A stretch of 60,230 nucleotides of DNA from a virus (IMGVR_UViG_3300021964_000063:1-60230), one strand, 5' to 3'; positions 1 through 60,230 are shown, counted from the stretch's first letter. Numbers and translations are program-made. Notes: generated by a model from the sequence alone, not told the origin.

Positions 1-2955
1 AGAAGTTACAATTCCAGTCAATCCTGTACCAGATGATGTCGCAGTAATAAATCCAGCACCATTGGTCAGTTGATTAGTGTTAGTAAATGATGTGGTAATA
101 AATCCAGCACCATTAGTCAGTTGATTATTATTTGTTGGAACTGTTGGTGTATTTGAAAAGTTATTATAATTAAGGTAATAAGATGCTGCTTGACTGTTTA
201 GAGTAAAGGCATTAGTAGCATTGGTTACTGATGTAATTCCACCAATTGTTAGTTGATCTATTTTTTGAAATTCAACAACATCACCATCACTAATAAAGGG
301 TGTCATAGTCACAACAGACCCATTGGTAGCCGTAAAGTCAACTCCACTTCTCTGTTTAATTCCGTTCAGGAACACATCAATCAAACCAACTTCATATCCA
401 CCAGTAATTGTGAAATTCGTTGTTACACCAGAAGATGTTTCTGTCTGTCTAGTGATTGTTGAGAATGGAATATTAACAGTTACAGTCGTTCCAGACCCTA
501 CAATTGTTACACCTGCTCCAATAAAGTTGATGTCTGTATATCCAGTACCAACACGAACTGATCCCGATTGGATTCCAACACCAGAAATGATGTTAGTTAA
601 TTGACTACCATCTCCTCTAAAACTTGATGCTGTAATAATACCAGTTGTATTAATAGAAACTGTTGTGCCAATCCCAACAGATGCTTGTTTTCCATCTCTG
701 TCACTAAAAACAACTTCTCCAGAAGTGTCTTGGTGTATTCTAACTGTGGTGGCAGTACCAATAATTATCTCATCAATACCTTCAATTTTTCTAGCAGTTG
801 GATCTAAGGTAATTGACCCTTGACCAATCGTAAGAATGCCAGTAATTCTAGCATCACCATCAACTAATAATGTAGTATTACCATATCCAACATGAACAGT
901 TCCAATACCAGTACTAATTGTAGATGCACCAGAAACATTTACTCCATTTGATAAGACATCAACTCCAGTTCTTGCGGTAACAATACCAATAGAGTCTATA
1001 TTTTTTACATCTTCATATGTGATTGTACCACCAACTGTTACGTTGCCACTAAAGAAACCATCAACAGCAGTTATAGAACCAGCAATACTAATATTATTAG
1101 GTACGTCATTGGTTCTACCTGCACCATATACAAGTATGGCACCATTAGCAGTAGATTTTTTAAGAACAACAGCAATCTTTTGAACAAGATGTGTTGGGTC
1201 AGTAGGTCTTACATTCGTAAGTCCTCCACCAGGTGCAACATATAGTTCATCTCCTACATCAAATGCCTGAGTGTTAACACCTTCCAGTTCACCATAAACA
1301 ATGATCTGACCATTAGTGTTATTGGCAAGATCTGTACTTACAACACCTTTTGCAGGCATTGTTGTTGAGTTAGATGCTCTTGATTCCTCAACGTCTAATC
1401 TATCCTGTCCACTATTATATGCAACTTGATATACAGGTGTTCCAATAGTTAGTCCATAACCAATATTTTGGTTTCTAACATCAAGGGTAAGTTTTGATGC
1501 GGAATCAGCATCTCCACCTCCTCCTAGGGCAGTGCTAGCAATACCAACCCACTTTGATGTTGAAGAATCGTAAATTAGTAATTGTTTATCAGTACCGTCA
1601 AAAGTTACATCATCAAGATCTTTGATGAAACCTGCTCCACCACCACCCATTGTTGAGAGTTGAGTGGTAATCCTATTAATAAACAGTCTGTAATGATTTG
1701 ATAGATCATCAAGAGTCGCAAACTTTTGATCAAGAGGTGTTAATATATCAGTTTGTCCACCTGCTTTTTCTTTTTCACTAGGAGGTTCATTAAGAAGATA
1801 ATTTTCTTGTAATTGTTTTTGATCTTTTTTGATCAATGAGGCAATATCCTTAAGTTCTTGGACAGTTGATTTTAAAGAATCAATGTCCTTTACTATAGTA
1901 GATATATCATTATCATAATATTTGACTTCTGGAAGTAAATTTACTTGTTCTTTAAGTTCATTAAAAAACTTTAAAAGTGTCTCATCTGTCTTAATGCTCT
2001 GCTCATTGATAGAAGTAATTTCTTTTTCTAACTTCTGTTTTATTTTATTCTGCTCACTCAGAACTGCTTTCTTTAGTTTTCTATCATCATCTTTAAATTC
2101 TCTGTGATATTCCCAAACTTTTAATGATGACTTACTTAGTTCGGAATATATTTTATCTTTAGTTTCAGTTAATCGAATATTAGTTTGATCAATCTTCTCA
2201 CTAACATTATCTTTAAGGTTTTTGACATTTATATTTTGCTCAAAATCTTTTACTTGAATAGTCTCATTAAGTTCTGATACCTCAAAAGATATTTTCTCTT
2301 TAATTACGTCAAGATGTCCTTGAACTCTGGTAAAATCTTCATCAATAGTATTAAAAGTATTTCCAATCCACCTAAAATCAGGCACATCTCTAGATTTTAC
2401 CTTATTAAGTTCTTCTATGAGAGATGATATGTCACTATCATAGTGTTTGATCTCAGGTAAAGATGATATATCTTCTTTTAATTGTGTTATTTTATCATTA
2501 ATATGTTCAATATCATGATCGTAATACCTTATTGTTGGTATTTCGGGTATTTTTGATTCAATTTCAGTTAATTTTTCCTCAAAATGTTCATTTTTTACAT
2601 CTAAGTCATCAATTTTATTACTCTTTTGATCAAACTGTGTAAAATATTCTTCAATATGAGTTAGTTTACTACTTAAATCACTTAATTCTTCATCATAATA
2701 TTTTATTTCTGGTATTTCTGGTATCTCTTTTCTTAAATCATTGACCAGACGCACTAATTCTGCCCATTCTGGTGCAGTCTCTACCAGAATAGGGTTAATG
2801 TTCTCTATTTCTTCAACTAAAACTTCTTCTTTGGGTGATTCTGTAATATAATCTTCTACTGACGGAAGTTCCTTTTCCTCTATAAAATCTTTATATGAGG
2901 GTAGATTATTTTCCTCTACTATATCATTTATTGACGGCAGGTCTTCGTTAGACAT
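1..2955 (-). CDS. Large coiled-coil/fibre-like virion protein, >985 aa, truncated at window start (absent from ORF track)
   Basis: ATG at 2955 (MSNEDLPSINDIVEE); same frame read at 2941, ~1620 and 1-130 (spot-checked, not every codon); charged coiled-coil N-half, then GGGG linker, fibre-like motifs and NQLTNGAGFIT repeats; late promoter upstream; lies next to gp16. Confidence 0.75.
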   Translation of the reverse strand, partial: MSNEDLPSINDIVEENNLPSYKDFIEEKELPSVEDYITESPKEEVLVEEIENINPILVETAPEWAELVRLVNDLRKEIPEIPEIKYYDEELSDLSSKLTHIEEYFTQFDQKSNKIDDLDVKNEHFEEKLTEIESKIPEIPTIRYYDHDIEHINDKITQLKEDISSLPEIKHYDSDISSLIEELNKVKSRDVPDFRWIGNTFNTIDEDFTRVQGHLDVIKEKISFEVSELNETIQVKDFEQNINVKNLKDNVSEKIDQTNIRLTETKDKIYSELSKSSLKVWEYHREFKDDDRKLKKAVLSEQNKIKQKLEKEITSINEQSIKTDETLLKFFNELKEQVNLLPEVKYYDNDISTIVKDIDSLKSTVQELKDIASLIKKDQKQLQENYLLNEPPSEKEKAGGQTDILTPLDQKFATLDDLSNHYRLFINRITTQLSTMGGGGAGFIKDLDDVTFDGTDKQLLIYDSSTSKWVGIASTALGGGGDADSASKLTLDVRNQNIGYGLTIGTPVYQVAYNSGQDRLDVEESRASNSTTMPAKGVVSTDLANNTNGQIIVYGELEGVNTQAFDVGDELYVAPGGGLTNVRPTDPTHLVQKIAVVLKKSTANGAILVYGAGRTNDVPNNISIAGSITAVDGFFSGNVTVGGTITYEDVKNIDSIGIVTARTGVDVLSNGVNVSGASTISTGIGTVHVGYGNTTLLVDGDARITGILTIGQGSITLDPTARKIEGIDEIIIGTATTVRIHQDTSGEVVFSDRDGKQASVGIGTTVSINTTGIITASSFRGDGSQLTNIISGVGIQSGSVRVGTGYTDINFIGAGVTIVGSGTTVTVNIPFSTITRQTETSSGVTTNFTITGGYEVGLIDVFLNGIKQRSGVDFTATNGSVVTMTPFISDGDVVEFQKIDQLTIGGITSVTNATNAFTLNSQAASYYLNYNNFSNTPTVPTNNNQLTNGAGFITTSFTNTNQLTNGAGFITATSSGTGLTGIVTS
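44..127 (-). repeat. 33-bp intragenic direct repeat x2 (44-76, 95-127) encoding NQLTNGAGFIT
   Basis: gtaataaatccagcaccatt(g/a)gtcagttgatta seen twice, 51 bp apart. Confidence 0.85.
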
Positions 2956-2995
2956 TCTATTAGTGCATTACTTTGGGATTTCTCTCCCTGAAATA

Positions 2996-3421
2996 CTATT
3001 TATCTGCCTGACTTGCTTGCTTTAACATTTTTTGAAGGTCCGCTGTAGAACCAACAAATAGGGCATTATTTACCGTAGTAGGACCTTTTTGATCCTTTTC
3101 CTCACTAACATCTTTCAGTTTCTTCTGAAGATCCATTAACTTATCAGTAGCATCGGAAACGTTTTTAATAAGTTGACCTGCTACTTCATATGCTCTTGGC
3201 ATCTCACTTTCTTGAGCAAGTTCAAGAATACCATTGATTGCTTCTTGCCCTTTTTCTATTATTGAATAAAGATTACCTCTGGTATATTCGTAATCTTTTT
3301 TGATGTCCTCAGTTGATGATTTGATTTTTTCAATCTTATTATCAACTTTTGTTTTATCTATTTGGACATCTGAAACTTCAACGTCAAATGCCTCATCCAA
3401 ACCGTCATATTTTTTAGTCAT
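2996..3421 (-). CDS. gp16: Terminase small subunit
   Basis: DYEYTRGNLY...PRAYEVAGQLIK...NNALFVGSTADL motifs; follows gp15. Confidence 0.92.
   Translation of the reverse strand: MTKKYDGLDEAFDVEVSDVQIDKTKVDNKIEKIKSSTEDIKKDYEYTRGNLYSIIEKGQEAINGILELAQESEMPRAYEVAGQLIKNVSDATDKLMDLQKKLKDVSEEKDQKGPTTVNNALFVGSTADLQKMLKQASQADK
2997..3003 (-). promoter_or_regulatory. T4-type late promoter (ATAAATA)
   Basis: Matches the T4 late TATAAATA core; ~40 nt upstream of ATG 2955. Confidence 0.55.
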
Positions 3422-3429
3422 AATAGTAA

Positions 3430-4437
3430 TTAACTAAATCCTCCATCAAATCCAAAGTTATCTCCAACTTCAATGAATGAAGCATCTGCTTTAGTGATAT
3501 TGTAGATAGCAGAACCTAAAACATGTTGTTGAATCGGAGTCTTATCCTGTGCTCTTCTAACTGTTAACCTATTATCAACTATATTATCAACGTACATTTG
3601 CTCTTCGCCCATGTAGATGTATGTTTTCTTGGTAAACTTAGTGCCATCTGAAACTTCAATCACAGTATCTTCAAAATCAACGTTTGCTGTCAACTGAGCA
3701 ACTTCACTTCCGTTATAATCTTTCAGTGCTCTTGGTTCTACAGTGTAAGTAACATCTCTTTCGTATTGAGTTTTTCCTTTTGTTCTTGTTCCTGCAATAT
3801 ATCCAACAGAAACTTTTTCAACAATCGAAGAACTAATATCTGTAAGTGGTCCGTAAAGATAGGTTTTTGCTGTAAATCTAAATGTATAAACTAATGCTCT
3901 TCTTGTATCAAAGTTACCTTCATAATCATCTTCCATTGATACATTATCAAGCACAACTGGAGTATTGACTACTTCTGTTAATCCGCTAAGAAGTTTAACC
4001 GGTATTGTGTATGCGGGAGTGAAATAAGGTAAAATCTGTTCGGTTATTTGCAACATATCATCATTTAGTTTTGTCATTACCGACAATTCAAAAACCATGT
4101 TGTATGGTACTGGCATATATGCCTTTTTAGTTTGTTCTCCGTTATCGCCAGTTATAACAAACGTTTGAGATTTTGATACTTTTCTTTCAGGATCATAAGT
4201 TAAATCAATAAACTCAAATGACATTCTAGGCAATGTCATTTGAACAGGAGTATTCAAATCTGGAGTCTGTTCTAATCTTGCTAGAAACTTTTGTGTAGGT
4301 CCATAGGCAAGAGGAACTTTGACGACACTCCAAGTCTCATCATTTCCGTCTTTGTGTTTAATCTCGATACCGTTAAACAGAGAACCAAATGAAATGATTG
4401 TAGATCTTAGAATTTCGTTATAGAAATACTCAAACAT
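3430..4437 (-). CDS. gp15: Tail sheath stabiliser/tail completion protein
   Basis: YFYNEILR, VPLAYGP.QKFLARL, LPRMSFE, QILPYF.P motifs; synteny. Confidence 0.92.
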   Translation of the reverse strand: MFEYFYNEILRSTIISFGSLFNGIEIKHKDGNDETWSVVKVPLAYGPTQKFLARLEQTPDLNTPVQMTLPRMSFEFIDLTYDPERKVSKSQTFVITGDNGEQTKKAYMPVPYNMVFELSVMTKLNDDMLQITEQILPYFTPAYTIPVKLLSGLTEVVNTPVVLDNVSMEDDYEGNFDTRRALVYTFRFTAKTYLYGPLTDISSSIVEKVSVGYIAGTRTKGKTQYERDVTYTVEPRALKDYNGSEVAQLTANVDFEDTVIEVSDGTKFTKKTYIYMGEEQMYVDNIVDNRLTVRRAQDKTPIQQHVLGSAIYNITKADASFIEVGDNFGFDGGFS

Positions 4438-4458
4438 GATCTTTAAAGAATATACTTC

Positions 4459-4465
4459 TATTTAA
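4459..4465 (-). promoter_or_regulatory. Late promoter (TTAAATA)
   Basis: ~20 nt upstream of gp15 ATG. Confidence 0.5.
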
Positions 4466-4476
4466 CAGTTTTACGC

Positions 4477-6432
4477 CTAAGGCATTCCAAAAGGATTTTT
4501 CTCACTAAAATCAATAACTAGGCTTGCTTCTCTCTGAATACTATCATTATCTGCGAATGGAGTAACCTCGTCGTAAATACCTACCGTTCTAATAATACCA
4601 ACTGCAGAAGATTCTGAACCAGTGATCGTTTCGCCTGCCTTGAAATCACCACTAACTATTGAAATCTCAAGAGTATTAGCAACTGCATCATACTCTTTAA
4701 CTCTGGCTGTAGTGCCACTAGTTCCACCTGTAACAATTTCATTATATACAAATGATCCACTTGATGTAACTATTCCAGCAACTGGTTTTGATAATGTGAC
4801 ATCTGGTGCTATAACATATTTTGCTCCACCATTTGAGATGTAGATAGAAGTGACAAATCCTGCAGAACTGATTGTGGCAATACCTGTTGCTTTTACCACT
4901 CCATTTACTTCTGTATAATAGTTCTTCTCTGAGGTATCATTTGAAATTGTAACAATAGGAGGAGAAGTATATCCACTTCCACCAAAAGTTACAGTTATGC
5001 CTGTTACTATTCCGCAATTTTGTATGCCTACTTCAACATTTTGGGTTGTTGTAGCAAGACCAACAGTGGCGTTGTTTATAGTAAGAATTGAGGATCCAAT
5101 ACTCGTTACAAAAGTATCTTTTGGTATGATATAAACTCTTTCATATGGACTATCATATCCAGTCTGCAATCTTACACGGTCACCAACTACCATATTAGTG
5201 GTATTGATTCCTGTAATAACTGTTGAACCTATACCTATTGTTCCAGAAGTTGTAATAGAATCAAATCTTATTGTAGAAATTCCTGTAGCAGTAGTTCCTA
5301 CACCACCAGTTGGAGTACCAAAAGTCACCGTAGGTGCCTGTTTATAATAAACACCTCCTGTAGTTCCGTATGGGAACAGATACGCAGATGCACCAATACT
5401 AATAGGTGCCCTTAATACACTAGCACTGTTAAGAATAGCAGTTGCTGCGGCACCAACATGTTTTGGAGTTGATATTCCAACTGTTGGTGCTGTAATATAT
5501 CCTCCTCCACTATTTGCTATTGATACTGTCTGCACAGAACCTGTTGGAACAAGAATGCTAGTAGCAGCTGCCCCAGCACCAGAAGGACCTCCTCCGTGAA
5601 ATGTAATAATAGGTGCTACAGTATATCCACATCCAGCATTTGTTACATTTACTGAAACTATTTTTCCCGATGTTCCATCACACCCAACATAATCATAAGT
5701 AAGTGATGCTACACCTACTGCTGTTGTTCCTCCTGGTGCGGACGAAAAAGCAACTCTGGGTAGTTCTGTATACCCTCTACCCATATTTGTAACTACAACA
5801 GATCCAACAGAACCAGTTGTACACAAACTTGAAGTTGCAGTTGCCTGTGTACTGACTCCTACAGCAATAAGTCTAAGAGTCTTGATATGTCCAATCTGTT
5901 CAATTTCTTCATCAATATCATCGATTCCAGTATCAATGACTTCATCTTCATATCTAAAGAGTTCACATCTTAATGTGTAAACATAGTTCTTTTGTAGTTG
6001 ATAGAAAGGTTGTTCGTGTTCTACATATTTGATTTCAAATAATCTCTCTCCCAGTGGAAAATAAATCAAATCCCCTTCTTTTGGTCTAGTTGCTAGTTCA
6101 ATATTGGGAAGATTCTTAATCAACGGAGTAATGTACTCCTCAAATCTCTCTCTAGACACAACCAGAGTTAGATCATCTTTTTCTTGAATACCAAACCGTG
6201 ATAATATGGTTCCTTCTCCACCATAACCATCATAATTATCTACATATGCCTCAATAGGATATGCGTTATCAAACTCAGATTGTATGACTTCTTTAATTAC
6301 AGTAAACTTCGTAAGATATTTGCGAGGCATATAATACACCTCAATACCATACATTTTCAACTGTTCATTGACGAGACTTTGGATTAATCCCTGTTCTCCT
6401 TTAGTTCCGTTTTGAAAAAATGGATTAAGCAT
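4477..6432 (-). CDS. gp14: Neck protein with inserted repeated beta-domains
   Basis: LNPFF, RPKEGDLIYFP, FEIKYVEHEQPFYQL, C-terminal DFSEKNPFG; central GxGYTxxPxV repeats. Confidence 0.9.
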   Translation of the reverse strand: MLNPFFQNGTKGEQGLIQSLVNEQLKMYGIEVYYMPRKYLTKFTVIKEVIQSEFDNAYPIEAYVDNYDGYGGEGTILSRFGIQEKDDLTLVVSRERFEEYITPLIKNLPNIELATRPKEGDLIYFPLGERLFEIKYVEHEQPFYQLQKNYVYTLRCELFRYEDEVIDTGIDDIDEEIEQIGHIKTLRLIAVGVSTQATATSSLCTTGSVGSVVVTNMGRGYTELPRVAFSSAPGGTTAVGVASLTYDYVGCDGTSGKIVSVNVTNAGCGYTVAPIITFHGGGPSGAGAAATSILVPTGSVQTVSIANSGGGYITAPTVGISTPKHVGAAATAILNSASVLRAPISIGASAYLFPYGTTGGVYYKQAPTVTFGTPTGGVGTTATGISTIRFDSITTSGTIGIGSTVITGINTTNMVVGDRVRLQTGYDSPYERVYIIPKDTFVTSIGSSILTINNATVGLATTTQNVEVGIQNCGIVTGITVTFGGSGYTSPPIVTISNDTSEKNYYTEVNGVVKATGIATISSAGFVTSIYISNGGAKYVIAPDVTLSKPVAGIVTSSGSFVYNEIVTGGTSGTTARVKEYDAVANTLEISIVSGDFKAGETITGSESSAVGIIRTVGIYDEVTPFADNDSIQREASLVIDFSEKNPFGMP

Positions 6433-6436
6433 AGCA

Positions 6437-7309
6437 TCAACCGATCATATCTAGAGGTGGAAGTTCGTAAGTGCTTAACATTTTTTGCTTTATTTCATCA
6501 AGTTCTCTTTGTCCATCATCAAATATTTGTCTACCATTAAACTCAATTCCTCCTGGAAGTTTTACACCCTGGAACTTCATCAGATTTTGACCCCATTGTC
6601 TTTTGATAAGAGATGTTAGATATGGTTTTATAAATGAATCATTCCAGACTCGTGAATAATCATTACCATCCAATACTGACCAGCAATCTAAAACTAAAAA
6701 CTCTCCTGCTTTTAATTCCGTCCAATCTACGTCAAGATACATTCTATCTTGTCTTTGATTGAATCTAATTTGCTTATGAGTATTAAGTAAAAAGTTTATT
6801 GTTTCCAAATAACTCATAGTCATTGAGTAGGAGGTAAGATCATATCCAGTTGCTCCTGACCCTTGAAGTCCTGCCATATCACTTAACATTAACTGATATT
6901 TAATGTTAAACATTCCAGAAGATAACCCTTCATTATATTGAAATACTTTATTGATTCCAATAATTGATGGAGGAATTGCTATATAATTGCTATTTTCATA
7001 ATATGTAAATGTAGTATTAGTTCCAGCAATATCTGCATTTGCTGTAATACTAGTTATTCCTGACGTTCCACCGTCACCTGATGGTGCTCCTGGAGGTCTA
7101 GCATTTCCTCTGTTAACATCTTCATCAGTTACTTGGTATTTTAAATATGCTTGACTTACTCCATCAAAATGCCTTTCTTGAAAAAACTGAACAGCATCAT
7201 CAACTAAATCCTGCAACTGCTCTTCGGCAACGTTGATTTCAACAACGGGAGCTCCCAATTGCCTTAAACAATAATCAATTAATTCTTGCCTAGTTGACGG
7301 TTTTGCCAT
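6437..7309 (-). CDS. gp13: Neck protein
   Basis: LIDYCLRQLGAPVVEINV, KRQWGQNL.KF.GVKLPGG motifs. Confidence 0.93.
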   Translation of the reverse strand: MAKPSTRQELIDYCLRQLGAPVVEINVAEEQLQDLVDDAVQFFQERHFDGVSQAYLKYQVTDEDVNRGNARPPGAPSGDGGTSGITSITANADIAGTNTTFTYYENSNYIAIPPSIIGINKVFQYNEGLSSGMFNIKYQLMLSDMAGLQGSGATGYDLTSYSMTMSYLETINFLLNTHKQIRFNQRQDRMYLDVDWTELKAGEFLVLDCWSVLDGNDYSRVWNDSFIKPYLTSLIKRQWGQNLMKFQGVKLPGGIEFNGRQIFDDGQRELDEIKQKMLSTYELPPLDMIG

Positions 7310-7334
7310 TATTATAAGACAGTTCTTTTTTTAT

Positions 7335-7341
7335 TATTTAG
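7335..7341 (-). promoter_or_regulatory. Late promoter (CTAAATA)
   Basis: ~25 nt upstream of gp13 ATG. Confidence 0.55.
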
Positions 7342-7728
7342 TTAGGTATCAGTAGATATTCCTGTAAAAACATTAATATTTCCTCTTACAACACTGTAAA
7401 GAGTACTTCCGACTCCCATTATAATGTCGTATTCATATCTACCACTCCTGATAGGAATAGTAGTTGCTTTGGCGAGTGTTATACTGAACTCACCTTTATC
7501 TGCATCTGTTATAGTTTCAGTAAAACTAGCAGTTGGGACACCAGATGAACCGATGGAAACAGTTTTAGTCATTTGTGAATACATCGTATGACTCGTCAAA
7601 TTGTAATTTGACCTATCATTATTCAAAATCTTAAATGTCTCTTCAAAATCAACACCAGTATACATTGTAAGGTTCACTCCATAAGGAGTTCTTACCGAGG
7701 GATCAAAGGTAATTGTATTATTTGCCAT
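7342..7728 (-). CDS. Virion structural protein (BppU/Ig-like)
   Basis: NL.MY.GVDF, G.Y.YDI pattern typical of cyanophage structural Ig-like proteins. Confidence 0.6.
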   Translation of the reverse strand: MANNTITFDPSVRTPYGVNLTMYTGVDFEETFKILNNDRSNYNLTSHTMYSQMTKTVSIGSSGVPTASFTETITDADKGEFSITLAKATTIPIRSGRYEYDIIMGVGSTLYSVVRGNINVFTGISTDT

Positions 7729-7942
7729 TTGCTATTACTTGGAGAAGAGTTTTGATGTCACTAAGATCATTTTGTAGATTATCCACTTTTTGTTCAAGAT
7801 TATCAACTCTCTTCTTCTCAGAAGAGAGTCTATTTCTTGCATTTATGTAGTTTTCATAATCAGTTTTGTTTCGATTCACGATAGCACCAGTAGTGTTATC
7901 TCTAAAAAATCCATCCTTTCCTTCAATTGGTACTAATGTCAT
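7718..7942 (-). CDS. Small coiled-coil conserved cyanophage protein
   Basis: RD..TGAIVN motif then coiled coil; tightly packed after the VrlC-like gene. Confidence 0.75.
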   Translation of the reverse strand: MTLVPIEGKDGFFRDNTTGAIVNRNKTDYENYINARNRLSSEKKRVDNLEQKVDNLQNDLSDIKTLLQVIANGK

Positions 7943-7943
7943 A

Positions 7944-10900
7944 TCAAACTACCGCGACACATCTAAGATTTCTAAACTGAGGAACAATTGCTTGATTGGT
8001 GGATGTTCCTATTAATTTAATCCTAAACATATTAAAGGGAGTTAGATTATCAATAGTAAACTTATACTCTTTAAAGTAATTCAATGATGGATACTGAGTG
8101 TAAACATCCGATGGTGGGACATATACATCTGGTCTGCCATCAGCATTAAATGGTTGAAGAACTGTTCCAAACTCACTTTGATTATTGATGCCTGGGAAAG
8201 GAGTAAATACACATTCTGTAGAAGGAAGATCTTGATCAAGAGCATAGAACATTCTGATGTCATTGAACGTTGAAACATATCCATCAATGAATATTCTTAA
8301 GGACGATGCTGGATTCTCCAAAACAATATTTCTAGTCACATACATCAAACTAGTCGGGTCACTTAAGATTCCTTTTGCTTTGCTATCTGTAGCATAGTTG
8401 GTGATGGGTTGATTTGCTCTATTAGAAACAAATACAACAGCAGCATGATCAAGATCGATAGCAGGAGATAATCTATTATCAACGGTCAGCATATTGCTAT
8501 TCAAAGTCATTGATTTATTGTATGGGAGACCGTTAAGATAACTTCTCTCATTAGTTGAAGAAACAACCATTCTTTGATTATCGAAGTAATTCTTTTCATT
8601 AAGAGAAATTTCTTGATATCCCTTATCCAGGAAAGAGATTTCAGTTCCGCTAACAGATGTTTCAGTGACCGTTCTCATCTGAGAACTAATAGAAGTTCCA
8701 TTAGGTGTAACTGTTCTCAATTTGGGAATAACGATTGAATAAGGAAGATTATATGTTCCTTTAACCTTAGTTCCGCCGCCAGTTTTACTAGTGACAAAAT
8801 ACCGAGAACCTAAAGTAGGAGAAGTAGAACTCCTATCAGTTCCATCAGTAGACATATTAACCTTAATGTTATAGTGATCAAGTCCGATAGCATCAGTAAC
8901 AGTCACATCTGCAAATTGATGTTCTTTATTGATTCTTAGCAAAGAAACTCCACCAAATTCATATCTGTAGACTAGTTCATTTACATTATGAGTAGCAGCA
9001 ACAGTATTATCAACTGCCCTGCTTGATATTCCTACCAAAGAGTTGCCAGCAGTTCCAGTATATGAGATAATCTCACTACCAATCTTTACATATCCAGGAT
9101 TATTAACACTAACAGGAAGACCTTCAAAATCTGCTAAGTTGGCAGTCGATCCGACAGAAATGGCACCTGTATCTGCTTTAGTATATTGAGCAGAAAGTGC
9201 TGTTGGAGTGATGTCAGAACCAACCTCTTTAAGAAGAACTCTGTTTGTGTTTGAATACATTCCATGATTTCTCTGGAACACTTTCAAATGAAGTCCATCA
9301 TTTCTGACAGTAACTGGTGCGTCAGGAACCAAACTTCCACCTACACCCACATTTACATCTGAAGTGATTCCTACAGATGTAGTATATTGTAAGTAGTTAT
9401 TTGCAGTAAACTTGACTTCTCCTTGAACTTTACTGAGTTCAAGTTCATTAAATCCAAGCAATGCATTAACAGACAATTTCATGTCTCTTCCTGGTAATAA
9501 AGCATTACCACCAGTGGTTAATGGTGCTAGAACATCACCAACATTATATCCACTACCGCCCGCATTGATAGTCGCAGCAATAGCAACTCCATTGTTTATT
9601 GTAATGTTAGCGGTTGCATTCACACCTTGACCAGTAAATGCTGTTAAAGCAATTCCAGTATAAGTAAACTGCGATGCTGCGGGAGTATATCCTATTCCTG
9701 GATTAGAAAGTCCAAGATTTCCGGTTGATGAACCAGCAAGACCTACCAATACTCCTCTAAAGTTAGATGAAGTTTGAGTAATTATATCTCCAATTGATAG
9801 TTCTCTTCCAGCATCAACTCCGGTATTATTGATGGTTGTTCCAATCCCAACACTAATCGTTCTAGGAGTAATTGAAATACCATTTCTAGTGATTTTTTCA
9901 AGTTGCTGAGGAAGTTCTGGGTTAAAGAACTGAACAACGCCTTGAGATACGAACTGACAGCGATAAAGAACAAACTTAAGGTCTTCGTATTGACTTGGTG
10001 TCCATACTGAAGCATTCTGAGATTTAAACAAAGAACCTAAGAGAGGTTGCTGAGTAACAATAATTTGTCCTGCTTCTTGGGCAGCAGTTGTTATATCTGC
10101 CTCACCAAATCGGGAAATCCATACGTTGTAATCAGTAACATCTGCCTTAACAATAATCGCATACTCTGTGTTACCGTTCAAATATACTGGAGAGTTAAAA
10201 GTAAATGTAGTTGGAACGGAACCATCTTCAGATATCTCAACAAATTTTGGATCTAAAGTTACTTCAGAGAATGGGAGAATGATATTAGTTGGAGTACCAA
10301 GTCTAGTCTCACGAATTTGAATAGTTACAGGGAAATCTGTTGCTTTAGATTGGAAGAATAAATCAATTTTAGAAAGATATATGCCAGTAAGATCATCAAC
10401 AAAGAATGTTTGAGCGAGAGGATCACCGCGACGAGGACGAGGGGGAGCAGGTGGTGCTGGTGGTGGTGGGGGAGGTGGTATTCTAACAACATTAATATCT
10501 TGTATAATATTAACTTCTGTAGACTCACCAACTAGTTGTCTGCTTTCTGGTTCAATATCTTCATTAGTTGAAACTCTAGCATTTCTCAACGAAAGAGTTA
10601 ATTCTTGAGTGTTATCGAGATCACCTTGAGAATAGAATATTTCTTTAGCACTAGTAGAAAGTGATCCTTTAACTCTACTGTTAATTGAACTACTTGTTAG
10701 TCTAAACTCTGACCTTCCGGTGTCGAAAGTTGGATTAGAGACGCTAGATGGGTCAGGAACACGGAAAGAACCAATCAGAGTACCAACTCGGTCTGTGATA
10801 AGTCTAACAGAGGTTACAGTCGCTTCTGCGCCACTTGTACGTCCTCTCAATACCATTCCTGATTGAATGTATCCAAAGAACTGTGAAAACTCTTCAGACT

Positions 10901-13900
10901 GCAGACTGTCGGTATCTACATTAATAATAGTAGATGCTCCAGTGTACGCAGTTGGCAAACTATTTGCTCTGGTATAAGGATTGCTATCATAAATGTCAGA
11001 AGGTTCAGTGATACTTCCATACTTATGATTTGCAGCTGCTGCTCTAAAAACAATCTCAGGTAAAGAAGAACTACCTATTTGTTGAGAAGTAACGCTACCT
11101 GGCATTGCGCCCTCAATAGTTTCTCCTACAGCGAACGTGCCTGAAGTCATCGTGACTTCCATGAGTTTAGGAACTGTAAATCTACTGATTGCTACACCAT
11201 CAAAATAAGAATATACTTGCGTAAACGGTTTCATTGCCTTAGCAGTGAACTTGATATTACGAGACCTCATTGTGTGAGTGATCTCTCTGTTTACAACTCT
11301 ATCACCAAGACTTTCAGTATTGATTACCTCTTGAATAGACTGTTGTGAACCAGTTCTTGTTTGCTCAAGTGAAACCGATCCATTAATAACTGTGCTTTGA
11401 ACTGTAGTTCTTCCAGTATCAATTCTTGCAGCACCAATTCCTTGTCCTGCAAGAATTGCACCAGCACTAGTTCCATTTCTTTGGGCAGATTGGGCGAGTG
11501 ATTCATTTCTGTTTGTTGCACTTAGATCAAGTTGAGCACCAACAGTTTCCCAAGAGTCCCAAACAATAGGAGCAACGCCAACTCTTGACCCATCTTCAGC
11601 AGTTTCAACTTCTGCTCCAATCACATCAGCAAGTCCTTGGAAAGAACCTTCCATAAGAACATCACGTACCTGCATTGTATTGGTATCAATCCAAACATCA
11701 ACAGATGGTTCTAAATCAATACTACCTTGATAGAAGTTAATCAAGAATGGAGTAACATTTTCAAGTCTTGTAGCAAATGGTTGTTCTAACCAGATATTAT
11801 TAGCATAATCAAGGGTAACAATATTACCTGTTCTGCGTACTCCGGCACCTAATAAAGTATTACCAATTCCAACCTGAAGATTTACAGCATTAGAGTAGTG
11901 AGGTGGTCTGAGAATCTTTCTCTTTGTATCAATAGAGTTTTTAATTCCAATTGTAAGATCTTGTGGAAGTGTGGAACTAAAGTTATCTACAAAAATTCCA
12001 GACTTAAATCTATTAAGTCCATTAATATCTGGAACAAATGTGTTCAGAGTTGATTGCTCAAGCAAATTCAATGAACTATAATATTCAAGATTTTTAACTC
12101 TTTGTTCAATTTTTGAAATATCGACCATTTGATATCTCTTATGGTCAATAAATGTTACTTTTGCATCATCTGTATTATAAAGATATGGAGGTAAGAATAC
12201 ATTACCAACATTCATTCCATCTGTTACCGATAGAGGAAGTTGAGGAATATCATCTGGAGCACCATTCTTGACTGAGAATGATCCATTTTTATCAATATAA
12301 ATTCTATCTGCTCTAGCAAGATAATAGTTATAACCTAAAGTAATAGATTCATCCGATGCTATAACATTTTTTGAACTATGTTGTCCACCATTGAAGTTTC
12401 TACCAAAGAATTCAAGTGGAGATCTTGATCCAGGTGTTACAGTGTAATCTGTAACTCTAGGTCTTCCATCAATAATATCTGTAACTCTACTATTTCCGAT
12501 GGATGGTATTTCAGTTGAATAATCAAAAGAACTGTAAGAATCAACAGTAGTAATATCTCCGTTGTCAGAACTAGAATAATAAGCATTTGAGAAATAAACT
12601 CTCAACTTAGAAGCAGCTTCGGGAACATTTTCTTTTCTTACAATTCTTGAGAAATCATAGAATGAAGATCTTTGACCTCTTGCAAGATAATAATCTCTAG
12701 TTACGTTTTGCGACCCAAGTTCAATATTTGAGGCATTTCCCGAAACAGTTGATTGTGAGAATGATAATGGTTCTCCAACTTCAAATACTATATCATTTAA
12801 GTAAACAAAACTAATAGTGGTGTCGTTCTTTCTTTGAATATACCTTGCTTTAGCACCTGAGGTTCCCCCAGAGAATGTTTCTCCAAGAATCAAATCATTT
12901 GTAGTTGCTGAAGGACCATTCATATTAGCAACAGCAAGATTAGGTGATTCTGGATCTTCTGTTGTTCCTGATTGGAATATGCCGTATACATCAATCACAT
13001 CAGGCACATTTAATGAAATAATATTATCTTGAACTCTTGTTCCAAAAGGATAATTTCCATATATCAATCCGTCCTGCAAAGTAGCAGTTCCAACTCCAGA
13101 AGCACTATTTTTTGATTTATTGATAATAATATTATTAGTTGAATTCTTTAACTTCTTCTTAGATGTTATATTAGATTTACGAGTAGATGTAATAAGAGTT
13201 GCGTCAGGATCCGCACTACTTAAACCCTGCAGTTGAAGTTGAGTATTGCCCTGAGAGAATATAAACTTATCAGCAGTAAGAATTTCAGTTCCACCATCTG
13301 ATCTTAACAGTGAATATCTTTCCTCATCAAATGCTAAGAATACTTCTTTAGCGGGATCATTTACGGAAAATACTTGAGAAAGTCCATTAGCATCAATATT
13401 GATTGATATATTGTTTCTAATTACAATATTACTCCCACTTAGATCTACTGATTCAATATTTTCTTTAGGCAATACACTGTATATTGAATCATTACTTGAG
13501 AGATTTCCAGTTCCTTGCGAACTTTGCAATCTAGAAGCAATTATTGAAATGTTAGTAAGGTTTGTAGCAGATGTTGGAGGAGATCCTTCACAAATACCAG
13601 TTACAGTAGTTACTCCAGTAACAGTAGCAGTTTTTCCATTAATGCCAGTTACTCTTACGATAGTGGGATCAGCATTATCGGCAATCGTATATTTAATTAA
13701 ATTACCTGTAGTGACAACTCCAATAAATCCACCAGCAGCAAGTTCGGGAGCAGATATTGTAGAAATACCGGCATTATCTCTTGCAGAGATAGATCCAATA
13801 CCTATTGAAATTACATCTCTTTGAATTGTATCGGCATTGAATGTATTTGCTGTCCCAACAATACTATAAACCGATTTTACATCAGCAATTGAGTGATTTT

Positions 13901-15515
13901 TAACTCCTGTAACAAATCTAGAAGTATCTAAAACTCCATTAAAACTTAATCTTTCTCCAAAAACAAAATCACCTTGTTGACTGTATGCAGTCAATGCTGT
14001 TCCTGCGCTTACATCATATCTTAAGAATGCAGAAGCACCACTTTGCTCTCCTTGAAGATGAACAGGAGATGATAGTGTAGTACTTACATTAACATTTAAT
14101 GTAGTATAAGTTTGTACATCAAACAGTGATAAATCCCAAATATTTACTTGAGGTGTAGTAGTATTGTAACTTCCTGACTCTAAAGCAAAATCATAAATTC
14201 TAGCAAGTCCTATTTCTGCACCAGCAGCTGTAGTAGAAGATGAACCCACTCTTTGATCTCTAAGGCTCACAGTGGTTGAAGTGTCAAATCCAACAATTGG
14301 AGATCCAGAAACATTATTTACTTCTATGGTAGGACCAAAGGTAAAATTAACTGCCTGATTTTCTAAAAGTCTTGTATCTCGGGGTTTTCTAACATCAATA
14401 AGTGATGGAGACCTTACATCAACTTCATAACCTTTAACATATGCTTTTCCTGGAGATACTTTATATACCAACAAGTCATCAGATGGCACATTACCACCAA
14501 CAGTAATTTGTCCTGGTTCGTAAACACCCCTATTTCCTTCTTGATTATTTAAACTTTCTTTTACAGAAGTTACAAATTCATTAATATAATAATTTCCAGA
14601 TTCTTCAAAAGTTCTTTTTGCTAATTCATCTCCTAAAAGATTATATTTGGTGTCATCAATTTTTGTTCTTAATAATCCTCTTTGAACTTCTGCAAGTTGA
14701 ACAAAATTCTCGTCATTAAAGTCATTCGAGTCCTTCTTCACTAAAGTGCAGGAAATCTTTAATCTGTCTGCACCAGGTGCTGTGTAGTTATTAAATCCTT
14801 GGGCATTATCTGTAAGTTGAGGGTCAATATCTGATGAAATAAGTTCCTCGTTAATTAAAAGACCAATCCTGTAACTAGGTTGAGTTCCATATTGATCAAG
14901 AATCAATAACTGACTCTGAACAGTTACAAAATTGCCCCTAATAAAAAATATACCTTCACTGACAACAAATGCAGATCCTGTTTGTGAAGCATCTTCAACA
15001 ATAGTATTAGCAAAACCTTCTCCAGCACTTATGAAGGTAGTTTCATACGAAATACCTTCATTTACTATAAGAACTTCATTATCAAAAAATGTTTCAGTGC
15101 TATTATCTGTGCTTGATTCTAAGTAATTTACATAAAGAGTAAAGTTTCCATTTTGAGATTCGGAATCAGTAACATAAGTTACAACTTGAGCAGTAATACC
15201 TGAAGATTGCCCAGTAATCTTCTTTCCTAATAACTGATCAAGATAGATTTGTACAGGAACACCAAGAAATTCTTGTTGAATCTGTACTCCATAGAATAAA
15301 TCATTATAATTTAAGTTACCAGGAATTACAACACTTCCTTCCTTATATAAATTATTACCAACGCTTTCAATCTGATTCTGAAGAATAGATTGAAGATTAT
15401 TTAACTCTCTCGCCTGAACTGGGTATGCAGGCTTGAAAAGTACTTTATAATAGTTGCTACGAGGGTCAAAGTCGTCAAAGTAGGGAGCAACGTTGAGGTT
15501 AGTTTCCTGGGGCAT
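7944..15515 (-). CDS. Giant virion structural protein, VrlC/DUF4815-like (2523 aa)
   Basis: MPQETNLNVAPYFDDF, YKVLFKP..PVQARELN.LQSILQ, APGADRLKI, DPLAQTF, GSLFKSQN motifs. Confidence 0.85.
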   Translation of the reverse strand: MPQETNLNVAPYFDDFDPRSNYYKVLFKPAYPVQARELNNLQSILQNQIESVGNNLYKEGSVVIPGNLNYNDLFYGVQIQQEFLGVPVQIYLDQLLGKKITGQSSGITAQVVTYVTDSESQNGNFTLYVNYLESSTDNSTETFFDNEVLIVNEGISYETTFISAGEGFANTIVEDASQTGSAFVVSEGIFFIRGNFVTVQSQLLILDQYGTQPSYRIGLLINEELISSDIDPQLTDNAQGFNNYTAPGADRLKISCTLVKKDSNDFNDENFVQLAEVQRGLLRTKIDDTKYNLLGDELAKRTFEESGNYYINEFVTSVKESLNNQEGNRGVYEPGQITVGGNVPSDDLLVYKVSPGKAYVKGYEVDVRSPSLIDVRKPRDTRLLENQAVNFTFGPTIEVNNVSGSPIVGFDTSTTVSLRDQRVGSSSTTAAGAEIGLARIYDFALESGSYNTTTPQVNIWDLSLFDVQTYTTLNVNVSTTLSSPVHLQGEQSGASAFLRYDVSAGTALTAYSQQGDFVFGERLSFNGVLDTSRFVTGVKNHSIADVKSVYSIVGTANTFNADTIQRDVISIGIGSISARDNAGISTISAPELAAGGFIGVVTTGNLIKYTIADNADPTIVRVTGINGKTATVTGVTTVTGICEGSPPTSATNLTNISIIASRLQSSQGTGNLSSNDSIYSVLPKENIESVDLSGSNIVIRNNISINIDANGLSQVFSVNDPAKEVFLAFDEERYSLLRSDGGTEILTADKFIFSQGNTQLQLQGLSSADPDATLITSTRKSNITSKKKLKNSTNNIIINKSKNSASGVGTATLQDGLIYGNYPFGTRVQDNIISLNVPDVIDVYGIFQSGTTEDPESPNLAVANMNGPSATTNDLILGETFSGGTSGAKARYIQRKNDTTISFVYLNDIVFEVGEPLSFSQSTVSGNASNIELGSQNVTRDYYLARGQRSSFYDFSRIVRKENVPEAASKLRVYFSNAYYSSSDNGDITTVDSYSSFDYSTEIPSIGNSRVTDIIDGRPRVTDYTVTPGSRSPLEFFGRNFNGGQHSSKNVIASDESITLGYNYYLARADRIYIDKNGSFSVKNGAPDDIPQLPLSVTDGMNVGNVFLPPYLYNTDDAKVTFIDHKRYQMVDISKIEQRVKNLEYYSSLNLLEQSTLNTFVPDINGLNRFKSGIFVDNFSSTLPQDLTIGIKNSIDTKRKILRPPHYSNAVNLQVGIGNTLLGAGVRRTGNIVTLDYANNIWLEQPFATRLENVTPFLINFYQGSIDLEPSVDVWIDTNTMQVRDVLMEGSFQGLADVIGAEVETAEDGSRVGVAPIVWDSWETVGAQLDLSATNRNESLAQSAQRNGTSAGAILAGQGIGAARIDTGRTTVQSTVINGSVSLEQTRTGSQQSIQEVINTESLGDRVVNREITHTMRSRNIKFTAKAMKPFTQVYSYFDGVAISRFTVPKLMEVTMTSGTFAVGETIEGAMPGSVTSQQIGSSSLPEIVFRAAAANHKYGSITEPSDIYDSNPYTRANSLPTAYTGASTIINVDTDSLQSEEFSQFFGYIQSGMVLRGRTSGAEATVTSVRLITDRVGTLIGSFRVPDPSSVSNPTFDTGRSEFRLTSSSINSRVKGSLSTSAKEIFYSQGDLDNTQELTLSLRNARVSTNEDIEPESRQLVGESTEVNIIQDINVVRIPPPPPPPAPPAPPRPRRGDPLAQTFFVDDLTGIYLSKIDLFFQSKATDFPVTIQIRETRLGTPTNIILPFSEVTLDPKFVEISEDGSVPTTFTFNSPVYLNGNTEYAIIVKADVTDYNVWISRFGEADITTAAQEAGQIIVTQQPLLGSLFKSQNASVWTPSQYEDLKFVLYRCQFVSQGVVQFFNPELPQQLEKITRNGISITPRTISVGIGTTINNTGVDAGRELSIGDIITQTSSNFRGVLVGLAGSSTGNLGLSNPGIGYTPAASQFTYTGIALTAFTGQGVNATANITINNGVAIAATINAGGSGYNVGDVLAPLTTGGNALLPGRDMKLSVNALLGFNELELSKVQGEVKFTANNYLQYTTSVGITSDVNVGVGGSLVPDAPVTVRNDGLHLKVFQRNHGMYSNTNRVLLKEVGSDITPTALSAQYTKADTGAISVGSTANLADFEGLPVSVNNPGYVKIGSEIISYTGTAGNSLVGISSRAVDNTVAATHNVNELVYRYEFGGVSLLRINKEHQFADVTVTDAIGLDHYNIKVNMSTDGTDRSSTSPTLGSRYFVTSKTGGGTKVKGTYNLPYSIVIPKLRTVTPNGTSISSQMRTVTETSVSGTEISFLDKGYQEISLNEKNYFDNQRMVVSSTNERSYLNGLPYNKSMTLNSNMLTVDNRLSPAIDLDHAAVVFVSNRANQPITNYATDSKAKGILSDPTSLMYVTRNIVLENPASSLRIFIDGYVSTFNDIRMFYALDQDLPSTECVFTPFPGINNQSEFGTVLQPFNADGRPDVYVPPSDVYTQYPSLNYFKEYKFTIDNLTPFNMFRIKLIGTSTNQAIVPQFRNLRCVAVV

Positions 15516-15521
15516 AATTCT

Positions 15522-17096
15522 TTAGAACTGCAAGATAATCTTTACGTCTTCTTTCTGTGAGGATGACCTGGTTACAGAGGGTCTATTATCAACGTGAATA
15601 ATATTTCCTGAGTATTTTTTAGACTCTGGTTGAGCAACGCCCTTCACAAAACTTTGACCTAGAAAGTAGGTACGACTATTTATTACAGTACTTATACCGG
15701 GACTTCCAATAGATCCAAAGGAGGTATCGATACCCAAAGTAACAGATCCTCCAATAATATTGATATTTCCCCCTGCTGCGGGGTCATTTGTGAATCTCAA
15801 AGACTCAAACCCGTAAATAGGACCTGAATTTTGAGTTCCATCAGAGTTAAATCCAGAGTTTGTTCTATCCTGCCAGTACTTAAGAACTCCTGTAGATTGA
15901 TCATAGGATATAACTCTACCAACTGATGTAGAACCTACTCCTACTTTTTGTGTAATAATGCTATCTGGGGTAAAAATAGCACTTTGATACGCATCACCGG
16001 CACTAGTAAGTTTAAGAGCATATACTGCACTTGCCTTATCTGTAGTCAATATGGTGCTTGAGTCGTTATTAAGAGGATTAGCGATTAATCCGACTCTTGC
16101 AAACTCATTACCGGTAATAAAGTCAGGATTTTCGGTATCATTTTCAAATCTAGCATAAGTTAGAACATTAAATGCCCCTAACTCTCTGTAAATATCAGCA
16201 CCATGCCCTCCATTTGGTGGAATAATAACATCAAAGACTGGAGATGTTGAACCCGTAGGCACTCCACCAGTTTTAAGGTCTAAAGTTCCAAAAGTGTAGT
16301 TTGATCCACCGTTTGAAACATTAACTGATTCAATTTTTGAATCATTATTGATAATGACAGTTGCCTCAGCGCCTCTACCATCACCATTGATGGGTACTCT
16401 AGTATATGTTCTAGCAGTTCCAAGACCAACACCACGGTTTCTAACCGTGACAATTTTTAGTTGTCCACTTGTGGACGCATTCTGCCGTATAGGAGCAACA
16501 TCAGTATCAGTATCCCAATTATTTGGAACAGGGATGTAATTTGTTGATTCAAACTTGATTGCTTGACTTGGTTTAATAGTGTAAAGATATTTCCAAATAT
16601 ATCCATCGCCGCTACTACCAGCAGATCTTGGTTCTAAGTCAGTGAAGGTGGGTTCATCTAATGATGGACCTCCTTGAAAAGCATTTTCTGGGGTTGCGTT
16701 ATTATAAAGACAAATATAAACTCTAAAATCTGAGTTCATTACATAATAATTTGCATCATAGATGTCAAAAGAACCAGATGGTTGTGATGGATTACTCCTA
16801 GTTATATCATTTCTCCACATATCATACGTGGTTCCTGTTGCCCACGTAGTCTTTTTAATGACTTGACTAACATCACTTGATGTGATTTTTTTCATAGCGA
16901 TCATTGTGTCCCAATAATCGTTAGATTCATTCAAACTATCTTTAGGAGACGGGGGATTTGTATTCCACGTAGATTGATAGTCACCAGCATTAGGTAAACC
17001 AATAAAGGTATAATAAGAATTTGAAGTGGATTGTATACCAGCAACAAAGTTCTTAGCATTCAAAATACGAAGTTGGTCAGTAATTATAGCTGCCAT
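15522..17096 (-). CDS. gp8: Baseplate wedge subunit
   Basis: MAAIITDQLR, YYVMNSDFRVYICL.N, DGYIWKYLYTI, QKEDVKIILQF. Confidence 0.92.
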   Translation of the reverse strand: MAAIITDQLRILNAKNFVAGIQSTSNSYYTFIGLPNAGDYQSTWNTNPPSPKDSLNESNDYWDTMIAMKKITSSDVSQVIKKTTWATGTTYDMWRNDITRSNPSQPSGSFDIYDANYYVMNSDFRVYICLYNNATPENAFQGGPSLDEPTFTDLEPRSAGSSGDGYIWKYLYTIKPSQAIKFESTNYIPVPNNWDTDTDVAPIRQNASTSGQLKIVTVRNRGVGLGTARTYTRVPINGDGRGAEATVIINNDSKIESVNVSNGGSNYTFGTLDLKTGGVPTGSTSPVFDVIIPPNGGHGADIYRELGAFNVLTYARFENDTENPDFITGNEFARVGLIANPLNNDSSTILTTDKASAVYALKLTSAGDAYQSAIFTPDSIITQKVGVGSTSVGRVISYDQSTGVLKYWQDRTNSGFNSDGTQNSGPIYGFESLRFTNDPAAGGNINIIGGSVTLGIDTSFGSIGSPGISTVINSRTYFLGQSFVKGVAQPESKKYSGNIIHVDNRPSVTRSSSQKEDVKIILQF

Positions 17097-17114
17097 TTTT
17101 AGAGAACTTTTTGT

Positions 17115-17121
17115 TATTTAT
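17115..17121 (-). promoter_or_regulatory. Late promoter (ATAAATA)
   Basis: Upstream of gp8 ATG. Confidence 0.55.
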
Positions 17122-17140
17122 CTTATATTTCAAGTATTTA

Positions 17141-20100
17141 TTACACATAATTATTGAATCTAAGAGCATCTCTTCTAGTGATTAGTGCAGAAGTAGAAAT
17201 GCCACCATATCCATTTTCAGTATAGGAACTAAATGTGGTAGAAATACTACTTCTGCTCACATTAATTTTACCCCAACTAAATGATCCAAAACTAGTTGTT
17301 CCATATGAAACAGTGCTTATAGATCCTACATTAGTTATTAATCTTCTGATAGCAGTTGTTCCAACTCCAATCACATTTGATTGTACAGTTGATGCAGAAT
17401 AAACCTGGAATACACCATCCATAAATGATGTGGTAATTCCCAAAGTAGTTCCATCATTATACAAACTTGTGAGAGCAGACCCTACTGTAGGAGAAATATT
17501 AGAGTTGAATACTGTGAAGTATTCTCCTGTTGAAATTCCACTTACAGTTACCGCAGTGCCTACAATATTTGGATTTCTCATATCAGAATCAACTGGAATA
17601 TAGAAATCAAATCTAAGTTGATTAAATGATCCATTAGTTGTTGTGCCAAATCCAACTATATTGCCATAATCTCCATTATAACTGGAGACTGGCATAACTT
17701 CTTTCACCAAAATAGGTTCTTCAATAATTACAGTAGGTGGATGAGTGTAAGTGTATCCAGAACCAACAGTATTCACAGATACAGTCGATAGTTTACCTGA
17801 TGTTATAGATCCAACTCCAGATGCCCTATGAGTGTTGCCAAGACCAATCGGAGGGGCAACACTAATCGCAATCGTAGATAATCCAACATAACCTTGTCCA
17901 GAGTTAGTAACAACAAAAGATGATATTGTTCCAGCAATGCTTACCACTGCAGTCACAGACGCTCCAACCAAAACATCTTGAGTATTAACTACAATTGAGT
18001 TTTGGAAACCTCTTATATTGGACTCATTTCTAGAATCAAATAATGGTCTAACAGTATCAACATATACAATTGTGGTGCTGATGCTCAATGATTGTGTCAG
18101 ATATGCTGCTGGGAAAATAGATGGTTCATATGCTAGTCTATCTTTACCAATTTCATCACCATCAATAATTTTATCAACTTTTTGCTTACACCAATTCAAT
18201 GGTCTATGTAAAGTTTGATCAGTTGTAACTCCTGGTCCAATGTATGAATTAGTTGCTACGCTATCAACAGTATTGATGCCAGTAACAGTTCTGAAATCTT
18301 GATTTAACGTGATAGGTTGATTTAAATCGGGATTGTTGGATAATTTAAGTAAATCACCAACTTTAACTGTTTCTAGAATATCAGTGAATATAACATCAGA
18401 ATCTCCAGCACCTTTATAAAACAAAATCTTGGAAGTATCTCCAGTATTCCCATAACCTACTAGAGATCCTTTGGGTGCCTCACTGAAAGTGATTATGCTA
18501 CCACCGTCAAACTGATATGCTTCACCAGGTTTTTGTAGAACATCATTAATAAAAACTAATAGTGTTTGATCAAGTTCAATATTTGAACCTTTTTGTGATT
18601 GAATTGATATGGTCTCTTCATTTACACTCAATCTAAATGCTTTTGTAGTTCCATCAAACTGATCATCTAATCGATCAAATACTTGGAATTGTCCGATGGA
18701 CCATCCAGCAAATGAATCAGTATGAACACGATCAACAGTAATCTGGAACTCATCAAAGGTTTTAGTGGTATCAGTTGGAATTCCAGTTGCGCCACCAAGA
18801 GCAACAGTTAAAATTTCTCCTTCTCTGTAACCATAACCAGTATCTCTGATCTCAAAATCAATAACACTAGAACCCTGACCTACGACAATATCTGCTGTAG
18901 CACTTCTACCTACACCAGAGGGACTTGAAGAACTGAATATGAGAGGAATATTTGCATAACTAAGTGGTTCATCAAATACCACTACTGGAGCATTTGTAAA
19001 TGTATATCCTGTTCCGGGGTTTGTAATCGCAACACTTACAATATTACCTCCAGATATACTAGCAGTTCCAATAAACTCTACATTTGCTATAACTCCACTG
19101 TAAGTTTGAACACCAACATTGACAACAGTTTGAATGCCAGATCTATATCCAGAACCACTATTTCCAATACTAATAGAAGTAATAGTGCCTGCTGCAGATA
19201 CTAAAGCAGTCCCTCCTGCTGATATTAATGGCTGATATCCAAATCCACCTGTTGAACCTAGTGAAATAAACTGTCCACCAGCTGGTAGAGATGATTTATT
19301 GTAATCATATCCTGAAGAACTAGGACTGCCTGTAAATGTAATAGAACTTATACCTGTAGGAAGATCTTCAATAACATTATAATCACCTTTATATGCCTGA
19401 ACACCTTGTGGTGTTTGATGGATACCATTCACAAGAACAATTGTACTTGTTGTTATTCCGGTAATATTTGAAGCATTAGAAGTTAATGTATATGTTTGAC
19501 CAATGCCTGTAAATCTATCAGAGATAGAATCAAAAACATAATTTTGATGATAAGTCTCATTTGTAGTTCCTGCACCAGCACCTTTCATAAATGTTCTGCC
19601 TTGGAAATTAGAACTCGTAGTAATTCCAGTCCAATCTCTGCTACTAGGATCACCGGTTGTAGTGCTTAGTGGAGAATTGCCCGTAGGCGCAACACCAAAG
19701 AAAAGTTGATTATTGATGATATTGTAATTGCCTTCATATTTTGTAATTGTTGTTCCAGTCGTGTGTATAGCAACAGTTGATCCAAAATCACCTCTAGATA
19801 CTGAAACTTTTATTGTATTTCCAACTCCAATGGTTTTAAGAATCATGTATTCATCATCAATTTTAATCACATCTCCTGATGTGAATGAGGTTAGTCCAGT
19901 GGTGTTGAACACAAGATCAAAGATAATATTTTGATCCAATGTAGTAGTGATGTCTGTAACGGCAAGTGGAGACTGAATCATGTTATCAATTGTGAGCAAT
20001 GCCTTAGCATTCTGATTTGTAGAGTTAAACGCATGAGATGCGCCAGCTCCTACAGCACTTATTCCAATGGGAACAGGTGGTACACTTAAAGCGTTTTCTG

Positions 20101-23100
20101 CAGATGTTGCCAATTGAATCGCTGCCTCATCAACTTTAATAACAAAAAGTTCAGTGTTAGGTAGTTTAGTTGTAGCGCCAATGCTTGGGAATGTTGTATT
20201 GTCAATGACGATTGCCATTGTTGTTCCTGTACCAGGATGAGAATACTCAATAGATTCTCCACCCACAAAATAATGATTTGGAATAATTACCTTATTATTT
20301 GATACATCAACAGTTGTTGCTGATGAACCATCAAAAACTCTTCTAAAAATGTCAAGTCCATCATGTTTTAGATCAAATTTAGTCTTAAGATCTAGTTTAG
20401 TACCTTCATAATCTTTATGATCAGTTTTAATAACAGTGCTAAACATATCAATTTCATCAATCCTAGTATTATCATCATATATTCTCATTTCTGTGAAATA
20501 AGTCCTAACATCAACATCAATATTAGGTTCGGGAGTGTAGACAATTTGAAGTCCACTAGTTGATGCGGCAACACCTACTGTTCCAATCGTGCCTCCAGTA
20601 TTAATATTGCCCCATTCAACATAAACATCATTTGTGTTGGAGTTCAGTGCCGCAAACTCAAGGATTTCATACTTACTGTTTGTATTGTCTTCAATACTCA
20701 TAAAGTAATAAGCTGACTCTGAAGGATCTTCATAAGATGCCACTACATTAGCAGTAGGAGATCCAGAAGAAGCAATAGTAGAATAACTAGAACCAACTCT
20801 AGTCACATCTAGCAATGTATCAGATACCGTAGTTCCTGCGTCAGAGATAGCAATTATACTCGCGGTACAAGTCATAGCGAGTGCAACATTTGGAAAGAAC
20901 TTAACAATGATATTTCCACCAGAAAGTCTGGCATCAAAAGTTCCAAAACCAACCCCAGTTAATCCTTCATTCTCATCAATTGAACCAAGTTCGAGTTGAT
21001 ATACATCAGTTCCATCGTGTACTAAATTTAACTCAGAAGCAAACATTTTGTTGTCAGATGCTTCAAAGTTAGCCATAATCTTTGCTGATCTATATGTTGC
21101 TCCAATAGAAATTATATCAGTATTGGTTGATGTTGGAACATTGGTGATTTCAGATTTTATAAAAGCAACATCACCAAATCCTTTAGAACTCTCTGTAGAT
21201 ACTCCGGTCAAAATAGCAAAGTTCGTGGTCGAAACATCATAAGTATTAAATTCAAACTTTGTAGGATAGAATAACAATTTCCAACCATCAGATCCTGAAG
21301 CGTAATCATAATATCCGAGATTTGGATATGATTCGATAGATGCAAACTGATTAATGAAACCTACACTGTTATCCTGAAGACAAGAAACGATTGCAAACTG
21401 TCTTTCATCTGTAAAAATTCTATCTCTTGCATGTGTAATAATTTTATTATACTTAAAATCATTTCCAAATACCGAAATAACCTCAAAAGGAGTTGTTCTT
21501 TCGTTGCTATTAAATTGAGGACTAAGATCATCTATACTCAGAACTCTATTTCCTACTGACTGGAAATAATCAGAAAGAAATATCGTATCAAATACAATTT
21601 CATTAGATACATCAACATTTTTTAATCTCTTAGTCCTTTCAATTGCACTGTCAAAATCATAGTAACAGTTTAAATCCGCTGAACTAGTAATATCAACTAT
21701 GGTTTCAATATTTGAGTCTGGAGATGAAACTGTTAATTTAAGATCATTATTTATTTCTCCGCTAAAAATCTGCAGATCTGCATATTTCTTAAATCCAGAG
21801 GTATGTACTAAGGAACCTACTGGATCACTCCAAGTGTCAAAATCAATTTCAGAACTAATCGAATATGATAAATTTTGATAATATTCATTATCAGGAAGTC
21901 TTTGGAGATTATCGTTTAGAAATCCGGTATTCTTCTGCCATCCTCTAGTAATTGTTGTGCCAGTTCCTATATTGATTTCTGCATCAAATACTGTTACAGA
22001 TTCAATACTACCTTCAGCACCAGAGGTTGCTCCTCTAATAATATCACCAGGTCGCGCAACTCCATTTATCTTTGCTTTGAGAATTTCAATATTGTCATTA
22101 TAACTATCAACTCTTCCTTTATATGAAGGACCCTCAAATCTTTCCCCTTTGAGGAAATTATTTTTTCTAATTTGAGCATCAAAGATTGGAAAGTTAACCT
22201 TAGGAATGACTCTACCTAAAGAATCCTTACTATAGTTGCCTGGATATCCTGTTCCAACGTATTGATTTAAATTATACTCCACATATGCTCCAGATCCACC
22301 TGCAGCAGTGTTGACACCAGATACTGGGAATAGTGCATAGTTATAATCTTTTGAGTTAAATCCAGAACCAGTAGATCCAACTCCAACACTTATATTCTCA
22401 ACCAATATTGATTTACCAACTTCAAACGGAAAATCTCCTCCAGAGAATTGATGAGGAAGGAAGAGTCTTACAATTTTAGTTGAGTTATCATACGTGATTG
22501 ATGATATACTAAATCCGTTTGAGTTATTAACGGGAAGAATAGTAGGAGGAACATTATATAAAGAAGATGTATTCTTAAGAATTTTTACTTCAGTATCTCC
22601 TAAATTATATTTAAGATCTGTATCAACAATTTTATTACTAGCCCCATCAATAACAATTAGATCAGGTGCTACAAGATAGTTTATTCCTGAAGATGTGATG
22701 CCGATTGATTGGAATGATGAAAGTGGAGAAAGTTTAATAACTTCGGGAACCCCTGCTAAAATTCTTAGAGTTGGATCAGTAGGGAAATCATAACCAATAT
22801 TAGTAGAGTTAAACTCTGATTTCAAGAGTTTTCCAATATTGTTACTATCTGGTTCTAAGTATGCTCCAGTTCCAAATCCACTTCTTATAGAAGATATAGA
22901 TGGGATTGTCTTATATCCAGAACCGGGATCTAAAATTTTAACTTTTGATATTGCACCTTGAGCAGTTTTTGATGTTGTCTCATATGATGCATTACAATTA
23001 GTTGATCCAAATGATATAATATTTGGTGCTGATGCGATATTAAATGTAAAAGTTGTAGATCCAATACTTGCAATATCTCTTGGACCATCTAATTTTGTTC

Positions 23101-26100
23101 TTACGACATTTATTTCGTTAAAAGCATAAGCATCACTATCTACTATAATCGTGCTTTTATTGGTGGTAATGATTGATTTTTGAGTTGGTTCAAAGTTGTA
23201 CCAAAGGACTGATGGAACTTTATTAGTAAAATTGATTGAAAGGCTGGCATCAGAATCAATCCCCATTTTTCCATTAGTTGATATCTCAAACTGATCACTA
23301 CTTCCTGAGGTAAGAAATCTGTTATTAAATTGAAGATCTGTAAAAATCTTCATTTCAAAGGCAGAATATGTCACTCCATTTGATATAAATGAAAGTGAAG
23401 AATCAGAAAGATCAAATTTTAAAATATTATTTCTACTTACTTCTATAAATGGATTGATTCTAGATAGAGTTCCATCAGAAGTTGAATTTATATCTACAAA
23501 TTTGGGATTAAGAGATTTAAGTTCATTTTTTTCACTTAAAAGTTTAATTTTATTAGAAGTATAGATGTAAACATAGTACATTCCATTATCTGTGAGACCA
23601 CTTGCTGGAGAGGAAGCAGTATATATTACTTTATCTCCAGTTTTGAATGGCATACTAGAGAATTTGATTGAGTTCTCGTCAACATTCACATCAGCAGCAA
23701 TGAAGTTTGTTGGATTAAATACAATTCTTCTATTATAATCATTAAACTTAACAACAACATCAATCTGATTGGTAGGTCTAAGATCAAAGAATATCTTATT
23801 CTTATATGCAAGACCATGAGTGCCTGCTGTAGACACTGTAACTATGTTTTTAGATACATTACCCTTTACAACATTGACTTTATCGGTATGGAAACTATGA
23901 TTGGTTCCAGTTCCTATTCCTGTAAAATATAAAAGACTAGTAGAGGTGTTTACACCAACATAGGTTCCAGTTGAACCTAATCCTACTTTATTGGAACTAA
24001 TTCCAACATATCTATTATTAAGTGGAACTGCATACAACTTATCATATGAAGATAAGTTAGTATATGCTACTCCTACTAATCCACTCCACACTTGAATAGA
24101 TGTTCCATCATTTGGATTGTATTTGATTATTTCATTTATTTTTAGACCATGATTTGGAAGATAGATGTTCCTTGGTTCGACAAATATCTGAGTGATTCCT
24201 GCCCCAGGATTTACAATTGATAAAGTATTACCAATACCTATTGTTCCAACACCAACAGATTCTGAAGGTTCAAAATAAATCTTTTTATTAAGTGTTAATG
24301 TTTGAGTGGTTTTAGCCAAACCAACTTTAATAGCAAATCTTCTTGAGTCATCTTCAATTAAACTGGATACCGTATGTGCAGTAGCAACTGTGTTGTTAAC
24401 TGCTCTCTCTACTCTTAATCTACCGGGTTCAATTTTAAGAACTTTAACTTTTTCTGTTCCTATCTTGAATACATCTTCTACCATTACAGTAGGATAACTT
24501 AAATTACCGGATACCGAAATATACGTGTGAATACCAGTAGATCCTTGAAGTCCTACTTCCTGTGCTAAGGAAAGTCTAGATGTAGTAACTCCAATAGTAA
24601 AGTTGCCATCTAATCCATCAAAATAACGAGAGAGTCCATTCACATTAATAATGTCTTTATCATTAAATCCATGTGGTGTGGACGATACTCCTAAAAACTG
24701 ATTCTTAGAACTTTGAGGAACAAACTCAACTTCACTAATTTGTGTTGTAGCAATACTTACAGTATTGACTTTTCTGCCAGATATTCTATCAACAGAAGCA
24801 CGCGCATTCTTACCAAATTCTACAACATCAAAAATAATCTTATCATTTACTTTATAGTTATCTCCACCAGTGCTTATTCCAATAGATTCAATATTGCCAG
24901 ATTGTGCTGCGGTAATATTAATTTCTTGAGGTTTATCCTTACTTGAATTTAAAATATAGTTGTAAGAACTATATTGATCATTTAATCTATATGGAGTTGT
25001 ATTTCTCAACCAGTTGTTGGATTTTAGATCATAATCAGATTGATTGGATGACTTTAAAAAGTTAAAAGAGTTTGGTTTTGATTTAAAAGTTGGTCCAATG
25101 ATATATGGAAAAGCAGGTCTTTTAAAGTTATCAAAAGGACCAGTATTATCAATATTTGCTTGTATTGTGGCAAAATACGCATAAGTTCCATTTGGATATT
25201 CTGGAGTAACACATATTCTTCCATTGTGCTCATCTAAATCACCAGAACCAGTAAATTGATAATCTTCAACAAAAAATCCCTCTCCAAATGATGAGAGAGG
25301 AGGTCTTTGAGATTGCTGTGTCACCAGTTCATATGAAGATTTAATTCGTGTTATTGCTCCTCCAAACGCATTTGTGTATCCATATGGTCCATAAATTGGA
25401 TTTCCATCATATGCCCAACCAATAATTGGAGAATGCTCTAGAGAATCAACCTCAATACCATTATCTAAGGTTAGATCTGTGTTTCCATAAATTTTATTTC
25501 CATTAGAATCAACTGAATATACGGATTCTCTCAGTTTTCTTGGCGCATATACATGAGCATATTGAAGAGAGTTATCTCTTACATTCTGCACTATAAATCC
25601 ATCATCACTTTGTATATTGTTAAAATCGTTAGCAAAAACATCAACTGTCCATTGTTGAATATTTGCTTTAATTGAGCAATCGTTTCCAGATTTAACTACT
25701 GTTAGTAAAATATTACCTTGACTATACCCTGCTCCACCATTTATAATTTTTACTTCTGTAATTTTTCCATCAACAATAATAGGAGTAAGTTTAGAGTAAT
25801 TGCCAGATCCAGTCAAAACTAAATCAGGAGTAGAGTTATACCCCGATCCACCTGACTGCACAATAACATCAATAATTTGACCATTAGAAACAACAGGGAA
25901 TAACTGCGCTTCAGATCCACTAACTAAACTAATATTAGGTTGTCTATTGAAATTAATCGTAGTAGAAGCACCATATCCAACTCCTCCAGAAGTAGTGTCA
26001 ATAGATTCAACACTTCCTCTGAATATCGGTTGGATTTTGCAGTTAAAATCTTGATTTGTTAACGTATTGACTCCAATAGTTCCTCTAATATTAACTGAGA

Positions 26101-29100
26101 TTGGTTCATAGTTAAACGACCCATTTCCACTAGAAGTAATATTGGCATATATGTTATTACTATAATAGTAATTCTTAGCAATACTTCCTGTTCCTATACC
26201 TGATAGTAAGAACTTATTATCATCTACTTTAGTTACATAATAATCAGTATTAGAAGAAATACCACTCACTGGGGATGACCCTGGAGTATATCTAATAATA
26301 TCACCTTCCATGTATCCATGGTTTGGAATTACAAAGTTGTTAGTAGAAGTATTAATCCCACTAGAAGGTATTGTTCTCTTTTGATTTTTATATCCAAATC
26401 CAGAATTTGTTACTATAATATCTGTTACTATTCTTTTTCTCTCTAATGTCTCTAGAGATTGTGTATCTTTCCCTTTTGAAAGTATTGTTACAGTGTTAAT
26501 GCCTGACTTAGAATCAGATAAGGTATTATGAAGTCTGACAGTGTACGCATCAACTACGTTTGCATAATATACTGAGTTGGTAGACAATCCTAAAATTGTA
26601 TTTGACCCTCCAGTTTTGTATACTATCTTCTCAAAATCTCTAAACTTGTGAAAGGTCGAGAACCCTATGGTACTATTAGATGTATTGACGTTGGTGCTTC
26701 CAGCACCGGCATTGAAAGTAACTACATGAGAAACAGATGATAGATTTGCTTTAGCAGCAGCATCTTGTCCTCCTCCACCTTTGATTTCAATTATAGGTGT
26801 AGTGACATAATCATATCCAGTATCAATTATATCAATTCTCTCTAAAGAACCCTTAACAGAAACGTCGCCAGCAACATCAGATCCTTCAGTGTCTGTAACT
26901 GATAATACTGGTGGATTAATTACATCATATCCATATCCCTTATCAACAACTTCAAAGTTATTAATTTTTCCATAATATACACTTTTAGGAGATTTGAAGT
27001 TAAGAATTTCAACTCCATTAATCAAGATACCAGTAGGTCCTGGTTGTGTAAAGAATGTGCCTGATTTATTGTCTGGAGTCAGCACCTGACGCACAATGGA
27101 TTGTGGTAAGAGTTGCTTACCATAGTTACTATAAAGTATAATCTGATTATTTTCTACAGAACCTAGGGGTATGATATACTTGTTAGAAAACAAATCAGAC
27201 TTACTTTTAGCAAGTTGAATCTCCGTAGAACTAACTCTCTTAACAAAATATACTAATTCATCTAAGTTGGAGAACTGACTTTTAGTTTTAGTAATAATTT
27301 GATTACCATCAGGAGTATTGGTAATCGTTTCTGTTACGTTGCTTTTATAAAAAACTGCATCTCCGGTATATAATCCATGATCCCCTGCTGATTGTAGTTT
27401 TATTACTCCCAATCCAGTCGCACTACCTGAGAAAGTGATTTCCTTACTGTAAGGATTTAAGACTGTTTCAAGATATGATGGAATAGAATTACTAGCAATC
27501 AACAAGTCGCCATTAAACTTGGTATACACATTTTGGATATTGGAGTAATACTTTTGAATGATTGGATAATCATTAGACAATCCCTTCAAAATAATATTTT
27601 TTAATTCATACCTTAATGAAAGTTCAGATGCTGGTATGCTTGATGATAACTTAACAGTAAATCCTTTATCGGTATTGATTGACGTGATAGAACCCTCTCG
27701 TACAACCCCATTTGAACCAGTAAGTCTTACATTATATCCAATATAGAAATAATGATCAGAGTTCAATTCTATTTTGTAAATAGATTCACTTTGATCTATA
27801 AGAATAATTTCTTTAACATTCCAGTTTGTTTTTATATTGAAGAACCAGTTGTTCTCTTTAAAACTAGATGAAGGATATCCTAATGTTTTAACATTTATAC
27901 TATCGTCAGAGTTCAGAGAAAAGGTATCGTCAAAGACATTAAAATCTTTAAGGGCTCCAGTAATACGAACATTTATGATACTATCTGTTCCTAGTTCAGT
28001 ATAACTGTAAGCAAAATCGTTTTCTACTACATTAGATGTATTTGGAATTTCAGTAGTTAAAGTTGTTATTCCAATAAATTGATTGATTGATTTTGAAGTG
28101 TATTGAACAACTACATCGTTATAGTCATTATCCTTCAGGACAATTTCTCCAGTGCTACCAAAACTTACAGTTGAGTCAACATCAATAATAGTGGCACCAA
28201 TACCTGCGGTGTTTACTAGTTGAGTTTTTGCTGCTGGTTCAAATGTGCTATAAACTGTTCCATTTACATCAATATCTCTTTGATATCCATAATCAATAGA
28301 AACTTGATAATATTCGCTTTTGGTATTAAATGCTTCTTTATCAATACCTGACGAAGCATAGTCCCAATTTAACTTTTCTACGTTGCAAACAGATCCTCTT
28401 GCTTTTGTGGAATCTTGATATATTGTGCGCCCCTTTAAATCTAAAGGATCACCGACATTTTTCTCAACCACCATATCAATGGTGACTCTATAATCCGCAT
28501 CAGATGGTTTAAACAAGTATTCACTTGGTCTTATAACTGAAGAATCTTTTCCATATAATGCTCTGAAAAGAATCTCAATTGAATCATCTGTACCTTTTGA
28601 ATCATAGAAAGATTTAGATCCAAAGATAAAGTTTCTTTGATTGAGATCGCTAACTATTGCTCTATCTTCAAAACCAGGAATAATTTGGTTTTTAAGTTTT
28701 CTAAAAAACTCTTTTAGAAAACGAATACTTAAATTATAAATTACAGTGTCTTTGGTGTGATATTCTGCTAATGTTTCTTTAAATACTAGTTCATCTGGGG
28801 TATTGGTCTCAGAGTAACTTGTAACGCCACTGAAACCCCGTACACACCCCTCAAATGACGTATCTGTCTTATGGGTGTATGAAATTATTTCATCATCAAT
28901 TAAAAGCAATCCGTTTCTTTTTGGAAATCCTTCTGTAAAATTTCCATCAATGTCAGTAGGGATAGAGTTATTAACTGGATCAATATCAGATTGAAGAACA
29001 GTAGAATCTACTAACGCATAAAGTTCATCTACTTTGACATACTTATCAATATTTTTAATAAGATCATATGTTCCACTCTTAAACTCTACTGAAAGATAAT

Positions 29101-29200
29101 ACTGTTTTAAAAATTCAACAAGCAGCGGGAAATCATCCCTCACATATGCAGGGACCTGAGATGCGATGATATCTTGAATATTGACTCTATCGATTGCCAT
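17141..29200 (-). CDS. gp7: Baseplate wedge initiator, gp7-like (4019 aa)
   Basis: P.YVR.DFP..VEFLKQYY, FY.SKGT..S..ILFRALYG, HSPIIGWAYDGNPIYGPYG, DNEYYQNLSYS; between gp6 and gp8. Confidence 0.85.
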   Translation of the reverse strand: MAIDRVNIQDIIASQVPAYVRDDFPLLVEFLKQYYLSVEFKSGTYDLIKNIDKYVKVDELYALVDSTVLQSDIDPVNNSIPTDIDGNFTEGFPKRNGLLLIDDEIISYTHKTDTSFEGCVRGFSGVTSYSETNTPDELVFKETLAEYHTKDTVIYNLSIRFLKEFFRKLKNQIIPGFEDRAIVSDLNQRNFIFGSKSFYDSKGTDDSIEILFRALYGKDSSVIRPSEYLFKPSDADYRVTIDMVVEKNVGDPLDLKGRTIYQDSTKARGSVCNVEKLNWDYASSGIDKEAFNTKSEYYQVSIDYGYQRDIDVNGTVYSTFEPAAKTQLVNTAGIGATIIDVDSTVSFGSTGEIVLKDNDYNDVVVQYTSKSINQFIGITTLTTEIPNTSNVVENDFAYSYTELGTDSIINVRITGALKDFNVFDDTFSLNSDDSINVKTLGYPSSSFKENNWFFNIKTNWNVKEIILIDQSESIYKIELNSDHYFYIGYNVRLTGSNGVVREGSITSINTDKGFTVKLSSSIPASELSLRYELKNIILKGLSNDYPIIQKYYSNIQNVYTKFNGDLLIASNSIPSYLETVLNPYSKEITFSGSATGLGVIKLQSAGDHGLYTGDAVFYKSNVTETITNTPDGNQIITKTKSQFSNLDELVYFVKRVSSTEIQLAKSKSDLFSNKYIIPLGSVENNQIILYSNYGKQLLPQSIVRQVLTPDNKSGTFFTQPGPTGILINGVEILNFKSPKSVYYGKINNFEVVDKGYGYDVINPPVLSVTDTEGSDVAGDVSVKGSLERIDIIDTGYDYVTTPIIEIKGGGGQDAAAKANLSSVSHVVTFNAGAGSTNVNTSNSTIGFSTFHKFRDFEKIVYKTGGSNTILGLSTNSVYYANVVDAYTVRLHNTLSDSKSGINTVTILSKGKDTQSLETLERKRIVTDIIVTNSGFGYKNQKRTIPSSGINTSTNNFVIPNHGYMEGDIIRYTPGSSPVSGISSNTDYYVTKVDDNKFLLSGIGTGSIAKNYYYSNNIYANITSSGNGSFNYEPISVNIRGTIGVNTLTNQDFNCKIQPIFRGSVESIDTTSGGVGYGASTTINFNRQPNISLVSGSEAQLFPVVSNGQIIDVIVQSGGSGYNSTPDLVLTGSGNYSKLTPIIVDGKITEVKIINGGAGYSQGNILLTVVKSGNDCSIKANIQQWTVDVFANDFNNIQSDDGFIVQNVRDNSLQYAHVYAPRKLRESVYSVDSNGNKIYGNTDLTLDNGIEVDSLEHSPIIGWAYDGNPIYGPYGYTNAFGGAITRIKSSYELVTQQSQRPPLSSFGEGFFVEDYQFTGSGDLDEHNGRICVTPEYPNGTYAYFATIQANIDNTGPFDNFKRPAFPYIIGPTFKSKPNSFNFLKSSNQSDYDLKSNNWLRNTTPYRLNDQYSSYNYILNSSKDKPQEINITAAQSGNIESIGISTGGDNYKVNDKIIFDVVEFGKNARASVDRISGRKVNTVSIATTQISEVEFVPQSSKNQFLGVSSTPHGFNDKDIINVNGLSRYFDGLDGNFTIGVTTSRLSLAQEVGLQGSTGIHTYISVSGNLSYPTVMVEDVFKIGTEKVKVLKIEPGRLRVERAVNNTVATAHTVSSLIEDDSRRFAIKVGLAKTTQTLTLNKKIYFEPSESVGVGTIGIGNTLSIVNPGAGITQIFVEPRNIYLPNHGLKINEIIKYNPNDGTSIQVWSGLVGVAYTNLSSYDKLYAVPLNNRYVGISSNKVGLGSTGTYVGVNTSTSLLYFTGIGTGTNHSFHTDKVNVVKGNVSKNIVTVSTAGTHGLAYKNKIFFDLRPTNQIDVVVKFNDYNRRIVFNPTNFIAADVNVDENSIKFSSMPFKTGDKVIYTASSPASGLTDNGMYYVYIYTSNKIKLLSEKNELKSLNPKFVDINSTSDGTLSRINPFIEVSRNNILKFDLSDSSLSFISNGVTYSAFEMKIFTDLQFNNRFLTSGSSDQFEISTNGKMGIDSDASLSINFTNKVPSVLWYNFEPTQKSIITTNKSTIIVDSDAYAFNEINVVRTKLDGPRDIASIGSTTFTFNIASAPNIISFGSTNCNASYETTSKTAQGAISKVKILDPGSGYKTIPSISSIRSGFGTGAYLEPDSNNIGKLLKSEFNSTNIGYDFPTDPTLRILAGVPEVIKLSPLSSFQSIGITSSGINYLVAPDLIVIDGASNKIVDTDLKYNLGDTEVKILKNTSSLYNVPPTILPVNNSNGFSISSITYDNSTKIVRLFLPHQFSGGDFPFEVGKSILVENISVGVGSTGSGFNSKDYNYALFPVSGVNTAAGGSGAYVEYNLNQYVGTGYPGNYSKDSLGRVIPKVNFPIFDAQIRKNNFLKGERFEGPSYKGRVDSYNDNIEILKAKINGVARPGDIIRGATSGAEGSIESVTVFDAEINIGTGTTITRGWQKNTGFLNDNLQRLPDNEYYQNLSYSISSEIDFDTWSDPVGSLVHTSGFKKYADLQIFSGEINNDLKLTVSSPDSNIETIVDITSSADLNCYYDFDSAIERTKRLKNVDVSNEIVFDTIFLSDYFQSVGNRVLSIDDLSPQFNSNERTTPFEVISVFGNDFKYNKIITHARDRIFTDERQFAIVSCLQDNSVGFINQFASIESYPNLGYYDYASGSDGWKLLFYPTKFEFNTYDVSTTNFAILTGVSTESSKGFGDVAFIKSEITNVPTSTNTDIISIGATYRSAKIMANFEASDNKMFASELNLVHDGTDVYQLELGSIDENEGLTGVGFGTFDARLSGGNIIVKFFPNVALAMTCTASIIAISDAGTTVSDTLLDVTRVGSSYSTIASSGSPTANVVASYEDPSESAYYFMSIEDNTNSKYEILEFAALNSNTNDVYVEWGNINTGGTIGTVGVAASTSGLQIVYTPEPNIDVDVRTYFTEMRIYDDNTRIDEIDMFSTVIKTDHKDYEGTKLDLKTKFDLKHDGLDIFRRVFDGSSATTVDVSNNKVIIPNHYFVGGESIEYSHPGTGTTMAIVIDNTTFPSIGATTKLPNTELFVIKVDEAAIQLATSAENALSVPPVPIGISAVGAGASHAFNSTNQNAKALLTIDNMIQSPLAVTDITTTLDQNIIFDLVFNTTGLTSFTSGDVIKIDDEYMILKTIGVGNTIKVSVSRGDFGSTVAIHTTGTTITKYEGNYNIINNQLFFGVAPTGNSPLSTTTGDPSSRDWTGITTSSNFQGRTFMKGAGAGTTNETYHQNYVFDSISDRFTGIGQTYTLTSNASNITGITTSTIVLVNGIHQTPQGVQAYKGDYNVIEDLPTGISSITFTGSPSSSGYDYNKSSLPAGGQFISLGSTGGFGYQPLISAGGTALVSAAGTITSISIGNSGSGYRSGIQTVVNVGVQTYSGVIANVEFIGTASISGGNIVSVAITNPGTGYTFTNAPVVVFDEPLSYANIPLIFSSSSPSGVGRSATADIVVGQGSSVIDFEIRDTGYGYREGEILTVALGGATGIPTDTTKTFDEFQITVDRVHTDSFAGWSIGQFQVFDRLDDQFDGTTKAFRLSVNEETISIQSQKGSNIELDQTLLVFINDVLQKPGEAYQFDGGSIITFSEAPKGSLVGYGNTGDTSKILFYKGAGDSDVIFTDILETVKVGDLLKLSNNPDLNQPITLNQDFRTVTGINTVDSVATNSYIGPGVTTDQTLHRPLNWCKQKVDKIIDGDEIGKDRLAYEPSIFPAAYLTQSLSISTTIVYVDTVRPLFDSRNESNIRGFQNSIVVNTQDVLVGASVTAVVSIAGTISSFVVTNSGQGYVGLSTIAISVAPPIGLGNTHRASGVGSITSGKLSTVSVNTVGSGYTYTHPPTVIIEEPILVKEVMPVSSYNGDYGNIVGFGTTTNGSFNQLRFDFYIPVDSDMRNPNIVGTAVTVSGISTGEYFTVFNSNISPTVGSALTSLYNDGTTLGITTSFMDGVFQVYSASTVQSNVIGVGTTAIRRLITNVGSISTVSYGTTSFGSFSWGKINVSRSSISTTFSSYTENGYGGISTSALITRRDALRFNNYV

Positions 29201-29206
29201 TTCTTA

Positions 29207-31297
29207 TTAGTAGCCAGAAGTTGATTGGGTATTATTGAAAGTAGATTGTGCGACTCTATTGGAATTTACCAATGTTGTAGAACTTGTGTTTGAAGTAGAG
29301 GAGGATGTGGTTGAAGCAGATGAAGTTTCTGTAGTTATAAGTTGGGGGGTGCCGCGTACTAACTCATTTCCATCATAACTTGGACTTACAATATAATTGC
29401 TTCCAGAGATATCATCACCAGAATCTATCTTATCTACAACACTATTTACCGTAGTATAATTAAGGTCTAATTGTAGATATAGATCTTGAAGACCAATAAC
29501 ATCATTTGAATAAGGAATAGCAGATACTTCAATAATAGGAACTTTATTTCTAACAATACTTGTTGAAACAAACTTTATTGGATTTAACTTAATCTCACCA
29601 TGAATATAATCTACAACACCAACATTTTGTTTTACAATTATTGCTTGTTTTGGTGATGCCAACTTAAAGAAAAATAGTTTACCTGTCTTCAATCCAATAT
29701 TTGGAATGTCTCCAAGATATAATGTATCAGAGATTCCACTGATTTTGAAACCTGATGATCTTACATTAAATCCTTTGTTCTCAGCATCAGATAGATTTGT
29801 GCCACATTTATCTGTGGAAGAGTTCTTAACTTGGAATCTATTACCATAACATAATTCATACTGACCAAACTTATTAATAACAGGTTCTAAGTCTCTTCTT
29901 ATCTGGACATTTGTAATGTTAGAAGTTGCAGCAATATTACTATTATCAATTAAAGTTTGATACTTACTATACTTAAATCTTGCTCCAAACTTATTCAATG
30001 CAGAGGAAGATGAATATTCAGCGATCGATGATAGAACATCTGCCTTAACTACACTTCCACTTTGCACCTTATTTGTATTATAATATACATTAGAATCAGT
30101 TTCAATATAAAGATAGTTTAAATCAATTAACTGAACTTGAATGCCCGCAACTTTATAGCGATTTATTTTTTCAAGTAGAAAATCTTTCAGACAAGTAGAT
30201 AAAAAGACTCCATTGACAGGTTTAATACTAACAAATACTTTTCCATATTGTGGAGGACTTAAATCTTCTCCACCATATGCTGATACAGACTCTGCTTCAG
30301 GATATATGTTAGGAATTAATGCCTCATAGTCTGATGCTGTCACAGCACGATTCTGAGATGCATAAATCTGTGGGGCATATCTTTTGATTGAATCCACAGA
30401 TTCTATTTGAGCACCAAGTTGCGATGATCCATCAGCAACTAATGCTGTAATAGCAGTTGTAATAGGAGTTCCGTTATTTTCTAATAACTCTCCACTAAAA
30501 GTGAATGAATCAATTCCATTTGCTGCAGCACCTGCAGATATCATATATCCAACTTTTACAACATTTGGTTCTTCTAATTTTTTACCAAATACTCCATCAC
30601 CAAATAGAAGTTCATATTTTTCGTTTGGTATCTCTTGTAAGAAGTAAACACGAGAATCTGACTTAATATCAATCAATCCACTATATTGGGTGTAAGTGGT
30701 TTTAATGTTTGATGTAGACGATTCTAGGACCTCTACAGTCATCAATGACGTGTCTATTCCTGTATTTGGTAATATGATTTTTTGATTAGGAGTTCTGGAA
30801 CTTATTGGAAACTGTGTCTCAACAAAAGTTCCTTCATATATTGTGATATCATAAAAACGTGCTATACCATCTGAATCAACAGTTTTTACAATATCTTTCG
30901 GAATTGAGAAAGTATAATCTTGCGAACCAAATCTTTGAGATGTTATTGCAACAAGACCCTTTTTTAAAGTTACACTTGATGCTGTTGTATCGGACACATT
31001 AACTTCAAAAGAAATAACTGCTCTTGATGAAGTACGAGATCTAGGCACATATCCTATATTTCTTGCTAGTGACACTACATTCTCTCGTAGTGTTGCACTA
31101 TCAATGAATACTTCATTCGTTACCATATTGGCATTGTATGAAGTAATATATGTGTTATATGCTAACGCATCAATAATTGTTGAGAGGTTTGACCCCTCAA
31201 AATCATAATCGGTGAAGTTAGAGTTTGCACGGAGGTAATCCTTTATGGAAACCTTTATCTGTTCAAAATCTAGATTGCTGAAATTTACTAAAGGCAT
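29207..31297 (-). CDS. gp6: Baseplate wedge subunit
   Basis: LDFEQIK...FTDYDFEGSNLS...DSATLRENVVSLARNIGY; QNRAVTASDY. Confidence 0.94.
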   Translation of the reverse strand: MPLVNFSNLDFEQIKVSIKDYLRANSNFTDYDFEGSNLSTIIDALAYNTYITSYNANMVTNEVFIDSATLRENVVSLARNIGYVPRSRTSSRAVISFEVNVSDTTASSVTLKKGLVAITSQRFGSQDYTFSIPKDIVKTVDSDGIARFYDITIYEGTFVETQFPISSRTPNQKIILPNTGIDTSLMTVEVLESSTSNIKTTYTQYSGLIDIKSDSRVYFLQEIPNEKYELLFGDGVFGKKLEEPNVVKVGYMISAGAAANGIDSFTFSGELLENNGTPITTAITALVADGSSQLGAQIESVDSIKRYAPQIYASQNRAVTASDYEALIPNIYPEAESVSAYGGEDLSPPQYGKVFVSIKPVNGVFLSTCLKDFLLEKINRYKVAGIQVQLIDLNYLYIETDSNVYYNTNKVQSGSVVKADVLSSIAEYSSSSALNKFGARFKYSKYQTLIDNSNIAATSNITNVQIRRDLEPVINKFGQYELCYGNRFQVKNSSTDKCGTNLSDAENKGFNVRSSGFKISGISDTLYLGDIPNIGLKTGKLFFFKLASPKQAIIVKQNVGVVDYIHGEIKLNPIKFVSTSIVRNKVPIIEVSAIPYSNDVIGLQDLYLQLDLNYTTVNSVVDKIDSGDDISGSNYIVSPSYDGNELVRGTPQLITTETSSASTTSSSTSNTSSTTLVNSNRVAQSTFNNTQSTSGY

Positions 31298-31298
31298 T

Positions 31299-31700
31299 TT
31301 ACCTAGTGGGTTCTAATGCAACGGAGAGTTCTTGTGCCGGTACATCTATACCAACAATGATATATTGTATCTTACAATCAAAACGATACTTATCAGGATC
31401 TGCTTTGACTTTGACATCAATGAGTTCTACTCTTGGTTCAAACAACCCAATAGTATCTACAATTTCAGTTTGAATTGCTGATGCTGTACGTGAATCAATC
31501 TGCCCAAAGAGTAGATTGCTTATGTTTGATCCTAAAGCAGGGTTAAATGGTTTTTCACCAGGTATTGTAAGAAGCAAGTTACGAATAGAACGAGCAATAG
31601 CATTCTCATTCGTCAGTTCAATCAAATCCATTTTAAGAGGATTGATTTTAAATGACGCACTTAAATCTTTGAATGTTTTACTGTTCCTTTGGACTGGCAA
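31299..31700 (-). CDS. gp25: Baseplate wedge subunit, gp25 family (TTG start)
   Basis: AI.RSIRNL.LT..GEKPF.P..GS, FEPRV motifs. Confidence 0.9.
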   Translation of the reverse strand: MPVQRNSKTFKDLSASFKINPLKMDLIELTNENAIARSIRNLLLTIPGEKPFNPALGSNISNLLFGQIDSRTASAIQTEIVDTIGLFEPRVELIDVKVKADPDKYRFDCKIQYIIVGIDVPAQELSVALEPTR

Positions 31701-31721
31701 AATAATACAAGAATTCTACCT

Positions 31722-31728
31722 TATTTAG
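31722..31728 (-). promoter_or_regulatory. Late promoter (CTAAATA)
   Basis: Upstream of gp25 start. Confidence 0.55.
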
Positions 31729-31732
31729 ACGC

Positions 31733-31894
31733 TTAATCCTCAGTTAATGTTACTGGTTTAGAACCACAAGTACACTGATGATCAGGGTCAGAACAATCAG
31801 TTGTTTCAAAAAGTCCGTCTTCATTAATTTTCTTAAGTTGTCTAGGAGTTTGTTCATCATTTGCAATCTCCCTTAAAAAGTTATTCTCAGGCAT
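31733..31894 (-). CDS. Hypothetical protein, 53 aa (MPENNFLREIANDEQTP...)
   Basis: Read manually; fills the gap and overlaps the upstream stop; below ORF-track cut-off. Confidence 0.65.
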   Translation of the reverse strand: MPENNFLREIANDEQTPRQLKKINEDGLFETTDCSDPDHQCTCGSKPVTLTED

Positions 31895-32555
31895 CGTTGT
31901 TTCCTCTCTTAATGTCTTGTTGTGTTTTCCAGAAGTATGACTCCTGATCTCCTAATCCCATACGGTCATAACCATTTTCAACCTGATAGTATTCAGTAGA
32001 GACTTTAAAGTCAGGTTTCTTTGGTTCTGCTGGTGTAAGACTATTATCATATATTCTCATTCTATTATTAGGATACAAAGCATATTGTCCATTTACTAGT
32101 TGTATTAGATTATGAGACTTATGCTCTGCTGGATTCTCACTGGTTGCATAATCAACTATATCAGGGTCCTGATGATAGTTATCTAGAGTACACACGTATG
32201 TACCCTTAACGGTCCCGTGATCTCTTGTATACAGTTCATAGTCCATGGACCCTATAAACTGCTTTTGAATCGCTACAACACCATAATCCATACAGTTCCA
32301 AAACTGTAAGTTCTGTAGATTCATATCGGGGTCGGGTTTTTTTGGTTGCGATAAGAATGCACTAATTGGTAACTTATCATACATCGCACCATATTCTGGT
32401 AGATAAGTTTCAAAATAAAACGCACGACCAGGTATACTTTTACATGATACCCAAACACCTTTTACATATTCGCCCCATCCACTCGTATGATCAGTTAAGT
32501 ATTCTTTACGAACCCATACTTCTACTGATGGTAGATTAGTAATCAAACAAGCCAT
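31887..32555 (-). CDS. Conserved cyanophage hypothetical protein (MACLITNLP...; ORF track starts at 32591)
   Basis: VWVRKEYL, SIPGRAFYFETYLPEYGAMYDKLPISAF, LQFWNC; 32555 preferred because 32591 lies in the terminator. Confidence 0.8.
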   Translation of the reverse strand: MACLITNLPSVEVWVRKEYLTDHTSGWGEYVKGVWVSCKSIPGRAFYFETYLPEYGAMYDKLPISAFLSQPKKPDPDMNLQNLQFWNCMDYGVVAIQKQFIGSMDYELYTRDHGTVKGTYVCTLDNYHQDPDIVDYATSENPAEHKSHNLIQLVNGQYALYPNNRMRIYDNSLTPAEPKKPDFKVSTEYYQVENGYDRMGLGDQESYFWKTQQDIKRGNNDA

Positions 32556-32589
32556 AGTATACTCTAATGTTACACATATGTATCTAGAC

Positions 32590-32616
32590 AAAAAAAGAGA
32601 CCCGAAGGTCTCTTTG
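32590..32616 (-). terminator. Rho-independent terminator with cUUCGg tetraloop
   Basis: - strand AAAGAGACC-TTCG-GGTCTCTTT followed by a T run. Confidence 0.85.
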
Positions 32617-32621
32617 ATATA

Positions 32622-32768
32622 TTATCGCCCTTGACCACGATAACGCTTTGGTTTTCCATTACGACTACTAGCAGCATACTTTGTATGCTTTCCTGATCCT
32701 TGCCGAGTCATCTTAGGTTGAGACTCAATCATTGTTTGTCCCAATAGAGATTTTCTAATCTTTGCCAT
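32622..32768 (-). CDS. Small basic protein, 48 aa (...KRYRGQGR)
   Basis: Read manually: MAKIRKSLLGQTMIESQPKMTRQGSGKHTKYAASSRNGKPKRYRGQGR; ends just before the terminator. Confidence 0.75.
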   Translation of the reverse strand: MAKIRKSLLGQTMIESQPKMTRQGSGKHTKYAASSRNGKPKRYRGQGR

Positions 32769-32771
32769 AAC

Positions 32772-32927
32772 TTAAATGCTCCTATCAGTATAAAGTGATT
32801 CTAAGGTTCTCTTTACCTCTTGGTTTCTTTGATGTTGCTTCAAATACTTATCACTAGATACTTCAGTAATAAGTGTCATCTTTGAAGCAAACTCTTCTGA
32901 ACGATCAACTTGAAATTGATTTGCCAT
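32772..32927 (-). CDS. Hypothetical protein, 51 aa (MANQFQVDRSEEF...)
   Basis: Read manually; fills the gap exactly between neighbours. Confidence 0.65.
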   Translation of the reverse strand: MANQFQVDRSEEFASKMTLITEVSSDKYLKQHQRNQEVKRTLESLYTDRSI

Positions 32928-32935
32928 GATAACTC

Positions 32936-33721
32936 TTAGATTACCCGCATTTTTTCGTGACCTACACGAATCCTTGGATCACACCAAATCTTAAATCCTG
33001 CCTCAATAGCATCTAAACAAAATGAGACATCCTCCCCACACATATCTTGTACCGCACCAGATTCAAAGACTTGCATCTTAGGCGCAAACCATGGATATGT
33101 CATCTTTGGACTCTCAAAGACACCGTGCTTAATCATTACCCATCCGAATCCTGTATAATCTACAGTAAAGGGTTTCCGCCGTTTTTGTATGCCATCAACC
33201 ATCTCATGATTCATAACTCCCCCATTGTTTCGGAAGTCATCCTCATCTAACCAGTGTGCTACTGATGTCGTGCGACCATCCTCTGTAGAATACCACCCAG
33301 ATACAATCTCTCGTTCTGTGCCGTCTTCAGTAATTGCCATATCGCATAACTGCCAGAACTTCTCTGAGGTGAACACAATATCACTATCAATCCATAACTG
33401 ATAATCATACTGTAACTTTCCATCCCATGGAATCTGACTAGGACCACGCAATACATTCGCGCCTAAACACTTACATCGGGCAAAGTTCACCATTGAACTA
33501 TAGTCCTGTGAAATCTGAATGCTCATTCCGTTTTGTACTAAGTCAAAACATAGTTGAACAAAGTTTTTCATAAACGTATATGAACATCCCCTCCCTGGTA
33601 AACAGAATACAATCGTCTTACCTTTCATTCTTGCTTTGATCGCATCATAATCCCATTCTTCCTTGGAATCCTCTGATGCTTTCACAGGCGTCTTTGCCTT
33701 TACTGTAAATCCTTTTGCCAT
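32936..33721 (-). CDS. GT-A-fold glycosyltransferase-like protein (ORF track starts at 33745)
   Basis: LWIDSDI (DxD), TGFGWVMIK..VFE, GEDVSFC..A...GF.IW.DP...VGH. Confidence 0.8.
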   Translation of the reverse strand: MAKGFTVKAKTPVKASEDSKEEWDYDAIKARMKGKTIVFCLPGRGCSYTFMKNFVQLCFDLVQNGMSIQISQDYSSMVNFARCKCLGANVLRGPSQIPWDGKLQYDYQLWIDSDIVFTSEKFWQLCDMAITEDGTEREIVSGWYSTEDGRTTSVAHWLDEDDFRNNGGVMNHEMVDGIQKRRKPFTVDYTGFGWVMIKHGVFESPKMTYPWFAPKMQVFESGAVQDMCGEDVSFCLDAIEAGFKIWCDPRIRVGHEKMRVI

Positions 33722-33775
33722 CGGAATTAAATCACTCCACTTCAATCTGTATTTTAACGTATTATGTAGAGAAAG

Positions 33776-33997
33776 TCAATACGAACTTTCCTCTATTCCA
33801 TGGGCGGTTTCTTCTACTGCCTCATATGTTAAATCCTCAATACTATAATCAGTCTTCATAAAACCAACTATCGTATTGAGGATCTCCCAACTCTCTTTAA
33901 ACTTATCCTCAGATAGATTATGCATTACACAATCACTCTTTAGATATATGTGAAAAACTTTATTGGTCCCAATTTTTTCTGGGGAAAATTTTATCAT
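33776..33997 (-). CDS. Hypothetical protein, 73 aa
   Basis: ORF track; codirectional and compact. Confidence 0.6.
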   Translation of the reverse strand: MIKFSPEKIGTNKVFHIYLKSDCVMHNLSEDKFKESWEILNTIVGFMKTDYSIEDLTYEAVEETAHGIEESSY

Positions 33998-34182
33998 AAC
34001 TTTTTTTACATCGTCGCTTTATATAGAACTCACGGGTACACACTTTTGTAGGTTAGGGTAGTAGAACGTTTTAAGGAAGGGGGGGTCCTTTATATTAACC
34101 TTACCTTACCTTAGGGGTACGCTACGCTCCGCGTTTCGCCATCATAAATCCGCCATAATACTGTCGGATTCACAACACTGTA

Positions 34183-34212
34183 AGTATAGCATATATGCCC
34201 CCTATGTGTCAA
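34183..34212 (-). promoter_or_regulatory. Sigma70-type promoter TTGACA-18-TATACT with extended TG
   Basis: - strand TTGACACATAGGGGGCATATATGCTATACT. Confidence 0.65.
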
Positions 34213-34243
34213 ACAAAGAGGGCACTGTAAGATTCACATAGTA

Positions 34244-34390
34244 TCAGAAATCAATGGCGTTAAGTGTTCCCTCTGATGCGTCTGAGTTATCGATAGATTG
34301 TGCCTCATCGGCAATCACATCGAGGATACTCAGAATTTCTGCGCCAGTGTTACCCTGAGACAGCATACCAAGAAGAAGTTCGCGAGACAT
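34244..34390 (-). CDS. Hypothetical protein, 48 aa (MSRELLLGMLSQGNTGAEIL...)
   Basis: Read manually; open ATG..TGA. Confidence 0.65.
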   Translation of the reverse strand: MSRELLLGMLSQGNTGAEILSILDVIADEAQSIDNSDASEGTLNAIDF

Positions 34391-34448
34391 AATGAAGAAG
34401 AAAAATGTGAGTTAGTAAGCAGTTTAAAGTCATACTTAGGACTGTGTG

Positions 34449-34703
34449 TTAGTTGTTAGATAGTGCTCTAAGTTCATCAAGGCACATCTTGAAGATATCT
34501 GGTTCGTCCATAACATCCAGATCTTCTAAAGTCATATCCCCCGCCATAGAATCACAAATAACTTGTGTTGCTTGGAACTCGTCAAGTATACCCGAAACCT
34601 TATTCTTTGAGCGTAGGAAGTCTGAGTAATCCATCAGTTTTTCACAGGCATTTTCCATGATACTGTTGATGCGTCGGTGCTCGTCTGTGATGATGATGGT
34701 CAT
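34449..34703 (-). CDS. Hypothetical protein, 84 aa
   Basis: ORF track; ATG 18 nt after repeat copy 1. Confidence 0.7.
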   Translation of the reverse strand: MTIIITDEHRRINSIMENACEKLMDYSDFLRSKNKVSGILDEFQATQVICDSMAGDMTLEDLDVMDEPDIFKMCLDELRALSNN

Positions 34704-34721
34704 GCGTGATTGCGTCCCTAC

Positions 34722-34750
34722 ACTATAGGGGAACTTTAGAGGTTACTAAC
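34722..34750 (-). promoter_or_regulatory. 29-bp repeat copy 1 (putative promoter/cassette boundary)
   Basis: actataggggaactttagaggttactaac. Confidence 0.7.
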
Positions 34751-34788
34751 AATAATACCCTGTTACTATCTCTCAGTCTTTCCCTTAT

Positions 34789-34817
34789 ATTGTAGCACCT
34801 ATATGACTCTGAGTCAA
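34789..34817 (-). promoter_or_regulatory. Sigma70-type promoter TTGACT-17-TACAAT
   Basis: - strand TTGACTCAGAGTCATATAGGTGCTACAAT. Confidence 0.6.
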
Positions 34818-34853
34818 GTGCAGTCCTGTGGGGGAAAAATGTTGCTGGTGCTG

Positions 34854-34882
34854 TTGACTTTTGAGAGAAAGTGTGATATAGT
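34854..34882 (+). promoter_or_regulatory. Divergent sigma70-type promoter TTGACT-17-TATAGT facing a non-coding region
   Basis: ttgacttttgagagaaagtgtgatatagt. Confidence 0.55.
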
Positions 34883-34958
34883 GCGGTCTTAGATAACAAT
34901 AAGAATGAGAGTTTCTAGAGACTTAAGTAACAAATAGGAAGAGGGTTAAGTAAGGGGT

Positions 34959-35093
34959 TTCTCCACAGATTATAGTGATTAAACCACATATAACCCCACC
35001 TTTTCAACAGGGTTGTGGAAAACAAACAAAACACACATATACATTTAAAATAACATTAATAAACGTTTTTTTAATGAAAACATGTTATTTATG
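34959..35093. other. DnaA-box-like cluster plus AT-rich tract (possible origin-like element)
   Basis: TTCTCCACA 34959-34967, TTTTCAACA 35001-35009, TGTGGAAAA (TTTTCCACA on -) 35014-35022; AT-rich 35041-35093. Confidence 0.4.
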
Positions 35094-35112
35094 GGTGTTT
35101 TGTAGGTGATAC

Positions 35113-35316
35113 TTAGGGATTCAAACCAAACCAAGTCTGAGCATCATAGCAATCAATCACCTCTTCTTTAATGTCATCCATTTCATAATCTTTAAGGTTT
35201 TCAACAATAGTATCCACAGCAAGAGTAACTAAAGACTTAATATCCATTCCTTCTACAATCATCTCAGCATAGCGTTGCTTAAGTCCTTCAAGTTTTTCGG
35301 TGTTGGTGATAGTCAT
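35113..35316 (-). CDS. Hypothetical protein, 67 aa
   Basis: ORF track; ATGA coupling with upstream ORF. Confidence 0.7.
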   Translation of the reverse strand: MTITNTEKLEGLKQRYAEMIVEGMDIKSLVTLAVDTIVENLKDYEMDDIKEEVIDCYDAQTWFGLNP

Positions 35317-35459
35317 TGGATTACTTTTGATGGTGGATTAAGTAGTCTTTCGAGTGCTTCATTCCTTTCATTGATTGTATCTGTAAGATTACTATCTAAC
35401 AGATCAATCATTAGATTAGCACCTAATATAATGAAGATAGCAAGGAAGATAATTCTCAT
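35313..35459 (-). CDS. Small membrane protein, 48 aa (MRIIFLAIFIILGANLMIDLL...)
   Basis: Read manually; hydrophobic N-terminus; 4-nt overlaps with both neighbours. Confidence 0.7.
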   Translation of the reverse strand: MRIIFLAIFIILGANLMIDLLDSNLTDTINERNEALERLLNPPSKVIQ

Positions 35460-35803
35460 GAGAAGACATAACCATTAGTGAATGTTACGTTCTTGAATAC
35501 ATTCTTTCCATTGATTGCTCCTACGAAAAGTCTTACATACCACTGAAAGTCTTTCTGAAATACACCTTCTCCTCTCTCACAGAACTCAGAACAGAGTGCA
35601 TTAAGTCTGGATTTTGTTGTAGTTGATTGATAACCGCCATCAAAAATTGTCATCGAATCATCAGTGATTTCCGCAATCTTGTTACCATGAAGACGAACGA
35701 TTGAGGTTCCTGTCTCTTCATTAAAGTGAACTGTTGTATTAGCATTAGACCAGTTTTGATTTGACTGGATTGCTTGGCACATTTGGGATTCGATTTTACG
35801 CAT
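35456..35803 (-). CDS. Conserved phage hypothetical protein, 115 aa
   Basis: MRKIESQM, LHGNKIA, GGYQS.TTKSRLNAL; ATG 21 nt after repeat copy 2. Confidence 0.8.
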   Translation of the reverse strand: MRKIESQMCQAIQSNQNWSNANTTVHFNEETGTSIVRLHGNKIAEITDDSMTIFDGGYQSTTTKSRLNALCSEFCERGEGVFQKDFQWYVRLFVGAINGKNVFKNVTFTNGYVFS

Positions 35804-35824
35804 TTGAGTTTGAGTGATGTCTAT

Positions 35825-35853
35825 ACTATAGGGGAACTTTAGAGGTTACTAAC
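35825..35853 (-). promoter_or_regulatory. 29-bp repeat copy 2
   Basis: Identical to consensus. Confidence 0.7.
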
Positions 35854-35868
35854 TTTAATAGGGAAGAA

Positions 35869-35976
35869 TCAACGGAGTTTTAAATAACCGTGTTCTACCA
35901 TTAAATCAATGAACTTAATACATTGATTACCTGTTTCCATCTGAGAGAGATGATAATATACAGTTGAAAGTTTCAT
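35869..35976 (-). CDS. Hypothetical peptide, 35 aa (MKLSTVYYHLSQMETGNQCI...)
   Basis: Read manually; stop 15 nt before repeat copy 2. Confidence 0.5.
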   Translation of the reverse strand: MKLSTVYYHLSQMETGNQCIKFIDLMVEHGYLKLR

Positions 35977-36008
35977 AGTTGATTGTGATGATTGTGATGT
36001 GATTTGAA

Positions 36009-36197
36009 TCAGAAAGGGTTAGACCATGACTCATATTTTTTCATGGTGATATGTCCTTCCTTACAAAGTGCATCAGTATAGATACTCCATGCTTCACGTT
36101 TTGCGATGCTATCAGTTGCTCTCCGTGTACCCTTGGTTGATACTTTCCAGTTGTATCGGAACTGATCTAATGCCTGTGCTTTGGTGATGGTTCTCAT
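36009..36197 (-). CDS. Hypothetical protein, 62 aa (...YESWSNPF)
   Basis: ORF track; ATG 19 nt after repeat copy 3. Confidence 0.75.
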   Translation of the reverse strand: MRTITKAQALDQFRYNWKVSTKGTRRATDSIAKREAWSIYTDALCKEGHITMKKYESWSNPF

Positions 36198-36216
36198 GAT
36201 TGGTTGAAGTGCTTAC

Positions 36217-36245
36217 ACTATAGAGGAACTTTAGAGGTTACTAAC
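36217..36245 (-). promoter_or_regulatory. 29-bp repeat copy 3
   Basis: actatagaggaactttagaggttactaac; supplies the TAG stop of the upstream ORF. Confidence 0.7.
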
Positions 36246-36432
36246 AATAATGCTTTCTCTTGATTCTTTCTATTTGCTGTATGATATTCTTATAAGAACA
36301 ACGATCAGATGGTGTCTTTGATGTAACTATCCTTTCGTTAAGTTCTGGATTATAATATATCTTATGTGTCTTTTGTCGTATTAAATGATAACCTTCGGAT
36401 TGTAAATGTTTCGTGATTTGTAACTTCTTCAT
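36241..36432 (-). CDS. HicA-like toxin (dsRBD-fold mRNA interferase-like), 63 aa
   Basis: L..EGYHLIRQKTHKIY...IVTSKTPSD pattern, size and basicity resemble HicA. Confidence 0.6.
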   Translation of the reverse strand: MKKLQITKHLQSEGYHLIRQKTHKIYYNPELNERIVTSKTPSDRCSYKNIIQQIERIKRKHYC

Positions 36433-36713
36433 GCCTGATAATACTCCCCGATTGATTTACTTATCACAATCAGTTGTTCATGAACTTCCTCAATTAATGC
36501 TTGAATATCATCCTCCTCTCCTAATAATGCCATATGATCAACTTCATCCCAATCTTCTACATTAATACTTCCATCATTGTATTGTGGAGTATAGTATAGT
36601 GTGCCCTCACTATCAATTGAATAGGCACAACCATGATCATCACAAGTTAATACAATCATCTCATCAACCTCCAAACATTTGATCAAATAGAGACTGTCCT
36701 GAACGTTCATCAT
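36429..36713 (-). CDS. Acidic hypothetical protein (likely start 36659, MIVLTCDDHG)
   Basis: ORF track; ATGA overlap with HicA-like gene. Confidence 0.7.
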   Translation of the reverse strand: MMNVQDSLYLIKCLEVDEMIVLTCDDHGCAYSIDSEGTLYYTPQYNDGSINVEDWDEVDHMALLGEEDDIQALIEEVHEQLIVISKSIGEYYQA

Positions 36714-36846
36714 CGTTCATCTTTTCATTCTCTCGCATACAAACAAGAAAGTTAATCTGTGATTGAATGTCCTCAACTTCATTCTGAAGTTTCTCTTTTC
36801 TGAAGTTTAACTCCATGATACTTTTGTTGATTTCAACTGTAGTCAT
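36664..36846 (-). CDS. Coiled-coil hypothetical protein, 60 aa
   Basis: ORF track. Confidence 0.7.
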   Translation of the reverse strand: MTTVEINKSIMELNFRKEKLQNEVEDIQSQINFLVCMRENEKMNDDERSGQSLFDQMFGG

Positions 36847-36887
36847 AGTTTTGAAAATAGTAAGGTTGTTAAGTTGTTCTTTAAGAT

Positions 36888-37100
36888 TCAGTTTGATGCC
36901 TCCATAAACACATCATAGAAACAATCAAATGCCGCAGGATCATGACAGAATGAAGAGATTCCACTTTGATCAGAAACCCAGTCATATGCCATATCAATAT
37001 CGGCACCTGTCTCTAATACAAAGGATTGTAACCCTTGAAGAGCATTTACGAAAGCAGAGTCGTTCAGAAGCATTTTGTTGTTGTTTGTAGTTGTGTTCAT
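36888..37100 (-). CDS. Hypothetical protein, 70 aa (start may be the second Met, MLLND)
   Basis: ORF track; first ATG abuts repeat copy 4. Confidence 0.7.
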   Translation of the reverse strand: MNTTTNNNKMLLNDSAFVNALQGLQSFVLETGADIDMAYDWVSDQSGISSFCHDPAAFDCFYDVFMEASN

Positions 37101-37129
37101 ACTATAGGGGAACTTTAGAGGTTACTAAC
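37101..37129 (-). promoter_or_regulatory. 29-bp repeat copy 4
   Basis: Identical to consensus. Confidence 0.7.
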
Positions 37130-37134
37130 AATAA

Positions 37135-37302
37135 TCAAAATATATTTGTCCATGCATAATGTTTAGCAGAACTGATTCTTCCATCCTTAAGTAATCTATC
37201 ACATACTCGACAGAATACTTCAAACTTTTCCATTCGTGTCATGTTAGCATCAATTTTCATTGAAGTTTCACCGACGACTTTGAGAACTTGTCCTTTGAGC
37301 AT
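37135..37302 (-). CDS. Hypothetical protein, 55 aa (MLKGQVLKVVG...HYAWTNIF)
   Basis: Read manually; stop 5 nt before repeat copy 4. Confidence 0.7.
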   Translation of the reverse strand: MLKGQVLKVVGETSMKIDANMTRMEKFEVFCRVCDRLLKDGRISSAKHYAWTNIF

Positions 37303-37306
37303 GATG

Positions 37307-37582
37307 TTAGTTAGCAGTTACAATACGATGATAACCTTGTTCTTTATGAAGATTTTTAATAGTTTTAACTTCATGAAGTTTGGTTAGAGTATAATCATAA
37401 CCATCCTCATATTCAAGATACTTTGCATATTCAATCGCAGATAGTTCATCCTTGAAAATCATCATTGATTTGAAATCTTCGTTTTGGGAGTGATACCCAC
37501 CGATGACAGAATACAGCATGATGTTAGTTAAGAGTTTACAGTGAGTGAGGGGAATCACCCCACACATGCCATGGGTGCCCAC
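37307..37582 (-). CDS. Hypothetical protein (likely start 37519, MLYSVIGG)
   Basis: ORF track; TAACTAACATC leader precedes ATG 37519. Confidence 0.65.
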   Translation of the reverse strand: MGTHGMCGVIPLTHCKLLTNIMLYSVIGGYHSQNEDFKSMMIFKDELSAIEYAKYLEYEDGYDYTLTKLHEVKTIKNLHKEQGYHRIVTAN

Positions 37583-37827
37583 TCTTCACGAGGCATTTTG
37601 TCGGTGTGGTAGTTAGTTACCTCAGCACCTCCAGCAATACGTTCTGCCCATTCGTGCTTGGCATCGATCATACCCACAACACTGTAGGATTTCATACCAT
37701 TAACACGGAAAGTGACACGCTTAACGAAACGTTTGATGACAACTTTCATGCCTTTGACTTCATCTGCCTCAGCAATGAATGCCTCAGGGAAGAAATCAAC
37801 GATACAGACGGAGTTTGAGAGTTGCAT
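37555..37827 (-). CDS. Conserved phage hypothetical protein, 90 aa
   Basis: ORF track; ATG 20 nt after repeat copy 5. Confidence 0.75.
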   Translation of the reverse strand: MQLSNSVCIVDFFPEAFIAEADEVKGMKVVIKRFVKRVTFRVNGMKSYSVVGMIDAKHEWAERIAGGAEVTNYHTDKMPREEWAPMACVG

Positions 37828-37847
37828 ATGGTTTGAGAAGTGCTTAC

Positions 37848-37876
37848 ACTATAGAGGAACTTTAGAGGTTACTAAC
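37848..37876 (-). promoter_or_regulatory. 29-bp repeat copy 5
   Basis: actatagaggaactttagaggttactaac. Confidence 0.7.
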
Positions 37877-37881
37877 AATAA

Positions 37882-37916
37882 TTAAAATATATTTGTCCAT
37901 GCACGATGTTAGTTAG
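37882..37916 (-). pseudogene. Internally deleted remnant of a paralogue of 37135-37302
   Basis: Leader CTAACTAACATC is joined directly to the last codons (HRAWTNIF-stop), then the repeat. Confidence 0.55.
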
Positions 37917-37934
37917 TGAATGAATGAGTAAGTG

Positions 37935-38087
37935 TTACTCAGGACGAAGTTTGACTGTAATAATCTCAAAGTTTGGATGTAATTCTGTGCATCTTGCATA
38001 TGCTTCAGCAGCAGTTTCTCTCATGTAAGAGAGCACATCGTGCATCTCTTTTTTGTTGTCGTAACCGTAGCAATTCCAGATAGGCAT
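37935..38087 (-). CDS. Hypothetical protein, 50 aa (MPIWNCYGYDNKKEMH...)
   Basis: Read manually; open ATG..TAA. Confidence 0.65.
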   Translation of the reverse strand: MPIWNCYGYDNKKEMHDVLSYMRETAAEAYARCTELHPNFEIITVKLRPE

Positions 38088-38114
38088 GTGATTTAGTGAA
38101 TGAATGAGTTAGTA

Positions 38115-38273
38115 TCAGTCGTAAGGGAAAAAAGAAGAACGGGTTGAATCTGTCTCGTAAGGAATGTCAAAGTCCTCGCCAAACATTCGATAGTAAAGAT
38201 CACTGAAGATAGCAAAATCATCAGGAGTTTCGTTGTTCCAGATTCTCAGGATTTCGTCGTAGGTGTTTCTCAT
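38115..38273 (-). CDS. Hypothetical protein, 52 aa (MRNTYDEILRIWNNETPDDF...)
   Basis: Read manually; ATG abuts repeat copy 6. Confidence 0.65.
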   Translation of the reverse strand: MRNTYDEILRIWNNETPDDFAIFSDLYYRMFGEDFDIPYETDSTRSSFFPYD

Positions 38274-38302
38274 ACTATAGGGGAACTTTAGAGGTTACTA
38301 AC
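38274..38302 (-). promoter_or_regulatory. 29-bp repeat copy 6
   Basis: Identical to consensus. Confidence 0.7.
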
Positions 38303-38306
38303 ATTA

Positions 38307-39194
38307 TTACCTATTAAACTTGCCCTCTGTGAAGTTTACATAACTGAAAACAGTACGGTTCACTAACTTGATCGCACCTTCCTCACTCCAATATACAAAA
38401 CCCTCTCCTACAGTTTGTGTACCATCAGGGAGAAATGTATCAAAGTCAGAATATACAATCATACTATCAATCACGTCCTCTTTCAGTTCAATCACCCACT
38501 GATATAAGTTTGTAAGATGTGGACAACGTAAGATAGTTGTGAGAACTCCATCATCTAACTCAACACCAGATTTAATCAACTGATTGATTGCTTGCTTCGC
38601 ACGATTTGCTTGCTTAGGTGATAGAAACTTTACTGTGTCTGTGTTAATAATAGGCGGTTCAATCTGCGATGCAATACGATCAACAATTGGCATCACAAAC
38701 TTGACATGTGGAGTATCATCGAAGTTTGTACGAATCGGAAGCGGTGCAGCATCACATAGTTCACCATCAATGTAATACTTTGTATGTGGTGCGATAACAA
38801 GTTTCTGATAGATTTTCTCTCCGAAGATATATGTTAGTGTGTTATTTGAAAATACTTCTGTTCTACCAAACCCAAGGAAGTCACCCTGATATACACCATC
38901 AACGCGAGGCATATATTTCAGCATAAGATACAATATATCTGCTACATCATCTTGATGTCCAAAGTGTGTAAAGATGTCCTCTGTTGTATAACAAAGTCGA
39001 ATCTTTTTCTTGTTGAATGCTGCTTTAGTACAAACAAAAAACTTACCATTAGCAGGATTAGTCCCCCATACAACAGCAGGAGCACCATCCATCTTTAAAC
39101 TAATATGATAAGCATTGCTATAAAGTGCATCAAAGATAGAAAGATCACCAGTCAAAATGGTGTCTTCAGCGTGTTCTAAGTGAGTGTTTGGCAT
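38307..39194 (-). CDS. DUF6267-like protein with ligase-type nucleotidyltransferase motifs
   Basis: NTHLEH.ED N-terminus, KMDG (motif I), QGDF, EGFV (motif IV), KLVNR (motif V). Confidence 0.65.
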   Translation of the reverse strand: MPNTHLEHAEDTILTGDLSIFDALYSNAYHISLKMDGAPAVVWGTNPANGKFFVCTKAAFNKKKIRLCYTTEDIFTHFGHQDDVADILYLMLKYMPRVDGVYQGDFLGFGRTEVFSNNTLTYIFGEKIYQKLVIAPHTKYYIDGELCDAAPLPIRTNFDDTPHVKFVMPIVDRIASQIEPPIINTDTVKFLSPKQANRAKQAINQLIKSGVELDDGVLTTILRCPHLTNLYQWVIELKEDVIDSMIVYSDFDTFLPDGTQTVGEGFVYWSEEGAIKLVNRTVFSYVNFTEGKFNR

Positions 39195-39223
39195 ACTATA
39201 GAGGAAGTTTAGAGGTTACTAAT
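39195..39223 (-). promoter_or_regulatory. 29-bp repeat copy 7
   Basis: actatagaggaagtttagaggttactaat. Confidence 0.7.
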
Positions 39224-39262
39224 AATAATCGTGAAGTGATTAGAATCACTTAATCGCTTCAT

Positions 39263-39448
39263 TTACATTCCGTTCATGTATTCGTGAAGTTCCTGATAGT
39301 ATTGTTCTTCAGTCTCAAATGTGCGACCATGAATCACACATGGAAACGTTTTCTTTTGAAACATTGTTGACGCAACTTGTACGTCCTGTTTATCATAACC
39401 CATTTCAATCAGGGTGTCCACGTAAGGGTTGTTTGTAGTGTTATTCAT
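39263..39448 (-). CDS. Hypothetical protein, 61 aa
   Basis: ORF track; ATG abuts repeat copy 8. Confidence 0.75.
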   Translation of the reverse strand: MNNTTNNPYVDTLIEMGYDKQDVQVASTMFQKKTFPCVIHGRTFETEEQYYQELHEYMNGM

Positions 39449-39477
39449 ACTACAGGGGAACTTTAGAGGTTACTAAC
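39449..39477 (-). promoter_or_regulatory. 29-bp repeat copy 8
   Basis: actacaggggaactttagaggttactaac. Confidence 0.7.
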
Positions 39478-39486
39478 AATTATACA

Positions 39487-39750
39487 TTAGAATCCTCTCG
39501 TTGATAGTTCATTATCAACAACTCTTAATATTTCATCAACGATATAATCATGGTCACTAGAGTTAATCTCTGCTAGTACCATTTTTGCTTCATTAGCAGC
39601 AAGTATTACCTCTTTATCACTATTATCATCTTCGGTCAATAAATCATCGTTCGTTATTACCCATGCAGCACAAGGTCCAGTATCACCGTGCTTACGGATT
39701 AGTGCCTTTACATAAGTATCAAGTTCACGCAATGTTTTACACTTTTTCAT
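39487..39750 (-). CDS. Hypothetical protein, 87 aa
   Basis: ORF track; ATGA coupling. Confidence 0.7.
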   Translation of the reverse strand: MKKCKTLRELDTYVKALIRKHGDTGPCAAWVITNDDLLTEDDNSDKEVILAANEAKMVLAEINSSDHDYIVDEILRVVDNELSTRGF

Positions 39751-39971
39751 TTCTTTCTCCGTTTCTTGTGTTTATCTATAAAGGCGATTGCTGATTGTTT
39801 GTTTCTACACACTTTGAGAACATTTGCTTGATGAACAATAGCGAGTTTAGTTGTGCTTCCAGCAATAGGTACAGCAGCATACATCATAGGGTCATCATAG
39901 TTTCCAACGATGAATCCTTCCTCATATGGTTTAGCATCAAGCACACTTGTCTTGATATATGTTATCTTCAT
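39747..39971 (-). CDS. Hypothetical protein, 74 aa
   Basis: ORF track; ATGA coupling with helicase. Confidence 0.7.
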   Translation of the reverse strand: MKITYIKTSVLDAKPYEEGFIVGNYDDPMMYAAVPIAGSTTKLAIVHQANVLKVCRNKQSAIAFIDKHKKRRKK

Positions 39972-41149
39972 CGGCGCACCACACTATCAAGAACTTCACC
40001 CTTTTCAAAAACGATGTCTACAACCCTTTGCAATGCTTTCTCGGTGGATATACCCACATTGCTGTAAACAGGCACACAGAGCATTCCAAAGGTCTTAGAA
40101 TCGCTTCCGCAACGTATCACACGACCCACAGTCTGAGTCATCTCAATCACATCCATATTGCGTAGGAAAACGACTGCTTCCAACTCACTGACGTTGATAC
40201 CTTCAGACAGAATAGAGCGATGAAGTACAACAAACTTCTTGTTAGTATCTTTGCCCCAAGCATTAAGAACTTCAAAGAATTTCTCACGAGATACTTTCTT
40301 ACCGTCAACAATCGCACCAGTCTTGGATGTGATATAGAGGTAAGAGTATCCACGCTCTTTGAGGTCATCAGCAAAATCTGTCTGAAACAGATTGATAAGT
40401 TGTCTGCTAGTCTTGACACAAACAAGAATCTTCTTGATACTGATTTGATCAATAGTTTCTATCACATTGTTGCTTTCAATGTGTGGAGTCAGACTCTTTT
40501 TGTCGTGCTTACCCATCTGAATCACCTTGACTTTAGGCGGCAAGATATATCCACCCTGAACAAGATTAGGTGCAGAAACTTTAGCAATGATGTCCCCATA
40601 GATCTCTCTATCGTTCATTCCTGGTTTCTTGATAGTCACCGAGGTCTTGCGTGTTGCTGTGAAATAGTAGCAACGATCAGCACGACGAGAGAAATACTTT
40701 ACAGACTCATGAAAGTTACGTTGAACACTATTGTGTGCTTCGTCAAAGTAAATCGTATCAACATCAATGTTTGCGTCTACAATACGATGCAGAGAGTGAT
40801 ATGTGGTGAAGATGATAACATGCTCACGCACTGTTTGACACATATCAACAAACAGTTTGATACGATCAGTCTTTGTAGTTTTGAAATGCTTAGTCTCACC
40901 ACTGTGAACATGGAGGACGTTAGCATTAGTTACCTGCTCAAGAAAATCGTTGGAGAGTTGCTCAACCAACAAAATGCGAGGACACACAACAACAATGGTA
41001 CGAGGACTAGAGACTTCAAATCTCTTTACCGCATCCATAATTGCAACCAATGTCTTACCACCACCAGTGGGAAAGATACATTGACCAATAGAGTTAGTTT
41101 GTAGTGCGTTGAGTGCTTCTTGCTGATGAGGGCGAAGACTTACGGTCAT
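39968..41149 (-). CDS. SF2 DEAD/DEAH-box helicase (type III restriction Res-like)
   Basis: LRPHQ, PTGGGKT (Walker A), DEAH, TAT, LSEGINV, QTVGRVIR. Confidence 0.9.
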   Translation of the reverse strand: MTVSLRPHQQEALNALQTNSIGQCIFPTGGGKTLVAIMDAVKRFEVSSPRTIVVVCPRILLVEQLSNDFLEQVTNANVLHVHSGETKHFKTTKTDRIKLFVDMCQTVREHVIIFTTYHSLHRIVDANIDVDTIYFDEAHNSVQRNFHESVKYFSRRADRCYYFTATRKTSVTIKKPGMNDREIYGDIIAKVSAPNLVQGGYILPPKVKVIQMGKHDKKSLTPHIESNNVIETIDQISIKKILVCVKTSRQLINLFQTDFADDLKERGYSYLYITSKTGAIVDGKKVSREKFFEVLNAWGKDTNKKFVVLHRSILSEGINVSELEAVVFLRNMDVIEMTQTVGRVIRCGSDSKTFGMLCVPVYSNVGISTEKALQRVVDIVFEKGEVLDSVVRR

Positions 41150-41164
41150 TAAGTTCGTTGCTGT

Positions 41165-41193
41165 ATTACTAAGGAGTTTTGGAGGTTACTAAC
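41165..41193 (-). promoter_or_regulatory. 29-bp repeat copy 9 (degenerate)
   Basis: attactaaggagttttggaggttactaac. Confidence 0.6.
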
Positions 41194-41195
41194 AA

Positions 41196-42047
41196 TTATA
41201 TGAAATGATTCTTGGTCTTGTATAACAATATCTCTCTTGCTTTCTTTGCTTCATATCCTGCCTCTGTTTTCTTTCTACGTCCCGCAGTGTAAGTGATATT
41301 AAAGTAATGGACATTCATTGACCTTGATTGATTATCAAACCAGTCATCATCAGCACGGTTAGCAACAAAAACTAAATTTTGCATATCGGCAAAGTCAAGA
41401 AGGTCTGACAGTGCATCATCACCAAATCCATTGCCATAATCAGCAAAACTATCACGATAGGGTGGATCAAAGAAGAAAAATCCATTCGGATCATTATTCA
41501 CTGAATCTTTCCAATCTCCTGTCTTGATAGTTACATTCTGAAGTGCATTATGCCACCAGTTCAATACACCACGATCATAAACTTTATCCTTTTGGTTCAA
41601 CAATCCAGCAGGAGTTCCATATCTTCCGTTGGTATTCTTGTTGAGTTGGTAGATACCATTAAACCCAGTCTTCATCAGGAAATATAATGTTGCTGCCTCA
41701 AATGTCTTGTTCCATTCTTTATACTCCCAACCGTGAAGATGTCTGATGTCAAAATAAAACTTCTTACGATCATCTTTGCTCAATGGTAGATACTGAGATT
41801 CAAGACTGTCCAGACGTTGTTGAAACTCTGCCAGGTTAGTCTTGATTGCTTTGTAGATGTTAACAACATCAGAGTTGATGTCATTAATCACAGCATTCTT
41901 TGGTTGGTAGGTGTTCATCACATAGACAAACATTGCACCACCACCAAAGAATGGTTCATAGTAAGTTTCAAAGGAAGATGGCATAAAAGGTGCATAATGT
42001 TTCAGCACCTTTGTCTTACCACCTGCCCAAATAAAGAGAGGTTTCAT
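41196..42047 (-). CDS. dam: DNA adenine methyltransferase (Dam/D12 class)
   Basis: WAGGK, EPF.GGG, INDIN, GFNGI, DPPY motifs. Confidence 0.9.
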   Translation of the reverse strand: MKPLFIWAGGKTKVLKHYAPFMPSSFETYYEPFFGGGAMFVYVMNTYQPKNAVINDINSDVVNIYKAIKTNLAEFQQRLDSLESQYLPLSKDDRKKFYFDIRHLHGWEYKEWNKTFEAATLYFLMKTGFNGIYQLNKNTNGRYGTPAGLLNQKDKVYDRGVLNWWHNALQNVTIKTGDWKDSVNNDPNGFFFFDPPYRDSFADYGNGFGDDALSDLLDFADMQNLVFVANRADDDWFDNQSRSMNVHYFNITYTAGRRKKTEAGYEAKKAREILLYKTKNHFI

Positions 42048-43063
42048 TCAGAATCTTCTTCGGTTTTATTGTTTGTCGTTTTAACTTTAGATGGATCTCC
42101 CAAACCATAGTTAGCGAGTGTATCCTCTCCTATTGGAGATCCTTCAATCGCACCATATGCAAGAGCAGAACGATACTCATCAACAAAACGACGGGCAATC
42201 AACACAAATTGAGCGTTTCCTGCGGTTTTATCTGCAAGTTCTTTGGGAGTGAGTTTATTTGCAATGAGTTCAGATTCAATGAAGTTCACCAATCCAGTGC
42301 GTCTTGATGTACCTTTATTCAATGAATTTTTGAGATACACGACAGCAGATAGACCTCCAATCATTGAACCCTGAAGATCAACACTCTTTTTAGTTTTCCA
42401 CTTGCTTGCTGATTTAGTAGAAGTAAGAAGTTGATTGTAATACTTTATTGCTTCTTTTACTGTTGAAAGTTCATAAGTATTCACTGCTTCCATCAGTTTA
42501 GCATAACCTTTTACAGAATATCCTTCTGAATGACCAATTTTTTCAACATGAACACCCAGTTCAACTAAAGTATCACGAACTTGCATTGCTTCTTTAACAC
42601 TAGCAGCAATATCTGTGCGAAGTTGAGCAACCTGACTTACTGCTGTGCGGTTGACATTAACTTCTTTGAATAGTTTTGCCTCTACTTCTACACATTCTTC
42701 GTTACTAGCATTTGGATCATGCTCAAATACTTGTGCTTGAAGTGTCATTGTCTCTGGATTCATGCAGTAAATTGCTGCTAATACACTCTCATGTTGTCCA
42801 TCAACAATAGCAAATTTTCCGTCTGGACGACGATAAAGACGTAGAGGACTATAAAGACTAGGATCAAATCTTCCTGCCTTTTTAATCATAGCTTCAATGA
42901 GAAGTCGTTGATATTTCTCATCAATGTAGAGTTGACTTAACACTACATCTACAATGGGAGGAAAATCATCTGGTTTTATTTCTTTTCTTATTCCAGCAAT
43001 ACCAAGATTTTTTGCAAAGTCCAGCAAATTTACCAGACCATCATTTTGGGAATCGTAATTCAT
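42044..43063 (-). CDS. ParB/Srx-like N-terminal domain protein (DGQH motif)
   Basis: L.IDEKYQR, F.IVDGQH, EAKLF..VN..R. Confidence 0.65.
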   Translation of the reverse strand: MNYDSQNDGLVNLLDFAKNLGIAGIRKEIKPDDFPPIVDVVLSQLYIDEKYQRLLIEAMIKKAGRFDPSLYSPLRLYRRPDGKFAIVDGQHESVLAAIYCMNPETMTLQAQVFEHDPNASNEECVEVEAKLFKEVNVNRTAVSQVAQLRTDIAASVKEAMQVRDTLVELGVHVEKIGHSEGYSVKGYAKLMEAVNTYELSTVKEAIKYYNQLLTSTKSASKWKTKKSVDLQGSMIGGLSAVVYLKNSLNKGTSRRTGLVNFIESELIANKLTPKELADKTAGNAQFVLIARRFVDEYRSALAYGAIEGSPIGEDTLANYGLGDPSKVKTTNNKTEEDSE

Positions 43064-43119
43064 TTTGTTCTCCTTTGTTTAGTGTTGGCATATGCCATTG
43101 CGGCACCAACATGATAGTA

Positions 43120-43149
43120 ATTATACAACTAGTTGGGGTCAGTTGTCAA
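43120..43149 (-). promoter_or_regulatory. Consensus sigma70 promoter TTGACA-18-TATAAT
   Basis: - strand TTGACAACTGACCCCAACTAGTTGTATAAT, upstream of the ParB-like/dam pair. Confidence 0.75.
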
Positions 43150-43152
43150 CCA

Positions 43153-44025
43153 TTAGATTTTCACATTGACATATCCATCAGCAATCGCTTGAGTATCACC
43201 ACCACGTTTGAACTTTGGAGTGAACTTTAGATTGAGACCATCAATAATAGATGGATCTGCTATATTGACAATTTCCATTGTCTTATCTTTAATATACATG
43301 ATATTGTCCCATTTGTCAACTTCTTTGTACTGCTTTAGAGCAAACTTTCCGACAGCAGTATTGAACTTTACAGGATCTTTGTAGTTCTTCTTTACATCTT
43401 CAAAAAGTTGAGTAATATCACAACCAGGATAAAGTTCACTGAAGTAATCAAAATAAACTTCAGGTTTTTCAACTGACTTTACATGTTCGGAGAACTTTTT
43501 AGCATCTTTATATCCTGGTGCATGTCCTTCAAAATACTTATCATTCAGTTTATCAACTAAACCCTTATCAGTAACACCAGTTTTAATAGGTTTTAGACTT
43601 GCACCATCATCTTTCAACTCAGATTTTCTATTAGCACCATATCTACCATCATTATTGACAGAAAACTGGTAATCAGAAAAAATAAGAGGAAGAATCAACT
43701 CACCCTTGCCAATACCCTTTCCTTTGTTTGACAATAAGACTTCAAAGAGAAGAGGAAATATAATATCTCCCTTCAGTTTTTCTGGCACTAAATCCCACAA
43801 TGACTTACGAAAATTAGTGCCTAAAATATCAGTGCTTGTAAGATTGCTTTCATCTTCAAGTAGGGAGAGAGTATTCTCGGCATCTCCATCAGTAACTACA
43901 TCAAAATAACAAAGATATGCCTTAAAATCTTGACGAAACCTATCAGCAGCAACATGACCTTTGATCCCTCTATTAATCAGTAAAGAATCTATTCTTTTTT
44001 CAAGATCTTTTGAGTACATAATCAA
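43153..44025 (-). CDS. Hypothetical protein, possible PD-(D/E)xK endonuclease
   Basis: GIGKGEL...ND......KSELK pattern; function is inference. Confidence 0.55.
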   Translation of the reverse strand: MIMYSKDLEKRIDSLLINRGIKGHVAADRFRQDFKAYLCYFDVVTDGDAENTLSLLEDESNLTSTDILGTNFRKSLWDLVPEKLKGDIIFPLLFEVLLSNKGKGIGKGELILPLIFSDYQFSVNNDGRYGANRKSELKDDGASLKPIKTGVTDKGLVDKLNDKYFEGHAPGYKDAKKFSEHVKSVEKPEVYFDYFSELYPGCDITQLFEDVKKNYKDPVKFNTAVGKFALKQYKEVDKWDNIMYIKDKTMEIVNIADPSIIDGLNLKFTPKFKRGGDTQAIADGYVNVKI

Positions 44026-44219
44026 TAAGAATAGGTGGAGAGATTGCGAGCAGGGACATGATACCCATTCTTAGGGTTGTTCACATCAAAAACCCATACT
44101 AACTCATCATCGGATGCTTTGTAAACATCCATGCAAAACATAGGAACAAGTTTTACCATAAGAGCACCCCAGTGATACTCTGTTTCAAAATCAAATGTCA
44201 TAAGATCAGAAGTGCTCAT
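44022..44219 (-). CDS. Hypothetical protein, 65 aa
   Basis: ORF track; first ATG abuts repeat copy 10. Confidence 0.7.
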   Translation of the reverse strand: MSTSDLMTFDFETEYHWGALMVKLVPMFCMDVYKASDDELVWVFDVNNPKNGYHVPARNLSTYSY

Positions 44220-44248
44220 ACTATAGAGGAGTTTTAGAGGTTACTAAC
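44220..44248 (-). promoter_or_regulatory. 29-bp repeat copy 10
   Basis: actatagaggagttttagaggttactaac. Confidence 0.7.
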
Positions 44249-44252
44249 TTTA

Positions 44253-44417
44253 TTAGTCACAGACTGGACGCACAGAGTTAATAATAACCTTTTCGGCAGG
44301 ATACATTGATTCCACCAAATCTTCAACGAAAGAACGTTCAGAACGGTCAGATTCTATGTTGAAGTTGTGACGGCGACCGCGTGAGTCAATCCAAGCACCA
44401 GAACAATCGTAATACAT
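44253..44417 (-). CDS. Hypothetical protein, 54 aa (MYYDCSGAWIDSRGRRHNF...)
   Basis: Read manually; stop 4 nt before repeat copy 10. Confidence 0.7.
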   Translation of the reverse strand: MYYDCSGAWIDSRGRRHNFNIESDRSERSFVEDLVESMYPAEKVIINSVRPVCD

Positions 44418-44455
44418 TTTTGTTAGTTAGTAAAGAGAATAAAGATAAAAGTATA

Positions 44456-44863
44456 TTATCCGTTACACCATCCCATAATCTCACAACCTGGGTCAGATAA
44501 CATTTCTTCTTTGATGCCATTTGCTTTACATACTTCCCAGTCTTCATAAGTACAATCACGAAGATACTTTCCATCCTTATCATGCACTGAGGCATATTGT
44601 GAGATGTAAAAGTCCCACTTGAACCCTTTATCTCTCATCTCCAGATCATCATCACTATTCCAAATATCCCAATCAATTGCTTCAACATCTTTCTCTGATA
44701 ATCCATACTTCTTTAAGCATTCATCAGTCAACCACAAGAAACCAGAGTGATTCTGGTCCCAATTGTAATACTCACCATCAACCTCATCTAACATATCAAG
44801 GTCAGATTGTTCTGTCAAATCATACTCATGCGCCATGATCGTCTCTCTCGTTAAGTGTTTCAT
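44456..44863 (-). CDS. Acidic hypothetical protein
   Basis: ORF track, 135 aa. Confidence 0.7.
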   Translation of the reverse strand: MKHLTRETIMAHEYDLTEQSDLDMLDEVDGEYYNWDQNHSGFLWLTDECLKKYGLSEKDVEAIDWDIWNSDDDLEMRDKGFKWDFYISQYASVHDKDGKYLRDCTYEDWEVCKANGIKEEMLSDPGCEIMGWCNG

Positions 44864-45008
44864 TGATAATGTCCTTGAGTTCCTGACGTTCCTCTGGTGT
44901 AAAGATAGTGCGTTTCTTTACAGGCATAGGGGGAAACTTTCGATTTGAGGTAATGTTACCATTACCAGGCAAACTCATGCCTTGAGTATCAATCTTGTCC
45001 ATGAACAT
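44826..45008 (-). CDS. Hypothetical protein, 60 aa
   Basis: ORF track. Confidence 0.65.
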   Translation of the reverse strand: MFMDKIDTQGMSLPGNGNITSNRKFPPMPVKKRTIFTPEERQELKDIINETLNERDDHGA

Positions 45009-45009
45009 A

Positions 45010-45222
45010 TCAAGCAGCAGGTGCTTCAGTTGATGCTTTGCCTACGTTAGAAGGACCAACCCAAACAAGGTTATTCTCCTTCCAATATGTTACAAATGCA
45101 CGACGAAGTTCAGTCAGTTCAGTGTAACGTGACTGCTGCTCTTTAGTATAAGAGAAGTTTTGTGTGCGCCATACCTTACGCAGTTCCTGAAGTTCGCGGA
45201 GCACTTGTGAAGAGTTGTTCAT
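45010..45222 (-). CDS. Hypothetical protein, 70 aa
   Basis: ORF track; ATG 17 nt after repeat copy 11. Confidence 0.7.
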   Translation of the reverse strand: MNNSSQVLRELQELRKVWRTQNFSYTKEQQSRYTELTELRRAFVTYWKENNLVWVGPSNVGKASTEAPAA

Positions 45223-45239
45223 GTCATCGTGTGTCTTAC

Positions 45240-45268
45240 ACTACAGAGGAACTTTAGAGGTTACTAAC
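45240..45268 (-). promoter_or_regulatory. 29-bp repeat copy 11
   Basis: actacagaggaactttagaggttactaac. Confidence 0.7.
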
Positions 45269-45269
45269 T

Positions 45270-45815
45270 TTAACTACCAGGAAGTGCCTTGCGTTGAGGT
45301 GCAGCATTGAGTGCAGTCCTTACAGGTGAACTACTCAAACTCTTACGTTCTGGAGATGAACTTAACTGCGGGGATGCTTTCTTACCTTTCATAAGATCAG
45401 GTCTTTGTGCTGTACCTAATTGGGGTCTAAAAGACGCTGTAGCAGGTCTTTTAACAGCAGGTTGAGGTTTACTTACCTTTGCGATTGCACCGCCCTTAGA
45501 AGATGATTTATCAGCAGGTTTTGAACTTCTATATGGTTGAGGTTTTCTTGATTGTGTAGAACCTGCCGTATTCTGTCCAGCATTCTTTACTTCTTGACCA
45601 GCATTCTTAGCAATGTTTTGCTTCTCTTTAGGCGTTGCTTTTCTACCTTTCTTTTTATTATCTCCAGAACCTAAACTTAAACCAAGTCTAGGTCTTTCCC
45701 TGAAAGGTTTAGTTGAACCACCTTGAGTTCCTGACTGTGGTGTAGAACCACTGCCGTAACTTGTTTGTGTTTGTTGTTCAATTGCTTCGCTAAAAAACTC
45801 TTGGAATGTCTTCAT
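45270..45815 (-). CDS. Basic low-complexity protein with capsid-targeting-like N-terminus (internal head protein candidate)
   Basis: MKTFQEFFSE resembles the T4 IP capsid targeting sequence; K/S/P/A-rich. Confidence 0.7.
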   Translation of the reverse strand: MKTFQEFFSEAIEQQTQTSYGSGSTPQSGTQGGSTKPFRERPRLGLSLGSGDNKKKGRKATPKEKQNIAKNAGQEVKNAGQNTAGSTQSRKPQPYRSSKPADKSSSKGGAIAKVSKPQPAVKRPATASFRPQLGTAQRPDLMKGKKASPQLSSSPERKSLSSSPVRTALNAAPQRKALPGS

Positions 45816-46435
45816 TTCATTCTTGCGTGAACTCTACCCATAATCTTGGTTCTACCTTTGGCATCAGGGTTTTGACCGGTTTCTTTCTTATACTTAGCAG
45901 TTTCTTGGTCCTTGAAGATACCACGCAACATAGTTTCACCTGCACGTTGCTGCTTCATTCTCTCCTGGCGTGTCATACCAGACGCTTTTGCTGGTTTATA
46001 ATCAGGTGATACAGGTTTCTCAGGGTTCTTCTTACTTAGTAGTTTAGTTCCTGCCTTTTCAGTGTCTTTAGATTTAGGTTCATCTGTTGTTGTAGTTCCA
46101 CCAGATTGTTTTGCTGCTGCTCTTGCTTGTGCTGCTTTTCTCCTTTCTGCTTTTACTTTATCAGCATAGGATTGTTTAACTTCAGCACTACCTCTTTCTT
46201 TTGTTGGTTGTTGCTGTGTTTGTGATCTTGGTTTAGGAGTACCAATATCTTTTCTGTCTTTATACTGCACTGGTTCTTGCTTACCGCCACCAGTCGCTTT
46301 CATCCTGCGTCTCTCAGGATCAGATTTCTTCTTGGAAGGATATAATCTACCACCTTCACCTGTCTTTCTTATTTGTGAACGACCCTGAACTTCAGGGTCA
46401 TACACTTCGCTCATGAACTCTTGAAAAGTTTTCAT
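45812..46435 (-). CDS. Basic protein with capsid-targeting-like N-terminus (internal head protein candidate)
   Basis: MKTFQEFMSE; very K/R-rich. Confidence 0.7.
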   Translation of the reverse strand: MKTFQEFMSEVYDPEVQGRSQIRKTGEGGRLYPSKKKSDPERRRMKATGGGKQEPVQYKDRKDIGTPKPRSQTQQQPTKERGSAEVKQSYADKVKAERRKAAQARAAAKQSGGTTTTDEPKSKDTEKAGTKLLSKKNPEKPVSPDYKPAKASGMTRQERMKQQRAGETMLRGIFKDQETAKYKKETGQNPDAKGRTKIMGRVHARMK

Positions 46436-46626
46436 TACCCTTGCACCACGGTTACATTAGTGAATCCACCATTTTTACCATCTGGATTAGCAATAGCAGC
46501 ATTTGCTTTTGCTTTTGATGAATAAGTTACTTTACCAACTGACTCATCAGTCCAGCGATTGCCACCGTGATAATACACAGTTTTAGTAGGTTCAATTATG
46601 CTTGGTTTAGTAAGATAATATGCCAT
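46435..46626 (-). CDS. Hypothetical late protein, 63 aa
   Basis: ORF track; late promoter upstream. Confidence 0.7.
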   Translation of the reverse strand: MAYYLTKPSIIEPTKTVYYHGGNRWTDESVGKVTYSSKAKANAAIANPDGKNGGFTNVTVVQG

Positions 46627-46627
46627 G

Positions 46628-46663
46628 ATTGAGAGACTAATATATTATATTTAGTCTCTCAAT
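46628..46663 (-). promoter_or_regulatory. 13-bp stem hairpin overlapping late promoter CTAAATA (46648-46654), next to the ATG
   Basis: attgagagactaa-tatattatat-ttagtctctcaat perfect inverted repeat. Confidence 0.7.
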
Positions 46664-46672
46664 GACTAAATA

Positions 46673-46843
46673 TCACCAAACATCAGGGGCATTGAGATCT
46701 TCAATGTATGGAGTTACTTTTTCACCACCTTGAATGTCTAGACACTTTTCCCAGTTGATATTGTATGGATTGAAATCATCCATCACATCCAACTCTAGCG
46801 TCACACGATATTTAGTTTTTTGCGGAACGAAAGCGAAAGGCAT
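46673..46843 (-). CDS. Hypothetical protein, 56 aa (MPFAFVPQKTKYRVTLELDV...)
   Basis: Read manually; own sigma70 promoter upstream. Confidence 0.7.
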   Translation of the reverse strand: MPFAFVPQKTKYRVTLELDVMDDFNPYNINWEKCLDIQGGEKVTPYIEDLNAPDVW

Positions 46844-46868
46844 TGGTGAACTCCTGAACTACTTTAAT

Positions 46869-46897
46869 ATAGTAAGATATTTCCATACAGAAGTCAA
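46869..46897 (-). promoter_or_regulatory. Sigma70-type promoter TTGACT-17-TACTAT
   Basis: - strand TTGACTTCTGTATGGAAATATCTTACTAT. Confidence 0.55.
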
Positions 46898-46902
46898 TAG
46901 AA

Positions 46903-47127
46903 CTATACCGCTTTATTGGGTGGCACAGTGTTCTTATTTATGCTTATTGTGCTACATTTTGTGCTTTTGCTGTCAAACCAGAGATTTTTAACATTACCAG
47001 CAATAATAAAGAAGTTAGTTATAATTAATTGAATCATAATAAAAGTGCGGATAATGGCAATTTTATCCGCTTCTTTTACATCTCTACCATCTTTTTGACC
47101 AAGTGCCTTCGCCCATATTCTCCACAT
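46903..47127 (-). CDS. Small membrane protein, 74 aa
   Basis: MWRIWAKALG.K, hydrophobic segment IAIIRTFIMIQLIITNFFII. Confidence 0.7.
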   Translation of the reverse strand: MWRIWAKALGQKDGRDVKEADKIAIIRTFIMIQLIITNFFIIAGNVKNLWFDSKSTKCSTISINKNTVPPNKAV

Positions 47128-47134
47128 GGATATT

Positions 47135-47800
47135 TTAGTCTTTAATATATCCGAAGTCTACCAGATACTTACGTGTCAAAGGAGTGGGAGGGTATACTTC
47201 CCACATATTACCACCAGCACATGCTGCTAGAGCATTCATTGTCATGTTCTCAGTTCTACCTGCCCACCCTGCTTCTGCTTCCCAAGGTACAGCAGACTTA
47301 GGATAAGTACGCTCTGCCATTACACGCCAGATCATAGGAACTTCATCCTCTGGTTTAATAATAGCAATCAGACTGTTGTCAATCGTGCCTGCCATACAAT
47401 CTTGTGCTGCGTGCCATCCTTCGTGACGCATTACCATCATGAGAACATTAGGTTGTCCCATGTAATCCTTATTCAGGAAGAAGTTATTAGATAAAGTATG
47501 ATAGACACCACGATGTCCTGCTGGAAAATACTTACTGTCAGCAAGAAATACATTCACACCAACTTGATTGAGTGAATGTAACATATTATGAAACTCACCA
47601 GTAACACCGGTAAACTCTTCTGTATTAGGATACTGAGATGAAATATCAAGCATAGAATATATTTTTTCTACACCATCAGTGCATTCTCCAAGTAACATAC
47701 AACCCATAGAGTCCATGGAGTTGTATCCTTTAGTTATTTTATTGTCATCAGCAAAAACTGGAGTTGCTGCGAATAACAGCGCAAGTAATAAATGTCTCAT
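47135..47800 (-). CDS. Exported zincin-like metallopeptidase
   Basis: N-terminal signal peptide (MRHLLLALLFAATPVFA), HEGWH motif, downstream WEAEA. Confidence 0.7.
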   Translation of the reverse strand: MRHLLLALLFAATPVFADDNKITKGYNSMDSMGCMLLGECTDGVEKIYSMLDISSQYPNTEEFTGVTGEFHNMLHSLNQVGVNVFLADSKYFPAGHRGVYHTLSNNFFLNKDYMGQPNVLMMVMRHEGWHAAQDCMAGTIDNSLIAIIKPEDEVPMIWRVMAERTYPKSAVPWEAEAGWAGRTENMTMNALAACAGGNMWEVYPPTPLTRKYLVDFGYIKD

Positions 47801-48108
47801 TAGTCGTCATAAATTGTTTTTCTTGAACGTATATATTCAATTTGATTCCAATAGCACTTGTGGCATAATACAAGGGTATGTTCATTACAGTGTAAAGTAT
47901 TTCTTGAATATTCGCAATGTGGTTTTTGTTTTACACCAACCTCAATGGTAAAATATTTATCATCTACAAAATATATCCACCCCTGATCAACTGATCCTGT
48001 TGATCGTGTCCAAATAACATAATCATTAATCTTTGGAATATATTCAGTCTGACTCTGGGACTCCAATGAGTTTGAGGACTTCTTGTTGCTTGAAATAGAG
48101 TTTGACAT
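47800..48108 (-). CDS. Hypothetical protein
   Basis: ORF track; start uncertain. Confidence 0.6.
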   Translation of the reverse strand: MSNSISSNKKSSNSLESQSQTEYIPKINDYVIWTRSTGSVDQGWIYFVDDKYFTIEVGVKQKPHCEYSRNTLHCNEHTLVLCHKCYWNQIEYIRSRKTIYDD

Positions 48109-48235
48109 AACAACGGAGTGCTTCTTTTAGGACTTCAATATCATCACAGTTATCAATGTCTCTCGACATTTTCTCGTATGCGAATAGTTTTGATGGAGTA
48201 TCAATCGTTATTCGAGATGGGTCTAGTTCTTTCAT
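48044..48235 (-). CDS. Small two-helix protein, possibly NblA-like
   Basis: 63 aa, F.YEK.SR.ID...LK..L..Y.KLY.KQQE; NblA resemblance is weak. Confidence 0.55.
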   Translation of the reverse strand: MKELDPSRITIDTPSKLFAYEKMSRDIDNCDDIEVLKEALRCYVKLYFKQQEVLKLIGVPESD

Positions 48236-48507
48236 AGAAATGCTCTTTCTAATGGAGTTAAGTTCAACTGCATTGCAGAGAAAGGTGTGGTATCATCAAT
48301 ATTTACCACACCACCACGTCTTTTGAAATTGATAGGAGCATGATATTTTTTTGTCCGACGATTATAGAATCCCCATACACTAGACGGATACTTTCCTTCA
48401 GTATATGCAAATGAACCTAGATTACGAATCCATATTCGGACAGTTGTATTGTTGAAGTCTTCTGTCCAGTATTCATAACCCTTTGGTGCTTTGTGAGGGA
48501 ATTCCAT
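48232..48507 (-). CDS. Conserved cyanophage hypothetical protein, 91 aa
   Basis: FPHKAP.GY, VWGFY, TTP.SAMQLNL.PLE. Confidence 0.75.
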   Translation of the reverse strand: MEFPHKAPKGYEYWTEDFNNTTVRIWIRNLGSFAYTEGKYPSSVWGFYNRRTKKYHAPINFKRRGGVVNIDDTTPFSAMQLNLTPLERAFL

Positions 48508-48509
48508 GA

Positions 48510-48662
48510 TTAAAGAGGTCGGATTTGTGTGTTTTTTGCTCCTTGTGATAGAACTAACTGTTCATACCACATAGCATCCTCAAGATTATAAAAGATCGCT
48601 TCCTGTTGCGAGAAATGGGATGTTTTTTTCTTCGATTGTTGGAACTTGAGTAGGTACTTCAC
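48510..48662 (-). CDS. Hypothetical protein, 50 aa (GTG start; MKYLLKFQQSKKK...FYNLEDAMWYE)
   Basis: Read manually; overlaps the 3' end of 48586-48822 in another frame and fills the gap to 48507. Confidence 0.5.
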   Translation of the reverse strand: MKYLLKFQQSKKKTSHFSQQEAIFYNLEDAMWYEQLVLSQGAKNTQIRPL

Positions 48663-48822
48663 CGGTTTTCTTATAATGATATAGTGTATCGAGCATGAGT
48701 TCTCTCCAACCCATCAATTCTTTTTCACAGAACTGATTATAAGCACACCCACGAAGTTTACTATCAGGTTTGAGAATGCTCTCAATCATAAGATCAAGTG
48801 CTCTGGATTGATATTCATTCAT
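48586..48822 (-). CDS. Hypothetical protein, 78 aa
   Basis: ORF track. Confidence 0.65.
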   Translation of the reverse strand: MNEYQSRALDLMIESILKPDSKLRGCAYNQFCEKELMGWRELMLDTLYHYKKTGEVPTQVPTIEEKNIPFLATGSDLL

Positions 48823-49022
48823 AGGTCAAACACTTTACACATTGGAGAACCTGGATGATCATCGCAAAACTTGTCTAGTTTTTTATCTTGATGTCTATTA
48901 TGCCAGTCAGCAATCTTACCATCGTGCTCTGAATCCCATTCATCTTCTGAATGATTCTCATTGCAGTGAAGATCAACTTTGAAATCAGAATACTTATCGT
49001 TTGGGTCTTTTTCGACAGTCAT
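48819..49022 (-). CDS. CP12-like protein (C-terminal CP12 motif)
   Basis: Acidic 67 aa ending LDKFCDDHPGSPMCKVFDL (C-x3-P-x4-C). Confidence 0.65.
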   Translation of the reverse strand: MTVEKDPNDKYSDFKVDLHCNENHSEDEWDSEHDGKIADWHNRHQDKKLDKFCDDHPGSPMCKVFDL

Positions 49023-49027
49023 TTTGT

Positions 49028-49261
49028 TTAAGTAATGAAGTTCGTGACTAATCTAGACTCAGTAGAGTCTAGTAAAGCATATTTAGATGCCCTTGTAATA
49101 TTTTCTCTTAGTTTACCATAGCATCCAATGTTTAGATCATCGTCTTCACAAACAATAATATCAAAACATTGCTCATCACTCTCAGCAATGACATTCCATA
49201 GACCTCCATATTCTGATTGAGGAAATGGAACAAAATGTTCTACACTGTAATAGTACTTCAT
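49028..49261 (-). CDS. Hypothetical protein, 77 aa
   Basis: ORF track; VPFPQSEYGG motif. Confidence 0.7.
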   Translation of the reverse strand: MKYYYSVEHFVPFPQSEYGGLWNVIAESDEQCFDIIVCEDDDLNIGCYGKLRENITRASKYALLDSTESRLVTNFIT

Positions 49262-49452
49262 TACTCCTTATTGGTTTGTGTTTCCATTTTAGCAGTTGTG
49301 ACTAAATTAGTCAACTGCCTATCCAACTCATATTTGATTGGAGACAAATGATTGTACAGATAGTTCTTATATGGATTACCATCCAGTAAAGTAACTAAAT
49401 TGTCCACTTGCATAATAGCAATGGTCAAAACTTCTTCGTCAGTCATACTCAT
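49261..49452 (-). CDS. Hypothetical protein, 63 aa
   Basis: ORF track; TAATG coupling. Confidence 0.7.
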   Translation of the reverse strand: MSMTDEEVLTIAIMQVDNLVTLLDGNPYKNYLYNHLSPIKYELDRQLTNLVTTAKMETQTNKE

Positions 49453-49577
49453 TAAACAAACTCTTCAAGGTAGTAATCAAGATTGACTCCAAGTTCTTTT
49501 GCTTTTTCTTCACATTCTTTGAGGAAGTCATCAAAATCACATGGTTCGATTTCTTCAAGTTTTCGGTTGATACTCAT
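49452..49577 (-). CDS. Hypothetical protein, 41 aa (...GVNLDYYLEEFV)
   Basis: Read manually; TAATG coupling. Confidence 0.6.
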   Translation of the reverse strand: MSINRKLEEIEPCDFDDFLKECEEKAKELGVNLDYYLEEFV

Positions 49578-49716
49578 TTTTCAGTTTGTTTACAAGGTCA
49601 GCAGCAAAGGTTTCAAGTTTATCAGGATGTACGGCACGAATGTCTACATCCTGAACTGCTTTGCGGATAGAAATAACCTCTTGCTCTTTGATTGGTTGAT
49701 TTGTAGGAAGAGTCAT
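49555..49716 (-). CDS. Hypothetical protein, 53 aa (MTLPTNQPIKEQEV...)
   Basis: Read manually; fills the gap. Confidence 0.6.
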   Translation of the reverse strand: MTLPTNQPIKEQEVISIRKAVQDVDIRAVHPDKLETFAADLVNKLKNEYQPKT

Positions 49717-49721
49717 AGGAT

Positions 49722-50072
49722 TTAAGAGAGATCGATGTCGATACCATCATACAATGATTTTGTGGTGGTTTCATCATATTTAAGCATTGCTTCAGACGGT
49801 GCTTCATATTCTGAAACACGGTAAGGATTATCAATTTTGTAGACTTCTCCTACTGTATTGTTCCAAGCACGTTGAGATGCTTTTTGATACTGAGCACAAT
49901 AGACAGGCATAAAAGCATTGAGTGCATGACTAATGTTAACAATCGCCATTTCATCTTGTGTATCAACTGCTGCAACCAAATCCTCAATCATGGATTCAAT
50001 TGTTGTGATACGATTGAATGATTCCTCTAGGTTGTTCATCACTTCCCAGGTCTTGTTGTATGAAATGGTCAT
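49722..50072 (-). CDS. Hypothetical protein, 116 aa
   Basis: ORF track. Confidence 0.7.
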   Translation of the reverse strand: MTISYNKTWEVMNNLEESFNRITTIESMIEDLVAAVDTQDEMAIVNISHALNAFMPVYCAQYQKASQRAWNNTVGEVYKIDNPYRVSEYEAPSEAMLKYDETTTKSLYDGIDIDLS

Positions 50073-50263
50073 TTGATAATCTCCCAGTTTTGATCATTTT
50101 CTTTAGACATCCAGAAGAAGTACCTTCCAGAGATTGAAGCAAGGAACATCTTCTCCTGGTCTTCTTGTTCTACCCTACACGAATGTAAATCATCCATCAG
50201 ATTAGCAAAACGATTCTTTGCTTTGGATGTTTTGGGTTTTACAGTGACGAATTTGGTCTTCAT
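50069..50263 (-). CDS. Conserved cyanophage hypothetical protein, 64 aa
   Basis: KAKNRFANLM, FLASISGRYFFW. Confidence 0.75.
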   Translation of the reverse strand: MKTKFVTVKPKTSKAKNRFANLMDDLHSCRVEQEDQEKMFLASISGRYFFWMSKENDQNWEIIK

Positions 50264-50309
50264 TGATTTAGTAATCTAGAACTTGATCTTCAAAGGCGAC
50301 AAACCTAGT

Positions 50310-50654
50310 CTATTGGTGATTGACTAATTTGTCAAGGTTCTGGTCTTCACTCATATAGGCACACATCTCACATTGAGGCATACCGTTGAGATATTGATAC
50401 ACATGATACATTTCATGTAACAGTGTTTTAGTGTACTCATCACCAGTGAGATCCTGATGGATTTGAATAGTAAACTCGCCTTCTCCTGTCTTAAGACACC
50501 ATCCAGTTACACCCTCATCTGAAAGGTCTTTGTGCTCTACTGTAAGGTCTAATCCGTGGTCAGACAGGTATTCCATAAGAAACCATTCTAAAGCACCAGT
50601 ACAGGCGCTTATAGAGGTCTCAGGGATGATTTCAATACAATGCATTGATAGCAA
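50310..50654 (-). CDS. Small zincin-like metallopeptidase
   Basis: TLLHEMYH.YQ (HExxH) with downstream E..AY. Confidence 0.65.
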   Translation of the reverse strand: MLSMHCIEIIPETSISACTGALEWFLMEYLSDHGLDLTVEHKDLSDEGVTGWCLKTGEGEFTIQIHQDLTGDEYTKTLLHEMYHVYQYLNGMPQCEMCAYMSEDQNLDKLVNHQ

Positions 50655-50730
50655 GCGAAGTTACACGGGTTCCCCACTGCATCATCCATATAAAAGATGC
50701 AATAAAGACGAGTTTGTGTGTGGTGGTCAT
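50632..50730 (-). CDS. Hydrophobic peptide, 32 aa (MTTTHKLVFIASFIWMMQWG...)
   Basis: Read manually; first ORF after the 57-bp element. Confidence 0.5.
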   Translation of the reverse strand: MTTTHKLVFIASFIWMMQWGTRVTSLAINALY

Positions 50731-50755
50731 GCCCCTGTGTCTTGTATGTACCTAC

Positions 50756-50812
50756 TATAAAACCCCACAGTTGCCTGCGGGGTCTTGAGTGGACAGTTCT
50801 AAAAGTGGTTAA
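50756..50812 (-). terminator. 57-bp repeat copy A: GCAA-tetraloop hairpin terminator with an overlapping -10-like TATAGT
   Basis: - strand GACCCCGCAG-GCAA-CTGTGGGGTT-TTATAGT; near-identical to 57140-57196. Confidence 0.7.
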
Positions 50813-51822
50813 ACTCTATACCTGACTACCACAATACCTGAAGATCCATTACCAGCTCTAGTAAAACCAGTGTTTCTTTTATCACATCCACCACCACCAG
50901 ATCCAGTGTTAGAAAGTGCGTCCAAATCAGCAGTTGGTGCTGATCCTGGGCTTGTGTGATTTCTCTGACCTCTACCACCAATACCAGATTGTCTAGGTGT
51001 AACACCAGCAGCACCATTCACTCCACCACCAGATCCACCTGCAGCATAAAATGAAGATATACCAGTTATATTATATTGTGTACCAACACCTGCATTATTG
51101 GCATACGCAACCGGTGGTGAGACATACGCTACTCCAGCACCACCGGCACCACCTCCACCGGCACCTCCTGTTGGAGCTCCTGTTCCTCCAGGATAACCCT
51201 GGAAAGTAGGAGTTCCTGCATCAATACCTGCGCCACCTGAAAGACTACTGTAAGCACCACCACCACCTGAACCACCACCTCCACCGACAGCAACGTATCC
51301 ACCAGCACCACCATTTCCACCACCAGCAGCAACAATTCCAGTACCAATTGTTATAGATGATGCAGAACCAACTGTTCCTCCACCAGAAGCTGGACCACCA
51401 TCACCACCACCACCAACAGTTACAATAAAACTACCTATAGATGCAGTATATTCCGTAGGGACATTTTGAATTGCTGATCCAGTTAAATTAGTACGAACAC
51501 CTCCAGCACCTCCAGCACCACAATAGTAACCGCCGCCACCACCGCCACCACCGCCAACAACTAAGATATCAAGAGAATTGGATTGACCAATAGCCAAAGA
51601 ACTTACATCAAAAGTTCCTGTTGAATTAAAAGTATGTGACCTATATTTAACTCCACTATCAGTATAATCATTAATAATGTTACCACCAGATGCTGTTAGT
51701 CCTGTAGGTTTTTGGTTTGCTGCTCCTCCGCCAGCACTAAAACTATTTCTAAAATATTCTGAGAGGTGTCCATCAGTCTGGTTAAGACCTGGACCTCTAC
51801 TTTGTGAAGATCGTGCTCCCAT
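50809..51822 (-). CDS. Glycine-rich fibre/receptor-binding-like protein (module 3)
   Basis: ASGG..YRSHTF, DILVVGGGGGGG, C-terminal G.SGIVVVRY. Confidence 0.75.
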   Translation of the reverse strand: MGARSSQSRGPGLNQTDGHLSEYFRNSFSAGGGAANQKPTGLTASGGNIINDYTDSGVKYRSHTFNSTGTFDVSSLAIGQSNSLDILVVGGGGGGGGGYYCGAGGAGGVRTNLTGSAIQNVPTEYTASIGSFIVTVGGGGDGGPASGGGTVGSASSITIGTGIVAAGGGNGGAGGYVAVGGGGGSGGGGAYSSLSGGAGIDAGTPTFQGYPGGTGAPTGGAGGGGAGGAGVAYVSPPVAYANNAGVGTQYNITGISSFYAAGGSGGGVNGAAGVTPRQSGIGGRGQRNHTSPGSAPTADLDALSNTGSGGGGCDKRNTGFTRAGNGSSGIVVVRYRV

Positions 51823-51833
51823 TTTTAATTACC

Positions 51834-52241
51834 TCAGATATCCGTATCACCAAGGATTTGATAGTTGATAGCACTACCAATACCTGCTCCTCCAACTGTT
51901 GATGCTGGTTGTGTAACTTCTACAACAATCTTTTCTTGATTTACCAGAACCAATGGATAGTTCATCTCATAGAAGAATGTTTCATTAGAACTTAAATCAA
52001 CTCTTGCTAATCTATATGCCGTCTGCCCTACCGATACATCACTTACACTGCTTGGATATACATAAAGTGATGAAGTTGCAGTAGAAAGTCCAGTATTATG
52101 CATTACCACACCTCTCAGGTATGTGGTTGATGCAATACCAACTCCACCGGCAGTTTGAGTCACTCCGACAGTCAAAATACCAACGGTGTTAATTCCAGTA
52201 ACTGCCTGAATTCCTAATAGTTTAGTTCTTTTGAGTCCCAT
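51834..52241 (-). CDS. Virion structural protein, 135 aa (paralogue of 58145-58483)
   Basis: ET...E..YP.VL motif, C-terminal N..I.GD. Confidence 0.65.
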   Translation of the reverse strand: MGLKRTKLLGIQAVTGINTVGILTVGVTQTAGGVGIASTTYLRGVVMHNTGLSTATSSLYVYPSSVSDVSVGQTAYRLARVDLSSNETFFYEMNYPLVLVNQEKIVVEVTQPASTVGGAGIGSAINYQILGDTDI

Positions 52242-52250
52242 TGGTATATC

Positions 52251-52265
52251 TTTTTAGTTATTTAG
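52251..52265 (-). promoter_or_regulatory. Late promoter CTAAATAACTAAAAA
   Basis: Extended motif shared with 52959-52973, 57073-57087 and 58492-58506. Confidence 0.65.
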
Positions 52266-52951
52266 TTAAACAATGCTGCATCAAGTTCAGTGAACCCTGC
52301 AGGAATATTAATATTAGTGAGTGTGGATCCATCACCATGAAATATAGTTGCTGTAATAGATGAACCAGCACTAATGCTTCCAGTAGCAGTAATACTGCCA
52401 GATACATTTTGATCAAGCAATGTTGCTGTAATGATACCACTTACAACAATACCTTTAGGGAAGTTTGGAGCACCATTTCCTGACTTATCAGAGAAGTTAT
52501 CAGCACGAATTCTACCACCACCACCTGCTAATACTCCAGGAACCTGAACATCTGTTGAAAGTCCGAGAATATCAGGGACAAAATCATCACCATCATCAAT
52601 AATGAAATCAGCACCTGTTTCTACAACTACTTCTTGATATTGTGTATATGCTACCTTAGCATTTTCAGGAACGGTAACAGTAATAGTATTGGGGACGCTT
52701 ATTACTTCATCAGTAAAATATATTACATCACCAGGAGCAGTTTCACTTATGGCAGTTCCAAGTCCAGCACTTGCTACACCATCAAGATTAGAACCATCAC
52801 CATAAAACGCAGTTGCGCTAACGATACCTACTACATCAAGTGTGGATGTTGGTAGAGTTGAAGCAATACCAACTCTATCATTTACATTATTAACCGTTAA
52901 AGCATCTCCTGATGCAATGTCGGCTAAAAGTGCTGCTTTAGATAAAGTCAT
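52262..52951 (-). CDS. Tail-fibre-like protein, 229 aa
   Basis: RVGIAST.P..TLDV.G, FYGDGS.L, RIRADNF...G.GAP motifs. Confidence 0.7.
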   Translation of the reverse strand: MTLSKAALLADIASGDALTVNNVNDRVGIASTLPTSTLDVVGIVSATAFYGDGSNLDGVASAGLGTAISETAPGDVIYFTDEVISVPNTITVTVPENAKVAYTQYQEVVVETGADFIIDDGDDFVPDILGLSTDVQVPGVLAGGGGRIRADNFSDKSGNGAPNFPKGIVVSGIITATLLDQNVSGSITATGSISAGSSITATIFHGDGSTLTNINIPAGFTELDAALFN

Positions 52952-52958
52952 TATTATC

Positions 52959-52973
52959 TTTTTAGTTATTTAG
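52959..52973 (-). promoter_or_regulatory. Late promoter CTAAATAACTAAAAA
   Basis: Upstream of ATG 52951. Confidence 0.65.
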
Positions 52974-53002
52974 TTGACAAAACACCTTACATTTGATATA
53001 TT
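52974..53002 (+). promoter_or_regulatory. Sigma70 promoter TTGACA-17-TATATT for the sulfotransferase
   Basis: ttgacaaaacaccttacatttgatatatt, 13 nt before the GTG start. Confidence 0.65.
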
Positions 53003-53015
53003 ATAGAATAAAACT

Positions 53016-53828
53016 GTGAAACAATATTATTTTTTAATTGGTGCCCCAAGAACTGGCAATACTTTACTATCATCCATCCTAAATCAAAACCCAGATGTAA
53101 AGGTTTCTGCTTATAGTTTTTTGGATCAACATTTATATCAAACTGCATTGTTCTCATATTCAGAAAAATATAAAAACTTTCCAGATAGCAACTCTTTAAG
53201 TAATCTGATAAATGGTAGTTTTGATTGCTACTATAAAGACTGGGATGCAAAATATATTATTGATCGTGGAGAGTGGGGAACACCTTCCAACATCCATTTA
53301 CTTCAACAGATAATTAAAGGTGACATTAAAGTTATTTGCACAGTTCGTGATATTGTAGAAATTATTGCTTCATTTATTAAAGTTTCTCCAGACAGATGGA
53401 GAAAGGAATTAGAGAAGGAGATACAAAGTAATTTAAGATATAATCAAAGTTATAAGTCCGAGTTAGAGTTACTCTGTGAAGTGATTATGAGACCAACAGG
53501 TCAGATTGAAACTGCTTTATTTGGATTAAATAATCTTTTTTATAATCACAGAGATATTTTGCATATAGTTGAATATAATGATTTAGTGGATAATACTGAG
53601 CAGACTATTAAGGGAATTTATAATTTTTTAAACATTGAGCACTATCCTCATAAATTTAATTATATAAATCAATTTGAAGTCAATGGTGTAAAATATGATG
53701 ATAGTATTTGGGGATCTGACTTACACAAACTCAATAAGAAAATAAAGCATTCAAACTATAAAGTTGAGGATATTCTTACACCTAAGTTGATTAGTAAATA
53801 TTCAAACATGGAGTTTTGGCGAGACTGA
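53016..53828 (+). CDS. Sulfotransferase family protein
   Basis: GAPRTGNTLLSSILNQNP (5'-PSB loop), RDI.EI.AS (3'-PB), VEYNDLV; only credible + strand gene. Confidence 0.85.
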   Translation: MKQYYFLIGAPRTGNTLLSSILNQNPDVKVSAYSFLDQHLYQTALFSYSEKYKNFPDSNSLSNLINGSFDCYYKDWDAKYIIDRGEWGTPSNIHLLQQIIKGDIKVICTVRDIVEIIASFIKVSPDRWRKELEKEIQSNLRYNQSYKSELELLCEVIMRPTGQIETALFGLNNLFYNHRDILHIVEYNDLVDNTEQTIKGIYNFLNIEHYPHKFNYINQFEVNGVKYDDSIWGSDLHKLNKKIKHSNYKVEDILTPKLISKYSNMEFWRD

Positions 53829-55269
53829 TAAGTTTTCCTATCTCGGGCAAATACAAATAATTAATATCACTCTTCTTGAGTGTTCTGATGGCATCATCAA
53901 ATGTCTCAACCAATGGTTCTCCTCCTAAATTGAATGATGTGTTCAATAGGATGGGAACCTTTGTTTTATGTTTGAATGCTTTAATAAGATTATAGAAGTG
54001 CTTATTCTGTTTCTTAGTGACAGTCTGTATCCTACATGTGTTATCAACATGTACTACAGCATCAATGCCAGTTCTCTTTACTTTGACTGCATATTGCATA
54101 TATGAGCAATCTTTGAGCCCTCTCATATCAAACCATTCATTAGCATCTTCTAGTAAAACTGTCCCAGCAAAAGGTCTGAATGATTCTCTTTGCTTAATTT
54201 GATTTACAATATCTCTACCATTTTCAACTCTTGGGTCATATAATAAAGATCTATTACCTAATGCTCTCTGTCCTGCTTCTGACCTGCCCTGAAACATAGC
54301 AACTACTTCACCATCACACAATATATCCACAACATCAGAATAAGATACTCTTCTATGATTCAATCCATCTAGTTTATATCCCTTCTCTCTCAAACCAACA
54401 TAAAAGTTGTTCATTGGTTTGGGGTTCTTTGCATGATAATATGCTTGACCTATTGAAATGCCCGCATCAAAACATACAGGGTCAATGTAGAAGTTGTAAT
54501 CGGGGAAATGTTTTAGATATTCATAGTTTGCCACACAGTTCAATCCATACCCACCAGACAATACAATATTCTTTGTGTCATACTTCTGGGTGCTCTTTTC
54601 AATTAGAGCAATAACTTCTTCTTGTGTGGATCTTTGAACCTCACTACATTGATTAAGATGTTTTAACCACTCATTATCTAGTTTATTCTCATAACCTGTG
54701 TATTGTGCAAGACCCATAACTTTTCCTGCGCCATACCAATCAAAACCTATTTGTTTTGATAAGGTCTCAAATTGATAAGAAACACTGGTTGGTTGATTAT
54801 CTCCAGGTGTAATAGAATATCTTTTTGTTTCTTCTACAATACCATTTCTGTCAGCATAATAAACACTTTCAATTTCAGTGTAGAGTTTGCCATCTCTTGA
54901 TACTGAAGATCCATGCCCATCTAAAATTATACAAATCGCATCATTGAAATGTGAATTATAAAAACCACTATATGCATGGTAGATGTGATGTCTTTCATAA
55001 TCAAATTCTATTCTTTTAATTTGAAACTCTTTTTTGAATAATCTTCTAAGAGGATCTTCAAACTTTCTATCATCAAGACGATATAAGTTAACTAAGACAA
55101 CATCAAATTTTGTGTGTCCATGCTTGTGTAGATATTTAAGCACATGGATAATTCTATCACAGTGTTTCTTTCTAGTGATTCTCTCTGTTGATAGATAAAA
55201 AGAAACTCTCCCGTTCTCTAGGATTGTTGCAGAAGCATCATGTCCTATTGAAAAAGAGAGTATTCTCAT
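53791..55269 (-). CDS. Carbamoyltransferase (NodU/CmcH family)
   Basis: GHDAS, ER.TR.KH, HH..HA, GKVMGLA, SGG..LNC..N, E.G.RALGNRS, RE.FRPFA, LNTSFN..GEPLV. Confidence 0.92.
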   Translation of the reverse strand: MRILSFSIGHDASATILENGRVSFYLSTERITRKKHCDRIIHVLKYLHKHGHTKFDVVLVNLYRLDDRKFEDPLRRLFKKEFQIKRIEFDYERHHIYHAYSGFYNSHFNDAICIILDGHGSSVSRDGKLYTEIESVYYADRNGIVEETKRYSITPGDNQPTSVSYQFETLSKQIGFDWYGAGKVMGLAQYTGYENKLDNEWLKHLNQCSEVQRSTQEEVIALIEKSTQKYDTKNIVLSGGYGLNCVANYEYLKHFPDYNFYIDPVCFDAGISIGQAYYHAKNPKPMNNFYVGLREKGYKLDGLNHRRVSYSDVVDILCDGEVVAMFQGRSEAGQRALGNRSLLYDPRVENGRDIVNQIKQRESFRPFAGTVLLEDANEWFDMRGLKDCSYMQYAVKVKRTGIDAVVHVDNTCRIQTVTKKQNKHFYNLIKAFKHKTKVPILLNTSFNLGGEPLVETFDDAIRTLKKSDINYLYLPEIGKLISLAKTPCLNIY

Positions 55270-55299
55270 AATAAAAACTATATTGACTATATTATAGCA

Positions 55300-56301
55300 T
55301 CATACTGGAACTCTGACCATTACACACCCAGACCCACCTAAACCACCATTACCTCTTGGATTTCCTGATCCACCGCCGCCACCACCTAAGTGGTATCTCG
55401 CTGCAGGATTGGCCACATTACCAGGACTACCAGCACCACCGCCACCAAAACCACCAGACGCGCCAGATGGGTAGTTGTATCCCGATCCACCACCACCATA
55501 ATAATCAGTGGTTGGTCCCATTAATGGTATAGAAGCAGCAATAGTTGGAATTAGTGGACCCGCAAATTGAGGAACGGCAACACCAACACCACCTGCAAAT
55601 GTGCTAGCGCCAGCACCACCACCAGCACCATCTCCTCCATACATGGTCGGTGACACAGTTGGTCTGGAGTGTATATTTACTGTCCAAGTTCCATATGGTT
55701 GATAAGGAGTTGGTACTGTATATGGATTAGATGTTCCAGAAGTAGTATATGAAGCTGCCCCGCCACCAGCATTACTACCGGTAGTTGACCCAGGTTCTCC
55801 ACCACCACCCGGACCAGAACCACCAAAACCACCACCAAGAAGGATTATATCACCAAAAACACTTCTTCCTCCATCACTTCCAGAAGATGGACCTGGTGGA
55901 AACAATCCCTTCGATCCTTGACAAGCAACTTCAATATTGTAAGTTCCTTCCGGTAAGTCTAAACCTGTTCCAACAATAACGCCACTACCGCCGCCGCCAC
56001 CTCCATAATATCCTGATCCACCGCCACCACCACCAGCAACAACTAAAACATCACAATTTGCGATGGGTCCACCTGAAATTTGAAATCCACCACTAATAGG
56101 ATCTGGGGAGGTAGCAGTATTTGCAGAACTATGAACAAAGACATGGTAGTTATATCCATTACCTGGAGTATGAACTGTTCCACCACTAGCACCAGCACCA
56201 CCACCACCACCTATAGCAAGTCCAGTTCCTCCACCACCAAATCCAAGCATAGAAAGGATTGGAGATTGCTTTACATGAAAGAAATTGTTAAAAACTGACA
56301 T
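55300..56301 (-). CDS. Glycine-rich fibre/receptor-binding-like protein (module 2)
   Basis: ASGG...PG.GY.YHVF, DVLVVAGGGGGG, GGSG.V.VR. Confidence 0.75.
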   Translation of the reverse strand: MSVFNNFFHVKQSPILSMLGFGGGGTGLAIGGGGGAGASGGTVHTPGNGYNYHVFVHSSANTATSPDPISGGFQISGGPIANCDVLVVAGGGGGGSGYYGGGGGGSGVIVGTGLDLPEGTYNIEVACQGSKGLFPPGPSSGSDGGRSVFGDIILLGGGFGGSGPGGGGEPGSTTGSNAGGGAASYTTSGTSNPYTVPTPYQPYGTWTVNIHSRPTVSPTMYGGDGAGGGAGASTFAGGVGVAVPQFAGPLIPTIAASIPLMGPTTDYYGGGGSGYNYPSGASGGFGGGGAGSPGNVANPAARYHLGGGGGGSGNPRGNGGLGGSGCVMVRVPV

Positions 56302-56313
56302 TAATTATCCTCC

Positions 56314-57063
56314 TCAAGAAGTCTTACTGTGATTAGCAATTACGGTAAATGTTGCGTCTGCCGTCTTGATAATAGTGAAGGAATGAATATCTACACCTGA
56401 ACTTCCACCATCAGATGGGGCACTACCACCAACCCAGTTTTCTGTTACCGCACTACCATCAATGGTAATGTTTGCAGAATAAGCAGCAGCTGCTGCTGTT
56501 GTGATGAGTGTTGCGACGACACTTTCTCCAATTGCCATCACACTATTCAATGATGTTGATCCATCTACTCTAATATTCGGTGTTGATGTTGTTGTCTCTG
56601 TTGTTGTAAACAGATGAACCATACCATTAGCAAGGTCAATATTGAGATTATCACTCAACTTACCAGCAGTTACATTAACTTTCTCTCTTAAAGTTCCATT
56701 CAGGTCAATACCTGATGCTGCTGTAGTAACTCCAACGATATTAGCACCACCAGCAAGAACTTTAATACCAGTTCGGGCAGTTACAATACCAACTGAATCT
56801 ATATTCTTTACGTCTTCGTATGTAAGTGTACCACCAACAGATACATTTCCACTAAATGTACCAGTGGTTCCTGTTACTGAACCAACTACAATACTTGGTG
56901 TTCCAGTTAATCCCTGAGCATTAGTTGCCGAGGTAGCATTACCACTTAATGTCCCACTAAACGTGGTTGCAGTTGCCACACCAGTTACAACTGCTCCGTT
57001 AGGAAATAGAGGAGCGCCTGAACCTCCTTTGTCTACATATCTGTCTGCTCTTACTCTAGACAT
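56314..57063 (-). CDS. Tail-fibre-like protein, 249 aa
   Basis: MSRVRAD, GNVSVGGTLTYEDV.NIDSVG.VTAR. Confidence 0.75.
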   Translation of the reverse strand: MSRVRADRYVDKGGSGAPLFPNGAVVTGVATATTFSGTLSGNATSATNAQGLTGTPSIVVGSVTGTTGTFSGNVSVGGTLTYEDVKNIDSVGIVTARTGIKVLAGGANIVGVTTAASGIDLNGTLREKVNVTAGKLSDNLNIDLANGMVHLFTTTETTTSTPNIRVDGSTSLNSVMAIGESVVATLITTAAAAAYSANITIDGSAVTENWVGGSAPSDGGSSGVDIHSFTIIKTADATFTVIANHSKTS

Positions 57064-57072
57064 GAGTTTATA

Positions 57073-57087
57073 TTTTTAGTTATTTAT
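57073..57087 (-). promoter_or_regulatory. Late promoter ATAAATAACTAAAAA
   Basis: Upstream of ATG 57063. Confidence 0.65.
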
Positions 57088-57139
57088 GCTTCATATCTGG
57101 TATTAATACCAATACCAAAACAACCAGATATTAATTTAT

Positions 57140-57196
57140 TATAAAACCTCACAGTTGCCTGCGAGGTCTTGAGTGGACAGTTCTAAAAGTGGTTAA
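57140..57196 (-). terminator. 57-bp repeat copy B: GCAA-tetraloop hairpin terminator
   Basis: Differs from copy A by a compensatory pair change in the stem (cccc/gggg vs cctc/gagg). Confidence 0.7.
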
Positions 57197-58143
57197 GAAG
57201 ATGGATACCTGATTACCACAATACCAGGGCCACCAGCTCCACCATCATAGGTGGAGCTCCCACTGGATCCACCACCACCTCCTCCTAGAAAGTTTACTGC
57301 TGATGGACCAATGCTGCCACCACCATTAGCACCACCTCCAACACCACCAGTGCCGCCAGGACCAGCACCACCGCCTCCACCATATTGATTTTGCAGAGGC
57401 CCCATAACAGGAATAACAGGTGCTAAAACTGGAATATTTGATGCAGGAAACCTATTAACTGTTATCCCATCACCACCAGCGGTCCCTGAACCAGCGGCAC
57501 CGGCACCTCCACCACCACCACCTACAATGCCTGGAATCCTAGCTGTTGCTGCATTATTTCCATATGCAGTATATCCTGTTACTGCAGAGAAAGTAATAGC
57601 TATTCCTACACCTGATTCTATAGGACTTACATAATAACTTGCACCGCCACCAGATCCACCATCTGCACCATCGTTGTTGATCCCTGGTCCGCTACCACCA
57701 GCGCCGCCACCTAAAGCTATTACTGGACCAAAGTTACTACTTTGGCCATTGCCTGCCGGTGTGTTCTGACCATCCCCGCCAACACCTCCATCTCCAGCAG
57801 TTACAATCACGATTCCTGGTTGAATGGGAATACTTACTCCTTCAATAACTTTTCCAGCACCACCACCACCAGCATAATATCCGCCACCGCCTCCACCACC
57901 AGCACCAATAATTAAAATATCCCCTGTACCACCACCAGCGGTCACTTCAAACAATGTTGCGCCCAGAGGTGCAGTTATCATATGATATTTGAATCCATCT
58001 CCTGGAGTTGCTACTGTTCCACCAGTTGCAGCAATAGTACCTGTAACTCCACCACCAGAGATAGTTTCTCCAATATTAGATGTAAGATAAGATTTAACTA
58101 ATTTGCCCAGGTTTCTACCTGCTATAGATTTAAATGGTGCCAT
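57193..58143 (-). CDS. Glycine-rich fibre/receptor-binding-like protein (module 1)
   Basis: ATGG...PGDGFKYH, DILIIGAGGGGG, GG.GIVVIRYP. Confidence 0.75.
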   Translation of the reverse strand: MAPFKSIAGRNLGKLVKSYLTSNIGETISGGGVTGTIAATGGTVATPGDGFKYHMITAPLGATLFEVTAGGGTGDILIIGAGGGGGGGYYAGGGGAGKVIEGVSIPIQPGIVIVTAGDGGVGGDGQNTPAGNGQSSNFGPVIALGGGAGGSGPGINNDGADGGSGGGASYYVSPIESGVGIAITFSAVTGYTAYGNNAATARIPGIVGGGGGGAGAAGSGTAGGDGITVNRFPASNIPVLAPVIPVMGPLQNQYGGGGGAGPGGTGGVGGGANGGGSIGPSAVNFLGGGGGGSSGSSTYDGGAGGPGIVVIRYPSS

Positions 58144-58144
58144 A

Positions 58145-58483
58145 TCATGCCTCCTTATCGCCAGTTATCAAAATATTAACTGTACTACCAATAGCAGTTA
58201 CACTTAACTTATCTCCATCAGTATCAAGAACAATCGGATATATCGGTTCAATAAGAGCAGTTTCTTTTGCCGTCAAAGTTACATCAAACATTTTAGTTCC
58301 ATTGCCAACTGCTCCACCATTTTGAACTACAAATACTTGAGCAGTAGCACCTGCCCCAATAACATCACATGCTGCAATTGATCTGATATAAACTTTTTTA
58401 GACGATGCAACGGTAATAATCCCTACTGTGCTGCCAGGATTAATCGTAATAACATTGCTAAGTTTTCCGTTACTGAATGCCAT
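58145..58483 (-). CDS. Virion structural protein, 112 aa
   Basis: ET.LIEP.YPIVL...GD motif; paralogue of 51834-52241. Confidence 0.65.
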   Translation of the reverse strand: MAFSNGKLSNVITINPGSTVGIITVASSKKVYIRSIAACDVIGAGATAQVFVVQNGGAVGNGTKMFDVTLTAKETALIEPIYPIVLDTDGDKLSVTAIGSTVNILITGDKEA

Positions 58484-58491
58484 TTCTTTAC

Positions 58492-58506
58492 TTTTTAGTT
58501 ATTTAT
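58492..58506 (-). promoter_or_regulatory. Late promoter ATAAATAACTAAAAA
   Basis: Upstream of ATG 58483. Confidence 0.65.
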
Positions 58507-58838
58507 CAACCAGATACAGTTAACCAACCGAGCAAAGTTACTTGTTGCTCATTAAGTCCAGCACCTGTAAGTTGTGAACCATCACCGTAATAAGTTAGTG
58601 CGCCATCAGAACCAATACTTTGTCCAGCACCAACTCTAATACCTAATCGTGCTGTTACAACACCAACAGAATCAATGTTAGTTACATCTTCATACGTTAA
58701 AGTTCCTCCAACGGAAACGTTTCCGCTGAAAGAACCAGAAGTTGCTGTAATAACACCAGTGACGCTAACACCTTTGGTAAAAGTGGGAGCGCCATCTGCT
58801 GCTCTATTTGTAAAATTGTCTGCCCTAACCTTAGACAT
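58506..58838 (-). CDS. Short tail-fibre-like protein, 110 aa
   Basis: MSKVRADNF...GAP, GNVSVGGTLTYEDVTNIDSVG, YYGDGSQL. Confidence 0.7.
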   Translation of the reverse strand: MSKVRADNFTNRAADGAPTFTKGVSVTGVITATSGSFSGNVSVGGTLTYEDVTNIDSVGVVTARLGIRVGAGQSIGSDGALTYYGDGSQLTGAGLNEQQVTLLGWLTVSG

Positions 58839-58857
58839 TCTTATCCACTTTTTCAGT

Positions 58858-58865
58858 TATTTATA
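58858..58865 (-). promoter_or_regulatory. Late promoter, perfect T4 consensus TATAAATA
   Basis: tatttata on + strand, ~20 nt upstream of ATG 58838. Confidence 0.7.
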
Positions 58866-59409
58866 CTGATTGATGATCGGGTAGTTTTGGAAGTAAGTCA
58901 AAGGAAATAATAGTCCTATGTTTTCTTACCTGATTGGGATGAACGAAGTGTAATGTATATGATGGAGAGATAAAGATTGTTCCCTCCTTTACATTCTGTG
59001 GATATGCTAATGATGTAGTATCACTTCTTGGGTCTTGCCATGGTGCTACAAAACAAGTGGGAGTATGAACTTTAGGGTCATAATCAACATAAAGAATACC
59101 AGTAAATCCCCAACTCTTATGGTTATGAATTGTTTGCTGGTCTCCTTTTTGATAACGAACTGCCCATACATCAGTCATACTACAAGTGACTTGTGCTTCC
59201 TGGACAAACTCCCATAACTCATCTTTGATTAGGTCTTGAAAGTAATGAAGATAAGATTTCTTGTTAGTCTGTCTATCAGTCTCAAAGGTTTGGAGGTCAG
59301 TTCTAATAAACTTCTCCTCCTTTAACCTCTTTAGCAATCCTTTCTTCTTAAAATCCCAATCCTTAATTTGATATTGATAGGTAGGATATTCAAAAAGAGG
59401 TGCCTTCAT
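58861..59409 (-). CDS. 2OG-Fe(II) oxygenase-like protein
   Basis: W...Y.KGD....HNH, EG...SPSY..H.V, R..ISF. Confidence 0.8.
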   Translation of the reverse strand: MKAPLFEYPTYQYQIKDWDFKKKGLLKRLKEEKFIRTDLQTFETDRQTNKKSYLHYFQDLIKDELWEFVQEAQVTCSMTDVWAVRYQKGDQQTIHNHKSWGFTGILYVDYDPKVHTPTCFVAPWQDPRSDTTSLAYPQNVKEGTIFISPSYTLHFVHPNQVRKHRTIISFDLLPKLPDHQSV

Positions 59410-60140
59410 CGTGCCCTATCCCATGCACAGTGTGCTCTTTGTCCATCAGCAAGTACATAATGAAAAAATATTTGATGATAGTATTGCTCTGATGTAGGAG
59501 TTTTACCAAACAATTTCTTATTCTTCTTACCAGTAAAACCAGGCATAGGATCACGCCAATGTGGACGTTCACATCCTTTGTAAATCATTCCATCACCAGC
59601 ACCTAAGATAACAGCACGGTTCTCACCAGGAATCAGAATGGTTGTCTTCTTCTTATCCGTATATGTATCAGGTGTCTTGATCCAAATAGGCCATTCAGCA
59701 TCTTTACCTTCTAGGTTAGTGCTCACATGAACTGTTACTGAAATCTCACAGGCATCACGATCTGCATGTTTTGTAAGTGATTGTCCTGGAAAGTAATACC
59801 GATCATAATAATAGGTATTATACAGCTTCCTACCGAGATGTTCCTCCAATTTCATGCGAATACCGGAGTGAATCGCACGATATTGTGGATGCCAATAACG
59901 TGATGTAGACCCCTCTACCTGTTGTTCTACAGGAACATGATTAAAATGTTCTGGGTTTTTGTCCCAATAGTTGTACTGTCCTTTCTCTTCTGGCACTGGA
60001 TGATAAAGTTCTTTAGCATCCCAAAGGTTTGGAATGACTAAGTAACCATTCTTATCAAAATTATCATTACGAGTCCATGATGTTCCAGTGTTGTTCTTTT
60101 CCTGCATCATTAGTTGCAGTTCGTTCATTTGTTCTGCCAT
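59406..60140 (-). CDS. 2OG-Fe(II) oxygenase-like protein (ORF track starts at 60167)
   Basis: L.KHADR.ACEISVT, GD..IY.GC...HWR, Q.FFHYV; ATG 60140 overlaps the upstream TAA. Confidence 0.8.
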   Translation of the reverse strand: MAEQMNELQLMMQEKNNTGTSWTRNDNFDKNGYLVIPNLWDAKELYHPVPEEKGQYNYWDKNPEHFNHVPVEQQVEGSTSRYWHPQYRAIHSGIRMKLEEHLGRKLYNTYYYDRYYFPGQSLTKHADRDACEISVTVHVSTNLEGKDAEWPIWIKTPDTYTDKKKTTILIPGENRAVILGAGDGMIYKGCERPHWRDPMPGFTGKKNKKLFGKTPTSEQYYHQIFFHYVLADGQRAHCAWDRAR

Positions 60141-60230
60141 TACTTCCACCTCGGACCAACAACCCAACCAACAATAGATCTACGAGTTCCTTTTGTTACC
60201 TTAAGAACTCTATGTTGTGTGCGAGAATCA
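60140..60230 (-). CDS. C-terminal end of a 2OG-Fe(II) oxygenase (PKHD-type), truncated by window end
   Basis: DSRTQHRVLKVTKGTRRSIVGWVVGPRWK-stop. Confidence 0.75.
   Translation of the reverse strand, partial: DSRTQHRVLKVTKGTRRSIVGWVVGPRWK

Follow-up and report, generated by a model that had tools for sequence, protein, structure and literature searches.

A repeated element, putatively a phage promoter, heads small gene units in a T4-like cyanomyovirus

Results

Repeat array and its genomic setting

The window, the whole 60,230-base stretch of DNA analysed here, represents part of the genome of a T4-like cyanomyovirus (Kyanoviridae); it encodes T4-type gp15, gp14, gp8, gp6 and gp25, with matches only to cyanomyoviruses. 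Between small unknown genes and the baseplate wedge genes, an element of 29-37 bp occurs eleven times on one strand, over positions 34722-45268 (Table 1). The 29-mer, at up to 3 mismatches, gave 10 matches, all on the - strand, against an expectation of 0.00 from dinucleotide-preserving shuffles (0/100 shuffles reached 10), and the repeat search added a degenerate eleventh copy at 41164-41200. A 15-mer core at up to 1 mismatch matched 0 times forward and 11 times in reverse in the whole record and a PWM scan of the 60-kb record recovered just these 11 sites and none outside the array, which bears out the sequence-only reading of eleven co-oriented copies confined to one part of the window.

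Spacing from repeat to repeat is 254-3055 nt, as expected from the proposed unit size of 0.25-3 kb, and the downstream ATG directly follows the repeat (0 nt) at 5 copies and is 15-21 nt away at the other 6, within the 0-21 nt described earlier. The tight fit claimed for the upstream stops is seen in part: their distance ahead of the repeat is 1, 2, 4, 4, 5, 9 or 39 nt, and at copy 3 the stop falls 5 nt within the repeat, but at copies 1, 2 and 5 our own ORF calls leave gaps of 362, 155 and 58 nt, the first being a stretch devoid of ORFs. The repeat had also been described as lacking a terminator hairpin and a canonical TTGACA, and this was confirmed: all 8 terminator-like hairpins called lay more than 100 nt away from the nearest of the 11 copies, and no copy was among the 49 sigma-70 consensus matches in 33500-46500. 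The -35-like TTAGTA agrees with the consensus at 3/6 positions and TATAGT at 5/6. Five 61-nt stretches folded no better than shuffles (-2.0 to -6.1 kcal/mol, z +0.38 to +1.43), and within the element of the window genome stop codons occur in three of three frames. Altogether, the data support a dedicated element heading gene units. The suggestion that these units carry anti-defence cargo was not upheld, as only 2/12 proteins matched PADLOC models, namely an orphan Dam-type methyltransferase and a generic helicase, and 10/12 matched nothing.

Table 1. Repeat copies and the cassette between copies 6 and 5, listed in transcription order (window coordinates).
Feature	Position	Strand	Remarks
Copy 11	45240..45268	-	First in transcription order; followed by GTA; ATG of 70-aa gene 45010-45222 17 nt downstream
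Copy 10	44220..44248	-	3 mismatches; ATG adjoins; heads gene 44022-44219
Copy 9	41165..41193	-	Degenerate (21/29 identical to consensus); 15 nt upstream of helicase gene 39968-41149
Copy 8	39449..39477	-	ATG adjoins; 61-aa gene 39263-39448, phrog_649 aligned from residue 1
Copy 7	39195..39223	-	3 mismatches, ATTAGTAAC; ATG adjoins; DUF6267 gene 38307-39194
Copy 6	38274..38302	-	ATG adjoins, start of gene 38115-38273
Cassette between copies 6 and 5	37877..38273	-	Two small genes, 38115-38273 and 37935-38087
Copy 5	37848..37876	-	Followed by GTA; ATG of gene 37555-37827 (84% identical to Syn9 gp73) 20 nt downstream
Copy 4	37101..37129	-	ATG adjoins; heads gene 36888-37100
Copy 3	36217..36245	-	Upstream stop within repeat; ATG of gene 36009-36197 (71% identical to Syn9 gp68) 19 nt downstream
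Copy 2	35825..35853	-	Followed by ATA; ATG of Kyano_Gp96 gene 35456-35803 (52% identical to Syn9 gp90) 21 nt downstream
Copy 1	34722..34750	-	Last in transcription order; followed by GTA; ATG of gene 34449-34703 18 nt downstream

Anatomy of the element

On the gene strand the element consists of an A/T-rich stretch, a 9-nt box, the spacer CTCTAAAGTTCCYC, the hexamer TATAGT and RTRAGCAC. The box, GTTAGTAAC in the window genome, sits at the place of a -35 element, TATAGT is -10-like, and both the spacer and RTRAGCAC are conserved. TTAGTA and TATAGT are 16 nt apart, with a conserved C-A step at nt 6-7 (C at 112/193 and A at 147/193 sites), and the base right after TATAGT is a purine in 193/193 sites. 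Some lineages carry AGTAGT, TGTAGT or TTTACT instead of TATAGT, and the A expected at position 2 of the -10 hexamer is then absent. Downstream of the element G is depleted, and the leader is unstructured and without a Shine-Dalgarno sequence.

Distances between TATAGT and the start codon have a bimodal distribution (32/102 sites at 0 nt, 2/102 at 1-14 nt, 57/102 at 15-25 nt and 9/102 at 27-119 nt), with a peak at 16-20 nt. An adjoining ATG is in frame with the open frame at 52/54 sites, and in 30 of the 54 another in-frame ATG follows at codons 5-11, in 19 of these 30 at codon 6. In the DUF6267 and w30 families the abutting start codon is the only possible one; the ATG adjoining copy 7 is the real start of the DUF6267 gene, as the Pfam alignment begins at residue 3. 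For the gene behind copy 10 the PHROG profile begins at residue 7, the second in-frame Met, and for that behind copy 4 homology to Syn9 begins at residue 11, right after the second in-frame Met (residue 10). Among 17 arrays read, the first element was never of the ATG type.

The 9-nt box is invariant inside a genome and different between genomes (e.g. GTTACTCAC, GTTACTTAG, GTTAGGCAC), its columns having a uniformity of 0.99-1.00 within genomes versus 0.50-0.94 across genome consensuses. Pairs of copies from one genome (n=390) had a mean identity of 0.759; pairs from different genomes reached 0.614 when they headed the same gene (n=232), and pairs heading other genes 0.583 (n=6518). Four nearly identical helicases (clade support 96/100) belong to genomes with four different boxes, and on the helicase tree box type carried no signal (12 changes versus a shuffled mean of 12.2). 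The palindrome had been taken for the best-conserved part of the repeat and proposed as a binding core placed like the MotA box; in fact GTTAGTAAC is invariant solely within the window genome, and the block is the most variable one across relatives and mostly non-palindromic.

Distribution among phages and genes

A homologous 11-copy array lies at the syntenic place in the isolate SynMITS9220M01, and the core occurs at at least 174 IMG/VR loci, in every case on the gene strand. In 41 related sequences the gene strand carried 108 sites and the opposite strand 0, and all listed sites were on one strand in 18/18 multi-site IMG/VR contigs. Prokaryote genomes (596 Gb) yielded 45 scattered single matches and none in marine Synechococcus or Prochlorococcus; the element is phage-only. 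Two of the long records have the whole array within a single region of 4-14 kb (36.3-50.0 kb of a 190-kb isolate and 235.6-239.9 kb of a 284-kb record), and the sites listed in a 205-kb record span 44.1-54.4 kb.

The element is carried by the first genes of units and other genes are without it. Across genomes it stays with the same genes: it heads 11/31 helicase, 14/27 DUF6267, 9/26 w20, 11/19 x1, 8/14 w30 and 6/6 x21 genes, and the neighbouring families w28, w18 and w12 were never element-headed (0/26, 0/24 and 0/23).

The window-type element has no copy in Syn9, and no PWM hit there reached 4 bits. The syntenic methyltransferase-helicase-baseplate region of Syn9 holds a different repeat in 5 copies, which bear a GTGTCCAC-like box upstream and, in many cases, a GC hairpin plus T-run. 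In both phages the local repeat heads three orthologous pairs (gp68/36009-36197, gp73/37555-37827 and gp90/35456-35803), and in the gp68 and gp73 pairs the ATG is preceded by TATAAG at 19 nt in Syn9 and by TATAGT at 19-20 nt in the window.

Gain and loss of gene units

Two cassette indels relative to the relative L194 (92-95% identical) run exactly from repeat to repeat, the alignments overlapping by the repeat length. Copy 11 is the exact insertion point of an extra repeat-plus-gene cassette in L194, and copy 6 is the upstream boundary of the cassette 37877-38273, which is present in the window and absent in L194, L195 and L196 (92-98% identical). A block of high identity to L194 starts at 41196, 2 nt from copy 9, and the x21 unit was found in three different contexts. 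Over all comparisons, block ends fell at elements in 11/62 cases, with 63/361 gene junctions holding an element, so there was no enrichment and 51/62 breakpoints lay away from repeats. The proposed gain or loss of whole repeat-gene units is supported by the two exact indels, but not as a general rule for breakpoints, and the repeat is most likely an occasional point of gene gain or loss. The tyrosine recombinase family PF00589 was absent in 5/5 records (the window and 4 relatives, among them the complete genome of an isolate and an IMG/VR record with a completeness rating of 100%), with a positive control in 14/14 genomes, and scanning 64 window ORFs against Pfam gave no recombinase or integrase family, in agreement with the earlier statement that the window holds no integrase.

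Discussion

A putative promoter module

In the reading we lean towards, a T4-like cyanomyovirus uses the repeat as a phage-specific promoter module, probably read by the host multisubunit RNA polymerase, and the copies also act as substrates for homologous recombination. Such a module would head small transcription units in the plastic stretch that precedes the baseplate wedge genes. This reading draws on the single orientation of the sites, their retention by the same genes, the equivalence with the Syn9 repeat, the element's geometry and unstructured leader, and its restriction to phages. With the -10-like TATAGT and the genome-private box at the -35 place, transcription would start about 6-8 nt after TATAGT, and a G-poor, unstructured leader would follow, with the start codon usually 15-25 nt after the hexamer. 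Given near-identity over about 37 bp at each of 11 places, the copies may double as substrates for homologous recombination, which would add or remove whole repeat-plus-gene units and homogenise the copies of one genome; a dedicated recombinase would not be involved. As a counterpoint to the promoter module, the sigma-70 consensus scan flags 0 copies, the -35-like hexamer agrees at only 3/6 positions, the hexamers that replace TATAGT in some lineages lack the A expected at position 2, and breakpoints show no enrichment at repeats. Furthermore, a start 6-8 nt downstream would leave an ATG abutting TATAGT off the local transcript, so that these sites would need read-through from upstream copies, a dependence fitted by the nature of the first element in the arrays read. 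Three RNA runs yielded contigs of relatives only, and 31-mer assemblies break at such repeats.

Alternative readings

Instead of the host enzyme alone, the promoter class might need a phage-specified factor, the 9-nt box being the target of a co-evolving phage protein that is delivered with the virion or made first and transcription starting at the purine after TATAGT; we consider this possible but unlikely. It would account for a box that is invariant per genome and different between genomes, even among the four near-identical helicases and without tree signal, for the universal purine, for the scarcity of starts at 1-14 nt and for the in-frame abutting ATGs, and one third of the units would then have leaderless mRNAs and the rest 15-25 nt leaders. 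However, a candidate factor was not found, no T7-type polymerase is encoded (the single-subunit RNA polymerase PF00940 was absent from 4 records, with a T7 control at E=9.9e-110), and a start 1 nt past TATAGT is outside sigma-70-family geometry. Many apparently leaderless cases may be ordinary, because the second ATG at codon 6 lies at the usual leader distance; frequent recombination among copies also explains the likeness within a genome, and the first element is never of the ATG type in the 17 arrays read. A broader form of the idea, which we hold to be doubtful, is a private promoter code of each cyanomyovirus lineage, in which a shared core is joined to a 9-nt box identical at 5-12 copies per genome and differing even between phages with near-identical helicases. 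A fast-evolving, phage-encoded and possibly virion-delivered specificity factor would then redirect the host RNA polymerase to the first genes of the phage, some transcripts would start leaderless at the purine, and the element would act as a self/non-self label for early transcription in co-infection and as a seam for the exchange of gene units.

Quite improbable in our view is that the repeat works at the RNA level, as a translation-initiation region or processing site between the cistrons of long polycistronic transcripts and not as a promoter. The start codons at 0 nt, the unstructured, G-poor character, the stops in all three frames in the window genome and the lack of terminators between units all suit it. 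Ribosome entry would, however, predict a fixed distance, and most starts lie 15-25 nt or even 27-119 nt away; moreover, no RNA role suggests itself for the variable box, only some genes, the first of units, carry the element, and the Syn9 counterpart combines a hairpin and T-run with TATAAG, i.e. a promoter-terminator architecture. The integron-like interpretation, in which a dedicated recombinase excises or inserts cassettes at the repeat, is scarcely credible: the two repeat-to-repeat indels and single-gene units such as x21 in different contexts speak for it, whereas PF00589 was missing from the 5 records and no recombinase or integrase family appeared among the 64 window ORFs scanned, inverted-repeat or hairpin structure is lacking, the repeat adjoins the start codons at the 5' end of genes rather than the 3' ends of cassettes, and most breakpoints are elsewhere.

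Comparison with known systems

A 'novel regulatory element' of early genes in T4-like cyanophages was reportedly described by Doron et al. in the ISME J in 2016. If the Syn9 repeat is, as we assume, the published one, our repeat shares with it the virus family, the kind of region and the downstream genes, but the sequences are unrelated save for the TATA-type hexamer and the window copies lack a hairpin. By positional orthology with the Syn9 array the promoter class of the window would be early, a timing that follows from this assumed identity.

PeSL (promoter-early stem-loop) cassettes are known from T4-type coliphages and vibriophages (Arbiol et al. 2010, PMC2839356; Comeau et al. 2014, PMC4122927), and the 2014 survey makes no mention of cyanophages, with 0 occurrences of 'cyano', Syn9, S-PM2 or P-SSM. 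As far as these accounts go, the window repeat resembles PeSL in being a dispersed, near-identical intergenic motif of a hyperplastic region of a T4-like genome, directly upstream of small genes of unknown function, with an A/T-rich stretch and upstream stop first and the start codon last. Indels bounded by two copies between close relatives may be a further likeness, with two such cases relative to L194. It differs in having no stem-loop or terminator, no sigma-70 consensus match and no Shine-Dalgarno sequence, and in that breakpoints are not enriched at its copies relative to gene junctions.

In integron arrays the IntI tyrosine recombinase adjoins, and attC sites, imperfect inverted repeats that fold as a hairpin, form the 3' end of promoterless cassettes; our repeat has neither an IntI-type recombinase nor attC-like structure, and it precedes or adjoins start codons. 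T4 middle promoters depend on MotA/AsiA and have a conserved MotA box near -30, unlike the box at this place in the cyanomyoviruses, which differs between genomes. T4-like cyanophages are reported to have no middle promoters and no motA/asiA (PMC5780444). The conservation of the window-type element reaches further upstream than that of T7-group promoters, which share the hexamer CTATAG; like them, however, it is compact (about 30 bp), conserved up to the purine and present in many copies whose sequences vary together in each genome. Rather than an integron, the repeat is most likely the phage's own promoter ahead of small gene units.

Genomic setting and anatomy of the element

The repeated element is real and widespread; it is probably a promoter, occasionally a seam of recombination, and not an integron. 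Genes identified in the window are those for the small terminase subunit, for the T4-type proteins gp15 (tail-sheath stabiliser), gp14 (neck protein), gp8, gp6 and gp25, and for a 4019-aa baseplate protein; others encode glycine-rich structural proteins, a carbamoyltransferase and a 2OG-Fe(II) oxygenase. Because of these proteins, and since its DNA matched only Synechococcus and Prochlorococcus myoviruses (72-83% over short stretches), the window was assigned to an uncultured T4-like cyanomyovirus (Kyanoviridae), of which the record is a fragment (linear according to IMG/VR, 28% complete according to CheckV). Screening for the 29-mer with up to three mismatches yielded ten matches, all on the minus strand (0.00 expected from dinucleotide-preserving shuffles), and a repeat search of the window gave a conserved unit of about 37 nt and an eleventh, degenerate copy. 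The 60,230-base record thus holds 11 sites in total, all in one orientation and none outside the array, as the sequence-only reading had counted; folding likewise bore out its statement that the repeat contains no terminator hairpin, and no Rfam-type RNA family or tRNA was found in the window. All genes of the region lie on the minus strand, the copies are intergenic, and the baseplate wedge genes follow directly downstream of the array in the direction of transcription. Read along the gene strand, the unit consists of an A/T-rich stretch, GTTAGTAAC, CTCTAAAGTTCCYC and the -10-like hexamer TATAGT, directly followed by ATG at five copies, GTA at four, ATA at one and ACA at the degenerate copy.

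Features of the window and their positions. Copies are numbered by coordinate; L194 is a related sequence and Syn9 a cyanophage isolate.
Feature	Position	Strand	Remarks
Array of eleven copies	34722-45268	-	
Copy 11	45240-45268	-	first in transcription order
Copy 9	41164-41200	-	degenerate
Copy 6	38274-38302	-	
Copy 5	37848-37876	-	
Extra unit relative to L194	37877-38273	-	two small genes, between copies 6 and 5
Non-coding stretch before copy 5	37877-37910	-	repeats 37130-37163
Counterpart of that stretch	37130-37163	-	3' end of gene 37135-37302
Gene upstream of copy 4	37135-37302	-	matches phrog_336
Counterpart of Syn9 gp68	36009-36197	-	71% identity; local repeat heads both; matches phrog_336
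Counterpart of Syn9 gp73	37555-37827	-	84% identity; local repeat heads both
Counterpart of Syn9 gp90	35456-35803	-	52% identity; local repeat heads both
Stretch without ORF (362 nt)	34751-35112	-	immediately upstream of copy 1
DUF6267 gene	38307-39194	-	in the array
Perfect sigma-70 consensus promoter	43120-43149	-	TTGACA, 18 nt, TATAAT (12/12)
ParB-like gene	42044-43063	-	
Second composite element	50753-50812	-	after glycine-rich gene 50809-51822, before small-gene run from 50645
Second composite element	57137-57196	-	precedes gene 56314-57063
Giant structural ORF	17141-29200	-	4019 aa, YHYH domain
Giant structural ORF	7944-15515	-	2523 aa, DUF4815

Distribution among phages and hosts

The element forms a family and is not peculiar to one contig. 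The core CCTCTAAAG-N5-CTATAGT was found at no fewer than 174 IMG/VR loci (at least 193 sites); the 80 loci listed correspond to 47 contigs (counted by reading), and among the IMG/VR matches listed all 18 contigs with several sites had them on one shared strand. The cyanophage isolate SynMITS9220M01 carries 11 copies of AATGTTACTCACCTCTAAAGTGTCCCTATAGT, all within 36.3-50.0 kb of its 190 kb, in a syntenic run of hypothetical genes, helicase and baseplate wedge. Of 41 sequences anchored on the helicase gene, 23 contain the element class, with 108 sites on the gene strand and none on the opposite one, and six of the other 18 contain visibly related or analogous repeats in comparable positions: the GTTACTCAC box with altered cores (L202, L203, L217), the repeat GTTAGGCACCTTTGCATTGTCCC (L227), a Syn9-type repeat (L199) and a hairpin with CCCTATAAT (L200). 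An 11-mer count gave no intergenic repeat in the remaining 12. Within 596 Gb of prokaryote genomes the core pattern yielded 45 scattered single matches in unrelated taxa and none in marine picocyanobacteria, and the idea of a host promoter was rejected because the core is missing from picocyanobacterial genomes.

The element as a probable promoter module

Certain genes keep the element from one genome to the next, which points to a promoter module: it heads the helicase gene in 11/31 cases, DUF6267 in 14/27 and the gene families w20, x1, w30, w42, x21 and w34 in 9/26, 11/19, 8/14, 6/11, 6/6 and 5/5, respectively, and never neighbours such as w28, w18 and w12. The spacing of TTAGTA, 16 nt, TATAGT, 6 nt and a conserved C-A step would fit the geometry of a sigma-70-family holoenzyme, and the stretch after TATAGT, which is G-poor and unstructured, resembles a leader free of a Shine-Dalgarno sequence, with start codons most frequent 16-20 nt past the hexamer. 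Some observations sit less well with this reading: the consensus scan flagged no copy, in agreement with the sequence-only reading, and in some lineages TATAGT is swapped for AGTAGT, TGTAGT or TTTACT. TAAAGT was rejected as the -10 element since relatives have CAAACG, CAATTG or GCATTG there, and a T7-like promoter since the four records scanned hold no gene for such a polymerase. Three marine RNA runs each contained 0.06-0.09 of the sampled words, with contigs derived from relatives that were mostly 90-95% alike; some contig ends adjoin repeats, where they are indistinguishable from assembly breaks at a 31-mer repeat.

Judged by positional orthology with Syn9, the element class would be early, and the perfect TTGACA-18-TATAAT promoter inside the array is in keeping with this timing. 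That promoter, the only canonical one inside the array, lies in the 89-nt gap before the genes for the ParB-like protein and the Dam methyltransferase, with AAGGAG preceding the ATG, and its temporal class may be another one.

The spacing between TATAGT and the start codon has a bimodal distribution: among 102 sites it is 0 nt at 32, 1-14 nt at two, 15-25 nt at 57 and above 25 nt at nine, with no start found at two. Where ATG abuts the hexamer it is in frame with an open frame at 52 of 54 distinct sites, the alternative frame being open at 11 of 54; the corresponding counts for GTA sites are 37/61 and 31/61. A second in-frame ATG occurs at codons 5-11 in 30 of the 54 abutting sites, 19 times at codon 6, and at codons 12-18 in only seven; codon 6 corresponds to the usual leader distance, so part of the abutting cases would be ordinary. 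Homology begins at or just after the second Met in two of the window's five abutting cases. Genes of the DUF6267 and w30 families can start only at the abutting ATG, and if transcription starts 6-8 nt past TATAGT they would be translated from read-through of upstream copies. There are hints that abutting-ATG genes are served in this manner, as the first element is never of the ATG type in 17 arrays (counted by reading) and DUF6267 has a leader in 4/4 cases when first in the array and mostly an abutting start (6/8) when internal, a comparison that carries little weight because the genomes are related. Alternatively, transcription could start at the purine after TATAGT and yield leaderless mRNAs; this base is a purine at 193/193 sites among the IMG/VR matches listed, but no sigma-70 geometry accommodates such a start, and the records scanned carry no phage RNA polymerase gene.

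Within-genome uniformity of the copies

We aligned 120 elements from 18 genomes. Elements of one genome were on average 0.759 identical (390 pairs); between genomes the mean was 0.614 where they head the same gene family (232 pairs) and 0.583 where they head different genes (6518 pairs). The nearest neighbour lay in the same genome for 50 of 82 elements and at the orthologous gene elsewhere for 26, mostly in close relatives. The box, a 9-nt block near -30, and two spacer columns are 0.99-1.00 uniform within genomes and only 0.44-0.94 across genome consensuses, so that the palindrome previously taken as the best-conserved part is no conserved core of the family. Box types did not cluster on the helicase tree (12 changes, minimum 9, shuffled mean 12.2), an outcome that helicase gene transfer or fast box turnover would equally produce, and one well-supported clade of four close helicases contains four different boxes. 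Either fast homogenisation of the copies by recombination or a box read by something that differs between phages would account for the uniformity; together with the divergence between genomes it constitutes a clean natural experiment on factor co-evolution versus recombination homogenisation.

Probable recombination at some repeats

The related sequence L194 is 92-95% identical to the window over 9.8 kb (helicase 99%) and differs by an extra unit, a repeat with gene x21, placed exactly at copy 11, and by the unit between copies 6 and 5 that is extra in the window. At both indels the alignments overlap by the repeat's 29-32 nt, the mark left by exchange between direct repeats; the latter difference is also present in L195 and L196. 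The degenerate copy 9 is 2 nt away from a third block boundary, and at three further events (45009/44420, 44016, 37555/37314) no repeat marks the ends. Across eight close pairs, 11 of 62 block ends fell in an element of at least one genome, seven of them in both; the window-L195 pair was left out because L195 and L194 are 99.8% identical. Elements occupy 0.7-4.2% of positions but 63 of 361 gene junctions, so block ends hit elements several times more often than random positions would, and no more often than gene junctions do. Thus the expectation that gene content changes at the repeats holds for the two exact repeat-to-repeat indels and not for breakpoints in general, and the alignments suggest that copies are sometimes seams of gene gain and loss, as with PeSLs, and do not chiefly determine where breakpoints fall. 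Among relatives the genes of the region stand in strongly reshuffled order, and x21, w30 and w31 units appear in varied contexts with the element in front. Nothing indicates a dedicated recombination enzyme: the proposed integron-like system was rejected, as a tyrosine recombinase is missing in 5/5 records (control positive in 14/14 genomes) and there is no hairpin.

The non-coding stretch before copy 5 and the gene end it repeats belong to regions that are 85% identical over 82 nt including the repeat, which looks like the scar of an older duplication or deletion carrying a gene end and a repeat.

Cargo and neighbouring features

The array carries small Kyanoviridae proteins of unknown function (Kyano_Gp96, DUF7326, several PHROGs), a DUF6267 protein, an SF2 helicase, a Dam-type methyltransferase and a protein with a weak ParB-like match. 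The guess of anti-defence cargo found no backing, as PADLOC matched only the helicase and the methyltransferase, both to generic models. Sequence search of the DUF6267 protein against the PDB gave nothing below E=0.08. Its gene lies in the array here and in many relatives and at 148822-149724 in Syn9, about 100 kb from the Syn9 array, so this conserved gene has moved between genome regions. In P-TIM68 (L320, KM359505.1, 48424-49212) the annotated CDS of the homologue begins at an internal Met in a KMDG motif; the open frame starts about 100 nt earlier (MKNLHLEHPED...), 23 nt past the element copy GTTAGTAACCTCTAAATTGACATAGTAAT, and the database start is probably too short. The stretch without ORF upstream of copy 1 folds at -85.7 kcal/mol (shuffles -68.4 +/- 5.0; z = -3.46; 0/100 shuffles fold as well); it has no Rfam match, and its first ~100 nt are weakly conserved in four relatives (L215, L202, L207, L203). 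The two giant structural ORFs sit between gp8 and gp6 and beyond; the GGX-type direct repeats of 51-58 kb are part of three glycine-rich proteins (PF21722), not of the giant ORFs.

Relation to known systems

T4-like cyanophages rank among the most abundant viruses that infect the main primary producers of the ocean. The way they switch on their first genes is not well understood, as they lack the MotA/AsiA system of T4; the relevant passages of one source describe them as without middle promoters and motA/asiA (PMC5780444). The motif is compact, easily recognised and phage-limited, and it marks one class of transcription unit, so the early/plastic region can be delimited in metagenomic contigs. 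Moreover, it could serve as a portable promoter in the engineering of cyanophages and cyanobacteria, and it supplies a defined sequence with which to pull down its reader.

Syn9 contains no copy of the element; it has its own repeat, five copies of TCTATAAGAGTCAAAGG with an upstream GTGTCCAC-like box and often a GC hairpin and T-run, at 46.3-53.1 kb among methyltransferase, helicase and baseplate wedge genes. Three orthologous genes are headed by the local repeat in both phages, and for the gp68 and gp73 pairs TATAAG (Syn9) or TATAGT (here) lies 19-20 nt before the ATG. By this analogy two unrelated sequences that share only a -10-like hexamer would do the same job, which suggests that the Syn9 repeat is the functional counterpart of the element. 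A second composite element of 60 nt is present twice in the window, with 95% identity between the copies; it combines a CTGTCCAC box with a GC hairpin (CCCCGCAGGCAACTGTGGGG), a T-run and then TTATAGTA, a layout similar to that of the Syn9 repeat and of a terminator-promoter (PeSL-like) unit; this hairpin-bearing element likewise ends in TTATAGTA, which we counted in favour of the promoter reading of the repeat.

Doron et al. in 2016 reportedly found a novel regulatory element for Syn9 early genes, conserved among T4-like cyanophages, and host-like promoters are said to lie at middle genes. This early element would be the closest functional relative, and its presumed Syn9 form is unrelated in sequence. 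The full-text literature searched held no description of the motif, also under the word CTAAAG with 'cyanophage', and the element may already be in print. The closest described system is the PeSL of T4-type phages (PMC2839356, PMC4122927): the two have in common their genomic place and the habit of lying upstream of ORFans, and the two repeat-bounded indels against L194 may be a further likeness, whereas the stem-loop and sigma-70 consensus that define PeSLs are missing from the element. With these exact indels, modular shuffling of the PeSL type would reach cyanophages too, in a hairpin-free form.
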